From an uncultured Chloroflexia bacterium (lineage in GTDB: Bacteria; Chloroflexota; Anaerolineae; CG2-30-64-16), in the NCBI GenBank assembly GCA_963810095.1, contig CAWEMM010000001.1, positions 114,006-178,005 on the forward strand: a stretch of 64,000 bases of DNA, read 5' to 3'. The translations under genes and the position numbers were made by a program. The notes under the pieces were generated by a model that did no database searches, was not told where the DNA came from, and worked only from the letters and a program-made list of their open reading frames with translations. Shown in pieces: positions 1-64,000 of the stretch; position 1 is the stretch's first letter, and the number at the start of each line of letters is the position of its first letter.

Positions 1-37
1 GCGACGCCATCTCCGATGCTGACAGGGGAGGCGTAAC

Positions 38-610
38 GTGGAGGCACCGCTGTTTCGAGAAGGGATTGTGATGCTGCTGTTGGCAGCGGCATCGTACACG
101 ATCGCGCACGGCGGGCGGCTGCTGATGCACCGCGCGCGCTGGCCGGTCTGGCTTGCGGGCACGCTCTTCGGTTACGCCGCGTTTCTGACCAGCCGGGTTG
201 CGCTTGCCGCCTGCGCTTGGGTCGTCTTCCGGGTGTTGTTCGACCGAGCGCCCGATCCGTGGGTGCTTGTCGGCCTGGTCGGAATTGCGAGCGCACCCTT
301 GCTGCTCTCGTTTGTGAACCTGACGCCCTTCTATGGGCCGGGCGTGATGCGGGTCCTGTACTTCATCTCGCTGATCTGGCTCACCAGCGTGACGAGCAGC
401 GAGCTCGGCATGGACTGGCTGGGGTGTCTGGGTTGGTGGGTCGCGGCCTGGCTGCTGCTCGCCGGCGTCAGCTTCGCCTTCACGTGGTCCCTGCGCCACG
501 CTCGTTGGCTCGCCTGGACCGGCATCCTCGGCCCCTTCCGTACGACGCCGCAAGCCGTCATGGCCGAGATGCCGGGCATGCAAGACGCTGTCTGGACGCG
601 CGAAAGCTAG
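38..610 (+). CDS. Hypothetical multi-pass membrane protein
   Basis: 190-aa ORF with about five hydrophobic segments; GGGAGG upstream of the GTG start. Confidence 0.65.
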   Translation: MEAPLFREGIVMLLLAAASYTIAHGGRLLMHRARWPVWLAGTLFGYAAFLTSRVALAACAWVVFRVLFDRAPDPWVLVGLVGIASAPLLLSFVNLTPFYGPGVMRVLYFISLIWLTSVTSSELGMDWLGCLGWWVAAWLLLAGVSFAFTWSLRHARWLAWTGILGPFRTTPQAVMAEMPGMQDAVWTRES

Positions 611-682
611 GTGCGGCGGTTAGAAGAGGGCGGCAGCCTTCGCTCGCGCTGGAGCGCAGGCCGCCCCATACGAGAGGATTGA

Positions 683-1759
683 ATGGCGGAGAAAGATCTC
701 GGCTTTGTCGAACTCGAGTGGACCTGTCCATCGTGCAACGCGCGGAACCCGGGCAGCGCCCTTAAGTGCCAGCAGTGCGGCGCCCCCATGCCCGCCGAAA
801 CGAAGTTCGACCTGGGGGCCGAAGACAAGGTCGTCACCGACAAGGACAAGATCGCGGCCGCACAGGCCGGCCCGGACATCTACTGCGGCTACTGCGGCAC
901 CCGCAACGCGGCCACGGCGAAGGTGTGCCGCCAGTGTGGAGCGGCGCTGGCCGAAGGGAAAGCACGCGAGCTTCAGGGCACCGTTGGGGCTTTCGGCGAC
1001 AAGCCCGCGGCCCCACTGATCTGTCCGAGCTGCGGCGCCGAGAACAAGCCGTCGGCGCTCAAATGCGTCAAATGCGGCGCAGTCCTCGGCAAGCCCGAGC
1101 GGGCGGCCCCGACCGCGCCCGCCGGCACAGGGCCCGGGTGCCGCGTCGCGCTGATCCCGCTCATTGTCGTGGGCGTGGTCCTCCTGATCGGAGCATTCCT
1201 TCTTATCCGCACCGCCACCCGCACCAGCGCCACCGTGGGCCAGGTGGCCGACCACGGCTGGCGGCGCACCGTCGCCATCGAGGTGCTGGGCCCGGTGGAA
1301 CGCGAGAGCTGGCGCAGTCAACTGCCCGGGGGAGTCGACGTGCTCGCCTGCCGGCAGGAGGTGTACCAGGTGGTCGACCAGCCCGTTGCGGGCGCGCGCG
1401 AAGTCTGCGGCACCCCGTACGTGGTCGACACCGCGACGGGCTATGGCAAGAAGAAACAGGACTGTCAATACGAGGTGCTGGCCGACTTCTGCCGCTACCG
1501 CACGACCGCCTGGGTTGCCGCAGCGCCACTCGTCCTGGAGGGCAGCGACCTTAACCCCCGCTGGCCTGCCGCGAACTTGGGCTCGAACCAACGCCGGGGC
1601 AGCCAGAGCGAAGAGTACTACGTGGTGTTCCGCGCCAATGACCGGGAGTATAAATACACGACGCGCAGCCTGGACGAGTACCTGCGACTGGCCCAAGGCG
1701 GACCGTGGAAGCTTACCATCAACGGGTTCGGACAGATTACCGGCATCGAACCTGGCTAA
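683..1759 (+). CDS. Membrane-anchored multi-zinc-ribbon protein
   Basis: Three CxxC...CxxC pairs (WTCPSC..CQQC, CGYC..CRQC, CPSC..CVKC), one TM segment, Cys-containing C-terminal domain; GAGAGG RBS. Confidence 0.8.
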   Translation: MAEKDLGFVELEWTCPSCNARNPGSALKCQQCGAPMPAETKFDLGAEDKVVTDKDKIAAAQAGPDIYCGYCGTRNAATAKVCRQCGAALAEGKARELQGTVGAFGDKPAAPLICPSCGAENKPSALKCVKCGAVLGKPERAAPTAPAGTGPGCRVALIPLIVVGVVLLIGAFLLIRTATRTSATVGQVADHGWRRTVAIEVLGPVERESWRSQLPGGVDVLACRQEVYQVVDQPVAGAREVCGTPYVVDTATGYGKKKQDCQYEVLADFCRYRTTAWVAAAPLVLEGSDLNPRWPAANLGSNQRRGSQSEEYYVVFRANDREYKYTTRSLDEYLRLAQGGPWKLTINGFGQITGIEPG

Positions 1760-1881
1760 GCGGCCCTGATGGCGTCCTGACGCCAAGCTGCAGAGCGCAG
1801 CCACGGGTAGTCGTCGCCGCGCCCGCGTGTTCGCTGTGGAATCACCGTCTGATTCACCCACCTGTCTCACGGAGCAGAACA

Positions 1882-3487
1882 ATGTCGCGCCTCACGCCTC
1901 TCCGCATCCTGCTTGTCGCGGCAGTTGTGCTTTCATTCGCGGGCAACGCCGTGGCGGCGCCTCCCGCACCCGCGATCTCGGACAGTGACCCGCTCCCGGC
2001 TTTCACCCACGTCGAGGCTCCAGACCCCGTCATCCACTGGATGGTGGACCAGGTGCAGCAGGATACGGTGCGCCAATACGACGGCGACCTGAGCGGCGAG
2101 CAGCCGGTGATGATCCGCGGCAGCTCGTACACCATCAAGACCCGCAACACGAACAGCGGCGACGCCGGTACAGCAAGCCACCTATTACGTGGGCGACCAC
2201 CTGCGGAGCCTTGGCCTGACGGTCGAAGAGCACCGCTGGGGACCCGCAGCTGCGCCCAACATCATCGGCGAGAAGACCGGCACGTCACGGCCCGGCGACA
2301 TTTTCATGATTACCGCGCACCTGGACGACATGCCCACCGGCGCCACCGCGCCGGGCGCGGACGACAATGCCAGCGGCTCGACGGCGGTCCTCGTCGCGGC
2401 CGACGTGCTGTCACAGTTCAGCTGGAACTGCACGCTCAGGTTCGCGTTGTGGACCGGCGAAGAGCAGGGGTTGTTGGGCAGCGACAAATACGCGCAGCGG
2501 TCGAAAACTAACCACGAGAACATCGTGGGCGTGCTGAACCTCGACATGATCGGCTGGAACACCCCGGACAGCCCACCCGGCATTGACCTGAACGCAAACA
2601 AGGCGTACCCGGCAACGGTCGACCTGGCGAACCAAATGGCGAGCGTGATCCAAGCGTACGATCTGGACCTCGTGCCCGAAGTCCTCGATTACGGCGAAGA
2701 GGCGAGCGACCACGCGTCCTTCTGGAAGGCCGGCTACGCCGCGATCCTGGGCATCGAGGATTACTACCCCGGCGAGCATGACTTCGATCCGTACTATCAC
2801 AAGACCACCGACAAGCTGTCGACGCTGAACCTGCCCTACTTCACCGAGTTCGTCAAGGCAGCCGTGGCAGAGACCGCGCACATGGCGGGGTGCCTGACCA
2901 CCGGAATCGCGCAGGGCCAGGTGGTCGCGAGCCACGACGGCTCCCCGATCGCCAACGCTGAGATCAAGCTGAAGGACGCCGCGGGCCGCGAGTACGTGCT
3001 GCAGGCGGGCGCCGACGGCCGGTACAACCAGGGCGTTCCGCCGGGAAGCTACACGGCAGGCGTCGATGCCTACGGTTACGCCACCGGTGGGTGGAGTGGC
3101 ATCACCGTGGCGGCGAATGGCACCACGACGCAGGACTTCGCGCTTGCGGCACAGGCGCCGGTGGCACCCCTCGCCTCGGTGGGGTTGGATGGCGGCGAGG
3201 TCAAGCTCGATTGGCGGCACGTCAGCCCGAACACGGCGTACGAAGTGCATCGGAGCCTTGCCCCTTACTTCTCACCCGACGTCCGAACGCGCGTCGCGGC
3301 ACTCGACGCGTCACACCCGCCCGCGCCAGACGAGGCGCTGAGTTACCGCGACGGCGAGAGCGCCGCGGGCGATGCAGGCACCAATCATTTTTACCTCGTG
3401 CTCGGGGTGAATGCGGCCGGCGGCGGTGCGGCGTCGGCGCGCCGTGGCGAGTTCGACTTCGAGCTTACCCCGCCCGCTGGCCCGTAA
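1882..3487 (+). CDS. Secreted M28-family metallopeptidase with a carboxypeptidase-regulatory-like domain (frameshift near 2170)
   Basis: Signal peptide MSRLTPLRILLVAAVV in ORF 1705..2511. Zn-binding motifs AHLDD, GADDNASG, GEEQGLLGS, NLDMIG, SDHASF and YHKTTD in ORF 2189..3487. Confidence 0.85.
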
Positions 3488-3587
3488 GTTACATGCTGGT
3501 GCAACCACCCGCGAGATGCTGCATCGAATGCGTTCGACTGGACGAAGAATGAGACCGCCAGGATCAAGGACTGAAAGGAAGCCGAAG

Positions 3588-4010
3588 ATGAATCGAGGAG
3601 CAATACTTGTGATGCTACTGAGCTTGACTGTCGCCGCGCTCGGCGCCTGTGGGGGGTCTGCGCCCTCGGCCGCCGCGCCCCAGGTCGACGTCAGCAACCT
3701 GCCTGACAACGTCAGCGTCGCACAGACGAAGGCGCTGTTGGGCCGATCGGACGTTCTTATCCTCGACGTACGCGAGCAGCAGGAGTACGACCAGGGGCAC
3801 ATCCCCGGCGTCACGCTGATCCCGACGGGCGAAGTCCCGAACCGCTTGAGCGAAATCCCCAAGGACAAGCCGGTCATTGTCACCTGCCGCTCGGGGAATC
3901 GCAGTGCAGCCGTGACGAAGCTCCTGCGCGAGCAGGGATACACGAACGTTCACAATATGGAAGGGGGCATCGTGGCGTGGCAGGGCGCCGGTTACCCTGT
4001 CGAGAAGTAG
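3588..4010 (+). CDS. Rhodanese-domain lipoprotein
   Basis: Lipobox LGAC; DVRE..EY..GHIPG and active-site loop CRSGNRS. Confidence 0.85.
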   Translation: MNRGAILVMLLSLTVAALGACGGSAPSAAAPQVDVSNLPDNVSVAQTKALLGRSDVLILDVREQQEYDQGHIPGVTLIPTGEVPNRLSEIPKDKPVIVTCRSGNRSAAVTKLLREQGYTNVHNMEGGIVAWQGAGYPVEK

Positions 4011-4034
4011 CTTTAGCAGAAAGGCAGAAGACAC

Positions 4035-4862
4035 GTGAAGCGCGATACGAGTGACACCATCCGCCAAATTGCGGTCTGGGTAGCCTTCGTGGCTACCATC
4101 ATCGTCAACGGGATGGCCGGCAGCAGCGCTGCGCTCAACGGTCAAGTGACCGGGGACGTCGCGAACCGCTACATCGGCCGCAATCTCTGGCTGCCGGCCG
4201 GCTATGTCTTCGCCATCTGGGGCCTTATCTACGTCGGCCTCATCGCATACGCCATCTATCAGAGCCTTCCTTCGCAGCGCGCTAATCCGAGGCTGCGCGC
4301 AATCGGATGGGCCTTCGTGGTCTCGTGCCTGGCCAACATCGTATGGCTCTTCTTCTTTCAGTACTCGTCGAACCCCGATCCGAACGGCAGCCCGAACACC
4401 CTGCTGTTGATCCTGTCCGTAGTTGCCATGCTGGTCCTCCTCGGGGCGCTGATCTGGATCTACCTCGCCCTGCGGGCCGGCAACCCGACGATCTCTCGCG
4501 GGGAACGCTGGGCGGTGCGCCTGCCCTTCAGCATCTACCTGGGCTGGATCACGGTCGCGACGATCGCCAACATCTCGCATGTACTGGTCGCCAGCGGCTG
4601 GACCGGGCAGCCCCTGCCATCCTTGCTGTGGCTGATCATCATGTACATCGCTGCGCTGGCCATCGCCGCGCTGGTTGCGTTTACGCAGCGCGATGTGGCC
4701 TACCTGCTGGTGCTGGCGTGGGCCTTCGCCGGCATCGCGGTCAATTACAGCAACCTGACCGCCGTCCTGATCAGTTCTGTGCTCGCGACGCTCGTGGTGC
4801 TCGTGCTAACCGTCCTGGTGGCCGCCCGCGGAGCGTGGCAGGGGAAGGCCTACGCGGCATGA
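4035..4862 (+). CDS. TspO/MBR-like tryptophan-rich membrane protein
   Basis: PAGYVFAIWGLIY and PFSIYLGWITVATIAN motifs; multiple TM segments. Confidence 0.75.
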   Translation: MKRDTSDTIRQIAVWVAFVATIIVNGMAGSSAALNGQVTGDVANRYIGRNLWLPAGYVFAIWGLIYVGLIAYAIYQSLPSQRANPRLRAIGWAFVVSCLANIVWLFFFQYSSNPDPNGSPNTLLLILSVVAMLVLLGALIWIYLALRAGNPTISRGERWAVRLPFSIYLGWITVATIANISHVLVASGWTGQPLPSLLWLIIMYIAALAIAALVAFTQRDVAYLLVLAWAFAGIAVNYSNLTAVLISSVLATLVVLVLTVLVAARGAWQGKAYAA

Positions 4863-4865
4863 TGC

Positions 4866-5815
4866 ATGGCTGAGGTCGTCAGCATCCTTCTGCCGATCTT
4901 CGCCGTCATCGGGCTGGGCGCGGCGCTGCGCTACAGTGGCTTTGCGTCGCCCCAGCTCTTCCGCGAGACTAACCGGCTTGTCTACTGGGTAGCACTGCCC
5001 GCGTATCTATTCTACAAAACGGCCGAGTCGCAGCTGCAGGGCGACGCGGCCGTCCGCGTATTCGCGGTGCTGACCGGCGCGATGGTGCTTTCGATCGCGT
5101 TGGGCTACCTTGTCGCGCGGGTGCTGCGACTCACACCCCGCACGACCAGCGCGTTCGTGCAGGGCAGCTATCGCAGCAACCTGGCGTATGTGGGGCTTCC
5201 GATCGTGCTGCTGGCGGTGGCGGCGCACGGCGGCGACCAGCAGGCCGCGCTCCAGGCGCTGGGGGTCGTTTCGATCGCGCTGCTCACGCCCATTTACAAC
5301 TTCGTGGCCGTCTTCGTGTTGCTGGCCGGCCGGGAGGGCAGCCGGGAACAGTTGCCGCAGCGACTGCGCGAACTGGTCTACCGGCTGGTCACCAACCCAC
5401 TGATCCTGTCGTGTGGGGCCGGACTGCTGGTGATGGCGCTGGGCTGGCGTCTGCCACAGCCGCTGCGCGAGACGCTCAAAATCGTCGGCGACATGACCAC
5501 GCCTCTCGCCCTGCTGGGCATCGGCGGGGCGCTTTCCTTCACGACGCTCCGGCTCCATGCCGTCAATGCCTCGGCCGCCGCCGTCATCAAGACGGTTGCC
5601 GCGCCGCTGTTTGGCCTCGGCGATCGCCGATGGCATTGGGCCTGTCGCAGCCCGAGACGCGCATGGCCCTCATCTTCCTCGCCTGCCCCACGGCCGCCGC
5701 GTCCTACGTCATGGCACAGCAGCTTGGCTCGGACGACGGGCTGGCGGCAAACATCATCGTGGTGTCGACGCTGTTCGCGATGCCGGCACTGGCGGCAATC
5801 GTTGCGCTGACCTGA
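4866..5815 (+). CDS. AEC (auxin efflux carrier) family transporter (frameshift near 5620)
   Basis: RLVYWVALPAYLF, SNLAYVGLPI and NPLIL motifs; C-terminus CPTAAASYVMAQQLG lies in the second frame (ORF 5411..5815). Confidence 0.8.
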
Positions 5816-5851
5816 CGACGGGCGCGCGGCGTGCTTCTGCCTGCCGTCCTG

Positions 5852-6593
5852 CTATCGCCGCCAGGCGATGTGTTCGCCCCCGTCCACCTCGATTACGGTC
5901 CCCGTTATGTAGCTGGCCCGGACCAGGAACACGACGGCCTCGGCAACATCTTCCGGGCTGCCCCACCGGCCAAGCAGCGTGCGCGCCGCGCTCGCCTGCA
6001 TCTGCTTCTCGGTGTAGCCAGGGGGCGGCAGGACCGGGCCAGGTGCAACCGCGTTGACGCGCACATGTGGGGCCAATTCCAAGCGCCAGGCTCTTGGTCA
6101 GGCTCACGATGCCCGCCTTGCCTGCCGAGTGCGCGATGTGATTTGGAAACGGCACGAAGGCGGACAGGTCGGTGATGTTGACGATCGCGCCGTCGCCATG
6201 GGCCGCGAGGTGCGGGGCGGCCGCGTGCGAGGTGAAGGCAACGCCCTTGAGGAGAATGGCCGTCACCTGGTCCCAGTCCGCCTCGTTGAGTTCAGCGAAC
6301 TTCGTCCGCTTCCAAAGGGAGGCGCTGTTGACCAGGATGTCGAGCCGGCCGAGCGCCGAAACAGTCCCGTCGACCAGGGCGCGGCACTCTGCCACCCGGC
6401 CCGCATCGGCCTGCTGCGCGTGCGCGCGGCGCCCGAGCGCTTCGATCTCGCGCTGCGTCTGCTCCGCCTCGGCCGTGGAGGCGTGGTAGCTGAATGCGAC
6501 GTCGGCGCCGGCCTGCGCGAGCGCTACGACGATCGCCTTGCCGACGCGCACCGCGCCGCCCGTCACCAAGGCGACTTTGCCGTGAAGGTCCAC
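5852..6593 (-). CDS. SDR oxidoreductase, pteridine reductase (FolM/PTR1)-like (frameshift near 6080)
   Basis: TGGAVRVG cofactor motif, LVNSAS, NITD; C-terminus VRVNAVAPG...ITGTVIEVDGG in ORF 5852..6082. Confidence 0.8.
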
Positions 6594-6598
6594 TTCGC

Positions 6599-6976
6599 CT
6601 ACCTTTCGCGAATGATCGGAAGTCGCCGAATCCGTATCCGGTTCTGTTCGAAAACGACCAGGCTGCCATCGAGCAATGCACCGGTGATCGCCTCGAGATT
6701 GTTGACCAGGAGCGCGACCTGCTGGAGGGGGACTCGTTCTGCCGATCGCCGAAAAAGAATCACCGAGGGTATGCTCGCTGCACGACTTGCGAGCAGGGTG
6801 CCGAAGTCAGTATCCGCAGAAATCAGGGTCCGACCCTCGTCCGCGGCCAGCTCGAATATCGCCTCATCCGCTGCCCTTTGCATGCCGCGATCGCGCACGT
6901 GCACCGCGTCATGCCCTGCCTCGCCTAACGCTTGGGCCAGCACGGGCGAGAGTGCATTGTCGACGAGGAACTTCAT
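6599..6976 (-). CDS. DUF5615 PIN-like toxin (VapC45-like)
   Basis: [10 protein letters not shown]...HDAVHV...DEAI...LISADTDFG acidic PIN motif; start overlaps the stop of the DUF433 gene. Confidence 0.85.
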
Positions 6977-7203
6977 GCGGCTTTCAGCAGTGGAATCTGC
7001 CTTTCCTGCAACGAGACTGCCGCGAACGCCAGCGCGTTGCGGATATCTTCCACCACCAGGTCGGGATAGGCGGCCAAAATCTCTTCCTCGCGCAAGCCGT
7101 CCGCTAACATTCCGATGACGGTGGCCACAGGTATGCGCAGGCCGCGAATACAAGGCACACCGCCCATCTGGTACGGATCAACCGTTATTCCCCTAATCTC
7201 CAC
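6973..7203 (-). CDS. DUF433 antitoxin
   Basis: [19 protein letters not shown]...[13 protein letters not shown] signature; AGGAGGTG RBS. Confidence 0.9.
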
Positions 7204-7343
7204 ATCTCACCTCCTGACCTATCGTACCAGCACGCATCGGCAGCGCGAGCAAGCCATGGTATACAGCGGGAAATCCGATCGCGCCAGATCGGAGCCCGGG
7301 CCACGGAGCCTGGCGCCTTTTTCAGTATTTTACACACAGTTAT

Positions 7344-7372
7344 TTGCATTTATTCACCCCCTATGATACACT
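7344..7372 (+). promoter_or_regulatory. Sigma70-like promoter of the suf operon
   Basis: TTGCAT-17 nt-TACACT with an extended TG, in an AT-rich patch upstream of sufR. Confidence 0.55.
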
Positions 7373-7457
7373 ACCTACGTCTCAAAGAGGAGTAACGAGC
7401 AGGTATTGGCGAGCAAGTGCGGGCGTCAAGTAGCGGACAGCGCAGGGGAAGTGCAGA

Positions 7458-8087
7458 ATGTTCCAGAAACAACTTACGGGCAGCCCGGCGGGCGAGGTGC
7501 TCACGCTGCTGCAGCGCAAGGGCATGGCCACCGTCAAGGAGCTTGAGGATGCGATGGACGTCACCGCAACTGCGGTGCGCCAGCAGCTTAACTTGCTCCT
7601 GGCTGAAGGTTTCATCGAGCAGCGCACGGAGAACATCGGGCGCGGGCGGCCGAAACACGTCTATTCGCTGACGGCCAAGGGCCGGGCGCTCTTCCCGCAC
7701 CATTATGACGAATTCACCAACTCGCTGCTGCGGGAGATCCTCCTGGTGGAGGGGCCCGGCAAGGTTGAAGAGCTGCTGGGCCGGATGTCGCGACGTATGG
7801 CCGACCAATACAGCCAACAGATCGCCGCGCGGCTCCCTGAGGAGCGGGCGCAGGCGCTGACGGAGCTGCTGAATGCCAAGGGCATTATGGCCGAGGTCTA
7901 CTTCGAGCCGGACGGCATCGTCTTTCGCGAGTACACCTGCCCCTACTATGAGCTGGCGCGCGAGCACCGGGCCATCTGTGACATGGAGCAGGACATGATC
8001 GAGCAGGTGATGAACCAGCCGGTGGAGCTGGTCTCTTGCACGCTCGACGGGCACCACGGGTGCCAGTTCAAGATCGAATCCAAATAG
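7458..8087 (+). CDS. sufR: SufR-like Fe-S cluster transcriptional regulator
   Basis: N-terminal wHTH (TAVRQQL..GRGRP..YSLT); C-terminal CPY..IC..E..C ligands; first gene of the suf operon. Confidence 0.8.
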   Translation: MFQKQLTGSPAGEVLTLLQRKGMATVKELEDAMDVTATAVRQQLNLLLAEGFIEQRTENIGRGRPKHVYSLTAKGRALFPHHYDEFTNSLLREILLVEGPGKVEELLGRMSRRMADQYSQQIAARLPEERAQALTELLNAKGIMAEVYFEPDGIVFREYTCPYYELAREHRAICDMEQDMIEQVMNQPVELVSCTLDGHHGCQFKIESK

Positions 8088-8170
8088 CACGGTACGGAGC
8101 ACGCGCGGAAAGCCGCCGTCAGCCCCGACGCAAAGAAAGCTGATCCTACCCTATCGAGGAGCTGTAAGGC

Positions 8171-9004
8171 ATGTCTTCTGAGTTGGTCATCAAAGATCTG
8201 TTTGTGAATGTCGACGGGAAGCCGATCCTGCAAGGCGTCAACCTGACGATCCGCCAGGGCGAAGTGCACGCGATCATGGGGCCCAACGGCTCGGGCAAGA
8301 GCACCCTGGCCTATACGATCGCCGGCCATCCCCACTACGAGGTTGTCTCGGGCGACATCCTGCTCGACGGGCAAAGCATCCTCGCAATGGAAGCGGACCA
8401 GCGCGCTAAGGCCGGCCTGTTCCTGGCGTTTCAGTACCCAACGGCTATTCCCGGCGTCAGCATGGCGAATTTCCTGCGCCAGGCAGTCAGCGCAGTGCGC
8501 GGGTACACGGAGAAGGCTAAGGCGCAAGTCAACGACGGCGGAAGCGCCAAGCCCATCGGCTCCGAGCTCATGCCTATGCGCGAGTTTCGCAAGGAACTGA
8601 CCTCGAAAATGGACCAGCTGCACATCGACCAGTCCTTCGCGCGGCGCTATTTGAACGACGGGTTCTCTGGCGGCGAGAAGAAGCGCGCTGAAATCCTGCA
8701 GATGGCCATGCTCGACCCGAAGATCGCGATCTTGGACGAGACGGACTCGGGCCTCGACATCGACGCGCTGCGCGTCGTGGCCGAGGGCGTCAACAGCCTC
8801 ATCGGCCCGAAGCTTGGCGTCTTGTTGATCACCCACTACCAGCGGCTGCTCGACTACATCAAGCCGCAGTTCGTACACGTCTTCTACAACGGGCGCATCG
8901 TACGTTCGGGTGGGCCTGAGTTGGCGTTGGAGCTGGAAGAGCAGGGCTACCAGCAGATTCGGCAGGAGTTCGGTGAGCCGATGTATGGCGAGGAAATCGC
9001 GTAA
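8171..9004 (+). CDS. sufC: Fe-S assembly ATPase SufC
   Basis: [46 protein letters not shown]. Confidence 0.97.
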
Positions 9005-9026
9005 AGGATAGAAGAGGAGCGACGCA

Positions 9027-10445
9027 ATGCCTGCGACCGAATCAGAGCAGAAAGAACTTACGGACCTGAAGTCCGATTATGCATATGGCTGGAGCCAGCC
9101 CGAGAATTACGCCTTCAAGGCGCGCAAGGGGCTGGATCACGAAATCGTGGAACAGATCAGCACGATGAAGCACGAGCCGGACTGGATGCGCAAGCTGCGG
9201 CACGACGCGCTCGACATCTTCCTGTCCAAGAGCATTCCAACGTGGGGTGCGGACCTGAGCGGGATCGACTACCAGGACATTTACTATTACATCAAGCCGA
9301 CCGAGGCGCAGGGCAAGACTTGGGACGAGGTGCCGGCGGACATTAAAGAGACGTTCGACAAGCTGGGCATCCCCGAGGCCGAGCGCAAGTTCCTGGCCGG
9401 CGTGGGGGCGCAGTACGAGTCGGAGGCCATCTACCACTCGCTCAAGCAGGAGTGGGAGAAACTCGGCGTGATCTTCGTCGACTCGGACAGCGGCTTGCGC
9501 GAACACGAAGACATTTACAAAGAGTACTTCGGCACGGTCGTGCCGTCGACCGATAACGTGTTCGCGGCGCTTAACACCGCGTTCTGGTCGGGCGGCTCCT
9601 TCGTCTACGTGCCGAAGGGCGTGCACCTCGACATTCCGCTGCAGGCCTACTTCCGCATCAATGCGCAAAGCATGGGGCAGTTCGAGCGGACCCTGATCAT
9701 CGTCGATGAAGGCGCAACCGTCCACTACGTCGAAGGCTGCACTGCGCCAAGCTATTCGCAGGACTCGCTGCATTCGGGCGTCATCGAGATCATCGTGCGC
9801 AAGAACGCGCGCTGCCGCTATACCACCATCCAGAACTGGTCGACCAACGTATACAACCTGGTCACCCAGCGTTCGCTGGTTTCCGAGGGCGGCATGATGG
9901 AATGGGTGGATGCGAACCTGGGGTCGAAGGTCACGATGAAGTACCCGTCGGTGTATATGATGGGGCCCGGCGCACGCGGCAACATCCTTTCGATGGCCTT
10001 TGCCGGTCCTGGTCAGCACCTGGATACGGGTGGCAAGCTCGTTCACGCAGCGCCGAACACCTCCAGCCAGCTGATCTCGAAGTCGATCAGCAAGGGCGGC
10101 GGCCGCGCCTCCTACCGGGGGTTGCTGAAGGTGGCCAAGGGCGCCAACGGGGCCAAATCAAACGTCGTCTGCGACGCGCTCCTGCTCGACGAGAAGAGCC
10201 GGTCGGACACATACCCGTACATCGAAATCGACGAGGAAGACGTGACGGTCGGGCACGAGGCGTCGGTCAGCAAGATCGGCGAGGAGCAGCTCTTCTACCT
10301 GATGAGCCGCGGCCTGAGCGAGGACGAGGCCAGCGCCATGATCGTCTCCGGCTTTATCGAGCCGATGGTCAAGGAACTGCCCATGGAATACGCCGTCGAA
10401 ATGAACCGCCTGATCCAGCTCCAGATGGAAGGCTCGATCGGTTGA
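9027..10445 (+). CDS. sufB: Fe-S assembly scaffold SufB
   Basis: [53 protein letters not shown]. Confidence 0.97.
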
Positions 10446-10462
10446 GGCCAGAGGATAGAGTC

Positions 10463-11788
10463 ATGACAGTTGAAGTTCAAGTTGCAGCCAACTATTCCCA
10501 GGCCTCGGTCGAGGCGTTGTCGCTCAGCCGGCACGAGCCCGACTGGATGCTCGAACTGCGTCTGCGGGCGTGGCGCTTCTTCCAGGAGATCCCATGGCCC
10601 ACGGGCAGTGAGGAGACCTGGCGCCGCACCAAGCTGACCGGCTTCAAGCTCGAGGAATTCGTGCCGCTGGCCGGCGCAAGCGCACTGGCCGGAGCAGGCG
10701 CACCGGCCGCGCTGCCTGAGGAAGTCACCAAGGCCCTGACCGAGGTGGACAGCGTGGGCGAAATCGCATTCGTCGACGGCGCCCGTGCTCACTACCGGCT
10801 CGATCCGGAACTGGCCGCGAAAGGCGTGGTGTTCACCGACCTTGCTACTGCCGTGCGTGACCATGCGGACCTGGTCCAGCGCGCCTTTGGCGCGGCTGTG
10901 GCCACCGACGAGAACAAATTCAGCGCACTGCATTACGCGCTGTGGAATTCTGGCACGTTCGTGTATGTGCCGCGCAACGTGGTCGTCGAGAAACCGCTGC
11001 AGGTGGTGATCGACCAGAGTGCGGGCAAGAAGGCAGGCTTCCATCACACGCTGGTGCTCACGGAGCAGGGCGCCGTGGTAACCCTCGCCGAGGACTTCAT
11101 CAACGCCGACGGCGGCATGCAGGACTCGGCCGTGGAGCTTCTTGCGGGCGCGAACAGCCAGCTGCACTACCTGCACCTGCAGAACCTGGCCGACACGGCG
11201 TGGAACTTCACAACCCAACGGATGAAGCTGGGCCGCGACAGCCTCCTGCGCCACTTCATCGGGTCGTGGGGCAGCCGGCTGAGCAAGGCCTGGTTGAACA
11301 TGGACCTCGACGGCCAGGGCAGCCATGGCGAGCTGCTGGGCCTGTATTTCCCCGGCGGCCGCCAGCACCTGGATCATCACACGAACCAGCTGCACAAGGC
11401 GCCAAATGCGACGAGCGACCTGCTCTACAAGGGTGCGCTCAAGGACCGGGCGCGGTCGGTATACCAGGGCTACATTAAGGTGTACCCGCATGCGCAGAAG
11501 ACCAACGCATACCAGGCCAACCGCAACCTGATGCTGAGTAAGACGGCGCGTGCCGACAGCATCCCGGGCCTTGAGATCGAGGCCGACGACGTGCGCTGCA
11601 CCCACGGCGCGACCGCGGGCCAGGTGCCGGCAGAGTACGTGTTCTATCTCATGTCCCGCGGCGTCGACCGGACCAACGCGGAGCGCATGATCGTCCAGGG
11701 CTTCTTCGAGGAAGTCCTCAACCGCATTCCTGTCCCAGGCGTGCGTAACAAGCTCGAAACCGAGATCGCGCGGAAGTTGGGACTTTAA
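10463..11788 (+). CDS. sufD: Fe-S assembly protein SufD
   Basis: EETWRRT, PGLEIEADDVRCTHGAT and FYLMSRG motifs; ATG at 10463 after GAGGA. Confidence 0.93.
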   Translation: MTVEVQVAANYSQASVEALSLSRHEPDWMLELRLRAWRFFQEIPWPTGSEETWRRTKLTGFKLEEFVPLAGASALAGAGAPAALPEEVTKALTEVDSVGEIAFVDGARAHYRLDPELAAKGVVFTDLATAVRDHADLVQRAFGAAVATDENKFSALHYALWNSGTFVYVPRNVVVEKPLQVVIDQSAGKKAGFHHTLVLTEQGAVVTLAEDFINADGGMQDSAVELLAGANSQLHYLHLQNLADTAWNFTTQRMKLGRDSLLRHFIGSWGSRLSKAWLNMDLDGQGSHGELLGLYFPGGRQHLDHHTNQLHKAPNATSDLLYKGALKDRARSVYQGYIKVYPHAQKTNAYQANRNLMLSKTARADSIPGLEIEADDVRCTHGATAGQVPAEYVFYLMSRGVDRTNAERMIVQGFFEEVLNRIPVPGVRNKLETEIARKLGL

Positions 11789-11874
11789 TGGGACGCGGAT
11801 TGAACTGATTTGCAGGATCCCTTCTTGAGGCCAATCAGGTAGATCAGTCTGCTCAGTTCAATCTGTGTGCTATT
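11787..11874. repeat. Intergenic REP-like long inverted repeat
   Basis: AATGGGACGCGGATTGAACTGA ... TCAGTTCAATCTGTGTGCTATT; most mismatches are G-U compatible. Confidence 0.65.
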
Positions 11875-11892
11875 CAGTATCGGGAGGCGCAG

Positions 11893-12744
11893 ATGGACCA
11901 GGGGTATGTACATCCTGAGAAGTTGGTTTCGACGGAGTGGGTGGCAGAACACCTAGGCGACCCGGGCGTACGGATCGTGGAGTCGAACGAGGACATCCTG
12001 CTTTACAGCCGGGGCCACGTTCCCGACGCCGTGCACATCGACTGGGTGGCCGACCTGAACGATCCGATCGAGCGCGACTACCTGAACAAGGAACAGTTCG
12101 AGCGCCTGATGTCGCGGAACGGCATCGACAACGACACGTTTGTGGTTTTCTACGGCGACAAGAATAACTGGTGGGCGTGTTACGCGCTCTGGATTTTCGA
12201 ACTCTTCGGCCACACCAAGTCGGCGGTCATGGACGGCGGCCGGGTGAAGTGGGAGCAGGAGGGCCGGCCAATGAGCAAGGACGTGCCGCGCTGTGAGCCC
12301 ACGGAGTACCACGCCCGCGAACGCGACGACAGCCGTATCCGGGCCTTCCGCGACGACGTCATGCAGCATGTGCAGGCGGGTCTGCCCCTGGTCGACGTGC
12401 GCAGCCCGGGCGAGTACACCGGCAAGCTTTATCACATGGAAGGGTACCCGCAGGAAGGTGCGCTGCGCGCCGGCCACATCAAGGGCGCAGTTAACGTGCC
12501 GTGGGCGAAAGCCGCCAATCCCGGCGATGGCACTTTCAAGAGCGCCGACGCGCTCCGTGCCATCTACGAGCAGGAACAGGGCTTGAAGCCTTCGGACAAC
12601 GTGGTCGCGTATTGTCGCATCGGCGAGCGATCGAGCCACACGTGGTTCGTGCTCAAATACCTGTTGGGCTACGAGAACGTGCGGAATTACGACGGCAGCT
12701 GGACCGAGTGGGGCAACCTGGTCGGCGCGCCCATCGAGCGATAA
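11893..12744 (+). CDS. Two-domain sulfurtransferase (rhodanese, CysA/SseA-like)
   Basis: LVSTEWV, GHVPDAV, active site [18 protein letters not shown]. Confidence 0.93.
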
Positions 12745-12750
12745 ACGCTC

Positions 12751-12811
12751 AACACAAAGACACATAGGCACAACGCTGAATAGGTCCTTTGTGTCTCGGT
12801 GTCTTTGTGTT
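12751..12811. repeat. REP-like inverted repeat, copy 1 of the AACACAAAGACAC family
   Basis: AACACAAAGACAC(12751)...GTGTCTTTGTGTT(12811); the same arms recur at 31085-31180. Confidence 0.8.
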
Positions 12812-12829
12812 AAAAAGAGGATTGCCGGC

Positions 12830-13230
12830 ATGGATCGACAACAGCAGATCGACTTCATCCTTGACCATTACGAGAACCCGCGGCATTACGGGGCGATTGA
12901 GGACGCGACTGTGACGCAGAAGGGCGGGAACCCCGGCTGCGGCGATATCGTCACGTTCTATCTGAAATTGGGCGAGGATGGCCGCATCGAAGCCATCTCG
13001 TTTGAGGGTGAAGGCTGCACGATCAGCCAGGCCGCCTCGTCGCTGGTGACGGAGATGTTCTTCGGCAAGACGCTCGAAGACGTGGAACAGACGTCGGGCG
13101 AGGCCATCCTGGACATGCTTGGCCGGGAGTTGGCCGCGACGCGGCTCAAGTGCGCGACCTTGGGGTTGAACACGACGAAAGAGGCGGTGCGCCAGGTGCG
13201 CCGCCACCGGAACAGGAGAAAGGGCAATGA
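12830..13230 (+). CDS. SufU/IscU-like protein, copy 1 (true stop probably near 13230; the ORF reads on to 13426)
   Basis: ILDHYENPRHYG, NPGCGD, GCTISQA and RLKCATL cover the complete NifU_N domain. Sequence after ~13220 is unrelated (HicB-like). Confidence 0.8.
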
Positions 13231-13440
13231 GGTACTTGTTCACTGCTGTGGTCGAAAAGGATGCCGAGAAGATGTTCGTCGCCGATGTTCCCGGAGTTCC
13301 GGGGCCGTAAGCCAAGGCGAAACGATCGAAGAGGCGGTGACGAACCTGCGGGAAGCGACTGAGATGTCCTGGAGGACGGTAGCCCACATTGCCGAGTCCG
13401 CGGACTTGTCGGTTCACAACCTTTGAGGCAGTCTGATCAA
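13227..13440 (+). pseudogene. HicB-family antitoxin, frameshifted
   Basis: ATG at 13227 gives MRYLFTAVVEKDAEKMFVADVPGVPG, then in a shifted frame GAVSQGETIEEAVTNLREATEM (HicB signature). Confidence 0.7.
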
Positions 13441-13690
13441 ATGGGGAACTGTCCCCGTACTCGGGGCCCCAGGCGAGTTCCGGGCGCTTCAGAGCGACTT
13501 GGCTTCGAACGAGTCAGGCAGACGGGGTTCAGCCATGCAGTATGGCACCGGATGGCAGATGAACGGTAGATAGGTTCCACGGGGCCCGATACCCGCACGA
13601 GCTACGGCAGATTGGCAGGGATGTCGCAACATAGTGAGGCAGCTGCTGGAGCACAGGTAGTATCCAGGCAGGACTTCAAGAGGTCAATTA
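13441..13690 (+). pseudogene. HicA-family toxin remnant
   Basis: From ATG 13441 the frame includes ERLGFERVRQTGFSHAVWHR, resembling HicA LGF..VRQ.GSH, then a premature stop and degeneration. Confidence 0.5.
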
Positions 13691-14934
13691 TGATTCGCTA
13701 CAACTTCATAGGTAGATTGGACGTCCAGCGCATTCGCGCCGACTTCCCCATTCTGAACCGGCAGGTCAAGGGCAAGCCGCTGGTTTACCTGGATAGCGCA
13801 GCTTCGTCACAGAAGCCGGTCCAGGTGCTCGACGCAATGGACCGTTATTACCGCGAGATACACGCAAACGTGCATCGCGGGGTCCATACGCTGAGCGAGG
13901 AAGCGACCGCGGCCTACGAGGGTGCCCGGGCGAAGGTTTCCAGCTTCATCGGCGCGTGCTGCCCGAAAGAGGTCATCTGGACGCGCAATGCGACCGAGGC
14001 GATCAACCTGGTGGCCTACAGCTGGGGGCGTGCCAACCTCAAGCACGGCGATCGCGTTCTGCTGACGGAGATGGAGCACCATGCGAACCTTGTGCCGTGG
14101 CAGATCATGGCGTCCGAAAAGGGCTTCGAGCTCGATTTCGTCCGGGTCGCGGATAACGGCCAGTTGATCCTGGACGACCTGCCCAAGCTGCTGACGCCCA
14201 AGACCAAGCTGTTCGGGTTCACTGCCGCATCAAACGTGCTCGGTACGCTCAACCCCGTCAAAGAACTGACGCAGGCCGCGCACAAGGTAGGCGCGCTGGT
14301 GCTGCTCGACGCGTGCCAGGCCGTGCCACACATGCCGTTCGACGTGCAGGATCTGGACGTCGACTTTGCCGCGTTTTCGGGACACAAGATGCTCGGTCCG
14401 ACCGGCTCCGGTGTGTTGTGGGGCCGCCGCGAGATCCTCAATGCCATGCCCCCGTTTATGGGCGGCGGCGACATGATCCGCGAGGTCAAGCTGCGCACGT
14501 CCAAGTGGAACGAGTTGCCTTGGAAGTTCGAGGCAGGTACGCCGGCCATCGCCGAGGCCGTGGGCCTGGGCGCGGCCGTCGACTACCTATCGGCGCTGGG
14601 TATGGACAATGTTTACGCGGCCGAGCATGCGCTGGTCACGTATGCCATGGAGCAGTTGCAGGATATCGAGGGGCTGAGGATGCTGGGGCCGCATGACGGC
14701 CGCACCGGGCTGGTCAGCTTCGTCCTTGGCAACGTCCACCCGCACGACATCGCGGCCGCACTCGACAGTCTCGGCATTGCGGTGCGGGCGGGCCATCACT
14801 GCGCGCAGCCGCTCCACGAGCGCTTCGGGGTGCCCGCTACCGCCCGCGCCAGCTTCTACATCTACAATACCCGCGAGGAAGTCGACGTTCTTGCGGCCGC
14901 CCTGCGCAAGGTTGCGGAATACTTTAGTTTTTAG
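13690..14934 (+). CDS. sufS: Cysteine desulfurase SufS
   Basis: IRADFPIL, YLDSAASSQKP, ANVHRG, FSGHKMLGPTG (PLP Lys), FEAGTP, RAGHHCA (group II). Start uncertain (13612-13720). Confidence 0.95.
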   Translation: MIRYNFIGRLDVQRIRADFPILNRQVKGKPLVYLDSAASSQKPVQVLDAMDRYYREIHANVHRGVHTLSEEATAAYEGARAKVSSFIGACCPKEVIWTRNATEAINLVAYSWGRANLKHGDRVLLTEMEHHANLVPWQIMASEKGFELDFVRVADNGQLILDDLPKLLTPKTKLFGFTAASNVLGTLNPVKELTQAAHKVGALVLLDACQAVPHMPFDVQDLDVDFAAFSGHKMLGPTGSGVLWGRREILNAMPPFMGGGDMIREVKLRTSKWNELPWKFEAGTPAIAEAVGLGAAVDYLSALGMDNVYAAEHALVTYAMEQLQDIEGLRMLGPHDGRTGLVSFVLGNVHPHDIAAALDSLGIAVRAGHHCAQPLHERFGVPATARASFYIYNTREEVDVLAAALRKVAEYFSF

Positions 14935-14942
14935 TAAGTTTC

Positions 14943-14979
14943 ATCTGCCTGCTCGCCGCTGAGCGGCGGGCAGGCAGAT
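14943..14979. repeat. Intergenic stem-loop between sufS and the second sufU-like gene
   Basis: ATCTGCCTGCTCGCCGCT-G-AGCGGCGGGCAGGCAGAT, near-perfect hairpin. Confidence 0.65.
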
Positions 14980-14998
14980 AACGAGGGAAGTTGCCAGC

Positions 14999-15379
14999 AT
15001 GGACTTATACGCAGAAGAGATCCTGGACCACTACAAGCACCCCCGACATTTTGGACACCTGGACGAGCCGACGCTGATCTACCACGACCGCAACCCGTTG
15101 TGCGGCGACGAGATTACGCTCGAACTGAAAATCGAAGACGGCAAAGTGGTCGACGTCGCATTCACCGGTCATGGTTGTGCCATCAGCCGGGCCGCCGCGT
15201 CGATGATGTCTGAAGAGATCGTCGGCAAATCGCTCGACGAACTCAAGCTCTATGATAAGGAAAGCATCATCGACCTGCTCGGCATCGAAGTTGGCCCGGT
15301 GCGCATCAAGTGCGCCCTGCTCCCGCTTAAGGCCATGAAAGCCGCGGTCTGGGGCCTGTCGGAGGAGGGGGAGGAGTAG
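14999..15379 (+). CDS. sufU: SufU/IscU-like protein, copy 2
   Basis: EILDHYKHPRHFG, NPLCGD, GCAISRA, RIKCALL; directly after sufS. Confidence 0.9.
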   Translation: MDLYAEEILDHYKHPRHFGHLDEPTLIYHDRNPLCGDEITLELKIEDGKVVDVAFTGHGCAISRAAASMMSEEIVGKSLDELKLYDKESIIDLLGIEVGPVRIKCALLPLKAMKAAVWGLSEEGEE

Positions 15380-15383
15380 CGCA

Positions 15384-15695
15384 GTGACCAAGTTCGTCAA
15401 GGTCGGGCGGGCCGACGACATCGGCCCCGGCGAAAAGCAGATCTACGAGGTCGACGGCATCATGGTCGTCGTCGTCAACCTGGACGGCGAGTACTTCTGC
15501 GTCGAGGATGTGTGTACGCACGATGGCGGCCCGCTCGGCGAAGGCAGGCTGGAGGACGACGAGCTGGTTTGCCCCCGGCACGGCGCGCGCTTCGACGTGC
15601 GCACGGGCGACGCGCTGACTCTACCTGCGTTTGAGCCGGTTGCAACTTACGAGGTCAAAGTGGTTGACGGCGACTTGTTGGTAGAGTCCTATTGA
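15384..15695 (+). CDS. Rieske [2Fe-2S] ferredoxin
   Basis: CTH...CPRH Rieske ligands; FDVRTG. Confidence 0.92.
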   Translation: MTKFVKVGRADDIGPGEKQIYEVDGIMVVVVNLDGEYFCVEDVCTHDGGPLGEGRLEDDELVCPRHGARFDVRTGDALTLPAFEPVATYEVKVVDGDLLVESY

Positions 15696-15708
15696 ACGGA
15701 GAAGAGAA

Positions 15709-16023
15709 ATGACGCAAGCAACTGAAGAAGGCGTGCGCGACGCGATTCGCAAGAACGTCTTTGACCCTGAGATCGGGCTGAACGTGGTAGACCTGGGCCT
15801 GATCTACGATGTGAAGGTGCCCGACGGCAAAACCGCCGATGTGAAAATGACGCTGACGTCGCCCGGCTGCCCCGTCGGCCCGCAGATCATCTCGGCGGTG
15901 CAGACGTACGTCCACCAGGCGTACCCCGACCTGGACGCTATCAACGTCCACGTGGTGTGGAGCCCGCTCTGGAACCCGGACATGATGACGCAAGAGGCGA
16001 AGGACCAACTGGGGTTCTTCTAG
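15709..16023 (+). CDS. sufT: DUF59/SufT Fe-S maturation factor
   Basis: DPEIGLNVVDLGLIY, MTLTSPGCP, W.P.MM. Confidence 0.9.
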   Translation: MTQATEEGVRDAIRKNVFDPEIGLNVVDLGLIYDVKVPDGKTADVKMTLTSPGCPVGPQIISAVQTYVHQAYPDLDAINVHVVWSPLWNPDMMTQEAKDQLGFF

Positions 16024-16093
16024 GGGGCTGATGTGTGGGTGACGGCCTGCCATAGGGCAATCCGTGACCCACGCATGCCCGTGAGGCAGTGAC

Positions 16094-16936
16094 GTGGCGC
16101 GACTGTACCTCGGTACGCAGGGCTGGAGCTACCCTTCCTGGGTTGGGCCGTTCTACCCGGCCGGAACGCCGGCGGGGCGCTTCCTCGAGCATTACGCGGC
16201 CCGGTTCAACACTGTCGAGCTCGACACCACCTTCTATGCCATACCACGGGAGAGCACGGTTACGGGTTGGCGTCAGAAGACGCCGCCTGGCTTCCGGTTC
16301 GCGGCGAAGTTTCCCCAAGTAATCACGCACGAGAAGGCGCTGAAGGACGCCGGGCCAGAGACCAATGCCTTCGTAGAAACCATGGCACGGCTGGACGACA
16401 AGCTAGGCGTGCTGCTGCTGCAGATGCCGCCCCAGTGGACTGCGTCGGCGATGGCCGAGCTGGAGCGATTCCTGCCCCAACTCCCGCCCGGGCAGCGCTA
16501 TGCGCTCGAGGTGCGCCACAAGTCCTGGCTGACCAAGGAGATGTTCCCAAACCTGACGGAGTTATTGCAAGCGCACGGCGTGGCGCTGTGCCTGGTGCAG
16601 CACGCCTGGATGCCGGCGCTGGAGACGACGACCGCACCTTTCGTGTACGTTCGCTGGCTGGGCCGGCGAGAGGACGTGCCGGACGACGATTTCAGCCACG
16701 TGCGGATCAATCGGGACGTTCAGTTGGATCGCTGGGCCGCGCAGGTGAGCGCCTACCTGCAGCAGGGCCTCGAAGTGTACGGTTACTTCAACAACCACTA
16801 CCAGGGTCACTCGCCGGCGAGTGTCGGCGCCATGCAACTTCGCCTGGCCGCATTGAGCGGCGACGAGGTCCCCGGAACCGAACCCCCGGCCTCCTCAACC
16901 GACAACCCAAGCCTCTTCGATTTGCAGGATTCGTAA
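16094..16936 (+). CDS. DUF72 domain protein
   Basis: GTQGWSYPSW.G.FYP, VELDTTFY, YGYFNNHYQG. Confidence 0.9.
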   Translation: MARLYLGTQGWSYPSWVGPFYPAGTPAGRFLEHYAARFNTVELDTTFYAIPRESTVTGWRQKTPPGFRFAAKFPQVITHEKALKDAGPETNAFVETMARLDDKLGVLLLQMPPQWTASAMAELERFLPQLPPGQRYALEVRHKSWLTKEMFPNLTELLQAHGVALCLVQHAWMPALETTTAPFVYVRWLGRREDVPDDDFSHVRINRDVQLDRWAAQVSAYLQQGLEVYGYFNNHYQGHSPASVGAMQLRLAALSGDEVPGTEPPASSTDNPSLFDLQDS

Positions 16937-17799
16937 CGAACGCCCGCTTGCCGTAACCGGCCGGCTTCGGTCGCCACTCTACCGGTTGTTGGCCGGAGGG
17001 GCTGCTCCACGGCGTACAGCCTCGTGCGATAGCGACTGGGCAGGCTGGGGACGTGCCGCACGATGTGGAAGCGCAACTGCTGCGTGGCGTGGTAGGTGTA
17101 GGCGCGCATTACCGGCTTGTCCGTGGCGTCATAGATCGTCTCCACCATGTTCAGCACCGCTGCGCCGGCGGGCAGCTGCATCCGGGCCGCGAGTTCTTCG
17201 TCCGCGTTCACTGCGTGCAGCTCCGAGTCGGCGTAGCGGATGGTGGGGCGCTCTTGCGCCAGGCAATACTCGAGCACCGACAGTCCCGACGCCTCGAACT
17301 CCTCGGCATCGACGACCAACGGGGGAATGCGATAGTCATAGTACCCCGTGCACCAGCCGTCAATCCTTAGCACGGTCTGAACGCGGAGAAGCAGATCGCC
17401 GCCTGTCAGGCCGAACAGTACCTGCAGGTCGGGCGCGGGTGCGACCCGGCTGACGTCACGCTCCAGCATCTCGAGTTGTGAGCCGGCCTGCCCCGCGAGG
17501 ATGCGGAGCGGAATCAGCTGATGGAGGCCGAAGGTGAACCGGGCCGCCTCGGGATTGGTGACGAATGTACCCACGCCATGCCGCCGTACGACCAGCCCGT
17601 CCTTCTCCAGCATGCCCATCGCCTCGCGCAAGGTCGAACGCGACACGCGAAGCTGCCGGGCAAGCTCGTCCTCGCCCGGCAGCACGGCTCCCGGCTCATA
17701 CTGATTCTCGGCGATGAACGCAACCAGCGCGTCGGCGGCCTGGCTGTAGAGCGGCTGATGCGGCGCCACAAACACCTGGCTGCCCTTGCTCACGTGCAT
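16807..17799 (-). CDS. GntR/HutC-family regulator (wHTH + UTRA); 3' end uncertain
   Basis: LPGEDELARQLRVSRSTLREAM...RRHGVGTFV followed by a UTRA-like domain; the tail overlaps DUF72 convergently. Confidence 0.85.
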   Translation of the reverse strand: MHVSKGSQVFVAPHQPLYSQAADALVAFIAENQYEPGAVLPGEDELARQLRVSRSTLREAMGMLEKDGLVVRRHGVGTFVTNPEAARFTFGLHQLIPLRILAGQAGSQLEMLERDVSRVAPAPDLQVLFGLTGGDLLLRVQTVLRIDGWCTGYYDYRIPPLVVDAEEFEASGLSVLEYCLAQERPTIRYADSELHAVNADEELAARMQLPAGAAVLNMVETIYDATDKPVMRAYTYHATQQLRFHIVRHVPSLPSRYRTRLYAVEQPLRPTTGRVATEAGRLRQAGVRYESCKSKRLGLSVEEAGGSVPGTSSPLNAARRSCMAPTLAGE

Positions 17800-17821
17800 C
17801 GCGGACCTCTCAGGGGGACTC

Positions 17822-18769
17822 CTACTTCTCCTCGCGGCTGAAGGCCAAGCCCGAGGCCGCAGGCCACGCGGCCTTACCCACGAAGAAGATGACAATGATC
17901 AGCGTGGCGAAATAGGGCAGTGCGACGAGGAACTGGTATGGGATCGCCTTAATGCCGAGCGCCTGGAGGCGCAGTTGGAAGGCATCGGCGGTGCCAAACA
18001 GCAGGCTGCCGAGCAGCGTACCCACGGGCGTCCACTTTCCGAACACGATGGCCGTGTACGCGATGTAACCGCGGCCGCCGGTCATGCCCTCCATGAACTG
18101 CCCCATCTGACCGAGCGAGAGGAACGCGCCGGCCAGCCCGGACAGCATGCCGGTGACGACCAGTGTTGCAAACCGCACCTTGTAGACGCTGATGCCGACC
18201 GTGTCGGCCGCATGCGGGTGCTCGCCCACCGACCGGATCTTCAAGCCCCACGTCGTTTTGAAGAGGACAAACCAGATCAGCGGCACGAGCAGGTAAGCAA
18301 GGTACACAAGCGGTATCTGGCGGAAGAAGATTGGCCCAACGATGGGGATTTGCGAGAGCAGCGGAACCTCGAACGGCTGCAGCTTAGGCACGCGCACGGG
18401 GTCGGCGGCCAGGCCGAAGAACATAGTGTTGAGGTAACTGGTGAGCCCGACAACCATCAGGTTCAGCGCGACCGCGGAGACAATCTGATTCGCACGCAGC
18501 GGGATGATCATGACGCCATAAAGCATGGCAATGAGCACGCCGGCAAGCATTGCGGCGGCAAACCCGATCACGATGCTCTTCGTGGCGAAGCCCGCGGCCA
18601 CGCCCGCGAAGCAGCCCAGGAGCATCATGCCCTCCATGCCGAACGTCACGATGCCGGCCCGCTCTGCAACCAAGCCACCCATGGCCGCCATCAACACCGG
18701 TGTCGCGACCCGGATTGCCGCAGCCCAGAACTCAGGCGAGAAAATGATCGATAACAGATCCTGAAGCAC
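17822..18769 (-). CDS. Nucleoside/sugar ABC transporter permease
   Basis: ERAGIVTFGMEG, GEHPHAADTVGI, GRGYIA..A..FGKW. Confidence 0.92.
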   Translation of the reverse strand: MLQDLLSIIFSPEFWAAAIRVATPVLMAAMGGLVAERAGIVTFGMEGMMLLGCFAGVAAGFATKSIVIGFAAAMLAGVLIAMLYGVMIIPLRANQIVSAVALNLMVVGLTSYLNTMFFGLAADPVRVPKLQPFEVPLLSQIPIVGPIFFRQIPLVYLAYLLVPLIWFVLFKTTWGLKIRSVGEHPHAADTVGISVYKVRFATLVVTGMLSGLAGAFLSLGQMGQFMEGMTGGRGYIAYTAIVFGKWTPVGTLLGSLLFGTADAFQLRLQALGIKAIPYQFLVALPYFATLIIVIFFVGKAAWPAASGLAFSREEK

Positions 18770-18867
18770 AGAACACCACCTCTCCGAACCGTTCGCGCCG
18801 CAACGAGGTGCGCCGCAGCGGGTGCGAACTAATCAACGGTTGAAGCTGCGCCGAGGATAACGGGCGC

Positions 18868-18922
18868 AACAGTGGATGGGGGCACGGACGACGTGCTCCC
18901 GTCCGTCCCATCCGTCGCTGTT
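18868..18922. repeat. Intergenic REP-like inverted repeat
   Basis: AACAGTGGATGGG..ACGGACG ... CGTCCGTCCCATCCGTCGCTGTT, imperfect hairpin between the two permease genes. Confidence 0.5.
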
Positions 18923-18934
18923 ACCGGCTGCCGC

Positions 18935-20071
18935 TTACGCGGGCTTCCGCCGGCCGGCGCGCCCGCCAATCTTCACCGCCGTGCCGCCGATCGCGAACAG
19001 GATCGCGAGGGCCTGCAGGATGTAGATCAACGAGATCGGGACGCCGACCGTGATCTGCATCGTGTTCGAGCCCGCACGCAGGCCGCCGAAGAACAGCGCG
19101 CTGAGCAGCGCACCGACCGGGTGCAACTGCCCGACGAGTGCGACGGGGATGCCATCGAAGCCGACGTTAATCAGGAATGCATCGATGATCCGGTTCTGGT
19201 TCCCCAGGATCTCGATCCCACCCGCCAGCCCGGCCAGTGCGCCCGACACGAGCATGGTCGTCAGCATGGTGCGCGAAACCCGGATGCCGGCGTACTTCGC
19301 CGCCCGAGGGTTCGAGCCGACGGTTCGAAGCGCAAAACCGAATGTTGTGCGCCACAAGATGATGTAGACGAGGATCGCAGCGACGATGGCAATGATCGCG
19401 CCGAGGTTCAGCCGCATTTGCTCCCACAGCACGGGCAGCTGCGCGCTCTTGAAGATGATCGCGGACTTGGCGAACGGCTGGGTGCCGTCCTTCAGCCCCA
19501 GGTACTTCCAGATCTGCCACGTGGCGCCGGTGAACGTATCCTGCCGCACCGACCACGCCAGCACCTGCACCGCGATGTAGTTCATCATCAGGGTCGTGAT
19601 GACTTCGTTGAAGCCTCGGAACGCCTTAAGCGCACCCGGCAGCAAGGACCACAGCGACCCCGCCGCCATCGCGGCCAGGATACAAAGCGTCACGTGCAGC
19701 CAGACCGGCGCGCCCTGCAGGCGGACGCCGACCGCGGTCGCAGCCATGCCGCCCAGAATCAACTGCCCTTCGGCGCCGATGTTGAACACCCCGCCCCGGT
19801 ACCCGAACACCACGGCCAGGCCCGTCAGTAGCAGCGGCGTGGCCTTGCGGATGGTCGTGCCGATGCTGTCCAGGCCGCCGAACGCGCCCCTGAAGAGCGC
19901 CCCATACGCTTCGATCGGGTTCACGCCCTTCGCAATAATCACGAGTGAGCCGACCAGGAAAGCCAACAGGACCGCGCCGAGTGGGATGAGGATCTTCAGT
20001 GAGGACTCGAGCGTGTCGCGCCAATTGTATGTGGATTCGTGCGGCTTGACCGCGCTGTCTTGGTTTACCAT
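18935..20071 (-). CDS. Nucleoside/sugar ABC transporter permease
   Basis: FNIGAEGQ, NEVITTLMMNYIA, GFDGIPVALVG. Confidence 0.92.
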   Translation of the reverse strand: MVNQDSAVKPHESTYNWRDTLESSLKILIPLGAVLLAFLVGSLVIIAKGVNPIEAYGALFRGAFGGLDSIGTTIRKATPLLLTGLAVVFGYRGGVFNIGAEGQLILGGMAATAVGVRLQGAPVWLHVTLCILAAMAAGSLWSLLPGALKAFRGFNEVITTLMMNYIAVQVLAWSVRQDTFTGATWQIWKYLGLKDGTQPFAKSAIIFKSAQLPVLWEQMRLNLGAIIAIVAAILVYIILWRTTFGFALRTVGSNPRAAKYAGIRVSRTMLTTMLVSGALAGLAGGIEILGNQNRIIDAFLINVGFDGIPVALVGQLHPVGALLSALFFGGLRAGSNTMQITVGVPISLIYILQALAILFAIGGTAVKIGGRAGRRKPA

Positions 20072-20078
20072 CGCTCCC

Positions 20079-21651
20079 TCACTTGGCGCCTTCCAGCGCA
20101 GCCGGGCCTGCGACCAGGGCAGCGGCTGCTTCCGGCGTGCCGCTCCTGACGCCCGCCATCATCAAGCCAATCTGCTCGACATCGACGTCGGACCCCGACA
20201 CAATACCCATGATCTCGCCCTCGTACATGACCGCAATCCGGTCGGACAAGCCGAAGATTTCCTCGAGTTCGGTCGAGATCAGCAGGATCGCACAGCCGCG
20301 GCTGCGCAGCTCGAGCATCCGCTGGTGCACGTACTCCGTGGCGCCGACGTCAAGCCCGCGCGTCGGCTGCACGGCCACGAACAGCTTCGGGTCGCGGCTC
20401 ATTTCGCGCGCCAGGACCACCTTTTGCTGGTTCCCGCCCGATAGCTTCTTGGCCGCCAACTTCGCGCTCGGCGTGCGGACGTCGAAGGACTTCAGCAGCT
20501 CCTGGGCCTGATTTGCAATGTATCTGAGGTCCAGAAAGCCCCGCTTGGAGAACGGCGGGCGGTAATACGTCCCGATAATCAAGTTCTCCGTCAGGGAAAA
20601 ATCCATCACCAGGCCGGTTCGCTGCCGGTCCTCGGGGATGTGCGCCACTTGCATTTCGAAAAGGTCGCGCGGGCTGGGCATTCGTGGCATCGACCCCGTC
20701 CACTTTGAACGTGCCGCCGGTGGCCTTGCGCAGCCCGGTAATGACCTCGGCAAGCTGGCTCTGCCCGTTGCCGTCCACGCCCGCGACGCCCAGGATCTCG
20801 CCCGCGCACACGTCAAAACTGACGCCCTTGAGTGCGGGCAGCTCCCGATTATTGAGCGCGTGCAGGTCGTTCACCTGCAAAATCGGCCGGCCCGCATCAA
20901 GGGGGGGCTTGTCCAGCCGCTCCACGACGTCGCGGCCCACCATCATGCGCGCGAGCTGCCGGCGGCTGGTGTCGGCCGTCCGCACGGTGTCGATGACCAT
21001 GCCGTCGCGCAGGATGGTGACCCGGTCGGTTGCGGCCATGACCTCTTCAAGCTTGTGCGTGATGAAAATGATGGACAGCCCTTTGGCCGTCATGCTGCGC
21101 AGAACGTCGAACAGGTCCTTGACCTCGCCCGGCGTCAGCACGGCGGTAGGCTCGTCCAGAATCAGCAGCTCGGCCCGGCGATAGAGCGCCTTGATGATTT
21201 CTACCCGCTGCTGGACGCCGACGGGAAGCTGCCAGACATACGCCTTGGGATCGATGGGCAGGCCGTAGGTCTCGCCCAGTTCCAGGATTTTCGCCTCTGC
21301 GTTGGCCGCGTCGATGAGCGGCGCGCGCGGCTGCTCGAGCCCGAGCACCACGTTCTCCGTGACGGTGAAGGGCGGCACCAGCATAAAGTGCTGATGCACC
21401 ATGCCGATCCCCAGGGCGATGGCATCCCGGCTGGAGTGGATATCCACTTCCTGCCCCTTCCAGACGATCTTCCCACCGTCGGGACGGTAGATGCCATAGA
21501 GCACGTTCATCAGGGTCGTCTTGCCCGCGCCATTCTCGCCCAGCAGCGCGTGGATCTCCCCGCGCTCGATCTCCAGGTTCACCTGGTCGTTGGCGACGAC
21601 GCCCGGAAACGTTTTGCGGATATTCTCCATCCGGAGCAAGGGATCAGCCAT
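20079..21651 (-). CDS. CUT2-type ABC transporter ATP-binding protein, two NBDs (frameshift near 20680)
   Basis: GENGAGKTT, LDEPTAVL; second half HIPEDR, LSGGNQQK and QPTRGLDVG in ORF 20079..20816. Confidence 0.92.
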
Positions 21652-21673
21652 GGTGTTCTCCCGCTTTTGATTT

Positions 21674-21718
21674 CTTCTCGTGTGCTGCTGCCCGCAGTGG
21701 GCAGCAGCACGCGAGAAG
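21674..21718 (-). terminator. Stem-loop after the solute-binding-protein gene (mRNA stabiliser or partial terminator)
   Basis: CTTCTCGTGTGCTGCTGCCC-GCAGT-GGGCAGCAGCACGCGAGAAG; no clear U-tract. Confidence 0.55.
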
Positions 21719-21729
21719 GTTTCCAGCGT

Positions 21730-22890
21730 CTAGAGGTCCGTGCGGACTTCGAGGGTTGGCAGCGACGTGGGATCCGCCAGGTACTTCTGGAGGGTCTCAG
21801 TCACCTTCTTCTCGACCTCGGCCGGAACCAGACCGTAGAACGGCTCCAGGCCTACCGAGTTTTCCTTGAGGCCGATGGCGAAGTGGCCGCCCGGCTGGCC
21901 CGCGGCGATCTTCTGGACGACGTACTCCATGTTGCGGACGATGTCTTCCTTCCAGCCGCCGATGACGATCTCGGGCGCCAGGTAGTTCTTATCCTTGACC
22001 CAGGAGATCACGCGAAGGTTCTTGTTGCCCTTCTCGTACGCTTCCTTGGCCGCTTCGACGGTGCCCAGGTCGCCCGCGTCCGCCTCGAGGATCAGCACGT
22101 CCACGCCGCTCTCGATGTCAGCCGCGGCCAGTTCCTTGGCCTTCGCGGGATCGGCCCAGCTGCCGACGTAGGATTCGATCACTTCGACCTTGTCCTGGCC
22201 CATGTCCTTGCAGGCCTGGCGCGTCATCTTGATGTGATGGTCGAGGAGCGGGAACTGCGTGCCGGCGACGTACGCGACCTTGCCCGTCTTGGTGATGGAG
22301 CAAGCGATCATGCCGACGAAGTAGCCACCCTCACCCGCGGAGTTGGTGACGGTGTAGAGGTTGGGGACATTCGCGGCGCCGCCGTTTGTCTGCATGAACT
22401 TGGTGTTCGGGAATTCCTTCGCAACCTTCTCGATCGCTTCGGCCCACTCGAAACCATGGCCGAAGACGATATCGAAGCCGGCCTTAGCGTAATCGCGGAA
22501 GACCTGCTCCGCATCCGCGGCGGTGACGTTCTCGGTGTAGGCAATGTCCATGCCGTACTTGTCGCGCAGGTAGACCAGGCCCTTGTAGGCCGAGGTGGTC
22601 CAGCCGGCGTCATTCACGGGGCCGGAGAAAACGGCCGCGATCTTCTTGCCCTTCATGGCAGCCATGACGTCGGGCGCGGGCGTGGCCTCGACAACCTTCT
22701 CCACGACCTGGGTCTCGACGACCTTGACTTCCTTCTGGACTTCGACGACCTGGGTCTGGATGACCGGGACCTCTTCCTTGACGACCTGCGTCACGACTTT
22801 CTCGACGACCTGAGGCGCGGGCGCCGCACAGGCGCTCAGCATCAAGAGAACGACGGCCAACAGGCCGAACACGGTGTAGCGAGCCTTCAT
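21730..22890 (-). CDS. BMP-family ABC substrate-binding lipoprotein (purine nucleoside type)
   Basis: Lipobox LSAC, V/E/K/T-rich linker, GPVNDAGW, GHGFEW, GSWADPAKAKE; GAGGAG RBS. Confidence 0.9.
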   Translation of the reverse strand: MKARYTVFGLLAVVLLMLSACAAPAPQVVEKVVTQVVKEEVPVIQTQVVEVQKEVKVVETQVVEKVVEATPAPDVMAAMKGKKIAAVFSGPVNDAGWTTSAYKGLVYLRDKYGMDIAYTENVTAADAEQVFRDYAKAGFDIVFGHGFEWAEAIEKVAKEFPNTKFMQTNGGAANVPNLYTVTNSAGEGGYFVGMIACSITKTGKVAYVAGTQFPLLDHHIKMTRQACKDMGQDKVEVIESYVGSWADPAKAKELAAADIESGVDVLILEADAGDLGTVEAAKEAYEKGNKNLRVISWVKDKNYLAPEIVIGGWKEDIVRNMEYVVQKIAAGQPGGHFAIGLKENSVGLEPFYGLVPAEVEKKVTETLQKYLADPTSLPTLEVRTDL

Positions 22891-23061
22891 TTGCTTCTCC
22901 TCTGTGTGTGGATAGATCGTAGACTGTGACTTAACTGGCGGATGGTGTGCGAACGGAGAGGGTGCGCGATCGATAGTCACCTCCCTTCGAAGAGAACGGT
23001 GGACTTAGGAGATTCGCCCGTCCTGCCGGGCCTGTTGGTCAGAAGCAATAGAACGATTGCT

Positions 23062-23090
23062 AGAATACCCCCTTGATTGCTGCTTGTCAA
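23062..23090 (-). promoter_or_regulatory. Sigma70-like promoter of the BMP ABC operon
   Basis: Minus strand TTGACA-17 nt-TATTCT. Confidence 0.65.
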
Positions 23091-23136
23091 GTAGCAGTGT
23101 ACAAAAGAACGAAATGTTCCACGCTGCGGCTTCGAC

Positions 23137-25926
23137 TTAGGCAGGCTCCGCGGCCGGCATCTCGGCCAGCGCGGCCAGAATCTTGGCCCGGGTCGCGGGC
23201 AGGGCAGTGATCCGGACGCCGATCGCATCGTAGATGGCGTTGGTGATGGCCGGCGCGACGTTGACCGTAGGTGCTTCCGAAAAGCCCTTTGCGCCGTACG
23301 GTCCGTCCGAGCACGGGATTTCCAGCACGACGGACACGACTTCGGGCGCCTGGTCCGCGGTCGGAATGCGGCACTTGTAGAGCGAATCGGTTAGGTTGAT
23401 GCCATTCTGGACGACAAAATCTTCCGAGAGTGCATAGCCCATCATCATGGCCACCGCGCCGTGAATCTGCCCCTCGATGGCCTTCGGGTTCAGCGCCTTG
23501 CCGACGTCGTACACGGCAATGTGCTTGAGAAGCCGAACGTCGCCCGTGCGTGTGTCAACCTCCACGATCGACACTGCCGTGCCAAAATCGTAGAGCCAGT
23601 TCGTCCGCCGCGACTCGAAATCCGGCGCGCCCCACCGGCTTTCGATATACAGGGGCTGAGGGTCGGTACTGGGCGTGTGGTAGCGAGCTTCGACGGCAAA
23701 CCGCTCGCCCAGTGCGGAGAGGGGCAGCGCTCGCCCGGTGCTTCTGTCGATCAGCCGCTCGTCGACCAGCCGGATGTCGTCCGGATCGGACCCCAACGCA
23801 TCGGCCGCCCGGTAGCAGAGTTGCTCACGGAGGTCGCGCGCGGCGCTGATGACTGCGTTGCCCATGATGAACGTCTGGCGGCTGCCCCCGGTGGGTCCGG
23901 CGCCGGGGCTGAGCTTCGTGTCGGGCAGGATAACTTCGATGCGATCGAGCGGCAGATCGAGCTCCTGCTGTACCAGCCCGGCCAGCACCGGGTTCGCCCC
24001 TTGCCCCATGTCGCAATACCCGGTCAGAACCTTGACGTAGCCCTGCGCGTTCATCTCGACGATGGCGCCTGCGCTCTCCGGGACATTCTTGCCGACGCCG
24101 ACGGTCTTCTGCATGCAGGCGACGCCCACGCCGATCCGCTTGCCCTCGCGCGGCTCCGGCACCACCGTCCGGCGAAGTTCCTCCTGCGCGGCACGGATCG
24201 TCTCTTTGATGGTGACGATGCCGGGCTCCTGGACGTGATCGACGACGTTGGGCAGGCCCACGTCCAGCGCGTTGAGGTAGCGGAACTCGAGGGGGTCCAT
24301 GTGCAGCTGGCGCGCCAGTTCGTCGAGCGCCGACTCGACCGCGAACGCAATCTTCGGCGCGCCGAAGCCGCGCATCGCACCGCCGATGACGTTGTTCGTG
24401 TACCAGACCTGCGCATGCAGGTCGAGGTTGGGGATAAAATAGGGGCCGGTGTTGGTGACGCAGCCCGACACAAGCACCGCCGCGCTGGAGGATGCGTACG
24501 CGCCGCCATCCAGTTGCACCTCGTCCTGCAGCGCGAGGATGCGGCCCGCCGCGTCGGCCCCGACCTTCAGGTGAATCCAGGACGCATGGCGCTTGCTGTG
24601 AACGATCAGCGACTCCTGCCGCGTCAGCGTGATCTTGACCGTGCGGCCCGTCCTCAGCGCGCCGAGCGCCAGAAAACGCTCGATCGCCACGTCCGTTTTG
24701 CCGCCGAAAGCGCCGCCCGCGGGAAGCTGCACCACCCGCACCTTTTCAACGGGCAGGTCAAGGATCGCGGCCAGTTCGCGGCGGGCATCCCAGGCCGCCT
24801 GGCACGCGATCCTGACCGTGATGCCGCCGTCTGGGTCTGGAATCCCCAGGCCCGATTCCGGCTCGATGAAGGCATGCTCGACGAAGGGCGTCGTGTAGTC
24901 GCGCTCGACGACGGCGGCGCAGGCAGCGAAGGCCTGCTCCACGTCTCCGCGCTTGACCTTCATCTCCTTGAGGAGGTTGCCGCCGGCGTGCACCTTGGGC
25001 GCGCTCGGAGCCGCGGCCTCGGCCGGCGAGTAGACGCCGGGCAGCACCCGGTACTCGACCCGGACCAGGTCGCGGGCATGTTCGGCGGCTTGCAGCGTCT
25101 CCGCAAAGACGACGGCGATCGCATCGCCAATATAACGCACGCGGTCGGTGGCGAACACCGGCTGATCGGCCACCACCAGGCCGAACACGTTGCGGCCCGG
25201 AACGTCGCGGGCCGTCAGGATGGTCACGACTCCGGGCACAAGCTCCGCATCCGACGTGTCGATGCTCAGGATTTCGGCACTCGGATGGTCTGCCCACCGA
25301 ATCTTGCCGTGGAGGAACTCGGCCGAGTAAATGTCGTCGGCGTATTGCGTCCGACCCGTCACCGCCTTCACTGCGTCCCGGCGAAGCACCGTGGCGTTGG
25401 CCGTCTCTGCGCCCGCAGGCATCGCAGTGCCGGCGCGCACGTACGGCGCGGCGTCCCGGATGGCCTTAAGGATGTTGATATATCCGGTGCAGCGGCACAG
25501 GTTGCGATTGGTGGTGAGGGTCTTGCGAATTTCCTGTTCCGTGGGATCCGGCTTGCCGGCGAGGAGGGCTTGCGCGGACATGATCATCCCGGGCGTGCAG
25601 AAGCCGCATTGCACGGCGTTGTTGGCGATGAAGGACTCCTGGAGCGGGTGGAGGTTGTCGTCTTGGCCCAATCCCTCAATCGTCAGCACACTCGCGCCGG
25701 CCAGTTTGCCCATCTTGAGCAGGCAGGCACGCTGAGCCTTGCCGTTGACGATGACCGTGCAGGCGCCGCAATGCCCCTCGGAACAGCCGTCTTTGGTTCC
25801 CATGAGGTGGAGGTAATCGCGGAGGAAACGCAGCAGCGTCAGCGCGGCGGGCACAGCAGCCGAAACGGCCGTACCGTTCACGAACAGATCGACCATCTGC
25901 AGGACGGGTTGCGGTTCGTCGGGCAT
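23137..25926 (-). CDS. Xanthine dehydrogenase/aldehyde oxidoreductase family protein with fused 2x[2Fe-2S] and molybdopterin domains
   Basis: GCSEGHCGAC..RAC, QCGFCTPG..CRCTGY, GGAFGGK, AMRGFG, GQIHG, AKGFSE (catalytic Glu); no FAD domain. Confidence 0.92.
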   Translation of the reverse strand: MPDEPQPVLQMVDLFVNGTAVSAAVPAALTLLRFLRDYLHLMGTKDGCSEGHCGACTVIVNGKAQRACLLKMGKLAGASVLTIEGLGQDDNLHPLQESFIANNAVQCGFCTPGMIMSAQALLAGKPDPTEQEIRKTLTTNRNLCRCTGYINILKAIRDAAPYVRAGTAMPAGAETANATVLRRDAVKAVTGRTQYADDIYSAEFLHGKIRWADHPSAEILSIDTSDAELVPGVVTILTARDVPGRNVFGLVVADQPVFATDRVRYIGDAIAVVFAETLQAAEHARDLVRVEYRVLPGVYSPAEAAAPSAPKVHAGGNLLKEMKVKRGDVEQAFAACAAVVERDYTTPFVEHAFIEPESGLGIPDPDGGITVRIACQAAWDARRELAAILDLPVEKVRVVQLPAGGAFGGKTDVAIERFLALGALRTGRTVKITLTRQESLIVHSKRHASWIHLKVGADAAGRILALQDEVQLDGGAYASSSAAVLVSGCVTNTGPYFIPNLDLHAQVWYTNNVIGGAMRGFGAPKIAFAVESALDELARQLHMDPLEFRYLNALDVGLPNVVDHVQEPGIVTIKETIRAAQEELRRTVVPEPREGKRIGVGVACMQKTVGVGKNVPESAGAIVEMNAQGYVKVLTGYCDMGQGANPVLAGLVQQELDLPLDRIEVILPDTKLSPGAGPTGGSRQTFIMGNAVISAARDLREQLCYRAADALGSDPDDIRLVDERLIDRSTGRALPLSALGERFAVEARYHTPSTDPQPLYIESRWGAPDFESRRTNWLYDFGTAVSIVEVDTRTGDVRLLKHIAVYDVGKALNPKAIEGQIHGAVAMMMGYALSEDFVVQNGINLTDSLYKCRIPTADQAPEVVSVVLEIPCSDGPYGAKGFSEAPTVNVAPAITNAIYDAIGVRITALPATRAKILAALAEMPAAEPA

Positions 25927-26046
25927 CCTTGTCCACCTCCGGCGAGGGCCTCGGTTCACCGGTCAACCAGCTGTTGATCCGTAAGGTCGTTGCTTGGCAG
26001 CAGAAAAGAGAGCAGGAGCTTGGTCCTCAGAGGACTGACAACGGCG

Positions 26047-26075
26047 ATAATAACGGATTTCACACTCCCTGTCAA
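26047..26075 (-). promoter_or_regulatory. Sigma70-like promoter of the molybdenum hydroxylase gene
   Basis: Minus strand TTGACA-17 nt-TATTAT. Confidence 0.6.
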
Positions 26076-26187
26076 TACCCAATTTACAAAACCGGAGCAA
26101 TGTCATTGTGTACATTACGGAGCTGTGGCATACTGAGTACCTGGCGGCCGTCGAGCGCCACCGCATCCGGTCAACACGGACAACGTC

Positions 26188-27365
26188 ATGGGCGACATCT
26201 TTCGAGACAACAGGCGCCTGTTTGTCTTCATCATCCTCTCCAACTTCCTGCTGAACTTCGGCTTCCAGGTCTGGCAAACGCTTTTCAACAATTACGCGGT
26301 CGACCAGCTTGGCATGGGCCCCGCGCAAATCGGCGTCATCCAGGCCGTGCGCGAAATCCCCGGGCTGCTGGGGTTCGCCATCGCGTTTCTCGCCCTGTTC
26401 ATCACCGAGTTTCGCATCATGACGCTGAGCGTCATCGTGCTCGGCATCGGGGTCGCGCTGACAGGCAAGGCCACGGGCTTCTCATCACTGATGATTACCA
26501 CCTTCGTGATGAGCCTGGGGTTTCATTTCTTCATGCCGAGCAGCAATTCGATTGTGCTGATGCTGATGAAGCAGGAGGACACGCCGAAGACGCTGGGCAA
26601 CCTGGGCAGCCTCGGCTCGCTGGCATCCGTGGCCGGCACCGGCGCAGTCCTGCTCTTCGCCGGCGCGCTGGGCTACGCCAACATGTTCATCTCGGTGGGC
26701 ATCCTGGTCGTCCTTGCCGGGCTGCTGCTTCTGCCCTTCGGCAACATCCGGAGCAACCTTCCTAAAGGGCGCAAGGCTCAGTGGCGCAAGCGGTATTGGC
26801 TCTACTACACGCTGTCGTTCCTGCTGGGCAGCCGGCGCCACATCTTCACCACCTTTGCGGTCCTGCTGCTCGTGCAGAAGTTCGGGGTCAGCGTGCAGAC
26901 CACCGCGCTGCTCTTCCTGGTAAACGGCATCATCAACGTGATCACACTGCGCTGGACGGGCCGGTTGGTTGGCGTCCTCGGCGAACGGCGGCCATGACGA
27001 TCACCTTTGCGTCCCTGGCATTGATCTTCCTCGGCTACGCTTATGTCAATTTCTTGCCTATGCTCTTCATCTTCTTCATCCTCGACAACATCTTCTTCGG
27101 CTTCAACGTCTCGCTGTCGAGCTACTTCCAGAAGATCGCGGTGTCAAAGGAAGAGGTGACGGCGAACGTCTCCACCCAGCAGTCGATCGAGCACATTGCA
27201 GCGATCACCGTGCCGCTCGTCGGGGGCACCGTTTGGGCCATCTACGGCAGTCAGGCGCCGTTCCTCTTCGGCGTGGTGATCGTGCTCATGGGGCTGGTGC
27301 TCGCGCAGTTCATGAACGTGAGGCCTGCGGCGGGAGCGCTGTCCGCGGCGCCCGTGCCCGAGTAA
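26188..27365 (+). CDS. MFS transporter (frameshift near 26990)
   Basis: About 12 TM segments across ORFs 26188..26997 and 26781..27365; REIPG and YWLYY..SFL.GSRRHIF motifs. Confidence 0.85.
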
Positions 27366-27483
27366 CCCCTGCCGGTTTGGCCGACCGAGGCGCTTTGCCG
27401 GGCACCGGTCGGTGCCGAATTGATCGAAGCCGCCCTGGTGCTAGAATCTCAGGCAGAAATCGATACAAAGGAGTGTCAAGGTC

Positions 27484-30400
27484 ATGCCCGAACAGGAGTA
27501 TTGGGATCGTTATCTGGGCGCCGATCTCGGCGTCGTCGATCCCGACATCGACGCAATTATCGACTTCGAGGAAGAGCGCCAGGCGCGCAAGCTCATCATG
27601 ATCCCCTCCGAGTCGATGGCCCCGCTAGCAGTCCGCCAGGCCCTCGGTTCCGTCTTCAACAACGTCTACGCCGAAGGCTACCCGCCCCTCCGCATGACAC
27701 GCGACGACGAAGACCTGCTGCTCGACTATCCCCACCAACTCGCCTATTACCGCCGCTACGCAGATCGCCGCTTCTATAAGGGCGTGGACTACGTCCACTT
27801 CGTGGAGACCCTGGCCCAGCGCCGGGCCGCGCTGATCTTCGCAAACGAGCGCGTGTCGGACAAGAACATCTACGTGAACGTCCAACCGCTTTCGGGCGCG
27901 GCCGCGAACCTGGCCGTGTACGATACGTTCCTGCAGACCGGCGACACGGTCATGGGCATGGACCTGTTTCAGGGCGGGCACCTGACCCACGGCAGCGAGT
28001 TTAACTTCTCGGGAAAGCGCTTCAAGGTCGCGTCGTATGGCGTGAGCAAGTCGACCGGCAAGCTCGACTACGACGAGATCCGCGAGCTGGCGCGGCAGCA
28101 CCGCCCCAAGATGATCATAGCGGGCTTCACGTCCTACACGTGGGCGCCAGACTGGCAGCTTTTCGCGGAGATCGCACACGAAGTGGGCGCGGTGCTGCTG
28201 GCGGATATCAGCCACCCGGCAGGCATGGCGACTGCAGGCGCATACCCAAACCCCATCGGCATCGCCGACGTGGTCACATGCACGACACACAAGACGCTGT
28301 GCGGCCCGCGTGGCGCGATCATCATGACAACTGACGAAGACCTGGCCAAGCGCATCGACATGGCGGTATTCCCCGGCGAGCAGGGTGGCCCGCACACGCA
28401 GAAGTTCGCGGCCATGGCCGTCGCATTCAAGATTGCGGGCACGACCGAGTACAAACGCATGATGCACGGGATCAAGGAGAACGCCGCGGCGTTGGCGGAT
28501 GGCCTGATCCGGCGCGGGCTGAAGCTGGCGTATGGCGGCACGGACACCCATTTCTGCATGCTGGACCTCAACAGCGTCAAGGCGAAAACGGGCTTTCCCC
28601 TGCGCGGCGAGCCCGCGGTCCGCATCCTGGACCTGGCGGGCATCGTGGCAAACAAGAACACCATCCCCGGCGACTCGCTCACCGCGCTGGCCATGGGCAT
28701 TCGCCTGGGTACGCCCTGGCTCACCCAACGTGGATTCGGGCCGGCCGAGATCGACCAGGTCGCGGAGCTGATCCACCGCACGGTGACGAGCATCCAGCCG
28801 TTCAGTTATACGGGCCTGTCGGGCGAGCTGCCCCGCGGGAAGATCGACCTGGACGTGTTCGAGGGGATCAAGCGCGAGGTGGCGGAACTGGCGGAGAGCG
28901 GCGCGGCGGAAACCTCCAGCCGGGGCTCCCAGTATCCCCACTATTACATGCTGCCCCCGGCGCCGGCTCAGACGGAGGCAGCCGAGGGCGGAACGCCGGA
29001 CCCGGTCGAACTGCAAGCGGCCCAGGCAGGCGCCGCCCTCCTCGACGTGCGCGCCTGCGGGCTGCTGCTCGTGTCAGGCGACCGGGCCGAGGCCGGGCTG
29101 AACCAGATCGTGACGGCCGACGTGCCCTGCCTGAAGCCGGGCCAGACCGTTCCCACGTTCATCCTGGACGCGGACGGGGCCGTGATGGACGACGTCTTCG
29201 TCATGCGCCTGCCCGCCGACGAATACGGGCGGCATCGCTTCATCCTGCGCACCCAGCCGGAAAACCACGAGCGCGTGAAGGCGTGGCTGCGGGGCCTGGG
29301 CGACGGATACATGCTGTTCGACCGGCACGACGTGTTCCGCAAGGTCGAGGGGCCGCTGGTGGTCGAAGACCTGCGGTACGAGAGCGCCGCCAAGGGCGGC
29401 GAGGGGAAGTACGTCGCGCTGGCGCTGCACGGTCCCAAGTCGCAGGAGATTGCGTCGAAGGCGCTGCCGGGAGCCGAGGGGGCTGGCGAAGGCGATGCGC
29501 TCCCGTCCGTCCTCGCATTTGCGCTTGGACCCGGGCATGTCGAGTTCGTGATAGCAGGGGACGGCGGCGATGCGATCGCGCGGCTCGCGGCCGCGGGTGC
29601 GACGCAGGCCGGGCCGGCCGCGCTTAGAGCGTTCCGCCAGGGATCGGGGCTTCCTGACTACGCGAAGGAGCGTCCGACGGGTGCAGAGGTATTGAGCCGG
29701 ACGCAGCCAATCCGCTTTGAGCTGTGCAAGCCATACATGGTGGGGCAGCAGGTTTTTGCAGGAGTCGGCGCGCGAAATGCCTCGCCGGCGCCCGCCTTCG
29801 AATGGCAGGAACCGGAAGGCGCGCCGCTCAAGCGCACCGCGCTGTACGAGTGGCACAAGGCACACACCCGGCACATCGTCCCGTTCGCGGGCTGGGAGAT
29901 GCCCGTGTGGTACACGGGCGTGCTCGACGAACACAACGCCGTGCGTAAAGCCGCCGGACTGTTCGACGTCTCGCACATGGGCGTCTTCGAGGCCACGGGC
30001 CCCCACGCCGAAGAGTTCCTCGACCTCGTGCTCAGCAACTACGTCCGCTGGTATGCGCCGGGCGAGAGCTTCTACTCCTACCTGCTCGACCAGGACGGCA
30101 ACGTCATCGACGATCTGCTGGTCTATCGCCGGGCGAAGGACAACTTCCAGATCGTCGTCAATGCGTCGAACGCGGACAAGGACTGGGCCTGGATCAACGC
30201 GGTCAACCGCGGCGAAGTCCTGCTCGATCGCAACCGGCCGGAACTGCGCGTGCTGCGGCCCGCCACCCTGCGCAACCTCAAGGACCCGTCGAGCGGGCCG
30301 GACAGGCGCGTCGATCTGGCGCTCCAGGGCCCTGCGTCGATGCGCATCCTGCAGAGCATGACGGAGGACCCCCGGCTGCAGGAGCGCATCGGCCGGCTCC

Positions 30401-31078
30401 CCCGTACCGGAGTGGACCACTGGCGGCTCGCGGGCTACGACCTGGTGGTGGCGCGCACGGGCTACACCGGGGAGGATGTAGGCTACGAGATTTTCGTCCA
30501 TCCGGATCGCGCCGTGGCCTTCTGGGAGGCGCTGCTCGAGGCGGGCAAGCCGTTCGGTCTGCAACCCACGGGCCTTGCCGCCCGCGACAGCACCCGCACC
30601 GAGGCAGGTCTGCCCCTCTACGGGCATGAGCTGGCGGGGCCGTTCAACATCTCGCCCGCGGGCGCGCGCTTCGCCGCTTACGTCAAGCTCCACAAGCCCT
30701 ACTTCGTGGGCCGGGATGCCTACCTCGCAAAGGAACGGGAACGGACGATGGAGGTGGCGCGCTTCCGCATGAACGACAAGGGCGTGCGCATGCCGAAGAC
30801 GGGCGATCCTGTGGTGAACAAGAAGGGCCAGGCGCTGGGCTGGGTGACGAGCGCGGCGGTGGACGTGGACGGGGTCATCTTGGGCCTCGCGTACATCCAG
30901 AGCCGGTATGCGAAGCCGGGCGAGGAAATCGGCATCTTCAACCTGCCGCAGAAGCCGCTGGTCGAGAAGGGCAACAAGGCCGAGCTGGCGCCGGGGGACA
31001 AGATCGCGCCTGTCCGACAGCGCGGTGCTGCTCCCCCGCTTCCCCGGCAAGGCCGAACGGGCCCACTGGCGGGGATAG
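27484..31078 (+). CDS. glyA-gcvT: Fusion protein: serine hydroxymethyltransferase (GlyA) + degenerate GcvT-like domain + aminomethyltransferase GcvT
   Basis: SHMT motifs YAEGYP, NVQPLSG, GGHLTHG, ADISH, TTHKTLCGPRG (PLP Lys270), NKNTIP, GIRLGTP. GcvT motifs RTALY..H, FAGWEMPV.Y, FDVSHMG, ARTGYTGE..YE, ARDS.RTEAG.PLYG.E. One continuous frame; a likely indel near 31010 puts the true stop at 31076-78 (ORF track ends 31182). Confidence 0.92.
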
Positions 31079-31084
31079 ACGCTA

Positions 31085-31180
31085 AACACAAAGACACGAA
31101 GACACGAAGGCTTACAAGAGCAAGAAACCCGGTTTCTGCGTGGAAACCGGGTTTCTTCTGTGCCTTGGTGTCTTTGTGTT
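31085..31180. repeat. REP-like inverted repeat, copy 2 of the AACACAAAGACAC family, with a nested palindrome
   Basis: Arms AACACAAAGACAC/GTGTCTTTGTGTT; inner AAGAAACCCGGTTTC-TGCGTG-GAAACCGGGTTTCTT at 31122-31157; lies between convergent genes. Confidence 0.8.
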
Positions 31181-31193
31181 GAAGTGCTCCCGC

Positions 31194-33053
31194 TTACGCG
31201 GCGGCTTCGGCCGCGATGCTGCGGGCCTTCCTGTCCTTCTTGCGGTCGTCGGTGCCGAGGATACGCTTGCGCATGCGGATGCTCTTCGGCGTGATCTCGA
31301 CCAACTCGTCGTCCGTGATGTACTCCAGGCAGTCGTCCAGCGACATATTAATGGGCGTCTCGAGGTGCACCAACTCGTCCCCGGCCGACGACCGGTGGTT
31401 GGTCAGGTGCTTCTTCTTGGTCACGCTCAGCACCAGGTCCTCTTCGGTCGGCCGGCGACCCACAATCATGCCCTCATAAACATCCACGCCGCCGCTAATG
31501 AACAGCTTGCCGCGCTCCTGCGCGTTGAACAGCGCGTAGTTCGTGCTCACGCCATTCTCCCAAGCCACCAGCGAACCGGTCTGTCGCGACTTGATCGTGC
31601 CCATGTACGGCTCGTACCCGCAGAAGATGCTGTGGATGATGCCCATCCCGCGCGTCGCCGTCAGGAACGACTGGCGGAACCCGAGCAGGCCCCGGGTTGG
31701 CACGAGGAAGGTGTAGTACACGGTACCGGAGGAGCCGTTGGAGCCCTGGTGCATGTTCGTCATCTGCCCCTTGCGCGGGCCGAGCATTTCGACGACGACG
31801 CCGGAGTACGGTTCGGGCACCTCAATATGGACTTCCTCCATGGGCTCCAGCTTCTCGCCGGTGTCCGGATCGTCATGCATGATGACCTCCGGCGCGCTGA
31901 CCTGGAACTCGTACCCCTCGCGACGCATCGTCTCGATCAGGATGGCCAAGTGCAACTCGCCGCGGCCGCTGACCAGGAACGTGTCCGCCGCATCCGTCGG
32001 CTCGACGCGCAGCGCCACGTCGCGCTCCACCGCCCGCTCGAGCCGCTCCTTGATCTTGCGGCTGGTGACCCAGGTGCCTTCACGGCCCGAGAAGGGCGAG
32101 GTGTTAACGCCGAAGGTCATGCGAACCGTGGGCTCTTCGACGGTAATGGTCGGCAGGGGCCGGGGATCGGCGGCATCGGCAATCGTCTCTCCGATATTGA
32201 TGTCGGGGACGCCCGTCATCGCAATAATCTCGCCTGCCTCGGCCTCCTGGACCTCCACGCGCTCCAGCCCCTCATAGATGAAGAGCTGGGCAATCTTCTC
32301 CTGGTGGATCTCGCCTTCGCGGTCGATACGCGCAATCGCTTGCGCCTTGCGCAGCGTGCCCGCATAAAGCCGGCCCATGATGATCTTGCCCTTGTAGTCG
32401 TCGTACGACAGGTTCGTGACGAGCATCTGGGCCAGCGCATCAGGATCGACATCCGGCGCAGGCAACGAGTTGACGATCGCGTCAAAAAGCGGCTTCAGGC
32501 TGGGTTCCAGGTGGTCCGGATCGGTGCCGGCCTGGCCGGACGTGGCAATGGAGTATATGACGGGGAACTCGGCCTGTTCTTCCGTCGCGCCCAGGTTAAT
32601 GAACAAGTCAAACGCCTCGTCGACCGCCCAAGCCGGCCGCGCATGGTTGCGGTCGACCTTGTTGATCACGAGGATCGCGCGGCGCCCCAACTCGAGGGCC
32701 TTGCGGAGCACGAACCGGGTCTGGGGCATGACGCCCTCGGCCGCATCGACCAGCAGCAGCACGCCGTCGACCATGTTCAGGACCCGCTCGACCTCGCCGC
32801 CGAAATCGGCGTGGCCGGGCGTGTCCACAATGTTGATCTTGATCCCGCCGTAGCGCACCGCGGTGTTCTTAGCCAGGATGGTGATGCCGCGTTCGCGTTC
32901 CAGGTCGTTCGAGTCCATCACACGCTCGGGAACGTTCTGGTTGTCGCGGAAAACACGCGACTGCTTAAGCATGGCATCGACCAGCGTGGTCTTGCCGTGA
33001 TCGACGTGCGCGATGATGGCGATGTTGCGGATGTCTTCTCGTTTGACCTGCAT
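31194..33053 (-). CDS. typA: Translational GTPase TypA/BipA
   Basis: [60 protein letters not shown]. Confidence 0.97.
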
Positions 33054-33173
33054 GCTTCACCTGTTTCCGGTTCCGGGCAGCGCGCCCATTGGGCGTTAAT
33101 CCAAAAACGCCGGAAGCCCTCAGAAAGCTCCCGGCGTCTCTCGTAGACGCAACGCGCCACAAACAAGACGCTC

Positions 33174-33207
33174 AAAAAAAGTCAGCCCGCTTGGCGCTGC
33201 GGCTGAC
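33174..33207 (-). terminator. Terminator-like hairpin in the typA 5' leader
   Basis: Minus strand GTCAGCCGC-AGCGCCAA-GCGGGCTGAC followed by T7. Confidence 0.55.
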
Positions 33208-33221
33208 AATTCAGTAAGAGC

Positions 33222-33250
33222 ATTGTAGCTTAAATCCTGTGAGAAATCAA
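33222..33250 (-). promoter_or_regulatory. Sigma70-like promoter upstream of typA
   Basis: Minus strand TTGATT-17 nt-TACAAT. Confidence 0.55.
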
Positions 33251-33328
33251 ATTCGTGATATGCTTGTCCCGGAAACCGGGGCGCCATTCCGTGGCGCACG
33301 CATAAATTTGGATCGAGGGAGGAAGCGC

Positions 33329-33889
33329 ATGGGAAAACTGATCTATTCCATCACAATGTCGCTGGACGGTTACATCGAAGATGAGAGCGGTAAGTTCGAT
33401 TGGTATACGCCGGACGAAGAGGTACACCAGTACATCAACGACCAGCAGCGGGAAATCGGCACGTATCTCTTCGGCCGCCGAATGTACGAGACGATGGCCG
33501 TCTGGGACACGGACCCGGCGCTCGCTGCAGGCTCGCCGGTCACGGCCGACTATGCGCAGATCTGGCGGGGCATCGACAAGATCGTCTACTCGAGCACGTT
33601 GGAGTCGGCGGTCACGCCCAGGACGCGGATCGAGCGGCAGTTTGACCCTGAGGCGGTTCGCCGGCTCGTCGAGTCATCGGAGCGCACGGTCGAGGTAGGT
33701 GGGCCGGAGCTGGCGGCGCACGCATTCAGGGCCGGGTTGGTGGACGAAGTAGACTTGTACGTCGCGCCCGTTGCCCTCGGAGGGGGCAAGCCCTGCCTCC
33801 CGCGCGGCGTCTTCCTGAGTCTCGAGCTGATCGACGAACGCCGTTTCGCAGGCGGCGTGGTGTACCTGCGGTACCGGACGGCCGGCTAA
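33329..33889 (+). CDS. Dihydrofolate reductase-like (RibD C-terminal) protein
   Basis: MSLDGYIED, LFGRRMYE, VGGPELA, GLVDE..L...PV.LGGG; GGAGG RBS. Confidence 0.88.
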   Translation: MGKLIYSITMSLDGYIEDESGKFDWYTPDEEVHQYINDQQREIGTYLFGRRMYETMAVWDTDPALAAGSPVTADYAQIWRGIDKIVYSSTLESAVTPRTRIERQFDPEAVRRLVESSERTVEVGGPELAAHAFRAGLVDEVDLYVAPVALGGGKPCLPRGVFLSLELIDERRFAGGVVYLRYRTAG

Positions 33890-33898
33890 GTCGCTGAC

Positions 33899-34729
33899 CT
33901 ACAGCTTGCGCCCCTTGTTGACCATCAACCCGGGCTGGCAGGTGCGGCAGAAATAAGTCGTCGAGCGCTCGTAGGTGATCGTGCTGATCCGCCCGGCGCA
34001 GCGGGGGCACTCCGCGTCTTCCTTGCCGTGAATCGCGAGGAAGTCGCGGATCTCCACGTCGATACTGTCGCCCACGCGCTCGCGCAGCGTCTCGATCGCC
34101 CGCTGCAAGACCACACGCATGCACCGGTGCAGCCGGTCTACCTCCTCAGCACTGAGGGTCGCGCGGCGCCGCATCGGATAGATGGCCGCGCACCAGAGGA
34201 TTTCGTCGGCGTACGCGTTGCCGATGCCGGCCACGAACGCCTGGTTCGTGAGCACGCCCTTGATTTCGCCCTGGAACTTGCGCAGGCGGAGGCGAAAGGC
34301 TTCAAGCGTCAGTTCCGGGTCGTCCGCCTCGGGGCCCATGCCCGCCATCCCCGGCACCTGGTCTACATCGCTCGTTATGTAGACCTTCCCCATGTCCTTC
34401 GGATCGTGATAGCGCAGCTCCATGCCGTTGTCGAGCGCAAGCACCAGCCCGTCGCGCACCCGCTTCTTGCCCAGCGGTGCCGCGTAGCGGATGCGGCCGG
34501 CCAGCATGGCGTTCACGACGAGGGTTACGCCGTCGAGCGAAAGGAGCAAGAACTTGCCGCGGCGCGAGACGTCGACGAAGCGCCGGCCGACCAGCGCCGA
34601 AGCGAGGTCGCCGCCGAGCAGGTTGCGGACGATGAGCGGACGCGGGGACTCCGCGGAGCTAATGGTGGCGCCGGGAAGGCGCGACGCAAGATACTCGCGG
34701 ATAACTTCGAGATCGGGGAGTTCTGGCAT
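33899..34729 (-). CDS. Fpg/Nei family DNA glycosylase
   Basis: N-terminal PELPD, RRGKFL, H2TH GIGNAYADE, C-terminal zinc finger CPRC..CRTCQ. Confidence 0.9.
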   Translation of the reverse strand: MPELPDLEVIREYLASRLPGATISSAESPRPLIVRNLLGGDLASALVGRRFVDVSRRGKFLLLSLDGVTLVVNAMLAGRIRYAAPLGKKRVRDGLVLALDNGMELRYHDPKDMGKVYITSDVDQVPGMAGMGPEADDPELTLEAFRLRLRKFQGEIKGVLTNQAFVAGIGNAYADEILWCAAIYPMRRRATLSAEEVDRLHRCMRVVLQRAIETLRERVGDSIDVEIRDFLAIHGKEDAECPRCAGRISTITYERSTTYFCRTCQPGLMVNKGRKL

Positions 34730-34774
34730 AATAGTTGGCCTCGGGCATCATTCTACCATGGAACCCGCATGCGA

Positions 34775-34894
34775 GGGCGAGGCAAACGGAGTACCGCGCA
34801 ACCGACGGGCACGGGCGAGGCAAACCGGGTTCGCCTCGCCCTCGTGCAGGTCGGACAAAAAGGACGAGGCATGACCTGCGTGCCTTGCGCCTAC
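34775..34894. repeat. Degenerate REP cluster upstream of the RAYT gene
   Basis: Repeated GGGCGAGGCA, its complement GCCTCGCCC, and TGCCTTGCGCCTAC. Confidence 0.6.
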
Positions 34895-34905
34895 AGGAGA
34901 CCAGA

Positions 34906-35415
34906 ATGGGCCATGACCCGCAAGGCCATCACCGACAGTCAATCCGTCTGCCAGGATACGACTACCGGCAGGCGGGCTGGTATTTTGTGACTCTCGTGAC
35001 GGTGAGACGGGACTGCCTCTTCCTTCGCAATGATATGCGGGAGGCTGCGGAAGGACTGTTCGTCGCGCTTCCGGATCATTTCCCCCGCCTCAAAATCGAC
35101 GAGTGGGTCTTGATGCCGAACCAACTGCACGCGATCCTCGTGTTGACAGGCTCACCCGATCCGGAAGAGGTGTGCACGCCTTCGGGTGGGGTAAGTTCGG
35201 GTTCGCTCGGCGCAGTCATCGGCAACTACAAATCCGTCTCGACACGCCGGCTCAACCGGGTAATGGGAGGATTCGCGGGAAGGCAGATTTGGCAGCGGGG
35301 CTATTACGAACACATCATCCGGTCGGAGATCGAGCTCTCTGCGATACGGGAGTACATACGTCGAAACCCCGCCAACTGGGAGCTCGATGCGGAGTACAGC
35401 ACGCATGCTCTGTAG
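34906..35415 (+). mobile_element. REP-associated tyrosine transposase (RAYT, Y1/IS200-like)
   Basis: HRQSIRLPGYDY...YFVT, MPNQLH (HUH position), IIGNYKS-like VIGNYKS, WQRGYYEHIIR, YIRRNP..W; flanked by REPs. Confidence 0.88.
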
Positions 35416-35510
35416 GGGCGAGGCAAGCGTGCTTGCCTCGCCCGCCGTCTCGCACGCCCGCGAAAAGGGCGAGGCCTCCGTCATTGCGTGCGGGGATGCC
35501 TCGCCCCTAC
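35412..35510. repeat. GTAG-type REP doublet (REPIN-like)
   Basis: GTAGGGGCGAGGCA...TGCCTCGCCC...GGGCGAGGC...TGCCTCGCCCCTAC. Confidence 0.82.
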
Positions 35511-35550
35511 ATCACGGGGTCGCCGCGGCACGACGGCCCGCCGCCTACCG

Positions 35551-37009
35551 TTAGTTACAGCCCGGCGCGTAGCAGAGCTGCATTTCCTTGGCGGCCCGCA
35601 CCTCGTCCAGCCGCTTGACCGGTGCGCTATGCGGTGCGGTCTTCAGCAGCTCGGGCGTCTCGCGAGCCTCCTGCGCGATCTGGATCATCGCGTCGCAGAA
35701 CGCGTCGAGCGTCTCCTTGCTCTCCGTCTCGGTCGGCTCGATCATGATCGCTTCCGGAACGATGAGCGGGAAGTACACAGTCGGCGGGTGGAAGTCGTAG
35801 TCCATCAGCCGCTTCGCGATGTCCATCGTGTTGATCCCCGGCGCGCCCTCCAGCTTGCCCTGCGCGACGAACTCGTGCATGCACGTCCGGTCGCCGTGCG
35901 GGATCGGGTACACCCCTCGCAGCCGCGCCTGGATGTAGTTCGCGTTCAGCACCGCGTTCTCGCTGATGGCCCGGCAGCCCTTCCGCCCCGTGCATCCGGA
36001 TGTACGTGTACGCCCGGACGAGGACCCCGAAATTACCCCAGAACGCCTTGACCCGACCAATGCTCTTCTCGGGCATGCACCACTCGAAGGTGTCGTACTC
36101 GGTCTTGCCAACGATGGGGCCGGGCAGATAGTCGACCAGGTGCGCCGCGGCGCCTACCGCACCCGAACCCGGCCCACCGCCGCCATGCGGCGTCGAGAAG
36201 GTCTTGTGCAGGTTGTAGTGCATCACGTCGAACCCGACCTGGCCGGGCTTGGCGATGCCCAAGATCGCGTTGAAGTTAGCGCCGTCGCCGTAGCACAGGC
36301 CGCCCGCCTCGTGGACCAGGCGGATCACCTCTGTCACATGCTCGTCGAACAGGCCCAGCGTGTTCGGATTGGTCAGCATGAGGCCGACGAGATTGGGGCC
36401 ATGCTTGGCGATCAAGGCCTTGAGCGCGTCCAGGTCAACGTTGCCCTGCGCGTCCGAGGGCACCTCGACCACCTTCAGACCTGACATACTCGTCGTCGCG
36501 GGGTTCGTGCCGTGCGCGGAGTCGGGCACGAGGATCACGTCGCGCTGCGTCTCGCCCTTGTCGTACAGGTACTTGCGCATGATCAGCACGCCGGTCAGCT
36601 CGCCGTGCGCGCCGGCCGCGGGCTGGAGCGTGACCGCGGCGAAGCCGGCAATCTCGGCCAGCAGCGCCTGCAGGTTGTACATGAGCGCCATCGCGCCCTG
36701 CACCGTCTCAGGGTCCTGCAGCGGATGGAGCGCGGCGAAGCCGGCCATCCGGGCGGCATACTCGTTCACCTTCGGGTTGTACTTCATGGTACATGACCCG
36801 AGCGGGTAAAAACCGGTGTCGATCGAGTAATTCATCTGGCTGAGCCGGGTATAATGGCGCACCAGGTCGACCTCGGACACCTCGGGCAGCGGCAGTTCCC
36901 CGCGGAGCGCCTCTTGCGGCAGCGGTGATTCCGGGACGTCGACATCCGGCAGGTGGACGGCTTTGCGGCCCGCACGGCAGATTTCGTAAATCAGCGGCTC
37001 AGCCATCAC
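35551..37009 (-). CDS. gcvPB: Glycine dehydrogenase subunit 2 (frameshift near 35970)
   Basis: [50 protein letters not shown]; C-terminus [15 protein letters not shown] in ORF 35551..36111. Confidence 0.95.
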
Positions 37010-38415
37010 GCCACCTCCTCTATGTCGTCCAATTGGTCTTGTCCTTCCAGGTCTTCCTCGAAGGGGGACGCGATGTCGGCGAGGGCCTCGGCCAGCGCTT
37101 CGATCTCGGCCCGGCTGTTCATCTCGGTCACGCAGACGAGCATGTGGTCCTTCAACTCAGGGTAGTCTGCGCCCAGGTCGTAGCCGCCCAGGATGCCCCA
37201 CTCGTCCAGCAGCCGCTCGTTGATCTCGGCCACGGGCAGCGGGCACTGGACCACGAACTCCTTGAAGAACGGGCCGTCCGATTTAACCGCGTACTGGTCG
37301 AGCTTGTCGATCAAGCTGGCCGCATAGTGCGCCTTGTGGTACGACAACTCGGCGGCCTTCTTGAGCCCGTGCTTGCCCATCGCGGCCATGTAGACCCCGG
37401 CGGCGAGCGCGTTAAGCGCCTGGTTGGAGCAGATGTTGCTCGACGCCTTCTCACGACGGATGTGCTGCTCGCGGGTGCTGAGCGTGAGCACGTAACCCCG
37501 CTCGTCGTCCACGTCGACCGTCTGGCCGACGATGCGGCCGGCGGACTTGCGCACCTCATCCTTGTTCATCGAGAAGAAGCCGACGTAGGGGCCGCCGAAA
37601 CTGGGGGCGTTGCCCATCGGCTGCGCTTCGCCGCACGCCACGTCTGCGCCGTACTCGCCGGGTGGGGTGAAGAGCCCGAGGCTGATCGGATCGCAGGCGA
37701 CGATGAAGAGTGCGCCGGCAGCATGGACCTTGTCGGCCAGCGCCTGCATCTCGGACGGCAGGTAGAGCCGGCCCAGAAAGTCGGGGTTCTGGACGATGAC
37801 GCATGCAGCGTTCTTGTCCACCAAGCCGGCCAGGGCGTTCAAGTCGCCCAGCGGCGCGTTCTCGCCCACAGTGGAGATGCTCATGCCCTGGGTATAGGTG
37901 TGCACGACCTCCCGGTACTGTGGGTGCAGCGTCGGGCTGAGGATCACGTTGCAGCGCTTGTAGCGGCCGACCTGCAGCGCCATAATGACCGCCTCGGCCA
38001 CCGCAGTTGCACCGTCGTAGTGCGACACGTTCGAGACTTCCATGCCCGTAAGCGCGGTGATCATGGATTGGTACTCGAAGTGCGCCTGCAGTGTGCCCTG
38101 GCTGATTTCGGGCTGGTAGGGCGTGTATGCGGTGTAGAACTCGCCGCGCGAGATGATGCTGTCCACGACCTTGGGCACGAAATGGTTGTACGCACCCGCA
38201 CCGAGGAAGCACGCCAGGTGGTTGAGGTCATCGTTCTCGTCCGCCAGCGCCTGCAACTCCTGCAGCATCTCCATTTCGGTGAGCGCGGAGGGCAGGTCGA
38301 GTTTCGGGAAGCGGAACTCTTCCGGCACGTCGCGGAACAGGTCTGCCACCGTCTCGACGCCCACGACCTTCAGCATGGCGGCGCGGTCGGCGTCAGTATT
38401 CGGTATGTAATCCAT
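37006..38415 (-). CDS. gcvPA: Glycine dehydrogenase subunit 1
   Basis: [43 protein letters not shown]. Confidence 0.96.
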
Positions 38416-38822
38416 TAGTGTCCGCCTTTTTCTTCCTCTTCCTGCACAAAGGCCTCGTAGGCGGTCGCGTCCATCAGGCCGTCGAGTTGGCCCGCGTCGC
38501 TGGCAGTGATCTTAACCAGCCACGCCTTGCCGTAGGGGTCCTCGTTTACCCACTCGGGGTTGTCTTCGAGCTCGGTGTTGACCTCGGTAACCTCGCCCGT
38601 GATGGGGGCCAGCACGTCTTCGGCGGCCTTGACCGACTCGACCGTGCCCATGGCCTCGGCAGAATTAACCGTGTCGCCCACCTCGGGCAACTCGACATAG
38701 ACGACGTCCGAGAGCAGATGCTGAGCGTAGTCGGACACGCCGATCACAGCAACGTCGCCCTCCACACGCACCCACTCGTGCGTCTTCGCGTACCGGGCCT
38801 TGGCGTCGAACTTGTAAGCCAT
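38415..38822 (-). CDS. gcvH: Glycine cleavage system H protein
   Basis: YAKTHEW, GVSDYAQ, VESVKAA (lipoyl Lys), VNEDPYG; AGGAGG RBS. Confidence 0.96.
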   Translation of the reverse strand: MAYKFDAKARYAKTHEWVRVEGDVAVIGVSDYAQHLLSDVVYVELPEVGDTVNSAEAMGTVESVKAAEDVLAPITGEVTEVNTELEDNPEWVNEDPYGKAWLVKITASDAGQLDGLMDATAYEAFVQEEEEKGGH

Positions 38823-38909
38823 GATGTCCTCCTGGTGGTGATGGATCGAACGAGCCGGCGTGCTGGTGCGAAACGGGAATGCGGCCGCACCGCAGCACGC
38901 GACAGATCT

Positions 38910-38959
38910 AAACAAAGAGACGGAAGCAACGGGCAAAGGACTGCCCGGCTTCCGTCTCT
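38910..38959 (-). terminator. Intrinsic terminator forming the riboswitch expression platform
   Basis: Minus strand AGAGACGGAAGC..CGGGCA..TGCCCG..GCTTCCGTCTCT then TTGTTT; its 5' arm overlaps P1 of aptamer 2, consistent with an ON switch. Confidence 0.75.
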
Positions 38960-39185
38960 GTCTGGTGACCTGAGAGATTGCCCACGTCGGCTTGCCCCGT
39001 CGGTGGTGGTTTCGCCGATCAGGCGAAACACGCTTTCCAGAGTGCTGTCCCAGTGCGATGTGGTGACCTGAGAGATTAACCCGCGCGGCCCGGCGACCTG
39101 GCAGGCGTGCCCCTTCGGTGGTAGTCGTCGTGGTAGTTGACCGGCGCGCCGGTCAACTACCACGACGCACGCTCTCTCGCCCTGT
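38955..39185 (-). ncRNA. Tandem glycine riboswitch
   Basis: Minus strand GAGAG..CACCGAAGGGGCA..AATCTCTCAGGT, then CTCTGGAAAG..CACCGACGGGGCAA..AATCTCTCAGGT..GACAGAG; upstream of gcvH. Confidence 0.93.
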
Positions 39186-39215
39186 TCTTCCAGCTTGTAT
39201 GCGTTTGGTGACGGA

Positions 39216-39244
39216 AGTCTATCACAGCGCGCGGGGTGTGTCAA
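39216..39244 (-). promoter_or_regulatory. Sigma70-like promoter of the gcv operon
   Basis: Minus strand TTGACA-17 nt-TAGACT with an extended TG, about 30 nt before the riboswitch. Confidence 0.7.
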
Positions 39245-39289
39245 CGAATTGAGCTATCCCACAGCAATTCCAAATGCAGGCGAGAAAGA

Positions 39290-39435
39290 GCATCCTGAGC
39301 GTGCGCCAGCGCAGCCGGCGTAACCGTCCCGCAGGGACGAGGCGCAGTCGAAGAATGCGGATTCTGGGGACCCGCTCCGGCGCCCTTCGGCTACGGGCCC
39401 TCCAAAAAGCGGGGCCCGAACTCCGCTCAGGGTGC
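39290..39435. repeat. REP/MITE-like structured element (CATCCTGAGC...GCTCAGGGTG type)
   Basis: Terminal IR GCATCCTGAGCG/CGCTCAGGGTGC and internal AGTCGAAG.../...CTTCGGCT arms. Confidence 0.6.
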
Positions 39436-39561
39436 CTGCGCTGACGTGTCCGGTTAGGATTCCTGGTGATCCATCTGCCTCGCACATGGCCCGGCGCGCA
39501 CATGTGGTATACTCTCAACTCGTTCTGGCTTCATACCCTCCTGCGAAAGGACCCCTCTCGT

Positions 39562-40245
39562 ATGCCATCGTGGATGCCCAACACGCCCGCCGAGCGGGCG
39601 ATGTGGCTGATTTTGTTGTTACTCGTCGCCGGCTTTCTCGGGGGCCAATGGCTGAATCGCCAGCAGGCCAAGCGCGCCGGCAAGTGGATCCAGGCCGGGC
39701 TCGGCTCGCTGGGGGGGCGCGTCGCATGGCACTGGTCGAAGAGCATCAGTGCGGGTGCGGAAGCCCTTGTCGAGGAAGCCCGCGCACCCTACCGTAACCT
39801 CGCCATCGCATACTACCTCCTCACGCGCGAGTTCGCACCGCTGTGGCTCTGGGAGCAGCTGCGCGGCAAGCGCGATTTGATCGCCGTGCGCGCCAACCTG
39901 CGGCTGGCCCCCGGGCGCGAGTTCGAGATCGTACCCCTCGCGGGCGCGCTGCGGAAGAAGCTGGATGAGGCCGCAGCCGCGCAGAAGGAGCCGGGCGACG
40001 CACCGGGCCTGCCCTTCCAGTGGCAGGAGTTGAGCAACGGGTTGGGGTTCGGGATGCGCGGGCCGGTCAATGAGGCTGCGTGCCAGAAGGCAAGCGACTT
40101 TCTGGCCACTTACGGCCCCTCGGTCGAACGCATCTCGCTGCGCAAGCGCAATCCCCACGTGCTGGCCTTCTTCCGTCTTGGTCCCGTCGAGGCACGTCCG
40201 AGCGCCGAGTTATGGAAAGCGCTCGGCGAGTTGGTGCGGGGTTAG
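39562..40245 (+). CDS. Hypothetical protein with an N-terminal TM anchor
   Basis: Long ORF with one hydrophobic helix; first of a co-directional cluster; start uncertain. Confidence 0.7.
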   Translation: MPSWMPNTPAERAMWLILLLLVAGFLGGQWLNRQQAKRAGKWIQAGLGSLGGRVAWHWSKSISAGAEALVEEARAPYRNLAIAYYLLTREFAPLWLWEQLRGKRDLIAVRANLRLAPGREFEIVPLAGALRKKLDEAAAAQKEPGDAPGLPFQWQELSNGLGFGMRGPVNEAACQKASDFLATYGPSVERISLRKRNPHVLAFFRLGPVEARPSAELWKALGELVRG

Positions 40246-40318
40246 GACGGGCCGCAGTGCTCAGAGTCCGGAAAACACCCGTTCACCGGGCCAAGTCCTG
40301 CAGTAAGGCGAGGGTGGC

Positions 40319-40882
40319 ATGACCCTGACCGGCATCGAAACCTGGCTCCGCATCGACTTAGACGAAATCTCCGCGATCCTGGGCAAGGTTCGTCCCGCCG
40401 AGGTCGACGCGCTCGGTGCGGCACTGCTGGCCGCGCGGCGCATCTTCGTCACAGGGCAGGGCCGGTCGGGTTGGATCATGCGCATGGCCGCGCTGCGCCT
40501 GATGCAGATCGGGCTGGCGGTGCACGTGGTAGGCGACGCGACGACCCCGGCGATTGAGCCCGGCGACCTGCTCCTGATCGCTTCGGGCAGCGGCGAGACG
40601 CCGAGCCCGCTCGCCGCCGCGGAGCGTGCGCACAGAGTGGGCGCGCGTGTCGCCCTGCTGACCGCCCGGCCTGCCTCCGCGCTGGGCGGGCTGGCAGATG
40701 TGCTCGTCCAGATTCCGGGCGAAACGACGAAGGTTCGGCTCGACGGCGAGACACGCTTGCCGCTTGCTGCTGCGCTGGAGCAAGCCACCCTGATCGTCCT
40801 CGACGTGCTGGTCGCCGCCCTGGCCGAGCGCCGCGGCCAGACGCAGGCGACGATGATGGCCCGGCACGCGAACCTGGAATAA
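40319..40882 (+). CDS. hxlB: SIS-domain 6-phospho-3-hexuloisomerase-like protein
   Basis: RIFVTGQGRSG, RLMQIG, TTPAI..GDLL...SGSGET, C-terminal RHANLE. Confidence 0.85.
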   Translation: MTLTGIETWLRIDLDEISAILGKVRPAEVDALGAALLAARRIFVTGQGRSGWIMRMAALRLMQIGLAVHVVGDATTPAIEPGDLLLIASGSGETPSPLAAAERAHRVGARVALLTARPASALGGLADVLVQIPGETTKVRLDGETRLPLAAALEQATLIVLDVLVAALAERRGQTQATMMARHANLE

Positions 40883-40900
40883 GGAGCGGGAGGGGGAGTC

Positions 40901-41860
40901 ATGCGCATCGCGGTGATGGGGACGGGCGGGGTCGGCGGCTACTTCGGCGGGCTGCTGGCAAAGAGCGGGGCCGACGTCACCTTCGTTGCGCGCGGGGCGC
41001 ACCTGCAGGCGCTGCAGCGCGACGGTCTGCACGTCCAAAGCGTGCACGGCGACTTTGCGCTCCCCCGTGTGCAGGCCACGGATCAGCCTCAGGCGGTGGG
41101 CCCGGTCGACCTCGTGATCTTCGCGACCAAGACATTCCAGCTCGACGCGGCGGCTGAGGCAATGAAGCCCCTGCTAAGTCCCGAGACCGTCGTCCTGCCG
41201 CTGCATAACGGCGTGGACGCGGCCGAACGCACGGCCGCGATTGTCGGGGAAAGCCATGTGTTGGGTGGCCTGTGCTACGTCGGCAGCATGGTCGCCGGCC
41301 CGGGCCTGATCCGTCAGGAGAGCCAGTTTCGTCGGGTGGTCCTGGGCGAGATGCCCTGGAGCGCCGCCCGGGGAACGATCACGCCGCGGGTGCGAGACGT
41401 GGCCGCGCTGCTTGCGGCCGCGGGCGCGGTGGCCGAGCCCGTAACCGACATCCAGTCGGCACGCTGGACCAAGTTTGCGTTCATCGCCCCGCTCAGCGGG
41501 GTGGGCGCGGTCGCCCGTGTCCCGGCCGGCGAGATCAACGCGACGCCCGAAACCCGACAACTGCTCCGTGCGGCCATTGCCGAGGTCGTGGCAGTGGCCG
41601 CGGCAGAGGGTGTGCCCCTGCCCGGCGAACCGTCGAAAACGATGGCCTTCTGCGACGCACTCGCGCCGCACATCACCGCGTCGATGCAGCGAGACGTCCT
41701 CGACGGCAAACCTTCGGAACTTGAGTCGCTCATAGGCGTCGTCGTCCGCAAGGGCAACGCAGCCGGGGTGCCCGTGCCCGCGTTCGAGTACTTCTACGCG
41801 GCGCTGCTGCCCCAGGAACGCGCGGCCCGGCTGGCAGCGGCGCGGGAACTGAAGGGCTAG
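40901..41860 (+). CDS. panE: 2-dehydropantoate 2-reductase (ketopantoate reductase family)
   Basis: GTGGVGGYFG, ARGAHL, HNGV, WTKF, SMQRD..GKPSE. Confidence 0.88.
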   Translation: MRIAVMGTGGVGGYFGGLLAKSGADVTFVARGAHLQALQRDGLHVQSVHGDFALPRVQATDQPQAVGPVDLVIFATKTFQLDAAAEAMKPLLSPETVVLPLHNGVDAAERTAAIVGESHVLGGLCYVGSMVAGPGLIRQESQFRRVVLGEMPWSAARGTITPRVRDVAALLAAAGAVAEPVTDIQSARWTKFAFIAPLSGVGAVARVPAGEINATPETRQLLRAAIAEVVAVAAAEGVPLPGEPSKTMAFCDALAPHITASMQRDVLDGKPSELESLIGVVVRKGNAAGVPVPAFEYFYAALLPQERAARLAAARELKG

Positions 41861-41862
41861 CC

Positions 41863-42654
41863 ATGTCGACGTTCAATCGCGAGGACGCCTATCGCGTCCA
41901 GCTCCCCGCCTTCGAGGGCCCGCTCGACCTGCTGCTGCAGCTGATCGAGCGGGAAAAGCTCGACATCAGTGCGATTTCGCTGGCGCAGGTGGCCGACCAG
42001 TTCTTGACCGCGGTGCGGCAGATGGAGGAAGTGGAGGCCGGCGACCTGGCCGACTTCCTGGTGGTGGCCGTCAAGCTCGTGTGGATCAAGTCGCGGCTGC
42101 TGCTGCCCCAGCCCCGCCCCCCGGCGGAAGACGACGACGGCATCGACCCCGCCGAGGCGCTCGCGGCGCAGCTGCGCGAGTACAAGCGTTTCAAGGAGGC
42201 CGCGTCGACGCTGCGGCTGATCGAAGAGGCGGGGCTGCGCACCTACCTGCGGGCCGCGCCGCCGCCGGAACTCGAGCAGCGCCTCGATCCCCAGGGGGGC
42301 GTGCTGGGCGAGCTGCTGGCGGCCGCCCGCGCGGCTCTGGTCGCCTTGGCGGCCCAGCCCGCCGAAATCCCGCAGGGGATGGTGGTTCCGTTCAAGCTCA
42401 CCATTCACGATCAGATCGTCTACATCCGCGAAGTGACGGCCGGCGGCCGGCCGATCAAGTTCCGCAGCCTGCTCTCGCAGGCCCATCACCGGCTGGAGAT
42501 CATCGTCACGCTGCTGGCCGTGCTCGAGCTGATCAAGCGCCAGGCGATCCGGGTGAGCCAGGATGCCGCGTTTGGCGAGATCACGATCGAAGGGGTAGAG
42601 GGCGTCGCGTTCAGGGAAGAGGACGACGAACCCGACGAGAACGGAACAGGCTGA
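41863..42654 (+). CDS. scpA: Segregation and condensation protein A
   Basis: FEGPLDLLLQLI, IKSRLLLP, TLLAVLELIK. Confidence 0.93.
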   Translation: MSTFNREDAYRVQLPAFEGPLDLLLQLIEREKLDISAISLAQVADQFLTAVRQMEEVEAGDLADFLVVAVKLVWIKSRLLLPQPRPPAEDDDGIDPAEALAAQLREYKRFKEAASTLRLIEEAGLRTYLRAAPPPELEQRLDPQGGVLGELLAAARAALVALAAQPAEIPQGMVVPFKLTIHDQIVYIREVTAGGRPIKFRSLLSQAHHRLEIIVTLLAVLELIKRQAIRVSQDAAFGEITIEGVEGVAFREEDDEPDENGTG

Positions 42655-42994
42655 GCGCCGTCAGGGCCACGAGCGCGCCGGCGAGGTCGGTCGCCACGTC
42701 GAACGGATCGGGGTGCCGGCCGGGCACGAATGACTGGTGGAATTCGTCGCTGAGCGCATAGAGGAAGACTAGGAGTAGGGCCAGGAGCATCGGGTGCGAC
42801 GCGCCGGCCGCGTCGAGCGCCCGGAAGAGCAATGCGGCCAGGATCGCGTACGCGACGAAATGGCCGATCACATCCTGAAAGGAATCGAGCACCGAAGGCA
42901 TGATGTGCGGCAGCCGCGGCTGGGCCGACAGGAAGAAGATCACGGCCATCCATGCCACGACGGCCAGCCAGGGAAGCCATTTGCGCTCGGTCAA
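42611..42994 (-). CDS. VanZ-family protein
   Basis: WMAVIFFLS.QP, HFVAYAIL, YALSDEFHQSFVPGR..D..D; probable TTG start. Confidence 0.85.
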   Translation of the reverse strand: MTERKWLPWLAVVAWMAVIFFLSAQPRLPHIMPSVLDSFQDVIGHFVAYAILAALLFRALDAAGASHPMLLALLLVFLYALSDEFHQSFVPGRHPDPFDVATDLAGALVALTALSLFRSRRVRRPLP

Positions 42995-43001
42995 GTTCGT
43001 C

Positions 43002-44156
43002 CTATCCCTCAGAGCGGTACGCGTCCAGCGCGAGAGCGGCCAGCGTATCCCAGTTGAACAACGTCCGCACCCGCTCCCGTCCGGCCAGCCCCAGCGCTCG
43101 ACGACGCTCGTCATCGTCAAGCAGGGCCGCGACGGCCTCGGCAAACGCGCCGGCTTCGCCCGGCTGCACAAGCACTCCCCCATCCCCGAGCGTCGCGGCC
43201 ATTTCTCCGACGTCGTAAGCCACGACGGGCAGCCCGGCCTGCATGAGCTCGAGGATCTTCGCGCTGTGACGGGCCCGGTTGGTGGCGGTGTTGGCCCAGG
43301 GCGCGATCGCCAGCGCCGAACGACCCAGCACCTGCGGCAGCGCGTCCGGCTCCAGCCAGCCGGCCAGGTCGATGCCGGGCACGCCCAGTAGCTGCGCCTC
43401 CTCGCCCTGGCCCCCCCGCCCCACCACGATCAGACGCGCGTCGGGCTTCAGCTCGCGCACCTTCCGCCAGATCTCGATCACTTCGAGAGGCCGTACGCCC
43501 GCGAACCGTGTGTAGAGGACCGCGTCCGAAGCCCCGCTCGCCACGGGGGCCGCGTCCGCAAGCGGAGCGTCTTCCCCCGTGTCCACCCCATTGTGCAGCA
43601 CGTAGACATGCCCCGCCCGCGCGCCCAGCCCCAGCGCCCGCTCGGCCAGGCACGCACTGCTGACGGTCCACGCATCTGCGTGCGAAAAGCCGTAGTTCTC
43701 CTGCCAGGCAAAGAAGCGCTTCTGACCCTCGGAATACCCTGCCGCGGGATGATCATTCCAGCCGCCCGGCCCTTCCCAATCGTCCGAATCGACGACCAGA
43801 CGCGGGCGGCCCCCTTGGCGCCGGGCCCAGAAGAGCGTCGCTGCCAGCCCCGACGGACCTTTGGGCTTGAACGCGTGCACCACATCGGGACGCCAGCGCG
43901 CAGCAGTTGCGTAGAAACGCCAACCCAACTGCCAATGCCACGGCGCGCTCTGAACGCCGGCGGGCAGCATGACGTTGACGACCTCCACGCCATCGTCGCG
44001 CCAGCGGCGGCCTGCATCCTCAACGCTGTCATAGGGCGGGACGAACAGGGCGACCGGGTGGCCGCGCCGGGCAAGCGCGCGCGCCAGTGGCAGGGCCCGT
44101 GCGCGCGCGGTGCCCTTTGCGCGCAGCCCGAACGGCGCCAGGAGAGCGATTCGCAT
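43002..44156 (-). CDS. Glycosyltransferase family 4
   Basis: PDVVHAFKPK, VLHNGVD, KILELMQAGLPVVA..VGE. Confidence 0.88.
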   Translation of the reverse strand: MRIALLAPFGLRAKGTARARALPLARALARRGHPVALFVPPYDSVEDAGRRWRDDGVEVVNVMLPAGVQSAPWHWQLGWRFYATAARWRPDVVHAFKPKGPSGLAATLFWARRQGGRPRLVVDSDDWEGPGGWNDHPAAGYSEGQKRFFAWQENYGFSHADAWTVSSACLAERALGLGARAGHVYVLHNGVDTGEDAPLADAAPVASGASDAVLYTRFAGVRPLEVIEIWRKVRELKPDARLIVVGRGGQGEEAQLLGVPGIDLAGWLEPDALPQVLGRSALAIAPWANTATNRARHSAKILELMQAGLPVVAYDVGEMAATLGDGGVLVQPGEAGAFAEAVAALLDDDERRRALGLAGRERVRTLFNWDTLAALALDAYRSEG

Positions 44157-44211
44157 GGGGAATATCGTACCATAAGGTCATCCGCGGCCGAATTATGGTA
44201 TGATTATCCCC

Positions 44212-45479
44212 ATGAGCCAGCCGCCCTCACCCAGCCTTCCTGCCGAACGCCTGGCCCTGCTCGCCCGCCTGGCCCAGCAGTTCAACTCGTCCCTCGACCT
44301 CAACGAGGTGCTCAGCCGCGTCATGGACGAGGTCATTGCCGCCGTCCGCGCCGAGCGCGGGTTCGTCATGCTTCACGATGACGACGGCCGGCTGTTGTTC
44401 CAGGTGGCCCGCAATATGGATCAGAGCACGATCGACGAGCCGGGCTTCCAGGTCTCCCGCGGGGTGATCGAGCGGGTCGCGGCCGAGGGCCGCACGCTGC
44501 TGTCTTCCGACGCGCAGCACGACGATCGTTTCTCCATGCGGCAGTCGGTCGTCTCGCTCGGCCTGCGCTCCATCCTGTGCGCCCCGCTGATCGTGCGCGA
44601 TCAGACGACCGGCGTCATCTACGTCGACAGCCGGCTGCAAGCGGGCATCTTCACCCCGGACGATCGCGAGCTGCTCACGGGCATTGCCTCCAGCGCAGCG
44701 ATCGCGATCGAGAACGCCCGGCTGTACCAGGCCGCGGTCGAGAAGGGCCGCCTCGAACGCGAGCTCCAGATGGCGCGCGACCTGCAGGCCGGGCTGCTGC
44801 CTCACGACGTGCCCGTCCTGCCGGGCTGGGAATTTGCGTCCAAGTGGCAGCCCGCCGCGAGGTAGCCGGCGACTTCTTCGACTTCATCCGTCTCGGGAAA
44901 GGCCGCACGGGCGCACTCGTCGCCGACGTGGCAGACAAAGGCATGGCGGCTGCGCTCTTCATGGCGCTCTCCCGCAGCATCCTCCGCGCGAGCCTTGTCA
45001 ATGCCGATTCGCCCGCCGGCGGCGTAGCGTCGGCAAACCGCCTGATCTGCGAGGACGCCACCGGTGGCATGTTCGTGACCCTGTTCTATGCGGAGGTCGA
45101 CGAAGAGGGCGCCCTGACTTATGTCAACGCGGGACATAACCCGGCATATCTTGTGCGTGCGACCGGCTTCTGTGAGGAACTGCTGCCGACCGGCCCGCTG
45201 CTCGGCTTCAGCGACGGCGCATCGTTCCGACAGGCCCGGGTGCAACTCGCTTCCGGCGACTTCGTACTACTCTATACGGATGGCGTCACCGAAGCGGTTT
45301 CGGGCGTGGACGCAAGCGATTTCTACGGCGACGACCGGCTGCGCAGCCTGCTCGACGGACAGCGGGGGGCCTCGGCCGCGGATACCTTGCAGGCGCTCAC
45401 CACGGCCCTCGCGGACTTCATCGGGCCGACCCCGCCGTTTGACGACGTGACTGTCGTGGGGATCAAGAGAGTGGCATGA
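44212..45479 (+). CDS. GAF + SpoIIE/PP2C phosphatase, RsbU-like (frameshift near 44860)
   Basis: GAF (RSILCAPL..IYVD..AIAIENARLY), ERELQMAR.LQ; EVAGDFFD, ADVADKG, NAGH, YTDGVTE, DDVT. Confidence 0.9.
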
Positions 45480-48400
45480 TCGGCACGGTGCTGAACAATC
45501 GCTACCGGCTGGACGCCGAGATCGGACAGGGCGGCATGGGCGTGGTCTACCGCGGCCATGACCTGCTGCTCGTCCGTGACGTCGCCGTTAAACTTCTCAG
45601 CAAGGCCGGCCTGGGCACCGAGGGCCGCGCGCGCCTGCTGCGCGAAGCGCAGGCTGTCGCGAGGCTCAACCACCCCAACATTGTAACCCTCTATGATGCG
45701 GGCGAGGCCGAAGGTGCGCCCTTCATCGTGATGGAGCTCCTGTCAGGCATCTCGCTGTACGAACGCAAACCCGCGAACACGGACGAGCTGTTGGAAGTGG
45801 CCCGCCAGGTCTGTGCGGCGCTGGGCCACGCGCACGAGCACGGCATTATTCACCGTGACCTGAAGCCGGAAAACGTCATTCTGACCGGCCCCAAGGCGAC
45901 GGGGGGGCAGGCGAGTTACGGGTTAAGCTGACGGACTTCGGCCTGGCTCGCTCGGCCGCGACTCGCTCGACGACCGACGATGCACTTTGCGGTACGGTCT
46001 TCTACATGCCGCCCGAACAAGCCATGGGCCGAGACCTGGACGGCCGGGCAGACCTCTACTCGCTTGGGGTCATGCTCTACGAACTGTCCGCAGGCCGGCT
46101 GCCCTTCGCCGGCGACGACCCCCTCACGGTGATTGCGCAGCACCTGCACGCACCTGCGGTGCCGCCGGGCACCTACAACCCCGACATTCCTCCCGCGCTT
46201 GAATCGCTCATCATGCGCCTGATGAGCAAGCAGCCCGAGGACCGGCCGGCGAGTGCCGCGGAGGTCGAGCACACCCTCGAGCGAATCGCGCGCAAGAGCA
46301 CCGAACTTGTCCTGGCAGCCGCGGCGCCGGCAGAGTTGTCGCCGCTCGAACGCCTCGTGCGGGGCCGGCTGGTGGGACGCGATGGGGAACTGGCGGAAGC
46401 GCGGCTGGCATGGCAGAACGCGACCGGCGAGAGTGCCGCCGACTACCCTCACGTGCTGCTGATCTCGGGTGAGTCGGGCGTCGGCAAAACGCCCTTCGTG
46501 CGCGCCTTGCGTGCGCTCGCCGAGGTCTCCCGCGGGCGCTGGCTGCACGGCGAGTGCTACGCGGAAGGCGGCGCGCCGTACAGTGCATTCGACCAGGCTC
46601 TTGGCGCACCGGGCTTGTTTGCCGAAGCCGGGCTCGCCGAATCGCTGCCTCCGTGGATCGCATGCGATCTCGCGCGGCTGGCGCCGTCGCTCCATGCGGC
46701 CCTAAAGTGCACCGAGGAGTCGTCGGGCGACCGCCTGCGGATGTTCGAGAGCGTCGTGACGGCGTGCGAGATGCTCATCGCGGCGCCCCGCGGCCGGGCG
46801 CCTGCGCCCGCACCCCTCATGTTCGTGATCGAAGACGTGCAGTGGGCGGATGCGGCCGCGCTCGCGCTGCTGCGCCACCTGGCCCGGCGTCCGCGCACCA
46901 CCGGCCTCAAAATGCTGATAGTGCTGACGTATCGCGAGTCGGAGTCGACCGAGGCACGCGGGCTGCACGACCTGCTGCTTGACTTCACCCGAGAGCGCCT
47001 GTCCGCTCGTATTCGGCTGGAACCGTTCGACCTGGATCAGACGGCAGAACTGCTCGGGGTCATGTTCCAGCAAGCCATTCCTCCCACCTTCGTCGAAGAG
47101 ATCTACCGCGAGACGGAAGGCAACCTCTTCTACATCGAGGAAGTCTGCAAAACCCTGATCGAGGACGGCATGCTGAGCCGGGCGGACGGCCGCTGGCAAT
47201 TCCCGGACGAAGTGTGCTGCGAAGCGCTGCCGCAGAGCGTGCGCCTGATGGTGCAGGCGCGCATCGCCAAGCTCGGCCCCGAGGCACAGGACATCCTCCG
47301 TCTCGCCTCCGTCATCGGGCGGGAATTCGACTTTGAGACAGTTCGGCGCGCCGGCGACTTCGGCGAAGACGTGCTGTTGGATGGGCTGGAGGAGGCGCAG
47401 CGAGCACAGATCATCGCCGAAGTGCGCAGCCTGGCTCGGCGTACGGAGCAGGAGACTTTCCGCTTCGTGCACCGGCTGATCCTCGTGACCCTCAGGGACG
47501 GGATCAGCGGCATACGACGCCGGCGGCTGCACCGGCGAGTGGGCGAGGTCGTGGAAAGCCTTCGTCCGGCAGATTACCCGACCCTCGCCTACCACTTCAG
47601 CATGGCGGGCGACGACCGGCGGGCAGCAACTTATTTCCGACGAGCGGGCGATGCGGCCGGACGCGCCTATGCGAACGCGGAAGCCGTGGCCGCGTATACG
47701 AACGCACTGGCCCTGATCCCCGACGACACCCCCGAGCGGTTCGACATCTTGCTGGCGCGGCGTCCGGATCTATCACAGCCTGGGACAGCGGGCGGAGCAA
47801 AAGGCCAACGTCGACGAGCTGCTTGTCCTGGCGGGCAAGCTGGCGGACGAGGCCAGGCAGTTCGAAGCGCTGCTCGCGCAGGCCGAGTATGATCTCGGCA
47901 CACAGCACCTGCACGTACGCGAGCCCGCGCAACGGGCGGTCGAGATCGCACGGGCGTTGGGCGACAAAGCCCGGGAAGGGCGGGCCCTGATTTGTCTCGG
48001 GATGGATGCCCGCCTGCACGGCGACATGGAGCGCAGCCGGCCCGCGCTGGAGCGGGCCACGACCTGCCTGCGTGAGGGCGGTTTGATCGGCGAGGCGGCC
48101 GCGTGCCTGATGACGCTGTCCCTCACACTGAGCGACCTCGGCGAATTCGAGCCCGCATTTGATGCCGTGACCGAGGCGGTCAAGCTGAGCCGCCAGATCG
48201 GCAACAAGCGGCTCGAAGGCGTGGCCTTGCGTCGTGTCGCCATCGTGCTCATCGATCAGCGGCGTTTTGCCGAGGCCGTGCCCTACGCGGAAGGCGCACT
48301 GGCGCTGCACCGGGAGGTCGGCGAGCCCGTCGAGGAATGCCATGCCCATAATGTGCTGGGGATCGCGAAAGCATACCTGGGGCGGGGCGGCGAGGCTGAA

Positions 48401-49312
48401 GCGCACTGGCGGACCGGCCTGCCCCTGGCGGATGCGGCAGAGTCGGCAGTGGCCGGCCTCTACTGCCTGGGGAACATGGCTTACGCCCACTTCGCCTGGC
48501 GCGGCGAGTACCTGGCGGGCATTTCGCTCATCGAAGACCAGCTGCGGCGGCGCTACTTGGGCGAGAATGCAGCCACAGCGACGGAGCTCCGCTTCTTCAT
48601 CGCCGACCTGACGTTCACGTTGGGCCTGTACGAAAAGGCCCTCGCCATGATGCCCGAACTGCTTGCCTCGTCGGCCAGCCTGCTTGCCCAGGGGATTGTG
48701 GTGCCGGCCACCCACTCGAGGCGCGCGGCGATGTACGGCAAGATGTTGGCCGAGGCGGGAGAGGTCGACGAGGCTCGCCGGCAGCTCGCTGCGGCACGAC
48801 CGGAGACGCTGAGCGAGGCGGCGCTGCCGAAACACGCGACCACGCTGCTCTACTGGGCCTGCGGGGTCCTGGCGCTGGGCGATCCCGGCCTGATCCATGA
48901 AGCGATCGAGCTCACGGAGCAGGCAGCCGTGCGGCTCGGTCGGGCAGCGCCGTGGAATTACGACGTGGCCTGGGCGCACCGTTTGCTCGCCGAGCTCTAT
49001 CTCGCGCTAGGCGATTTTGCCCGGGGCCTGCAGCACGCCGAGCAAGCGCTCGAAATCCAGGGCTTTCGGCAGCAAAGCATCGAGTGCCTCTATCTCACCC
49101 TCGCCCGCAGCCTGCGCGGCGGCGAACCGTGCGCAAGAGGCGGCGGATGCCATTCCGCGGCCTACCAGCGCGTGCTGCTGGTTGCAGGCCGCACGCCCGA
49201 CCCTGACGTCCAGGCCGCGTGGCTCGAACGTGTGCCTGCGAATCGCGAGATCATCGCCTGGTGGGAAGCCATTAACCAGCCGGATCCCTTACCCGCCACC
49301 AACCCCGCATGA
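45476..49312 (+). CDS. Ser/Thr kinase - AAA ATPase - TPR multidomain protein (frameshifts near 45915 and 47760)
   Basis: GQGGMG, VAVK, HRDLKPEN, DFG, YMPPE; Walker A GESGVGKT, Walker B VIEDVQWAD, TEGNLFYIEE; helical repeats in ORF 47957..49312. Confidence 0.88.
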
Positions 49313-49321
49313 AGTAAGCCA

Positions 49322-51191
49322 ATGTCAGACTCTTTCATCCCATCGAACAGCCTCGTCCTTTATCGCACCCGGCCGGCCCGCGTCGCTGGCATTTCCGGCG
49401 ACAAGCTAGCACTTGAAATGGAGGGGGGCGAAACGGCGAAGGTCCGTCCGAAAGACGTTGCGCTGCTGCATCCCGGCCCGCTGCGATCGCTGGCCGAGTT
49501 GAGCGCCGGCGCTCAGGCGGGCGACGTTGCGACGGCCTGGGACCTTCTGGCGGGCGGCTCGACGACCCTCAAGGAAATCGCCGAGCTCGCCTTCGGCGCT
49601 TTCACCCCCGCAACTGCCTGGCGGACCTGGCAGCTGGTGGTCGAAGGTGTGTACTTCCGCCAAGCGGGTGAGGGCGTGCGCGCCGCGTCGAACGCAGAAG
49701 TGGAGCAGGTGCTGGCTCAAAGGGCGGCAGATGCGGTCGAGCGCGCCGCGTGGGAGGCGTTTCTGGTCCGCGCCAAGGCGGGGAGGGTCGTTGCGGACGA
49801 CCGCCGATACTGGCGCGAAGTCGAAGACCTCGCTTACGGACGAACCGAGCGAAGCCGAATCCTCAAAGCGTTGGGCCGGGAAGAGAGCCCGGAGAACGCT
49901 CACGCCGCCCTACTAGAATGGGGCGCATGGGACGATTCGATCGATCCGCACCCGACCCGTGCCGGACTCGTCTTGCTGCCGCCGGTCGAGCCGGTGCTGC
50001 TGGATCTTGCAACGCTGCTGGCAGACCCCGCGCGCGTCGACCTGACGCACCTCGTCGCTTACGCAGTCGACGACGAGGCCACTGAAACGCCTGACGACGC
50101 CGTCGGCTGGGAGGACGGACCGGGGTTGGGCAAGGTGTGGGTGCACGTGGCCGACCCGGCAGCGCTCGTCTGCCCGGACGATGCGCTCGACCTGGCGGCG
50201 CGCGGCCGGGGAATCACGCTGCACCTGCCCGAAATGGTGGTGCCCATGCTCCCGCCGGCAACCACCCCCCTGCTGGGCTTAGGATTGAGCGAGTACTCCG
50301 CCGCGCTTTCATTCGGGGTGACCGTGACCGATGCCGGCGATATTGCGGAAGTCGAGGTAGTCCCCAGCATCGTGCGGGTGACCCGGCTGACCTACGAGTC
50401 GGCGTCGGAGCGGCTGGACGAGGCCCCACTCGCCGCGTTGCACCGTTTTGCCACCGTATACGAGGCACGACGAAACGCGGCGGGCGCGGTCAACATCGAC
50501 ATGCCCGAGACACAGGTGCGCGTACGCGACGAGGAGATCGGCATCTCGCCGGTGGCCAACGTCCCGGCGCGCCTCGTCGTCGAAAACTGCATGATCCTGA
50601 TCGGCGAGGCTGTGACTCGCTATGCGAAGGACAACGACCTCCCCCTGCCCTACTCCACGCAAGACCCGCCTGACAATCCGCCGCTCGATGCGCCGCAGAC
50701 GCTGTCAGGCATGTTCGCATTGCGCAGGACGATGAAGCGCAGCCAGTATCGCAGCACACCAGCGCCCCACGCCGGCCTTGGCCTGGAGGCATACAGCCAG
50801 GCGACAAGTCCCCTGCGCCGCTACCTGGACCTCGTGGTCCACCAACAGCTGCGCGCTACATCTCCAGGGCGCTGCGCCGCTTGGCGCGTCCGATATCATC
50901 GAGCGCATTGGCGAGATCGAGCCGCCCGTGGCGGCGGCACGGCTGGCTGAATCCCAGTCCAACAAGCACTGGACGCTGGCGTACCTGGGACGGCGCCCGG
51001 GCTGGCGCGGCAAGGCCATTCTGGTCGACCGGCGCGGTGCGAACGGTATCTTCATCATCCCCGAGCTGGCGTACGAGACCGCGGTGCACCTGAACGCTGA
51101 CTTGCCGCTCGACTCGGAGGTCACGCTGGTCCTGCGCTCGGTCGACCTGCCGCGGCTCGACGCCCGCTTCCGGCTCGAACAAGGGGGATAG
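49322..51191 (+). CDS. RNB-domain (RNase II family) exoribonuclease (frameshift near 50860)
   Basis: VDDEATETPDDA, WVHVADP, RLTY, HAGLGL..Y.QATSPLRRY.DL..H.Q; C-terminus in ORF 50778..51191. Confidence 0.88.
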
Positions 51192-51216
51192 AATTCGACC
51201 CCTGCACGGAGGAACC

Positions 51217-51552
51217 TTGGCTTACTTCTTTGATGCAGCCGCACGGACGCCGCGGGAGTTAGCGCCCGGTATTGTTTCGCGCACCTTCTGGGGCGAGCGC
51301 ATGCTTTTGTCGCTCGTCGACCTGGATGCCCACGCGATCATACCCCCACACAGCCACCCCCACGAGCAGATGGGCATGGTGGTGCGCGGCGAGATGGAGT
51401 TGACGATTGCGGGAGAAACCCGGGTCGTCAGGGCCGGCGACGTCTACGTGATGCCCGGCGGTGTGGAGCACAGCGTGCGGATGGGCCCGCAGCCGTGCCA
51501 GGTGGTCGAAACCTTCGCGCCGGTACGCGAGGAGTACAAGTTTCCCGACTGA
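51217..51552 (+). CDS. Cupin domain protein
   Basis: PPHSHPHEQ..G...PGGVEH, FAPVREEY; GGAGG RBS with a TTG start. Confidence 0.88.
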   Translation: MAYFFDAAARTPRELAPGIVSRTFWGERMLLSLVDLDAHAIIPPHSHPHEQMGMVVRGEMELTIAGETRVVRAGDVYVMPGGVEHSVRMGPQPCQVVETFAPVREEYKFPD

Positions 51553-51597
51553 CACCGGCACCCGGCGTGCCACGCGGCCGTAACGCGCCGGCCGGGG

Positions 51598-53967
51598 TTA
51601 CCAGTTGTCGGGGAGCGCGACGAGCGAATTGCCGCCGCGGTTCCCGACGTATGCCCAATAGATCGACGGATCGACGGCGACAGGCATGGGGTCGCTGCCG
51701 GTCGGAATCGTTGCAAGCGTAAGAAGGGTCGGCCCGTCGATGACGGTCACGGTGCCATCCTGGCTGTTGGTCACGAAAATGTGGCCCGTCGCCGTATCGA
51801 CGCCGATCCCACCGCCGCCATTGGCGCCACCATTTCCCACGTCCGCCGAACCCTGCCACTGGAGCCCTCCGCCCGAAACGCCGTACGCGAGCAGGCGGCG
51901 CGGGTTGTTGGCTTCGGGAGAAAAGGCGACATACAGCCGCCGCGCGACCGGGTCCAGCGCCACTGCGTACGGTTCGCCGCCGAGCGGCACCTGTAAGCCG
52001 GAAAGCACCGTGTTGGTAGCCCCATCCACCGTCGCAATGGCGTAGCCATTCCGGCAGGACACGTACACACGATTGAGCTCGGCATCCACGGCCAGCCCAA
52101 ACGCCTCGCCGCAGACGTCCGTCGTCGTCAGCCTCGTATCGCTCGCCCCGTCGATCACGGCGACCGCGCCGCCGGCATGAAGCGAAACGTACACGCGGTT
52201 CGTCGTCTCGTTGACCGCCACGTATGACGGCTCGCCATAGCCGGATCCGCCCAAGGCAATGGTCTTGAGCAGGTTGCCGGACCCCGCATCCACCACCGAG
52301 ACGCTTGCGTTTCCAAAGTTGGCCACGTAGACCTTGTTGCTATGCGAGTTGACGGCAACGCCGAATGGGTTTGCCCCGACAGCGGTAGTTTTGACGAGCA
52401 TGCCGGACAAGGGGTCGATGGTCACGAGGGTGTTCGCCTCGCGGCTTGTGACGTACAGCCGGTGGGTGTTGGGGTTCGCCGCCAGCCCGTTCGGCGCTAG
52501 CACCGGCGGCAAGGGCTTTACCTGGACCAGCGGGGTGCGGGTCGGCGTCGGGGTGCGGGTGACCGTAGCGGTCGACGTGCGCGTGGGCGTGGGCGACGGA
52601 GTGTGTGTCGCCGTGAAAGTGGGCGTGCGCGTCGGTGTGCTGGTAGGCGTCGGCGACGGTGCGTCGATGCGAAAGATCAGCGGGAGGAAGTCACGCTCCG
52701 CCGGCCGGGGCGTAGGCGAATAGGTGGCGCTCGCGGTCGGCGTGGCCGTGCCGGTTGGGCTGGCCGTCGGCGTATCGGTCGGCGTCGAGGTGGCGGTCGG
52801 AGTCACGGTCGGGCTCCCGGTCTCGGTCGCCGTCGGGGTGGGCGTCTCGCTAGGTGTGGGCGTACCAGTGGCCGTCTCGGTCGCCGTAGGCGTCTCGGTC
52901 GCCGTAGGCGTCTCGCTCGGCGTGGGTGTCGCAGTCGGTGTCTCGGTTGGCGTCTCGGTCGCCGTGGGCGTTTCGCTCGGCGTGGGTGTCTCGGTCGCCG
53001 TCTCGGTCGCCGTTGGCGTTCCGCTCGGCGTGGGTGTGGAGGTGGGGGTCTCTGAGGCAGTCGCGGTCGGCGTTGTCGTTTCGGTCACGGTGCCGGTGGG
53101 GGTATCGGTTGAGGTTGGCGTGTCGGTGGGCGTGGCGGTGGCCGTCCAGGTGGAGGATGGCGTAGCCGAAGGCGAAGGAGACGGCGTTGCTGTCGGCGTT
53201 GCCGTGACGGTAGGCGTTCGGGTGGCGGTAGCGGTGAATGTGCTGGTGGGTGTCGGGGTCGGCTCGTCCGGCTCTTGCCAATTCACGCAGTCGACGATGT
53301 CCGAATCGGGCGACGCGCCCGTGTAGGTGCAGACGTCGAGGAGCTTGGCCGCGGGGCTGCCGACATCGGAGGCTGCGATGCTACAGTTGGCGACCGTGTC
53401 GTTTGGAAAGCCATCGCCCTGGGAAGGGTAGGGGGGCGAGGCGAAAGGGTCTTCCGGTTGAATGCTCGCGCTGCAGGTCGTGCCGTTGGTTCCCGAGGCA
53501 TTCTGCGGGTGGGTGCACCTGCGCATATCGTCATCGGCGCAGGTGTAGGAGGCACGCGCGACATCGATCAGGTTGGCGTACTTTATGGCGGTTACGCAGA
53601 GGGCGTAGTCGACGTTGCCGTTTCCGTCGAGATCGAACAGGCTGCACGCGGAAACCTGCTGTCCCGTAGTCCCGATAGGCTGATCCCAGTTCCAGCGGAC
53701 CGGGAACTTCTGCTGCGGGGTCAGGTCGTCGCGGCAGAACTGATTCAGGTCCTTGTCGGGCTGATCGAGCGAAACATCGTTGGGGCCGCTCAGGTCGAGT
53801 TGGCACGCGGCCGCAGCGACTGCGCCTGGCGCAGACCCAGCCCCGCGGTGAGCAAGCGCAAGGTCGGGTAGGGGTGGAAGAGCGAGCGCGGGCGCGGCGA
53901 TGGCGATCAGAAAAATGCAGGCCAGGACCACGATGACCGGGATGCGGCTGCGAGGGGCGGGCGCCAT
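51598..53967 (-). CDS. Secreted protein: Cys-rich N-domain, Pro/Thr linker, YncE/YVTN-like beta-propeller
   Basis: Signal peptide at MAPAPRSR.. (GGAGG RBS); repeats of P.G.A.N....R.YV.N; PT-rich linker. Confidence 0.85.
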   Translation of the reverse strand: MAPAPRSRIPVIVVLACIFLIAIAAPALALPPLPDLALAHRGAGSAPGAVAAAACQLDLSGPNDVSLDQPDKDLNQFCRDDLTPQQKFPVRWNWDQPIGTTGQQVSACSLFDLDGNGNVDYALCVTAIKYANLIDVARASYTCADDDMRRCTHPQNASGTNGTTCSASIQPEDPFASPPYPSQGDGFPNDTVANCSIAASDVGSPAAKLLDVCTYTGASPDSDIVDCVNWQEPDEPTPTPTSTFTATATRTPTVTATPTATPSPSPSATPSSTWTATATPTDTPTSTDTPTGTVTETTTPTATASETPTSTPTPSGTPTATETATETPTPSETPTATETPTETPTATPTPSETPTATETPTATETATGTPTPSETPTPTATETGSPTVTPTATSTPTDTPTASPTGTATPTASATYSPTPRPAERDFLPLIFRIDAPSPTPTSTPTRTPTFTATHTPSPTPTRTSTATVTRTPTPTRTPLVQVKPLPPVLAPNGLAANPNTHRLYVTSREANTLVTIDPLSGMLVKTTAVGANPFGVAVNSHSNKVYVANFGNASVSVVDAGSGNLLKTIALGGSGYGEPSYVAVNETTNRVYVSLHAGGAVAVIDGASDTRLTTTDVCGEAFGLAVDAELNRVYVSCRNGYAIATVDGATNTVLSGLQVPLGGEPYAVALDPVARRLYVAFSPEANNPRRLLAYGVSGGGLQWQGSADVGNGGANGGGGIGVDTATGHIFVTNSQDGTVTVIDGPTLLTLATIPTGSDPMPVAVDPSIYWAYVGNRGGNSLVALPDNW
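52530..53265 (-). repeat. Coding low-complexity (TP/TAT/ETP) tandem repeats
   Basis: Repeated GTCTCGGTCGCCGT-type units encoding TPTATETPT. Confidence 0.85.
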
Positions 53968-54037
53968 AAGCACCTCCTGCGAACGAATTACATAATAGCA
54001 CACGGAAGGGTGGGGCGCAAGGCATTTGAAGGAGAAA

Positions 54038-55500
54038 TGATATCGTTCAGTGATAGTGTCAGTAGATAAGTGATCAGTGAAAATGTCAGTCATGGAAGAG
54101 AGACTGACATTGTCGAGCAAAGAACTGAAGCGACTAAGGTGCTGGAATTGGTCGAGGCTGAGCAAGATGACGGTGGCTCGAGGCGGCGGACTGCTGGGGT
54201 CAGCGAGCGGCAATGCTGGCGGCTGCTGGCCCGCTACCGGGAGGATGGGGCGGCGGGGTTGGTGCATGGCAATCGCGGGACCGGCCATCGCAGCCACCGG
54301 CTTGCCCGAAGTCGTGCGGCCGCGAGATCCTGACACTGGCGGAAGGCGTCTGTCGGGACTACAACGATCAGCACCTGACGGAAGTGCTGCAGGAGGAACA
54401 CGGCCTGCAGGTGTCGCGGGCCAGTGTGCGGCGCATCCGGCGTGCAGCGGGTCTGGCCAGTCCGCACAAGTACCGGCGGCGCAAGGGCCACCTCCGCCGC
54501 GAGCGTTACCCGCAGGCCGGCATGCTGTTCCAGATCGACGCATCGCACCATGCCTGGCTTGAAGACCGCGGTCCACAACTGGCCCTGGTGGCGGCGATTG
54601 ACGATGCGACCAACCAGGTAGTAGGGGCGCTGTTTCGGGAGCATGAAGATGCGGCCGGCTACTTCCTCTTGCTCCAGGACATCGCCCAGCGTGTGGGTCT
54701 GCCGCTCGCCTTGTACGCCGATCGCCACACGATCTTCCAAAGCCCGAGCAAACCTACGATCGAGCAGGAATTGGCCGGTATCAGCCCGCAGAGCCAATTC
54801 GGTCAGCTCACCAGCCGCCTGGGTATCAGACTGATCGCCGCCCATTCCCCGCAAGCCAAGGGCCGCATTGAACGTCTGTGGGGCACTTGCAGGATCGCCT
54901 GGTCAAGGAACTGCGCCAGGCCGGGGCCAGCTACGCTGGACGAGGCGAACCAGGTGCTGACCACCTATCTCGCCAAACACAACCAGCGCTTCGCAATTAG
55001 CGCCGAGCAGCCCGGCTCCGCCTGTCAGCCCCTACCCCAGGACAGCCACCTTGACCGGCTGTTCAGCTTCCACTACACCCGCCGTGTCGCCAATGACCAT
55101 ATGATCTCGCTCGACTCACCAAGGCTTGCAACTACCACCCGCCCCCAACGGCCGCAGTTATGCCCGCGCCACCGTCGATCTGTACCACGCCATGGATGGC
55201 CGGCTCACCGTCGCTTATCAGGGCCACGACTTGATCACCTTCCTCCCCGCCGTCGCCGGTCCGCCGCGCGTCGAAGTCTTTTGTCCACAAACCCTGCCCC
55301 ACCATACCTCAGTCAAAGCCGGCGGAGCCGGTAAAGCTTCCGCAACCCGAGCCGGTCCGGCAAACAGCCAAGCCTGCCCCCGATCATCCCTGGCGCAAGA
55401 TCGATTCAGCGCGATGCCGAGCGCCACCGCCAAGCCCAAGTGGCCCCACCCTGACATTTTCACTGATCGCGTAACCTGACCGATTTACTGATCATTGACA
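54038..55500 (+). mobile_element. IS1202-like (ISNCY/IS481-related) insertion sequence with a 17-bp target duplication
   Basis: Flanks GGCATTTGAAGGAGAAA (54021-37) and GGCATTTGAACGAGAAA (55501-17); subterminal IR GATCAGTGAAAATGTCAG/CTGACATTTTCACTGATC. Confidence 0.88.
54092..55440 (+). pseudogene. DDE transposase of the IS1202-like element, with several frameshifts
   Basis: HGNRG, QIDASHH.W, IDDAT, YADRHTIF, SPQAKGRIERLWGT spread over several frames. Confidence 0.85.
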
Positions 55501-55528
55501 GGCATTTGAACGAGAAAGCCCGGGAAAT

Positions 55529-55557
55529 TTGACCGCAGGGGGGCATACGGATATAAT
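55529..55557 (+). promoter_or_regulatory. Sigma70 promoter of tRNA-Lys
   Basis: TTGACC-17 nt-TATAAT. Confidence 0.8.
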
Positions 55558-55587
55558 GGGAACCAGTGTAAACGAGGGCGTTTGCGC

Positions 55588-55660
55588 GGGTCGCTAGCTC
55601 AATTGGCAGAGCATCTGACTCTTAATCAGAGGGTTCAGGGTTCGAGTCCCTGGCGACTCA
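55588..55660 (+). tRNA. tRNA-Lys (CTT)
   Basis: Cloverleaf: acceptor GGGTCGC/GCGACTC, D-arm GCTC/GAGC, anticodon arm TCTGA-CT-CTT-AA-TCAGA, T-arm CAGGG-TTCGAGT-CCCTG; CCA not encoded. Confidence 0.97.
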
Positions 55661-55663
55661 TAC

Positions 55664-55710
55664 GAAATGAAAGGCCCCGAGGCGTAGTGGTGCTCGGGGC
55701 CTTTCATTTC
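55664..55710 (+). terminator. Terminator hairpin after tRNA-Lys, probably bidirectional
   Basis: GAAATGAAAGGCCCCGAG...CTCGGGGCCTTTCATTTC. Confidence 0.8.
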
Positions 55711-55831
55711 TCGGCGCACGCAGTCCATAGGCGTGCGGCCGAGTACAAGGGAGATCGAGGTTGCTTTGACGGCGCGGTCTGCTTGTCAAATACGAATCAA
55801 TTACAGAAGGAGGAGGTAGAACGACGCTCGA

Positions 55832-56317
55832 CTACATCATCATCGAGCCGCTGAAGACGGCCGGGCTGAGCATGCCGAAGATCATCGCGACGTGCGCGAC
55901 AACCAGGAACAGGGCGACGAACGAGGCATGCAGCTTGATCCTGCCCTCGGACGACCGGTTCTTGGCGATGATGCCCAGCTCAAGGAGCGCCATGCCGAGG
56001 AGCGGGACGACGCCCAGCAGATAGAAGCTGACGGCGATGAAATCGGAAGGACCGCGCCAGCCGCCCGAGGTGGTGAGCGGGATGAAGGCGTTGATCATGA
56101 GATAAACAAAGATCGGGACGAAATACAGCCCGGCGATGATGCCGGCAACCCGGTTGACGGTGCGCAGCTTCGTGTCGAAGTTGCGGCCGAACAACAGGAA
56201 CAACTCGGTGACGGCGATGGTCTCGGCCAGGATGACCGGGATGGCCATGAAGATGATCAGATTCCATGGCTGGTTGGTAGCGAGCAGCTCCATGTAGTGG
56301 GTCATCGTTACTTCCAT
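55832..56317 (-). CDS. Four-TM membrane protein (DUF6803-like)
   Basis: MTHYMELLA.NQPWNLI.FMAIPVILAET..; KLHA.FVA.FLVVAHVAMIFGM; Met-rich tail. Family recalled from memory. Confidence 0.75.
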   Translation of the reverse strand: MEVTMTHYMELLATNQPWNLIIFMAIPVILAETIAVTELFLLFGRNFDTKLRTVNRVAGIIAGLYFVPIFVYLMINAFIPLTTSGGWRGPSDFIAVSFYLLGVVPLLGMALLELGIIAKNRSSEGRIKLHASFVALFLVVAHVAMIFGMLSPAVFSGSMMM

Positions 56318-56637
56318 GCGATGAGACTCCTGTGGTGGTGGGGTGTTGTGTGCGAAGATTCGTCAAGCCACACGGTTGTGCTAATGATAACTTATCGCCA
56401 GTTAGCTGTGCAGCGCGGAAATGCGGGTTCCGCAACAGGCAATTTGGCGCGTAGCGGCTGGCCGGACGGCGGCCGACTCGGCGCCGGAGCGAGGGACGCG
56501 GATCAATGTTACGGTGCCTGCACGGGTGCTGCTGCCACAACTTTCGGGACAACGATATCGGAAAGATGCGGAACCATCAGGCGGAAGGATCAGTCTAGCT
56601 GTATTGGATCACTGGCGAGTAGTAAAGAGGGTGGAGC

Positions 56638-59049
56638 ATGCAAGCCGACGGATCGAACGCGAGCGATGAGGGTGCGAACAAAGCAATAGAGGACGAGCAG
56701 GATGCAATGGCGGATGAGGGCCAGGCGCACCGCGGGCACCATGGCACCGAGCGCCGCGCGGAAGCGCCGCAGCACGATGGTGAGAGCCTAGTGCATGAGG
56801 ATATGGATAAGGCCGGACACGGTCGTGACGTGGACCACGCTTCTGGCGACGAGGCTGTGGAGTCGTCTACGCCCGAGGACGGTCACCCACAACACGCTCA
56901 CGCTGGTCACGGGATGCATGGCCGCGACAAAGGCCATGAGGGGGCTACCGCGACGGCGGCCGTCAGCGAACACTTGCGTGCTCCGAGTGCTCGCGACATG
57001 GCCGAGATGCCCGGAGAGCACGCCGGCCATGACATGGCCGGTGGCCACGAGGGACACGGCGCATACGTGGACCACACGGGCCACGAGCAGATGTTCCGCC
57101 GGCGCTTCTGGGTATCGCTGCTGCTCTCCATCCCGGTGCTGCTCTACAGCCCGATGATCCAGGAGTGGCTCGGCTTCACCATGCCGGCCTTCCCAGGCAG
57201 CCAGTTCATCGTACCAGTCCTTGCCGCAGTCGTCTTCATCTACGGCGGCCTGCCCTTCCTGCAAATGGCCGTGCCCGAGCTGCGCAATCGCCAGCCCGGT
57301 ATGATGACCCTCATCTCCCTCGCGATCACGGTCGCCTTCGTTTATAGCCTGGCGTCTCAGTTCCTGCTCAAGGGCGATACGTTCTTTTGGGAGCTGGTAA
57401 CGCTGATCGACATCATGTTGCTCGGCCACTGGCTGGAGATGCGCAGCGTGCGCCAGGCGTCCGGTGCGCTGGATGCGCTGGCGAAGCTCATGCCCGACAC
57501 AGCGGAGCGCGAGCGGTCAGATGGCTCAACTGAACAACTGCCGGCAAGCGAGCTGCGATCCGGCGACCTCGTGCTGGTTCGGCCAGGCGCGAGCGTGCCG
57601 GCCGACGGTGAGGTCGAGCGTGGCGAGTCAGACGTCAACGAATCCATGATCACCGGCGAGTCGCGGCCGGTCAAGAAGGAGCCGGGTGCAAAGGTCATCG
57701 CCGGGACGATCAACGGCGACGGCAGCCTGCGCGTGCGGGTGACGGCAACCGGCGAGCAGACCGCACTTGCGGGGATCATGCGGCTGGTCAGGGAGGCCCA
57801 AACCAGCAAGTCACGGACTCAGGTGCTGGCCGACAAGGCCGCTGGCTGGCTGTTCTACGTCGCGCTCGGCGTGGCCCTGCTCACCGCCATTGCCTGGACG
57901 ATTGCCATCGGCTTCAACGTCGACGTCGTCGCCCGCGTCGCGACCGTCTTGGTCATCGCCTGCCCGCACGCGCTGGGGCTGGCGATCCCGCTGGTCGTCG
58001 CCATCACCACGGCCAAGGGTGCCAGCAACGGCATCCTCGTGCGGGACCGCCTCGCGTTGGAACGCGCCCGCCTGATCGATACAATCATCTTCGACAAGAC
58101 CGGGACCTTGACTGAGGGCCGGTTCGGCGTCGTGGGCATGGCAGTGGCGCCCGGCTGGACCGAGGAACGGGCGCTGGCGTTGGCCGCAGCCATCGAGGGC
58201 GACTCGGAGCATACCATTGCCCGTGGCATCCGATCTGCAGCCGAGGAACGCTCGCTCTCCGAGCATCCTCTGGCTCTGCCGCAGGTGACGGACTTCGAAG
58301 CGCTGAAGGGCCGCGGCGTGCGCGCCAAGGCCGAGGGGCACACGGTGTACGTGGGCGGGCCTCGCCTACTGGAATCCGTGAAGCCAACGGTGGCCCCCGA
58401 GATCGCGTCGTTTGAGACAGCGGCAAGCGGCAAGGGGCAGTCGACGGTGTACCTGCTCTCGGACGATCAGGTCGTCGCCGCATTGGCGTTGGCCGACGTC
58501 ATCCGCCCGGAAAGCGCGCGTGCTGTCGCACGGTTACACGAGATGGGCGTGCAGGTCGCCATGCTGACCGGCGATGCCGAGGCCGTGGCGCGTTCCGTGG
58601 CCGAGGAGCTGGGGATCGACCAGTACTTCGCCCAGGTGCTGCCCGAGAACAAGGACCAGAAGGTCATGGAGCTGCAGCGCCAGGGCCGGAAGGTCGCCAT
58701 GGTCGGGGATGGCGTGAACGACGCGCCGGCCCTGACGCGTGCGGATGTGGGCATTGCGATAGGTAGCGGGACCGACGTGGCCGTCCATTCGGCCGGCATC
58801 ATCCTCGTCAAGAGCAATCCGCTGGATGCGGTGAAGGTTATCGAGCTGAGCCGGGCGAGCTACCGGAAGATGGCCCAGAACCTGGTCTGGGCGACGGGCT
58901 ACAACGTCGTCGCGTTGCCGCTGGCCGCAGGCATCCTCGCGCCAATCGGCATCATCTTGTCGCCGGCGATCGGTGCGGTGCTCATGTCGGTCAGTACGAT
59001 CGTCGTCGCGCTGAATGCGCAGTTGCTGCGAGGTGTCAAGCTCGGCTAG
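56638..59049 (+). CDS. copB: P1B-3 type copper-exporting ATPase with a His-rich N-terminus
   Basis: [31 protein letters not shown] and MS.ST motifs; His/Met-rich N-terminus with no CxxC. Confidence 0.93.
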
Positions 59050-59053
59050 CGCG

Positions 59054-60414
59054 GAGAGTGTTGGATAACTCTGGCGAAACTCGCGCTGATTTTGGGAAGT
59101 GCTTACAATGGGATCATCGCGCCGCTCGGAGGGTGACGATGGCCGAGAAGCACTTCAAGCAGTTGGGTTTGGGCTCGTTCTTTGGCTTGCCGATCTACGA
59201 GCGGGTGGTGCCACGCGACCACTTCCTCGTGCAGCTGAACCGCGTGATCGATTGGGACAGGTTCACCGAGATCTCCTGCCGGCCTACAAGGGTTTGGCGG
59301 AAGAAGGGCGGCCGCCGTATCCGCCGGTGACGATCCTCAAGATGCTGGTGATCGCCTATCTGTACCGCTTTTCCGAGCGTCAGGTGGAAGAGGCGACGAA
59401 CCTCAACCTGGCGATCAAGGAATTCGTCGGGTTGGCGGTGGAAACTGGCCCCGGATCACAGCACCTTGAGCGAATTCAACAAGCGCCTGCGGATGGCCGG
59501 CGGCTGGCAGCAGATGCAGGCGGTCGGTGACGACGTGCTGCGCCAAGCCCAAGCGCCGGGATACAGCTGGGCAAGATCCAGGTGGTCGACAGCGTGCACA
59601 CGGTGGCCGACGTTGATAACGATGCCGACCGGCAGCGCCAAGCGCAGGGCCGCCCGCCGCAGAAAAGCAGGCGCAGCTGGTCAAGAAAGGCAAGCGCCGC
59701 AAGGCCGGGCCGGACGGCAAGCTGCAGATGCAGGACATGCAGTACTTGGGCTACAAGAGCCATGTCAGTGTCAACGCTGCGACCGGCTTGATCACCAGCC
59801 TCGAGCCCACGGGAGGCAGTGCGGCGGACAACCAGCAGGTGCCGCAGTTGTTGGCCCACGATGCCGACGTAGGCGCACCCGCCGAGATCTATGCGGGCGA
59901 CAAGGCCTACGATGACACGGAACTGCATTACCAACTCGCCGCACAAGGCAAGCATTCGGCCCTGACCGAATGACTACCGCACGGCGGCCAGTAACGCACA
60001 CCGGGACGTTTGGCAGCAACTCAAGGACTCGCCGGAATACCAAGCCGGGCGCGCCGAGCGGTACAAGATTGAGCGCAAGTTTGGCGAGGCCAAGCGCTGG
60101 CACGGCTTTGGCCGCTGCCGCTACCTCGGCCTGCGGCGCTATGGGCTACAGGCCCAGCTGACGGCCCTGGTGCTGAACCTGAAACGCATCGTCACGCTGC
60201 TGACGGGCGTACAACTGAGACCCACACGCCGGACCCAGCTCGCGCTCACCGCCTAACCGGTTGGCTTTGGCGCGCCTGCTGAGCGGGTCCAGCGGTAGTG
60301 AGCCGGCCCAACCAGCGATTCCCAACCACTACAGCCCGCACACGCCCCCTTCTGGTCGACACTCAGCTCCCACAGTGCGGCGCGCCCCAAACGGCTGAGT
60401 TATCCAACACTCTC
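59054..60414 (+). mobile_element. IS5/IS1182-type insertion sequence with a 9-bp target duplication
   Basis: Perfect 18-bp IR GAGAGTGTTGGATAACTC/GAGTTATCCAACACTCTC; GCTAGCGCG duplicated at 59045-53 and 60415-23. Confidence 0.92.
59139..60256 (+). pseudogene. DDE transposase (InsH-N/DUF772-like N-terminus), with several frameshifts
   Basis: VPRDHFL..LNRVIDW, GRPPYPP..LKML, VDS, GYKSH, GDKAYD, IERKFGEAKRWHG. Confidence 0.85.
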
Positions 60415-60557
60415 GCTAGCGCGGGGTCGAGAGCCTGGCGCGGGCCCGCATCGGGGCGGATAGAGCCCGCGCTCGACAGTGAGGGCGAGAGACCGGCTGT
60501 GCCCGCTTTTCGACGCTGCCTAATCAACCTCGACCTTCTGTCCCCCATTCAAGCCGC

Positions 60558-61340
60558 TCAGGTAGGTCTCCACGAAGCGGGGTGCGTCGACCTTCTCAAC
60601 CACGCGCACCTCGGCGCATCCGCTGTGACCTTCGTGCGGCCCACCTCCGGGCCTTCTCTTTCCACCACCGTAACCCGCTTGGTAGTGTAGGTCGCCAGTG
60701 TTTCGTCCGTCGCGATGATATAGGTCACCGGGTCCGACAGGTAACCGCCCTGCTCATACGCGTGAGTCGCGGTCAGCATCGTATACACGGCCCTGGCTGC
60801 CGCGGTGGTTTGGTGGCCGGACAACAGGCGGTAAAAAGCGCCGTCGAGCGGGACCTGGCTGGCATCGAGCGGCACGAGGGTGACAGGCGCGCCGGAGCGC
60901 AAGACGATGTTGGCGGCGTGCGGGTCTACGAACATGCTAGACTCGGCCGTCTTGTGCGGAGCGGTCAGCGAGACGCCGCGGATGTTGCCCGGAGCATTGA
61001 ACGTTCCGCCCATGATGTAGATCATCCTGACCTTGGCCGCCAGCCGCGGTTCGCGCTGAAACATCTCGCCCAGGTTGGTGAGTGGCCCGTCGGTCACTAT
61101 GACGACGGGTTGGGGAGAGCCCTCAAGGGTTCGTTTGAGCAACTCGGGCGCCGTAAGCGGTGAGGGCTTTCCCATCTCGGGCCAGGTGATTCCCAGCGCT
61201 CCCTCCACCGCCTTGCGCCGATCCGATGGAAACTCGTGGTGACCTGCTAGCGGTGTCTCGCGGCCGCACACGACCGGGATCTGCCCCGAACCGGTCATCG
61301 CGATAAGGCCGAGAGCGTTGCGTCCACGGTTCCCGAGCGC
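60558..61340 (-). pseudogene. Truncated inosine/uridine-preferring nucleoside hydrolase
   Basis: IPVVCGRETPL, DGPLTNL, IYIMGG....GN, DPHAA, LVPLDA; the N-terminal DxDxxxDD motif and start are missing. Confidence 0.7.
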
Positions 61341-61440
61341 CTGGACCGCCTGGCCCTCGAGGAGTTGTATCACCGGGTTGCTGCCTCGTGGTCGCCGCCG
61401 GGTGCGCAGCCGAGCGAAGAAAGCGTGCAGGAGGGTCCAA

Positions 61441-61720
61441 GTGTCATCATCATCGGAGGTAGGGACCGGGACAACTTTGTTGCTGCACATTCGGACGATA
61501 GCCCCCGAACTGAATGACCAGGAGCAGAAGGTCGCCCAGTACGTTCTAGCGCACGCTCCCGAGGTCGTCCATCTCCCCGTGAGCGAAGCCGCGGACCGCT
61601 GCGGTGTGAGCGATGCCACCGTGTACCGCTTGGCTAAGCGGGTGGTGACCGAGGGGCTATCAGAATCTCAAAATCCGGTTGGCGCAAGAGTTGCATCTCG
61701 CCGTCAGCCGGGCATGGCAT
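61441..61720 (+). pseudogene. RpiR-family regulator remnant (HTH only)
   Basis: LNDQEQKVAQYVL..P..V....VSEAADRCGVSDATVYRLAK, then (shifted) GYQNLKIRLAQE; no SIS domain before the convergent gene. Confidence 0.7.
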
Positions 61721-62509
61721 TCACGCTTCGCCGTGAATCCGCTCCGGCAATGCCTGGAGTTCGGCACGCAGCGCGGCGAGTTCCTGCCGCAGCGCCGTGA
61801 TTTCCTTCGCACCCGCCATCTCCGCCTCGGGGTTTTCGGCGTCTCGTCCCACGAGGTAGCTCGCGAGCGCGGCCGTTACGTACCCGAAGACGGCGAACGC
61901 GTACACGGCCAGGATCAGCGAGAGTATCCTGCCCTCGACCGTCTGAGCCGCGTACTGCGAACCCAACGTGGTCATGGTCATGGCCGTCCACCACACCGCC
62001 TCCCCGTAGCTCGCCAGGCCGATAGGAACTGCACCCGGTCGCTCAAATGCGTACATGCCAGCCGCGCCCACCAGCGTGACCAGTGTCGTCAGCGCGACCA
62101 CGTAGCCGAGCCCGTGGCGGCCCATGCTCTTCCGTAGCGCGCTCATCCCGCGGTTGAGCGAGCCGACAATACTGACCAATCGCGCCCCCCGCAGAGCGAG
62201 CCGCACGACTGCAAGCGCTCGCAGCGCTCGCAAAGCGGGCAGGACAAGTGAGACCGCAGTCAGCCAGTTGCGCCTGAAAAACCTCGGCTTGTTCGGGGCC
62301 AACGCCAGCCGCAGCGCGAACTCCAGGATGAAGATGATCCATATCACGGTCATGAAGCCGGCCAGCCACGGATTCAGGCCCCACACAAGATCCGCGATGA
62401 GGAGTGCGAGCCACACAAAGCCGAGCAGAATCAAAGGGGTTTCGAGAGTCTGTTCGACCTGTTCCAAAAGCCCTTCGCGTTCCTCCGCAAGTTGTTCCCG
62501 TTCGGTCAC
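61721..62509 (-). CDS. Six-TM ion-channel-family protein (Kv-like) with an atypical filter
   Basis: S4-like LRALRALAVVRLALRGARL, pore helix AVWWTAMTMTTLGSQY, EGRIL; GTG start after GGAGG. Confidence 0.85.
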   Translation of the reverse strand: MTEREQLAEEREGLLEQVEQTLETPLILLGFVWLALLIADLVWGLNPWLAGFMTVIWIIFILEFALRLALAPNKPRFFRRNWLTAVSLVLPALRALRALAVVRLALRGARLVSIVGSLNRGMSALRKSMGRHGLGYVVALTTLVTLVGAAGMYAFERPGAVPIGLASYGEAVWWTAMTMTTLGSQYAAQTVEGRILSLILAVYAFAVFGYVTAALASYLVGRDAENPEAEMAGAKEITALRQELAALRAELQALPERIHGEA

Positions 62510-62654
62510 ACCGCCTCCTGAAAACATGTTTGCATACAGGATAACGCGTGTTGGCCTGAATGTTTGTATGAGCAGATACGGTAATGAAGCAAATAATGTA
62601 GCTACAATCCGTACAGATGGCCACATGGCGGTGGCCGCATCCAATGGAGGGACT

Positions 62655-63068
62655 GTGCAACAGGATATGGGAAACCAGATGGGACGCTCGCAGCAGAGCG
62701 GAATGGGTGGCGGCACGCGGATGAGCGAGGAGATGCGCCAGTGCATCGAGCACTGCACGAATTGCCACCGCATCTGCCTGGAGACGATTACGTACTGCCT
62801 GCAGATGGGCGGCAAGCACGCGGAGGCGAATCACATCCGGTTGCTGCAGGATTGCGCCGAGATTTGCCGGACAAGCGCGGACTTCATGATCCGCAGTTCA
62901 CAGTTCCACGGTCGCACGTGCGGCGTCTGCGCCGAGGTGTGCACCGCCTGCGGGCAAGACTGCCGGCAGATGGCCGGCGGCAGCGACCAGCAGATGATCG
63001 CCTGCGCCGAGATGTGCGAGCGCTGCGCGGAGTCCTGCCGCCGCATGTCGAGCGGACACCAGATGTAG
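62655..63068 (+). CDS. Cys-rich four-helix-bundle copper storage protein (Csp3/DUF326-like)
   Basis: Repeated CxxxCxxCxxxC helices (CIEHCTNCHRIC, DCAEIC, CGVCAEVCTAC, CAEMCERCAESC); no signal peptide. Confidence 0.9.
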   Translation: MQQDMGNQMGRSQQSGMGGGTRMSEEMRQCIEHCTNCHRICLETITYCLQMGGKHAEANHIRLLQDCAEICRTSADFMIRSSQFHGRTCGVCAEVCTACGQDCRQMAGGSDQQMIACAEMCERCAESCRRMSSGHQM

Positions 63069-63400
63069 ATTGGCGACCAGGGCGGGTCTCGGTGCGGGGA
63101 TATGACGGGCGAAAGCAACCGTCTCAGGCCTATTCAGGGCTCGGCGCGGCATCTGCGTCGCCGCCTGACGCTCCGCGGGGCGCGGCCTTGATCCAGATGA
63201 ACCACGGGACCGCGGCCAGCGACGCGACGCGCGTCCCCTCCAGTAACACGCTCTTGGCGAAGCAGGCCGTCAGGACGTCCTCAAACAGCGCCTGCAGTCG
63301 TTCCTAAACCGAGCGCCAGAGCGGACATCTTCACGCTGCGACTCGTTTAGCGGTTCGCTTCTGGTGTCGAGACCCTTGGGCGAACGGGGTCCAGCTCAGA

Positions 63401-63799
63401 ATGACGTTCCCGCAGCAGGCCCAGGAATTCCCGGGTGCGGGACCCACCGACAAAGTGGACATGTTTTACGTAGTGGCGCCACAGACCGGCACCCCGCAGG
63501 GCACGTTGCCCTTCCTGCACGACCACGTCGTCCGAGACGTGCCGAGCCAGAACCATGGCGCGTACAGCGTCCTTCTGCGCGGCTACTTCGTCCTCTGCAG
63601 TGAGCAGGGCATGATCAGCGGCGCCTGTGTACCCTACATGGCTGTCATCGAAGGTCTTGGAACGCTGCCCTTGGCCGCGACGGTCAACGGGCAGAGCCTG
63701 ACATCGGTCGAACCCATCGAGGCAGCCGCTAACTCCGCGTACATCATGCTGTTCGACACCGGGGCCACGTTCCTCGGCATTATCAACCCGAGCAAGTAG
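63401..63799 (+). CDS. Hypothetical protein, possibly 5'-truncated
   Basis: 132-aa ORF with coding-like codon usage and an HDHV motif; no family recognised. Confidence 0.5.
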   Translation: MTFPQQAQEFPGAGPTDKVDMFYVVAPQTGTPQGTLPFLHDHVVRDVPSQNHGAYSVLLRGYFVLCSEQGMISGACVPYMAVIEGLGTLPLAATVNGQSLTSVEPIEAAANSAYIMLFDTGATFLGIINPSK

Positions 63800-64000
63800 A
63801 GAATCGACCCGTAGGAGGAGAAACCATGGCGATTAACGAACCAATGCCTTCGATCAAGCCTGGCGCGGCCGGGCGCGGTTCCGGAAAATTCGTAGCCGGC
63901 GCCACGTTCGCGAGCTGACCAACGATGGCGCCTTCTCCGAAACTCAGTGGAGCGCACCGCGGCTTGGGTTTCGGAGAGGGGGATCCGCAGGAGTGAAAGG

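Follow-up and report, generated by a model that had tools for sequence, protein, structure and literature searches.

A fused serine hydroxymethyltransferase and glycine cleavage T-protein with a degenerate middle domain in uncultured Anaerolineae

Within a 64,000-nucleotide stretch of DNA from an uncultured Chloroflexia bacterium (the window), one gene encodes a ~1,200-residue chain that joins serine hydroxymethyltransferase (SHMT), a decayed half-copy of the glycine cleavage T-protein GcvT (T′) and an intact GcvT (T). Our results lead us to favor a model, which we consider probable, in which this chain is a working SHMT and a working T-protein held together with T′ as an adaptor, and in which a frameshift near the end of the gene is an error of the assembly. 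One-carbon units enter folate metabolism mainly by two routes, SHMT and the glycine cleavage system, which jointly interconvert glycine and serine. The two are functionally coupled in the photorespiration of plants as well as in the reductive glycine pathway, and it has been debated if they hand 5,10-methylene-tetrahydrofolate (CH2-THF) directly to one another. A natural covalent SHMT-T enzyme, together with its split relatives, makes this question accessible to ordinary enzymology and structural work.

Results

Architecture of the fusion gene

As assembled, the frame that begins with the ATG at 27484 is open to 31182 and specifies 1232 residues. The features of the gene and of the glycine cleavage operon nearby are as follows.

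27420..27447, + strand: promoter-like site TTGATC-16-TAGAAT with TG (consensus scan; weak evidence)
27468..27473, + strand: Shine-Dalgarno-like AAGGAG, 11 nt before the ATG (read directly)
27484..28893, + strand: SHMT domain, aa 1-470 (Pfam, NCBIfam, 2dkj alignment, invariants, secondary structure)
28894..29001, + strand: Pro/Ala-rich linker, aa 471-506 (poor conservation, column value 0.29)
29002..29763, + strand: T′, apparent truncated and degenerate duplicate of GcvT folate-binding domains 1 and 2, aa 507-760 (Pfam, hhalign, Foldseek, conservation)
29764..29826, + strand: second linker, aa 761-781 (alignment, conservation, AlphaFold model)
29827..31008, + strand: complete GcvT (T-protein) domain, aa 782-1175 in the assembled frame (Pfam, NCBIfam, 1yx2 alignment)
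31009, + strand: an extra C that the closest relatives do not have and that shifts the frame (comparison with the two closest loci)
31010..31078, + strand, +1 frame: last 22 codons of T and TAG stop, conserved ...LPRF... C-terminus (frame from 30962 compared with homologues P0003-P0012)
31093..31180, no strand assigned: long hairpin with a perfect stem, where the fusion gene and typA converge (-55.1 kcal/mol, z = -8.7)
35627..37009, - strand: gcvPB, P-protein subunit 2 (sequence match)
37006..38415, - strand: gcvPA, P-protein subunit 1 (GDC-P E 4e-122)
38415..38822, - strand: gcvH, H-protein with ESVKA lipoyl-lysine motif (sequence match)
38948..39050, - strand: glycine riboswitch aptamer ahead of gcvH (Rfam RF00504, 45.5 bits against a gathering score of 32)

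A preliminary description of this DNA had proposed the three-part SHMT, GcvT-like and GcvT architecture, and Pfam, NCBIfam and a separate scan of the middle piece all match it; the profile scan that it had suggested placed SHMT and GCV_T far above their cut-offs, and its domain limits (SHMT to about residue 485, GcvT from about 782) agree with our alignments. The full-length AlphaFold model (pLDDT 88.4, pTM 0.87), a monomer model that may not respect SHMT dimerisation, suggests that the domains are held in a defined arrangement. In this model the Pro/Ala linker is without secondary structure, at pLDDT 61-71. When the SHMT and T domains were predicted as a complex of separate chains the scores were 0.02 and 0.01 against a mark of 0.32, which counts neither for nor against a contact between them. 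Upstream, the promoter consensus scan returned 2 sites where shuffled sequences would give 0.5.

The terminal modules keep the catalytic residues checked

The N-terminal module matched the Pfam SHMT family (PF00464) at 383.1 bits (E 1.6e-114; cut-off 27) and the NCBIfam SHMT model NF000586 at 409.5 against a curated cut-off of 335, and is not of the PRK13580 subtype, whose equivalog NF010094 it matched at 306.5 against 735. Aligned with Thermus thermophilus SHMT (2dkj; E 3.5e-98), the TTHKTL motif falls on K270, the Schiff-base lysine, which the preliminary description had assigned to PLP; it is invariant in 61/61 aligned homologues. The same holds for G164, G165, H166, L167, H169 and G170 of the GGHLTHG loop, for N390 and N392, and for R407 (61/61 in each case); this loop, the NKN motif and the arginine of GIRxGTP are presumably the folate- and substrate-site motifs. 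With every catalytic or folate residue that was checked in place, the module is predicted to be catalytically intact. It also carries a conserved insertion of about 25 residues after AEGYP (aa 71-95) and a C-terminal extension of about 35 residues, a beta-hairpin and helix at aa 438-472. The active sites of SHMT are formed across a dimer interface, and the fusion protein is thus presumably at least a dimer.

The C-terminal module matched Pfam GCV_T at 311.5 bits (E 5e-93; cut-off 25.6), with the best stretch at aa 787-1053, and passed two NCBIfam models over aa 782-1149, the GcvT equivalog TIGR00528 (287.8 against 235.85) and NF001567 (321.5 against 300). Its C-terminal barrel reached 19.9 bits with PF08669, below the cut-off of 25.9; the full-length GcvT models nonetheless align to residue 1149, and the AlphaFold model has beta-strands at 1089-1139 in this part of T. 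PMC9551070 describes THF-binding or catalytic roles for M56, D101, Y197, E204 and R233 of human GcvT. Their equivalents are M832, D877, Y994, E1002 and R1034, all invariant in 61/61; they were placed with the help of motifs and offsets in the alignment to 1yx2, and not by aligning the human structure 1wsv directly. With all the THF and catalytic residues checked kept, T too appears catalytically intact. No flavin amine-oxidase domain was found ahead of the GcvT-like domain in a Pfam scan of the fusion, and the protein scored 157 against a cut-off of 1164 with the SoxA model and 186 against 1100 with that for trimethylamine N-oxide (TMAO) demethylase. Judged by its sequence, the T module has the appearance of a true GcvT that depends on H-protein.

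T′ has the GcvT fold with most THF contacts lost

The preliminary description had noticed a second GcvT-like fold between the two enzymes, and profile and structure comparisons bear this out. The middle piece alone (aa 486-782) matched Pfam GCV_T at 68.5 bits (E 7.1e-19; positions 32-160 of 255 in the profile), and hhalign aligned T′ with the T domain of the same chain at a probability of 100% (E 2.7e-42, 26% identity, T residues 34-301 of 394). An AlphaFold model of T′ (pLDDT 92, pTM 0.90) had the B. subtilis GcvT structure 1yx2 as its best Foldseek match (E 6.2e-16, TM 0.65), and all of those listed among the 56 matches at E <= 1e-3 have the GcvT fold. T′ is without the N-terminal ~33 residues and the C-terminal barrel. 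What is left consists of a conserved N-half (aa ~516-630; conservation 0.62, compared with 0.72-0.76 in the catalytic domains), a variable and dispensable middle (aa ~631-735) and a conserved C-tail, FxLxKPYFVGQ.

Across the 61-sequence alignment, which comprises 39 long and 22 short forms of T′, no more than one or two of the five canonical THF contacts remain. The M56 equivalent varies; that of Y197 is F, L or another residue in the long forms and is deleted in 22/22 short forms; that of E204 is E in 23/39 long forms and deleted in the short ones; and that of R233 is R in 17/39 long forms. The D101 equivalent is D in 38/39 long forms, and in the short forms is D in 8/22 and E in 9/22. On the tree the long forms are scattered among the short ones, which indicates that the variable half was lost repeatedly and rules out a division into a long and a short clade. 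The best explanation of these patterns is that the T module was duplicated and that one copy, T′, then degenerated. T′ is probably a non-catalytic adaptor, as its N-half is well conserved and stays at the SHMT end in the natural split forms described below; the loss of THF contacts and the repeated loss of the variable half weaken the case for a catalytic or folate-holding role, and, given the retained aspartate, some residual folate-related role may persist.

The fusion appears to stand in for separate glyA and gcvT

The only SHMT sequences in the host genome, which is 88.5% complete, are two fused frames. GCV_T occurs in the same two frames and in a 337-aa protein that failed the GcvT models and passed the YgfZ model (69.9 against a cut-off of 49). 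The check for stand-alone glyA and gcvT genes that the preliminary description had proposed thus returned neither in this genome, the missing part of which could hold one; among 31 genomes of the same family, 5 have a stand-alone-type GcvT in addition to the fusions. On these data the fusion appears to stand in for separate glyA and gcvT in this host. The second fused paralogue lies on contig 12, among parts of an ECF-type transporter, a PfkB kinase, an M24 peptidase and a two-component system, a setting that is uninformative.

The window also contains a gcvH-PA-PB operon without gcvT; it lies 4.5 kb from the fusion gene, which here does not share an operon with gcvH. Of 80 related loci, 14 include gcvH-PA-PB, and in L026, L066 and L082 these genes come within ~80-140 nt downstream of the fusion, in the same orientation, so that the fusion occupies the position of gcvT. 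No Rfam element at gathering score precedes the fusion gene, and with relaxed settings the region 25800-27600 yielded nothing beyond a snoRNA match at chance level (E 0.32).

The fusion is common and has natural split forms

A homologue search returned 6006 proteins at E <= 1e-3 among 8000 candidates scored, with lengths of 677-2156 aa. The preliminary description had called for relatives of the same architecture, and 120/120 of the homologues listed carry both PF00464 and PF01571 (1092-1263 aa); its suspicion that such fusions are already annotated in Chloroflexota also proved right, under the labels 'glycine cleavage system T protein' or 'GcvT'. Species genomes contain at least 593 related stretches. 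Relatives read through the domain junctions, where a stop and restart had been considered: of the 80 loci retained, 74 are open in one frame over the entire match, and 63 have full length. Misassembly or a chimera as the origin of the fusion is ruled out by the homologue architecture and by these 74 single-frame loci. In a survey of 60 genomes of the class, each at least 90% complete, 40 had the fused-type SHMT, and 33 of those 40 were without canonical glyA; canonical SHMT alone was present in 19, both types in 7 and neither in 1. The fusion is common in uncultured Anaerolineae and, judging from its distribution, ancient and widespread.

New here is the occurrence, in one family within the class, of natural split forms in which the N-half of T′ stays with SHMT. 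These SHMT-T′N proteins (586-649 aa, at least 55 clusters, found as a 'long SHMT' in Thermoflexales and Anaerolineae metagenome-assembled genomes) have the same SHMT type and T′ N-half as the fusion but stop right after the WLRxLSDGYxIFD...GPV motif, with GcvT encoded by a separate gene. By hhalign they match the T′ N-half at a probability of 98.2% (E 6e-14; residues 523-616 of P0140). The GcvT gene is adjacent in two genomes (G052, G166) and on another contig in two others (G003, G095), and the conservation of these split forms, including those with the parts on different contigs, implies that covalent linkage is not essential.

A search of full-text literature, with subscription journals outside its coverage, found no paper on an SHMT-GcvT fusion. 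The accessible part of PMC6451014 yielded no fusion of the two, and in that of PMC13013030, considered for channelling between glycine decarboxylase and SHMT, the word occurs in the reference list only. The fusion appears to be unstudied.

The 3′ end carries a probable assembly error

Relative to the two closest loci, an extra base sits in ATCGCGCCTGTCC at ~31009, and the assembled frame beyond residue 1175 consequently reads an unrelated tail to 31182. It ends in 57 unrelated residues instead of the conserved 22-residue C-terminus, whereas the +1 frame reads LSDSAVLLPRFPGKAERAHWRG-stop and ends at 31078, as the C-terminus of homologues does. The preliminary description had ended the gene at 31078; this is the true stop, but it is reached only across a frameshift that went unmentioned there. 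The hairpin at 31093..31180, which none of 200 shuffled sequences matched in folding (0/200), lies within the spurious tail and is a probable bidirectional terminator. In the same window a neighboring MFS gene is broken across two frames relative to locus L016, and GAF and SpoIIE domains fall in two overlapping frames. Because these frames are split as well and the open-frame tail crosses a -55 kcal/mol hairpin, the frameshift is most likely an assembly error. The public sequencing runs each contained at most 18% of the words sampled from 28900-31200, no RNA run being among those listed, and contigs of four public runs at 88% likeness gave patchy cover from relatives, none bridging 31009 and one ending at 31006.

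Discussion

Altogether, our analysis points to a folate enzyme with two activities, about 1,197 residues long, as the product of the intact frame, as part of the overall reading that we judged probable. We envision a scenario in which the N-terminal module would interconvert serine and THF with glycine and 5,10-CH2-THF, and the C-terminal module, as the T-protein of the host, would take the aminomethyl group from lipoyl-GcvH and release NH3 and CH2-THF. Together with the P, H and L proteins, the chain could then carry out 2 Gly + NAD+ + H2O -> Ser + CO2 + NH4+ + NADH, and THF would be regenerated without a second polypeptide for that step. Housekeeping one-carbon units would also come from the SHMT half, since the genome showed no other SHMT type. 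Structurally, the N-half of T′ would form part of the SHMT module, and the short C-tail of T′ would lead into T.

Two other readings bear on whether this chain works as proposed. If the insertion at 31009 were real, this copy would be without its conserved ...LPRF... end and could be impaired, a decaying gene whose function is carried by the paralogue on contig 12. The insertion is present in the assembly, the public runs neither confirm nor correct it, and a second, intact fused paralogue exists. However, the remaining 1175 codons are uninterrupted, 86% identical to the nearest homologue and retain all invariant residues, other genes of the window are frame-split as expected of an indel-prone assembly, and both paralogues are in frames of at least 1000 aa in 18 of 31 genomes of the family; we therefore regard decay as unlikely. 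Far less probable still is a new combined activity in which T would not depend on H-protein and would instead trap formaldehyde or an iminium from the SHMT site, in the manner of dimethylglycine oxidase (DMGO) or sarcosine oxidase. GcvT-fold domains that do this in other fusions are among the profile and structure matches, but T scores above the cut-off of the GcvT equivalog and far below those of the models for TMAO demethylase, SoxA and DmdA, the GcvT-specific arginine (the R233 equivalent) is invariant, and SHMT retains folate-site motifs of its own. Furthermore, several relatives have the fusion in the gcvT position before gcvH-PA-PB, and the host has gcvH and gcvP with no other T-protein found.

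Whether such a chain would channel folate is a separate question, and one that extends the favored model and is compatible with it. The preliminary description had suggested that methylene-THF and THF could go directly from site to site. In true channelling the fused chain would fix the geometry of the two sites, and CH2-THF and THF, probably polyglutamylated, would travel between them without mixing with the bulk pool. T′ might then anchor folate or polyglutamate, or form the wall of a tunnel. The product of one site is the substrate of the other, as is established for the pathway, the fusion is old and widespread, the pTM of the full-length model suggests a rigid arrangement, and T′ keeps the GcvT fold and, in nearly all long forms, the D101-equivalent aspartate. 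DMGO and sarcosine oxidase, which are among the structural matches, channel their intermediate to bound folate. Set against this are the absence from T′ of most THF contacts, the deletion of its Y197/E204 sub-region in every short form, which happened repeatedly, the ~35-residue, poorly conserved and low-confidence linker between SHMT and T′, and the conserved split forms, two of them with the parts on different contigs. On balance we hold channelling to be possible but on the improbable side. With the same reserve, we speculate that T′ could be the docking module of a glycine-to-serine 'metabolon': its N-half, belonging to the SHMT body, and its C-tail would jointly keep T in a fixed position while polyglutamylated folate shuttles between the sites without leaving the enzyme, and in the split lineages the N-half that remains would still recruit free GcvT non-covalently. 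If so, the fused, adjacent and unlinked forms would constitute a natural series for measuring how linkage affects folate hand-over.

About half of the Anaerolineae genomes in the sample are without canonical glyA, and in most cases the fused gene bears just the label 'GcvT'. Automated metabolic reconstructions can therefore mis-score serine, glycine and C1 metabolism in these hosts, which are abundant sediment and digester bacteria. The SHMT-adaptor-T design could also guide engineered modules for the reductive glycine pathway.

The fusion shares the PLP fold and the TTHKT, GGHLTHG, NKN and GIRxGTP motifs with bacterial GlyA (2dkj; E. coli 1dfo), to which the fused type adds the aa 71-95 insertion, the ~35-residue extension and the covalently attached T′ and T; its Pfam score is ~380 bits, compared with 450-580 for the stand-alone glyA proteins listed from the class. 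With GcvT, solved for example from human (1wsv), B. subtilis (1yx2), T. maritima (1woo) and E. coli (3a8i), T has in common that it passes the equivalog cut-off and keeps all five residues named for the human protein. GcvT is a free protein of ~365 aa, whereas here it forms the C-terminus of a ~1,200-aa chain and has an insertion of ~20-30 residues after the WAW...N helix, where the 1yx2 alignment breaks (aa 142-160). YgfZ and Iba57 resemble T′ in combining the GcvT fold with a retained D101-equivalent aspartate and loss of other THF contacts, as described in PMC9551070. In contrast to these proteins (structural matches 1vly, 1nrk and 7z3h), T′ has neither the KGCYTGQE cysteine motif nor a C-terminal domain, and was never found free: a search for a stand-alone pseudo-T family among proteins below 677 aa gave 13 fragment-like matches in clusters of 1-2. 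DMGO (1pj5/1pj6), heterotetrameric sarcosine oxidase alpha (1vrq/2gag), dimethylglycine dehydrogenase (4pab) and TMAO demethylase (9q59) likewise fuse a GcvT-type folate module to an enzyme that makes or uses its one-carbon unit. Enzymes of this type are structural matches of T′ and weak family matches of T, and their folate domains trap iminium or formaldehyde independently of H-protein. Their partner, however, is a flavin oxidase or demethylase, whereas here it is SHMT, which has a folate site of its own.

Architecture and conservation of the fused frame

The fusion gene opens with a start codon that is preceded by candidate expression signals:

27484..31182 (+), fusion reading frame from ATG 27484, 1232 codons as assembled
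11 nt upstream of ATG 27484 (+), Shine–Dalgarno-like AAGGAG, read directly
27420..27447 (+), weak promoter-like site, from a consensus scan

In a Pfam scan the encoded protein matches SHMT (E 1.6e-114) and, in two stretches, GCV_T (E 5e-93), and it scores above the curated NCBIfam cut-offs for SHMT (NF000586, 409.5 versus 335) and for the GcvT equivalog (TIGR00528, 287.8 versus 235.85). The middle piece, scanned separately, gives a partial GCV_T match (E 7.1e-19, profile positions 32–160 of 255). Altogether these matches show that the three-part layout of SHMT, GcvT-like domain (T') and complete GcvT (T) read in the preliminary description is real; a GCV_T_C match fell under the Pfam threshold.

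The same architecture is widespread. A protein search limited to lengths of 677–2156 aa returned 6006 matches among 8000 candidates scored (E <= 1e-3), and all 120 matches listed, which are 1092–1263 aa long, carry both the SHMT and GCV_T domains, the closest of them with 86% identity. A scan of species-representative genomes found at least 593 related stretches, 80 of which were retained as loci; 71 are titled Anaerolineae or Chloroflexota, and the other nine Myxococcota, Planctomycetota/Pirellulales, Thermodesulfobacteriota, "Proteobacteria" or Ca. Fraserbacteria. A stop and restart between the domains is not the pattern in these relatives: the whole match lies within a single open frame in 74 of the 80 loci and is full length in 63. 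Of the remaining six, L025, L034 and L072 change frame within the match, L060 is a fragment, and L028 and L070 were flagged merely for a second match elsewhere in the locus.

The 3' end and the quality of the assembly

The final ~57 residues of the assembled frame have no match, and homologues span just 95% of the query. The +1 frame reads LSDSAVLLPRFPGKAERAHWRG-stop and ends at 31078, where the homologues have their C-terminus, and DNA alignment with the two nearest loci places one extra base at ~31009, within "ATCGCGCCTGTCC". Several features of the region bear on this end:

26125..27347 (+), MFS gene just upstream of the fusion, divided over two frames
31093..31180, near-perfect hairpin of 88 nt (-55.1 kcal/mol, z = -8.7) between the fusion gene and typA
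31197..33053, typA, convergent with the fusion gene
44200..45476 (+), overlapping GAF and SpoIIE phosphatase frames

A 411-aa single frame at the related locus L016 matches the MFS gene with aa 1–287 in one frame and aa 281–408 in another, which points to an indel-prone assembly, and the GAF and SpoIIE frames are probably one gene with a frameshift. Because frame breaks recur in other genes of the window, we regard the extra base at ~31009 as very probably an assembly indel. A genuine frameshift in this copy of the fusion, as the assembled sequence would have it, is improbable. Public sequencing runs each contain at most 18% of the words of this region, and among them no contig spans 31009. 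The spurious tail of the frame passes through the hairpin, which looks like a bidirectional terminator. The 20-mer core of the hairpin is unique in the genome, and contigs from other metagenomes have loose ends and indels at 31123–31160. Elsewhere in the window, a frame at 46006..47889 (+) opens partway into a protein-kinase domain (profile 164–260), suggesting another break.

Two apparently competent enzymes flank a degenerate domain

The SHMT module aligns with solved SHMTs (2dkj, E 3.5e-98), and the PLP lysine recognized earlier in its sequence, K270 of TTHKT, is invariant in 61 of 61 sequences, as are the GGHLTHG loop, N390/N392 and R407. For human GcvT, one report lists M56, D101, Y197 and E204 as family-invariant THF contacts, with D101 catalytic, and R233 as a GcvT-specific contact (PMC9551070). 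When these residues were placed on T by motif and by offset through an alignment with B. subtilis 1yx2, the corresponding M832, D877, Y994, E1002 and R1034 were each invariant in 61/61 sequences. With these catalytic and folate residues in place, both modules look catalytically competent.

Profile–profile comparison matches T' to the T domain of the same chain (probability 100%, E 2.7e-42, 26% identity), with T' residues 23–275 aligned to T residues 34–301 of 394, a range indicating that T' is an internal duplicate of folate-binding domains 1 and 2 in which ~33 residues at the start and the C-terminal barrel are missing. The confident AlphaFold model of T' (pLDDT 92.0, pTM 0.90) retrieved T-proteins first in a Foldseek search (1yx2, E 6.2e-16, TM 0.65), followed by other GcvT-fold proteins. 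T' has mostly lost its folate contacts, compared here for long (~250–270 aa) and short (~170–200 aa) forms:

Equivalents in T' of the human GcvT folate contacts (39 long forms; 22 short forms)
M56: long, variable; short, variable
D101: long, D in 38; short, D in 8, E in 9
Y197: long, F, L or other; short, deleted in 22
E204: long, E in 23; short, deleted in 22
R233: long, R in 17; short, mostly deleted

Conservation within T' is concentrated in its N-half (aa 516–630, 0.62, with the invariant motif W601...D607-G-Y609..F612...G623-P624) and in its C-tail, FxLxKPYFVGQ (0.59), and drops to 0.20 in the middle (aa 631–735). Long and short forms are intermixed on a tree built from SHMT and T columns, indicating that the variable part was lost on many occasions. 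No family of free-standing T' proteins was found; the 13 short matches all look fragmentary, and none of their clusters has more than two members.

Natural split forms

One family of the class, f4, contains both joined and separate versions. Genome G133 encodes a 1195-aa fusion. In G052 and G166, of one genus, a gene for SHMT plus the T' N-half (SHMT-T'N; frames of 612 and 620 aa) adjoins an ordinary GcvT gene; the first frame ends directly after WLRALSDGYVIFDD...PGPV and the separate GcvT begins M..LKRT. In G003 and G095, of another genus, a 591-aa SHMT-T'N and GcvT lie on separate contigs. The SHMT-T'N proteins of the split forms at loci L097, L098, L099 and L100 (genomes G003, G052, G166; also G095) are 586–620 aa long. 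From these arrangements it follows that the T' N-half belongs with the SHMT module and that covalent joining to T is reversible in evolution. SHMT-T'N itself is a solid family, with at least 55 clusters (586–649 aa, 60–100% identity, full coverage), several of them from contigs >100 kb; its members are annotated just as SHMT. The C-terminal ~95 residues of one member, P0140, match the T' N-half (probability 98.2%, E 6e-14).

Replacement of stand-alone glyA and gcvT

The window's own genome assembly (6.13 Mb, 16 contigs, 88.5% complete) contains no ordinary stand-alone glyA or gcvT: SHMT occurs solely within two fused frames, this gene and one on contig 12, and GCV_T solely in these two and in a 337-aa protein. 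The latter fails GcvT models and passes the YgfZ model (69.9 versus 49). The second SHMT-T'-T paralogue (contig 12, 425937..428768 (-); locus L096, 9551–12862) is ~1080 aa long, shares 45–47% identity with the window fusion and retains all catalytic motifs; its T' is of the short form, with SE in place of the DD motif. In the window's own family, two full GCV_T matches, both in frames of 1000 aa or longer, occur in 18/31 genomes, and thus a pair of long and short paralogues is the rule there, with both retained in most genomes; a stand-alone-type GcvT is additionally present in 5/31. In genome G071, two fused-type SHMT matches ~5 kb apart (contig 64, 146652–153306; frames of 1076 and 1106 aa) may be tandem paralogues.

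Across 60 other genomes of the class that are at least 90% complete, counting every match at E <= 1e-40, fused-type SHMT (profile positions ~48–55 to 399) occurs in 40 and canonical stand-alone glyA (covering the full profile, in frames of 414–585 aa) in 26: 33 have the fused type only, 19 the canonical only, seven both and one neither. Of the 44 fused-type matches, 40 lie in frames that stay open for 987 aa or more. A larger sample agrees, with 145 fused-type, 140 canonical and 6 fragmentary among 291 genomes with a match, types here being assigned from E-value alone.

Glycine cleavage partners

Other glycine cleavage genes lie ~4.5 kb downstream of the fusion gene, with a riboswitch aptamer ahead of them:

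35627..38822 (-), gcvH, gcvPA and gcvPB
38948..39050 (-), glycine riboswitch aptamer (RF00504, 45.5 bits) ahead of gcvH-gcvPA-gcvPB

Rfam reports a single aptamer here and none for the fusion gene itself, and no gcvT is present beside the three genes. The window's GcvH contains the lipoyl motif ESVKA. The gcvH-PA-PB genes lie inside the locus in 14 of the 80 related loci, and in L026, L066 and L082 they follow the fusion by ~80–140 nt on the same strand, which puts the fusion in the position of gcvT.

Three extra GCV_H-like matches occur in the genome (C8:104447-104788, C9:627447-627794 and C12:41055-41333), one with an in-frame TGA. Between fpg and gcvPB, a 226-aa frame (34735..35412 (+)) weakly matches Y1_Tnp (IS200-like) over no more than its last 54 residues and may be a transposase remnant. 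Pfam matched nothing at E <= 1e-6 in a 992-aa frame at 51601..54576 (-), which may be spurious in DNA so rich in G+C.

Discussion

We favor a model of a bifunctional protein that combines SHMT with T-protein, T serving GcvH/P and T' acting as a non-catalytic adaptor, and consider it likely. When glycine is abundant, the T module would work for the riboswitch-controlled GcvH/P system and the SHMT module would use the resulting CH2-THF to make serine from a second glycine; otherwise the SHMT module would provide housekeeping C1 units. We infer both enzyme activities, the dependence on H-protein and the adaptor role of T'; what the comparisons show directly is the architecture, its conservation, the residue content, the lack of separate genes in this assembly and the operon position that relatives display. 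That T works independently of H-protein is scarcely credible; some relatives place the fusion in the operon position of gcvT.

The preliminary description also proposed the fusion as a channelling enzyme. An AlphaFold monomer model of residues 1–1175, built with 61 aligned sequences, has a pLDDT of 88.4 and a pTM of 0.87, with low confidence limited to the 481–506 linker, a few loops and the final ~25 residues. So high a pTM in a three-domain chain suggests that the domains have definite positions relative to one another, with the proviso that a model of the monomer may leave SHMT dimerisation out of account. Such an arrangement is compatible with passage of folate between SHMT and T; the same two modules also occur as separate proteins in the split forms. 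We consider true channelling unlikely.

A full-text literature search, with subscription journals outside its coverage, found no published description of the SHMT-T'-T combination. Databases name the fused protein "glycine cleavage system T protein", "GcvT" or "glycine hydroxymethyltransferase", bearing out the earlier expectation that similar fusions are annotated in Chloroflexota. Each module belongs to a well-known family. Compared with canonical GlyA, the SHMT module adds a highly conserved insertion of ~25 aa (aa 71–95, 27694–27768), in whose region R90, R91, Y92, D94, R95 and R96 are invariant, and a C-terminal extension of ~35 aa (aa 438–472, 28795–28899) that forms a conserved beta-hairpin/helix (P439...K453).
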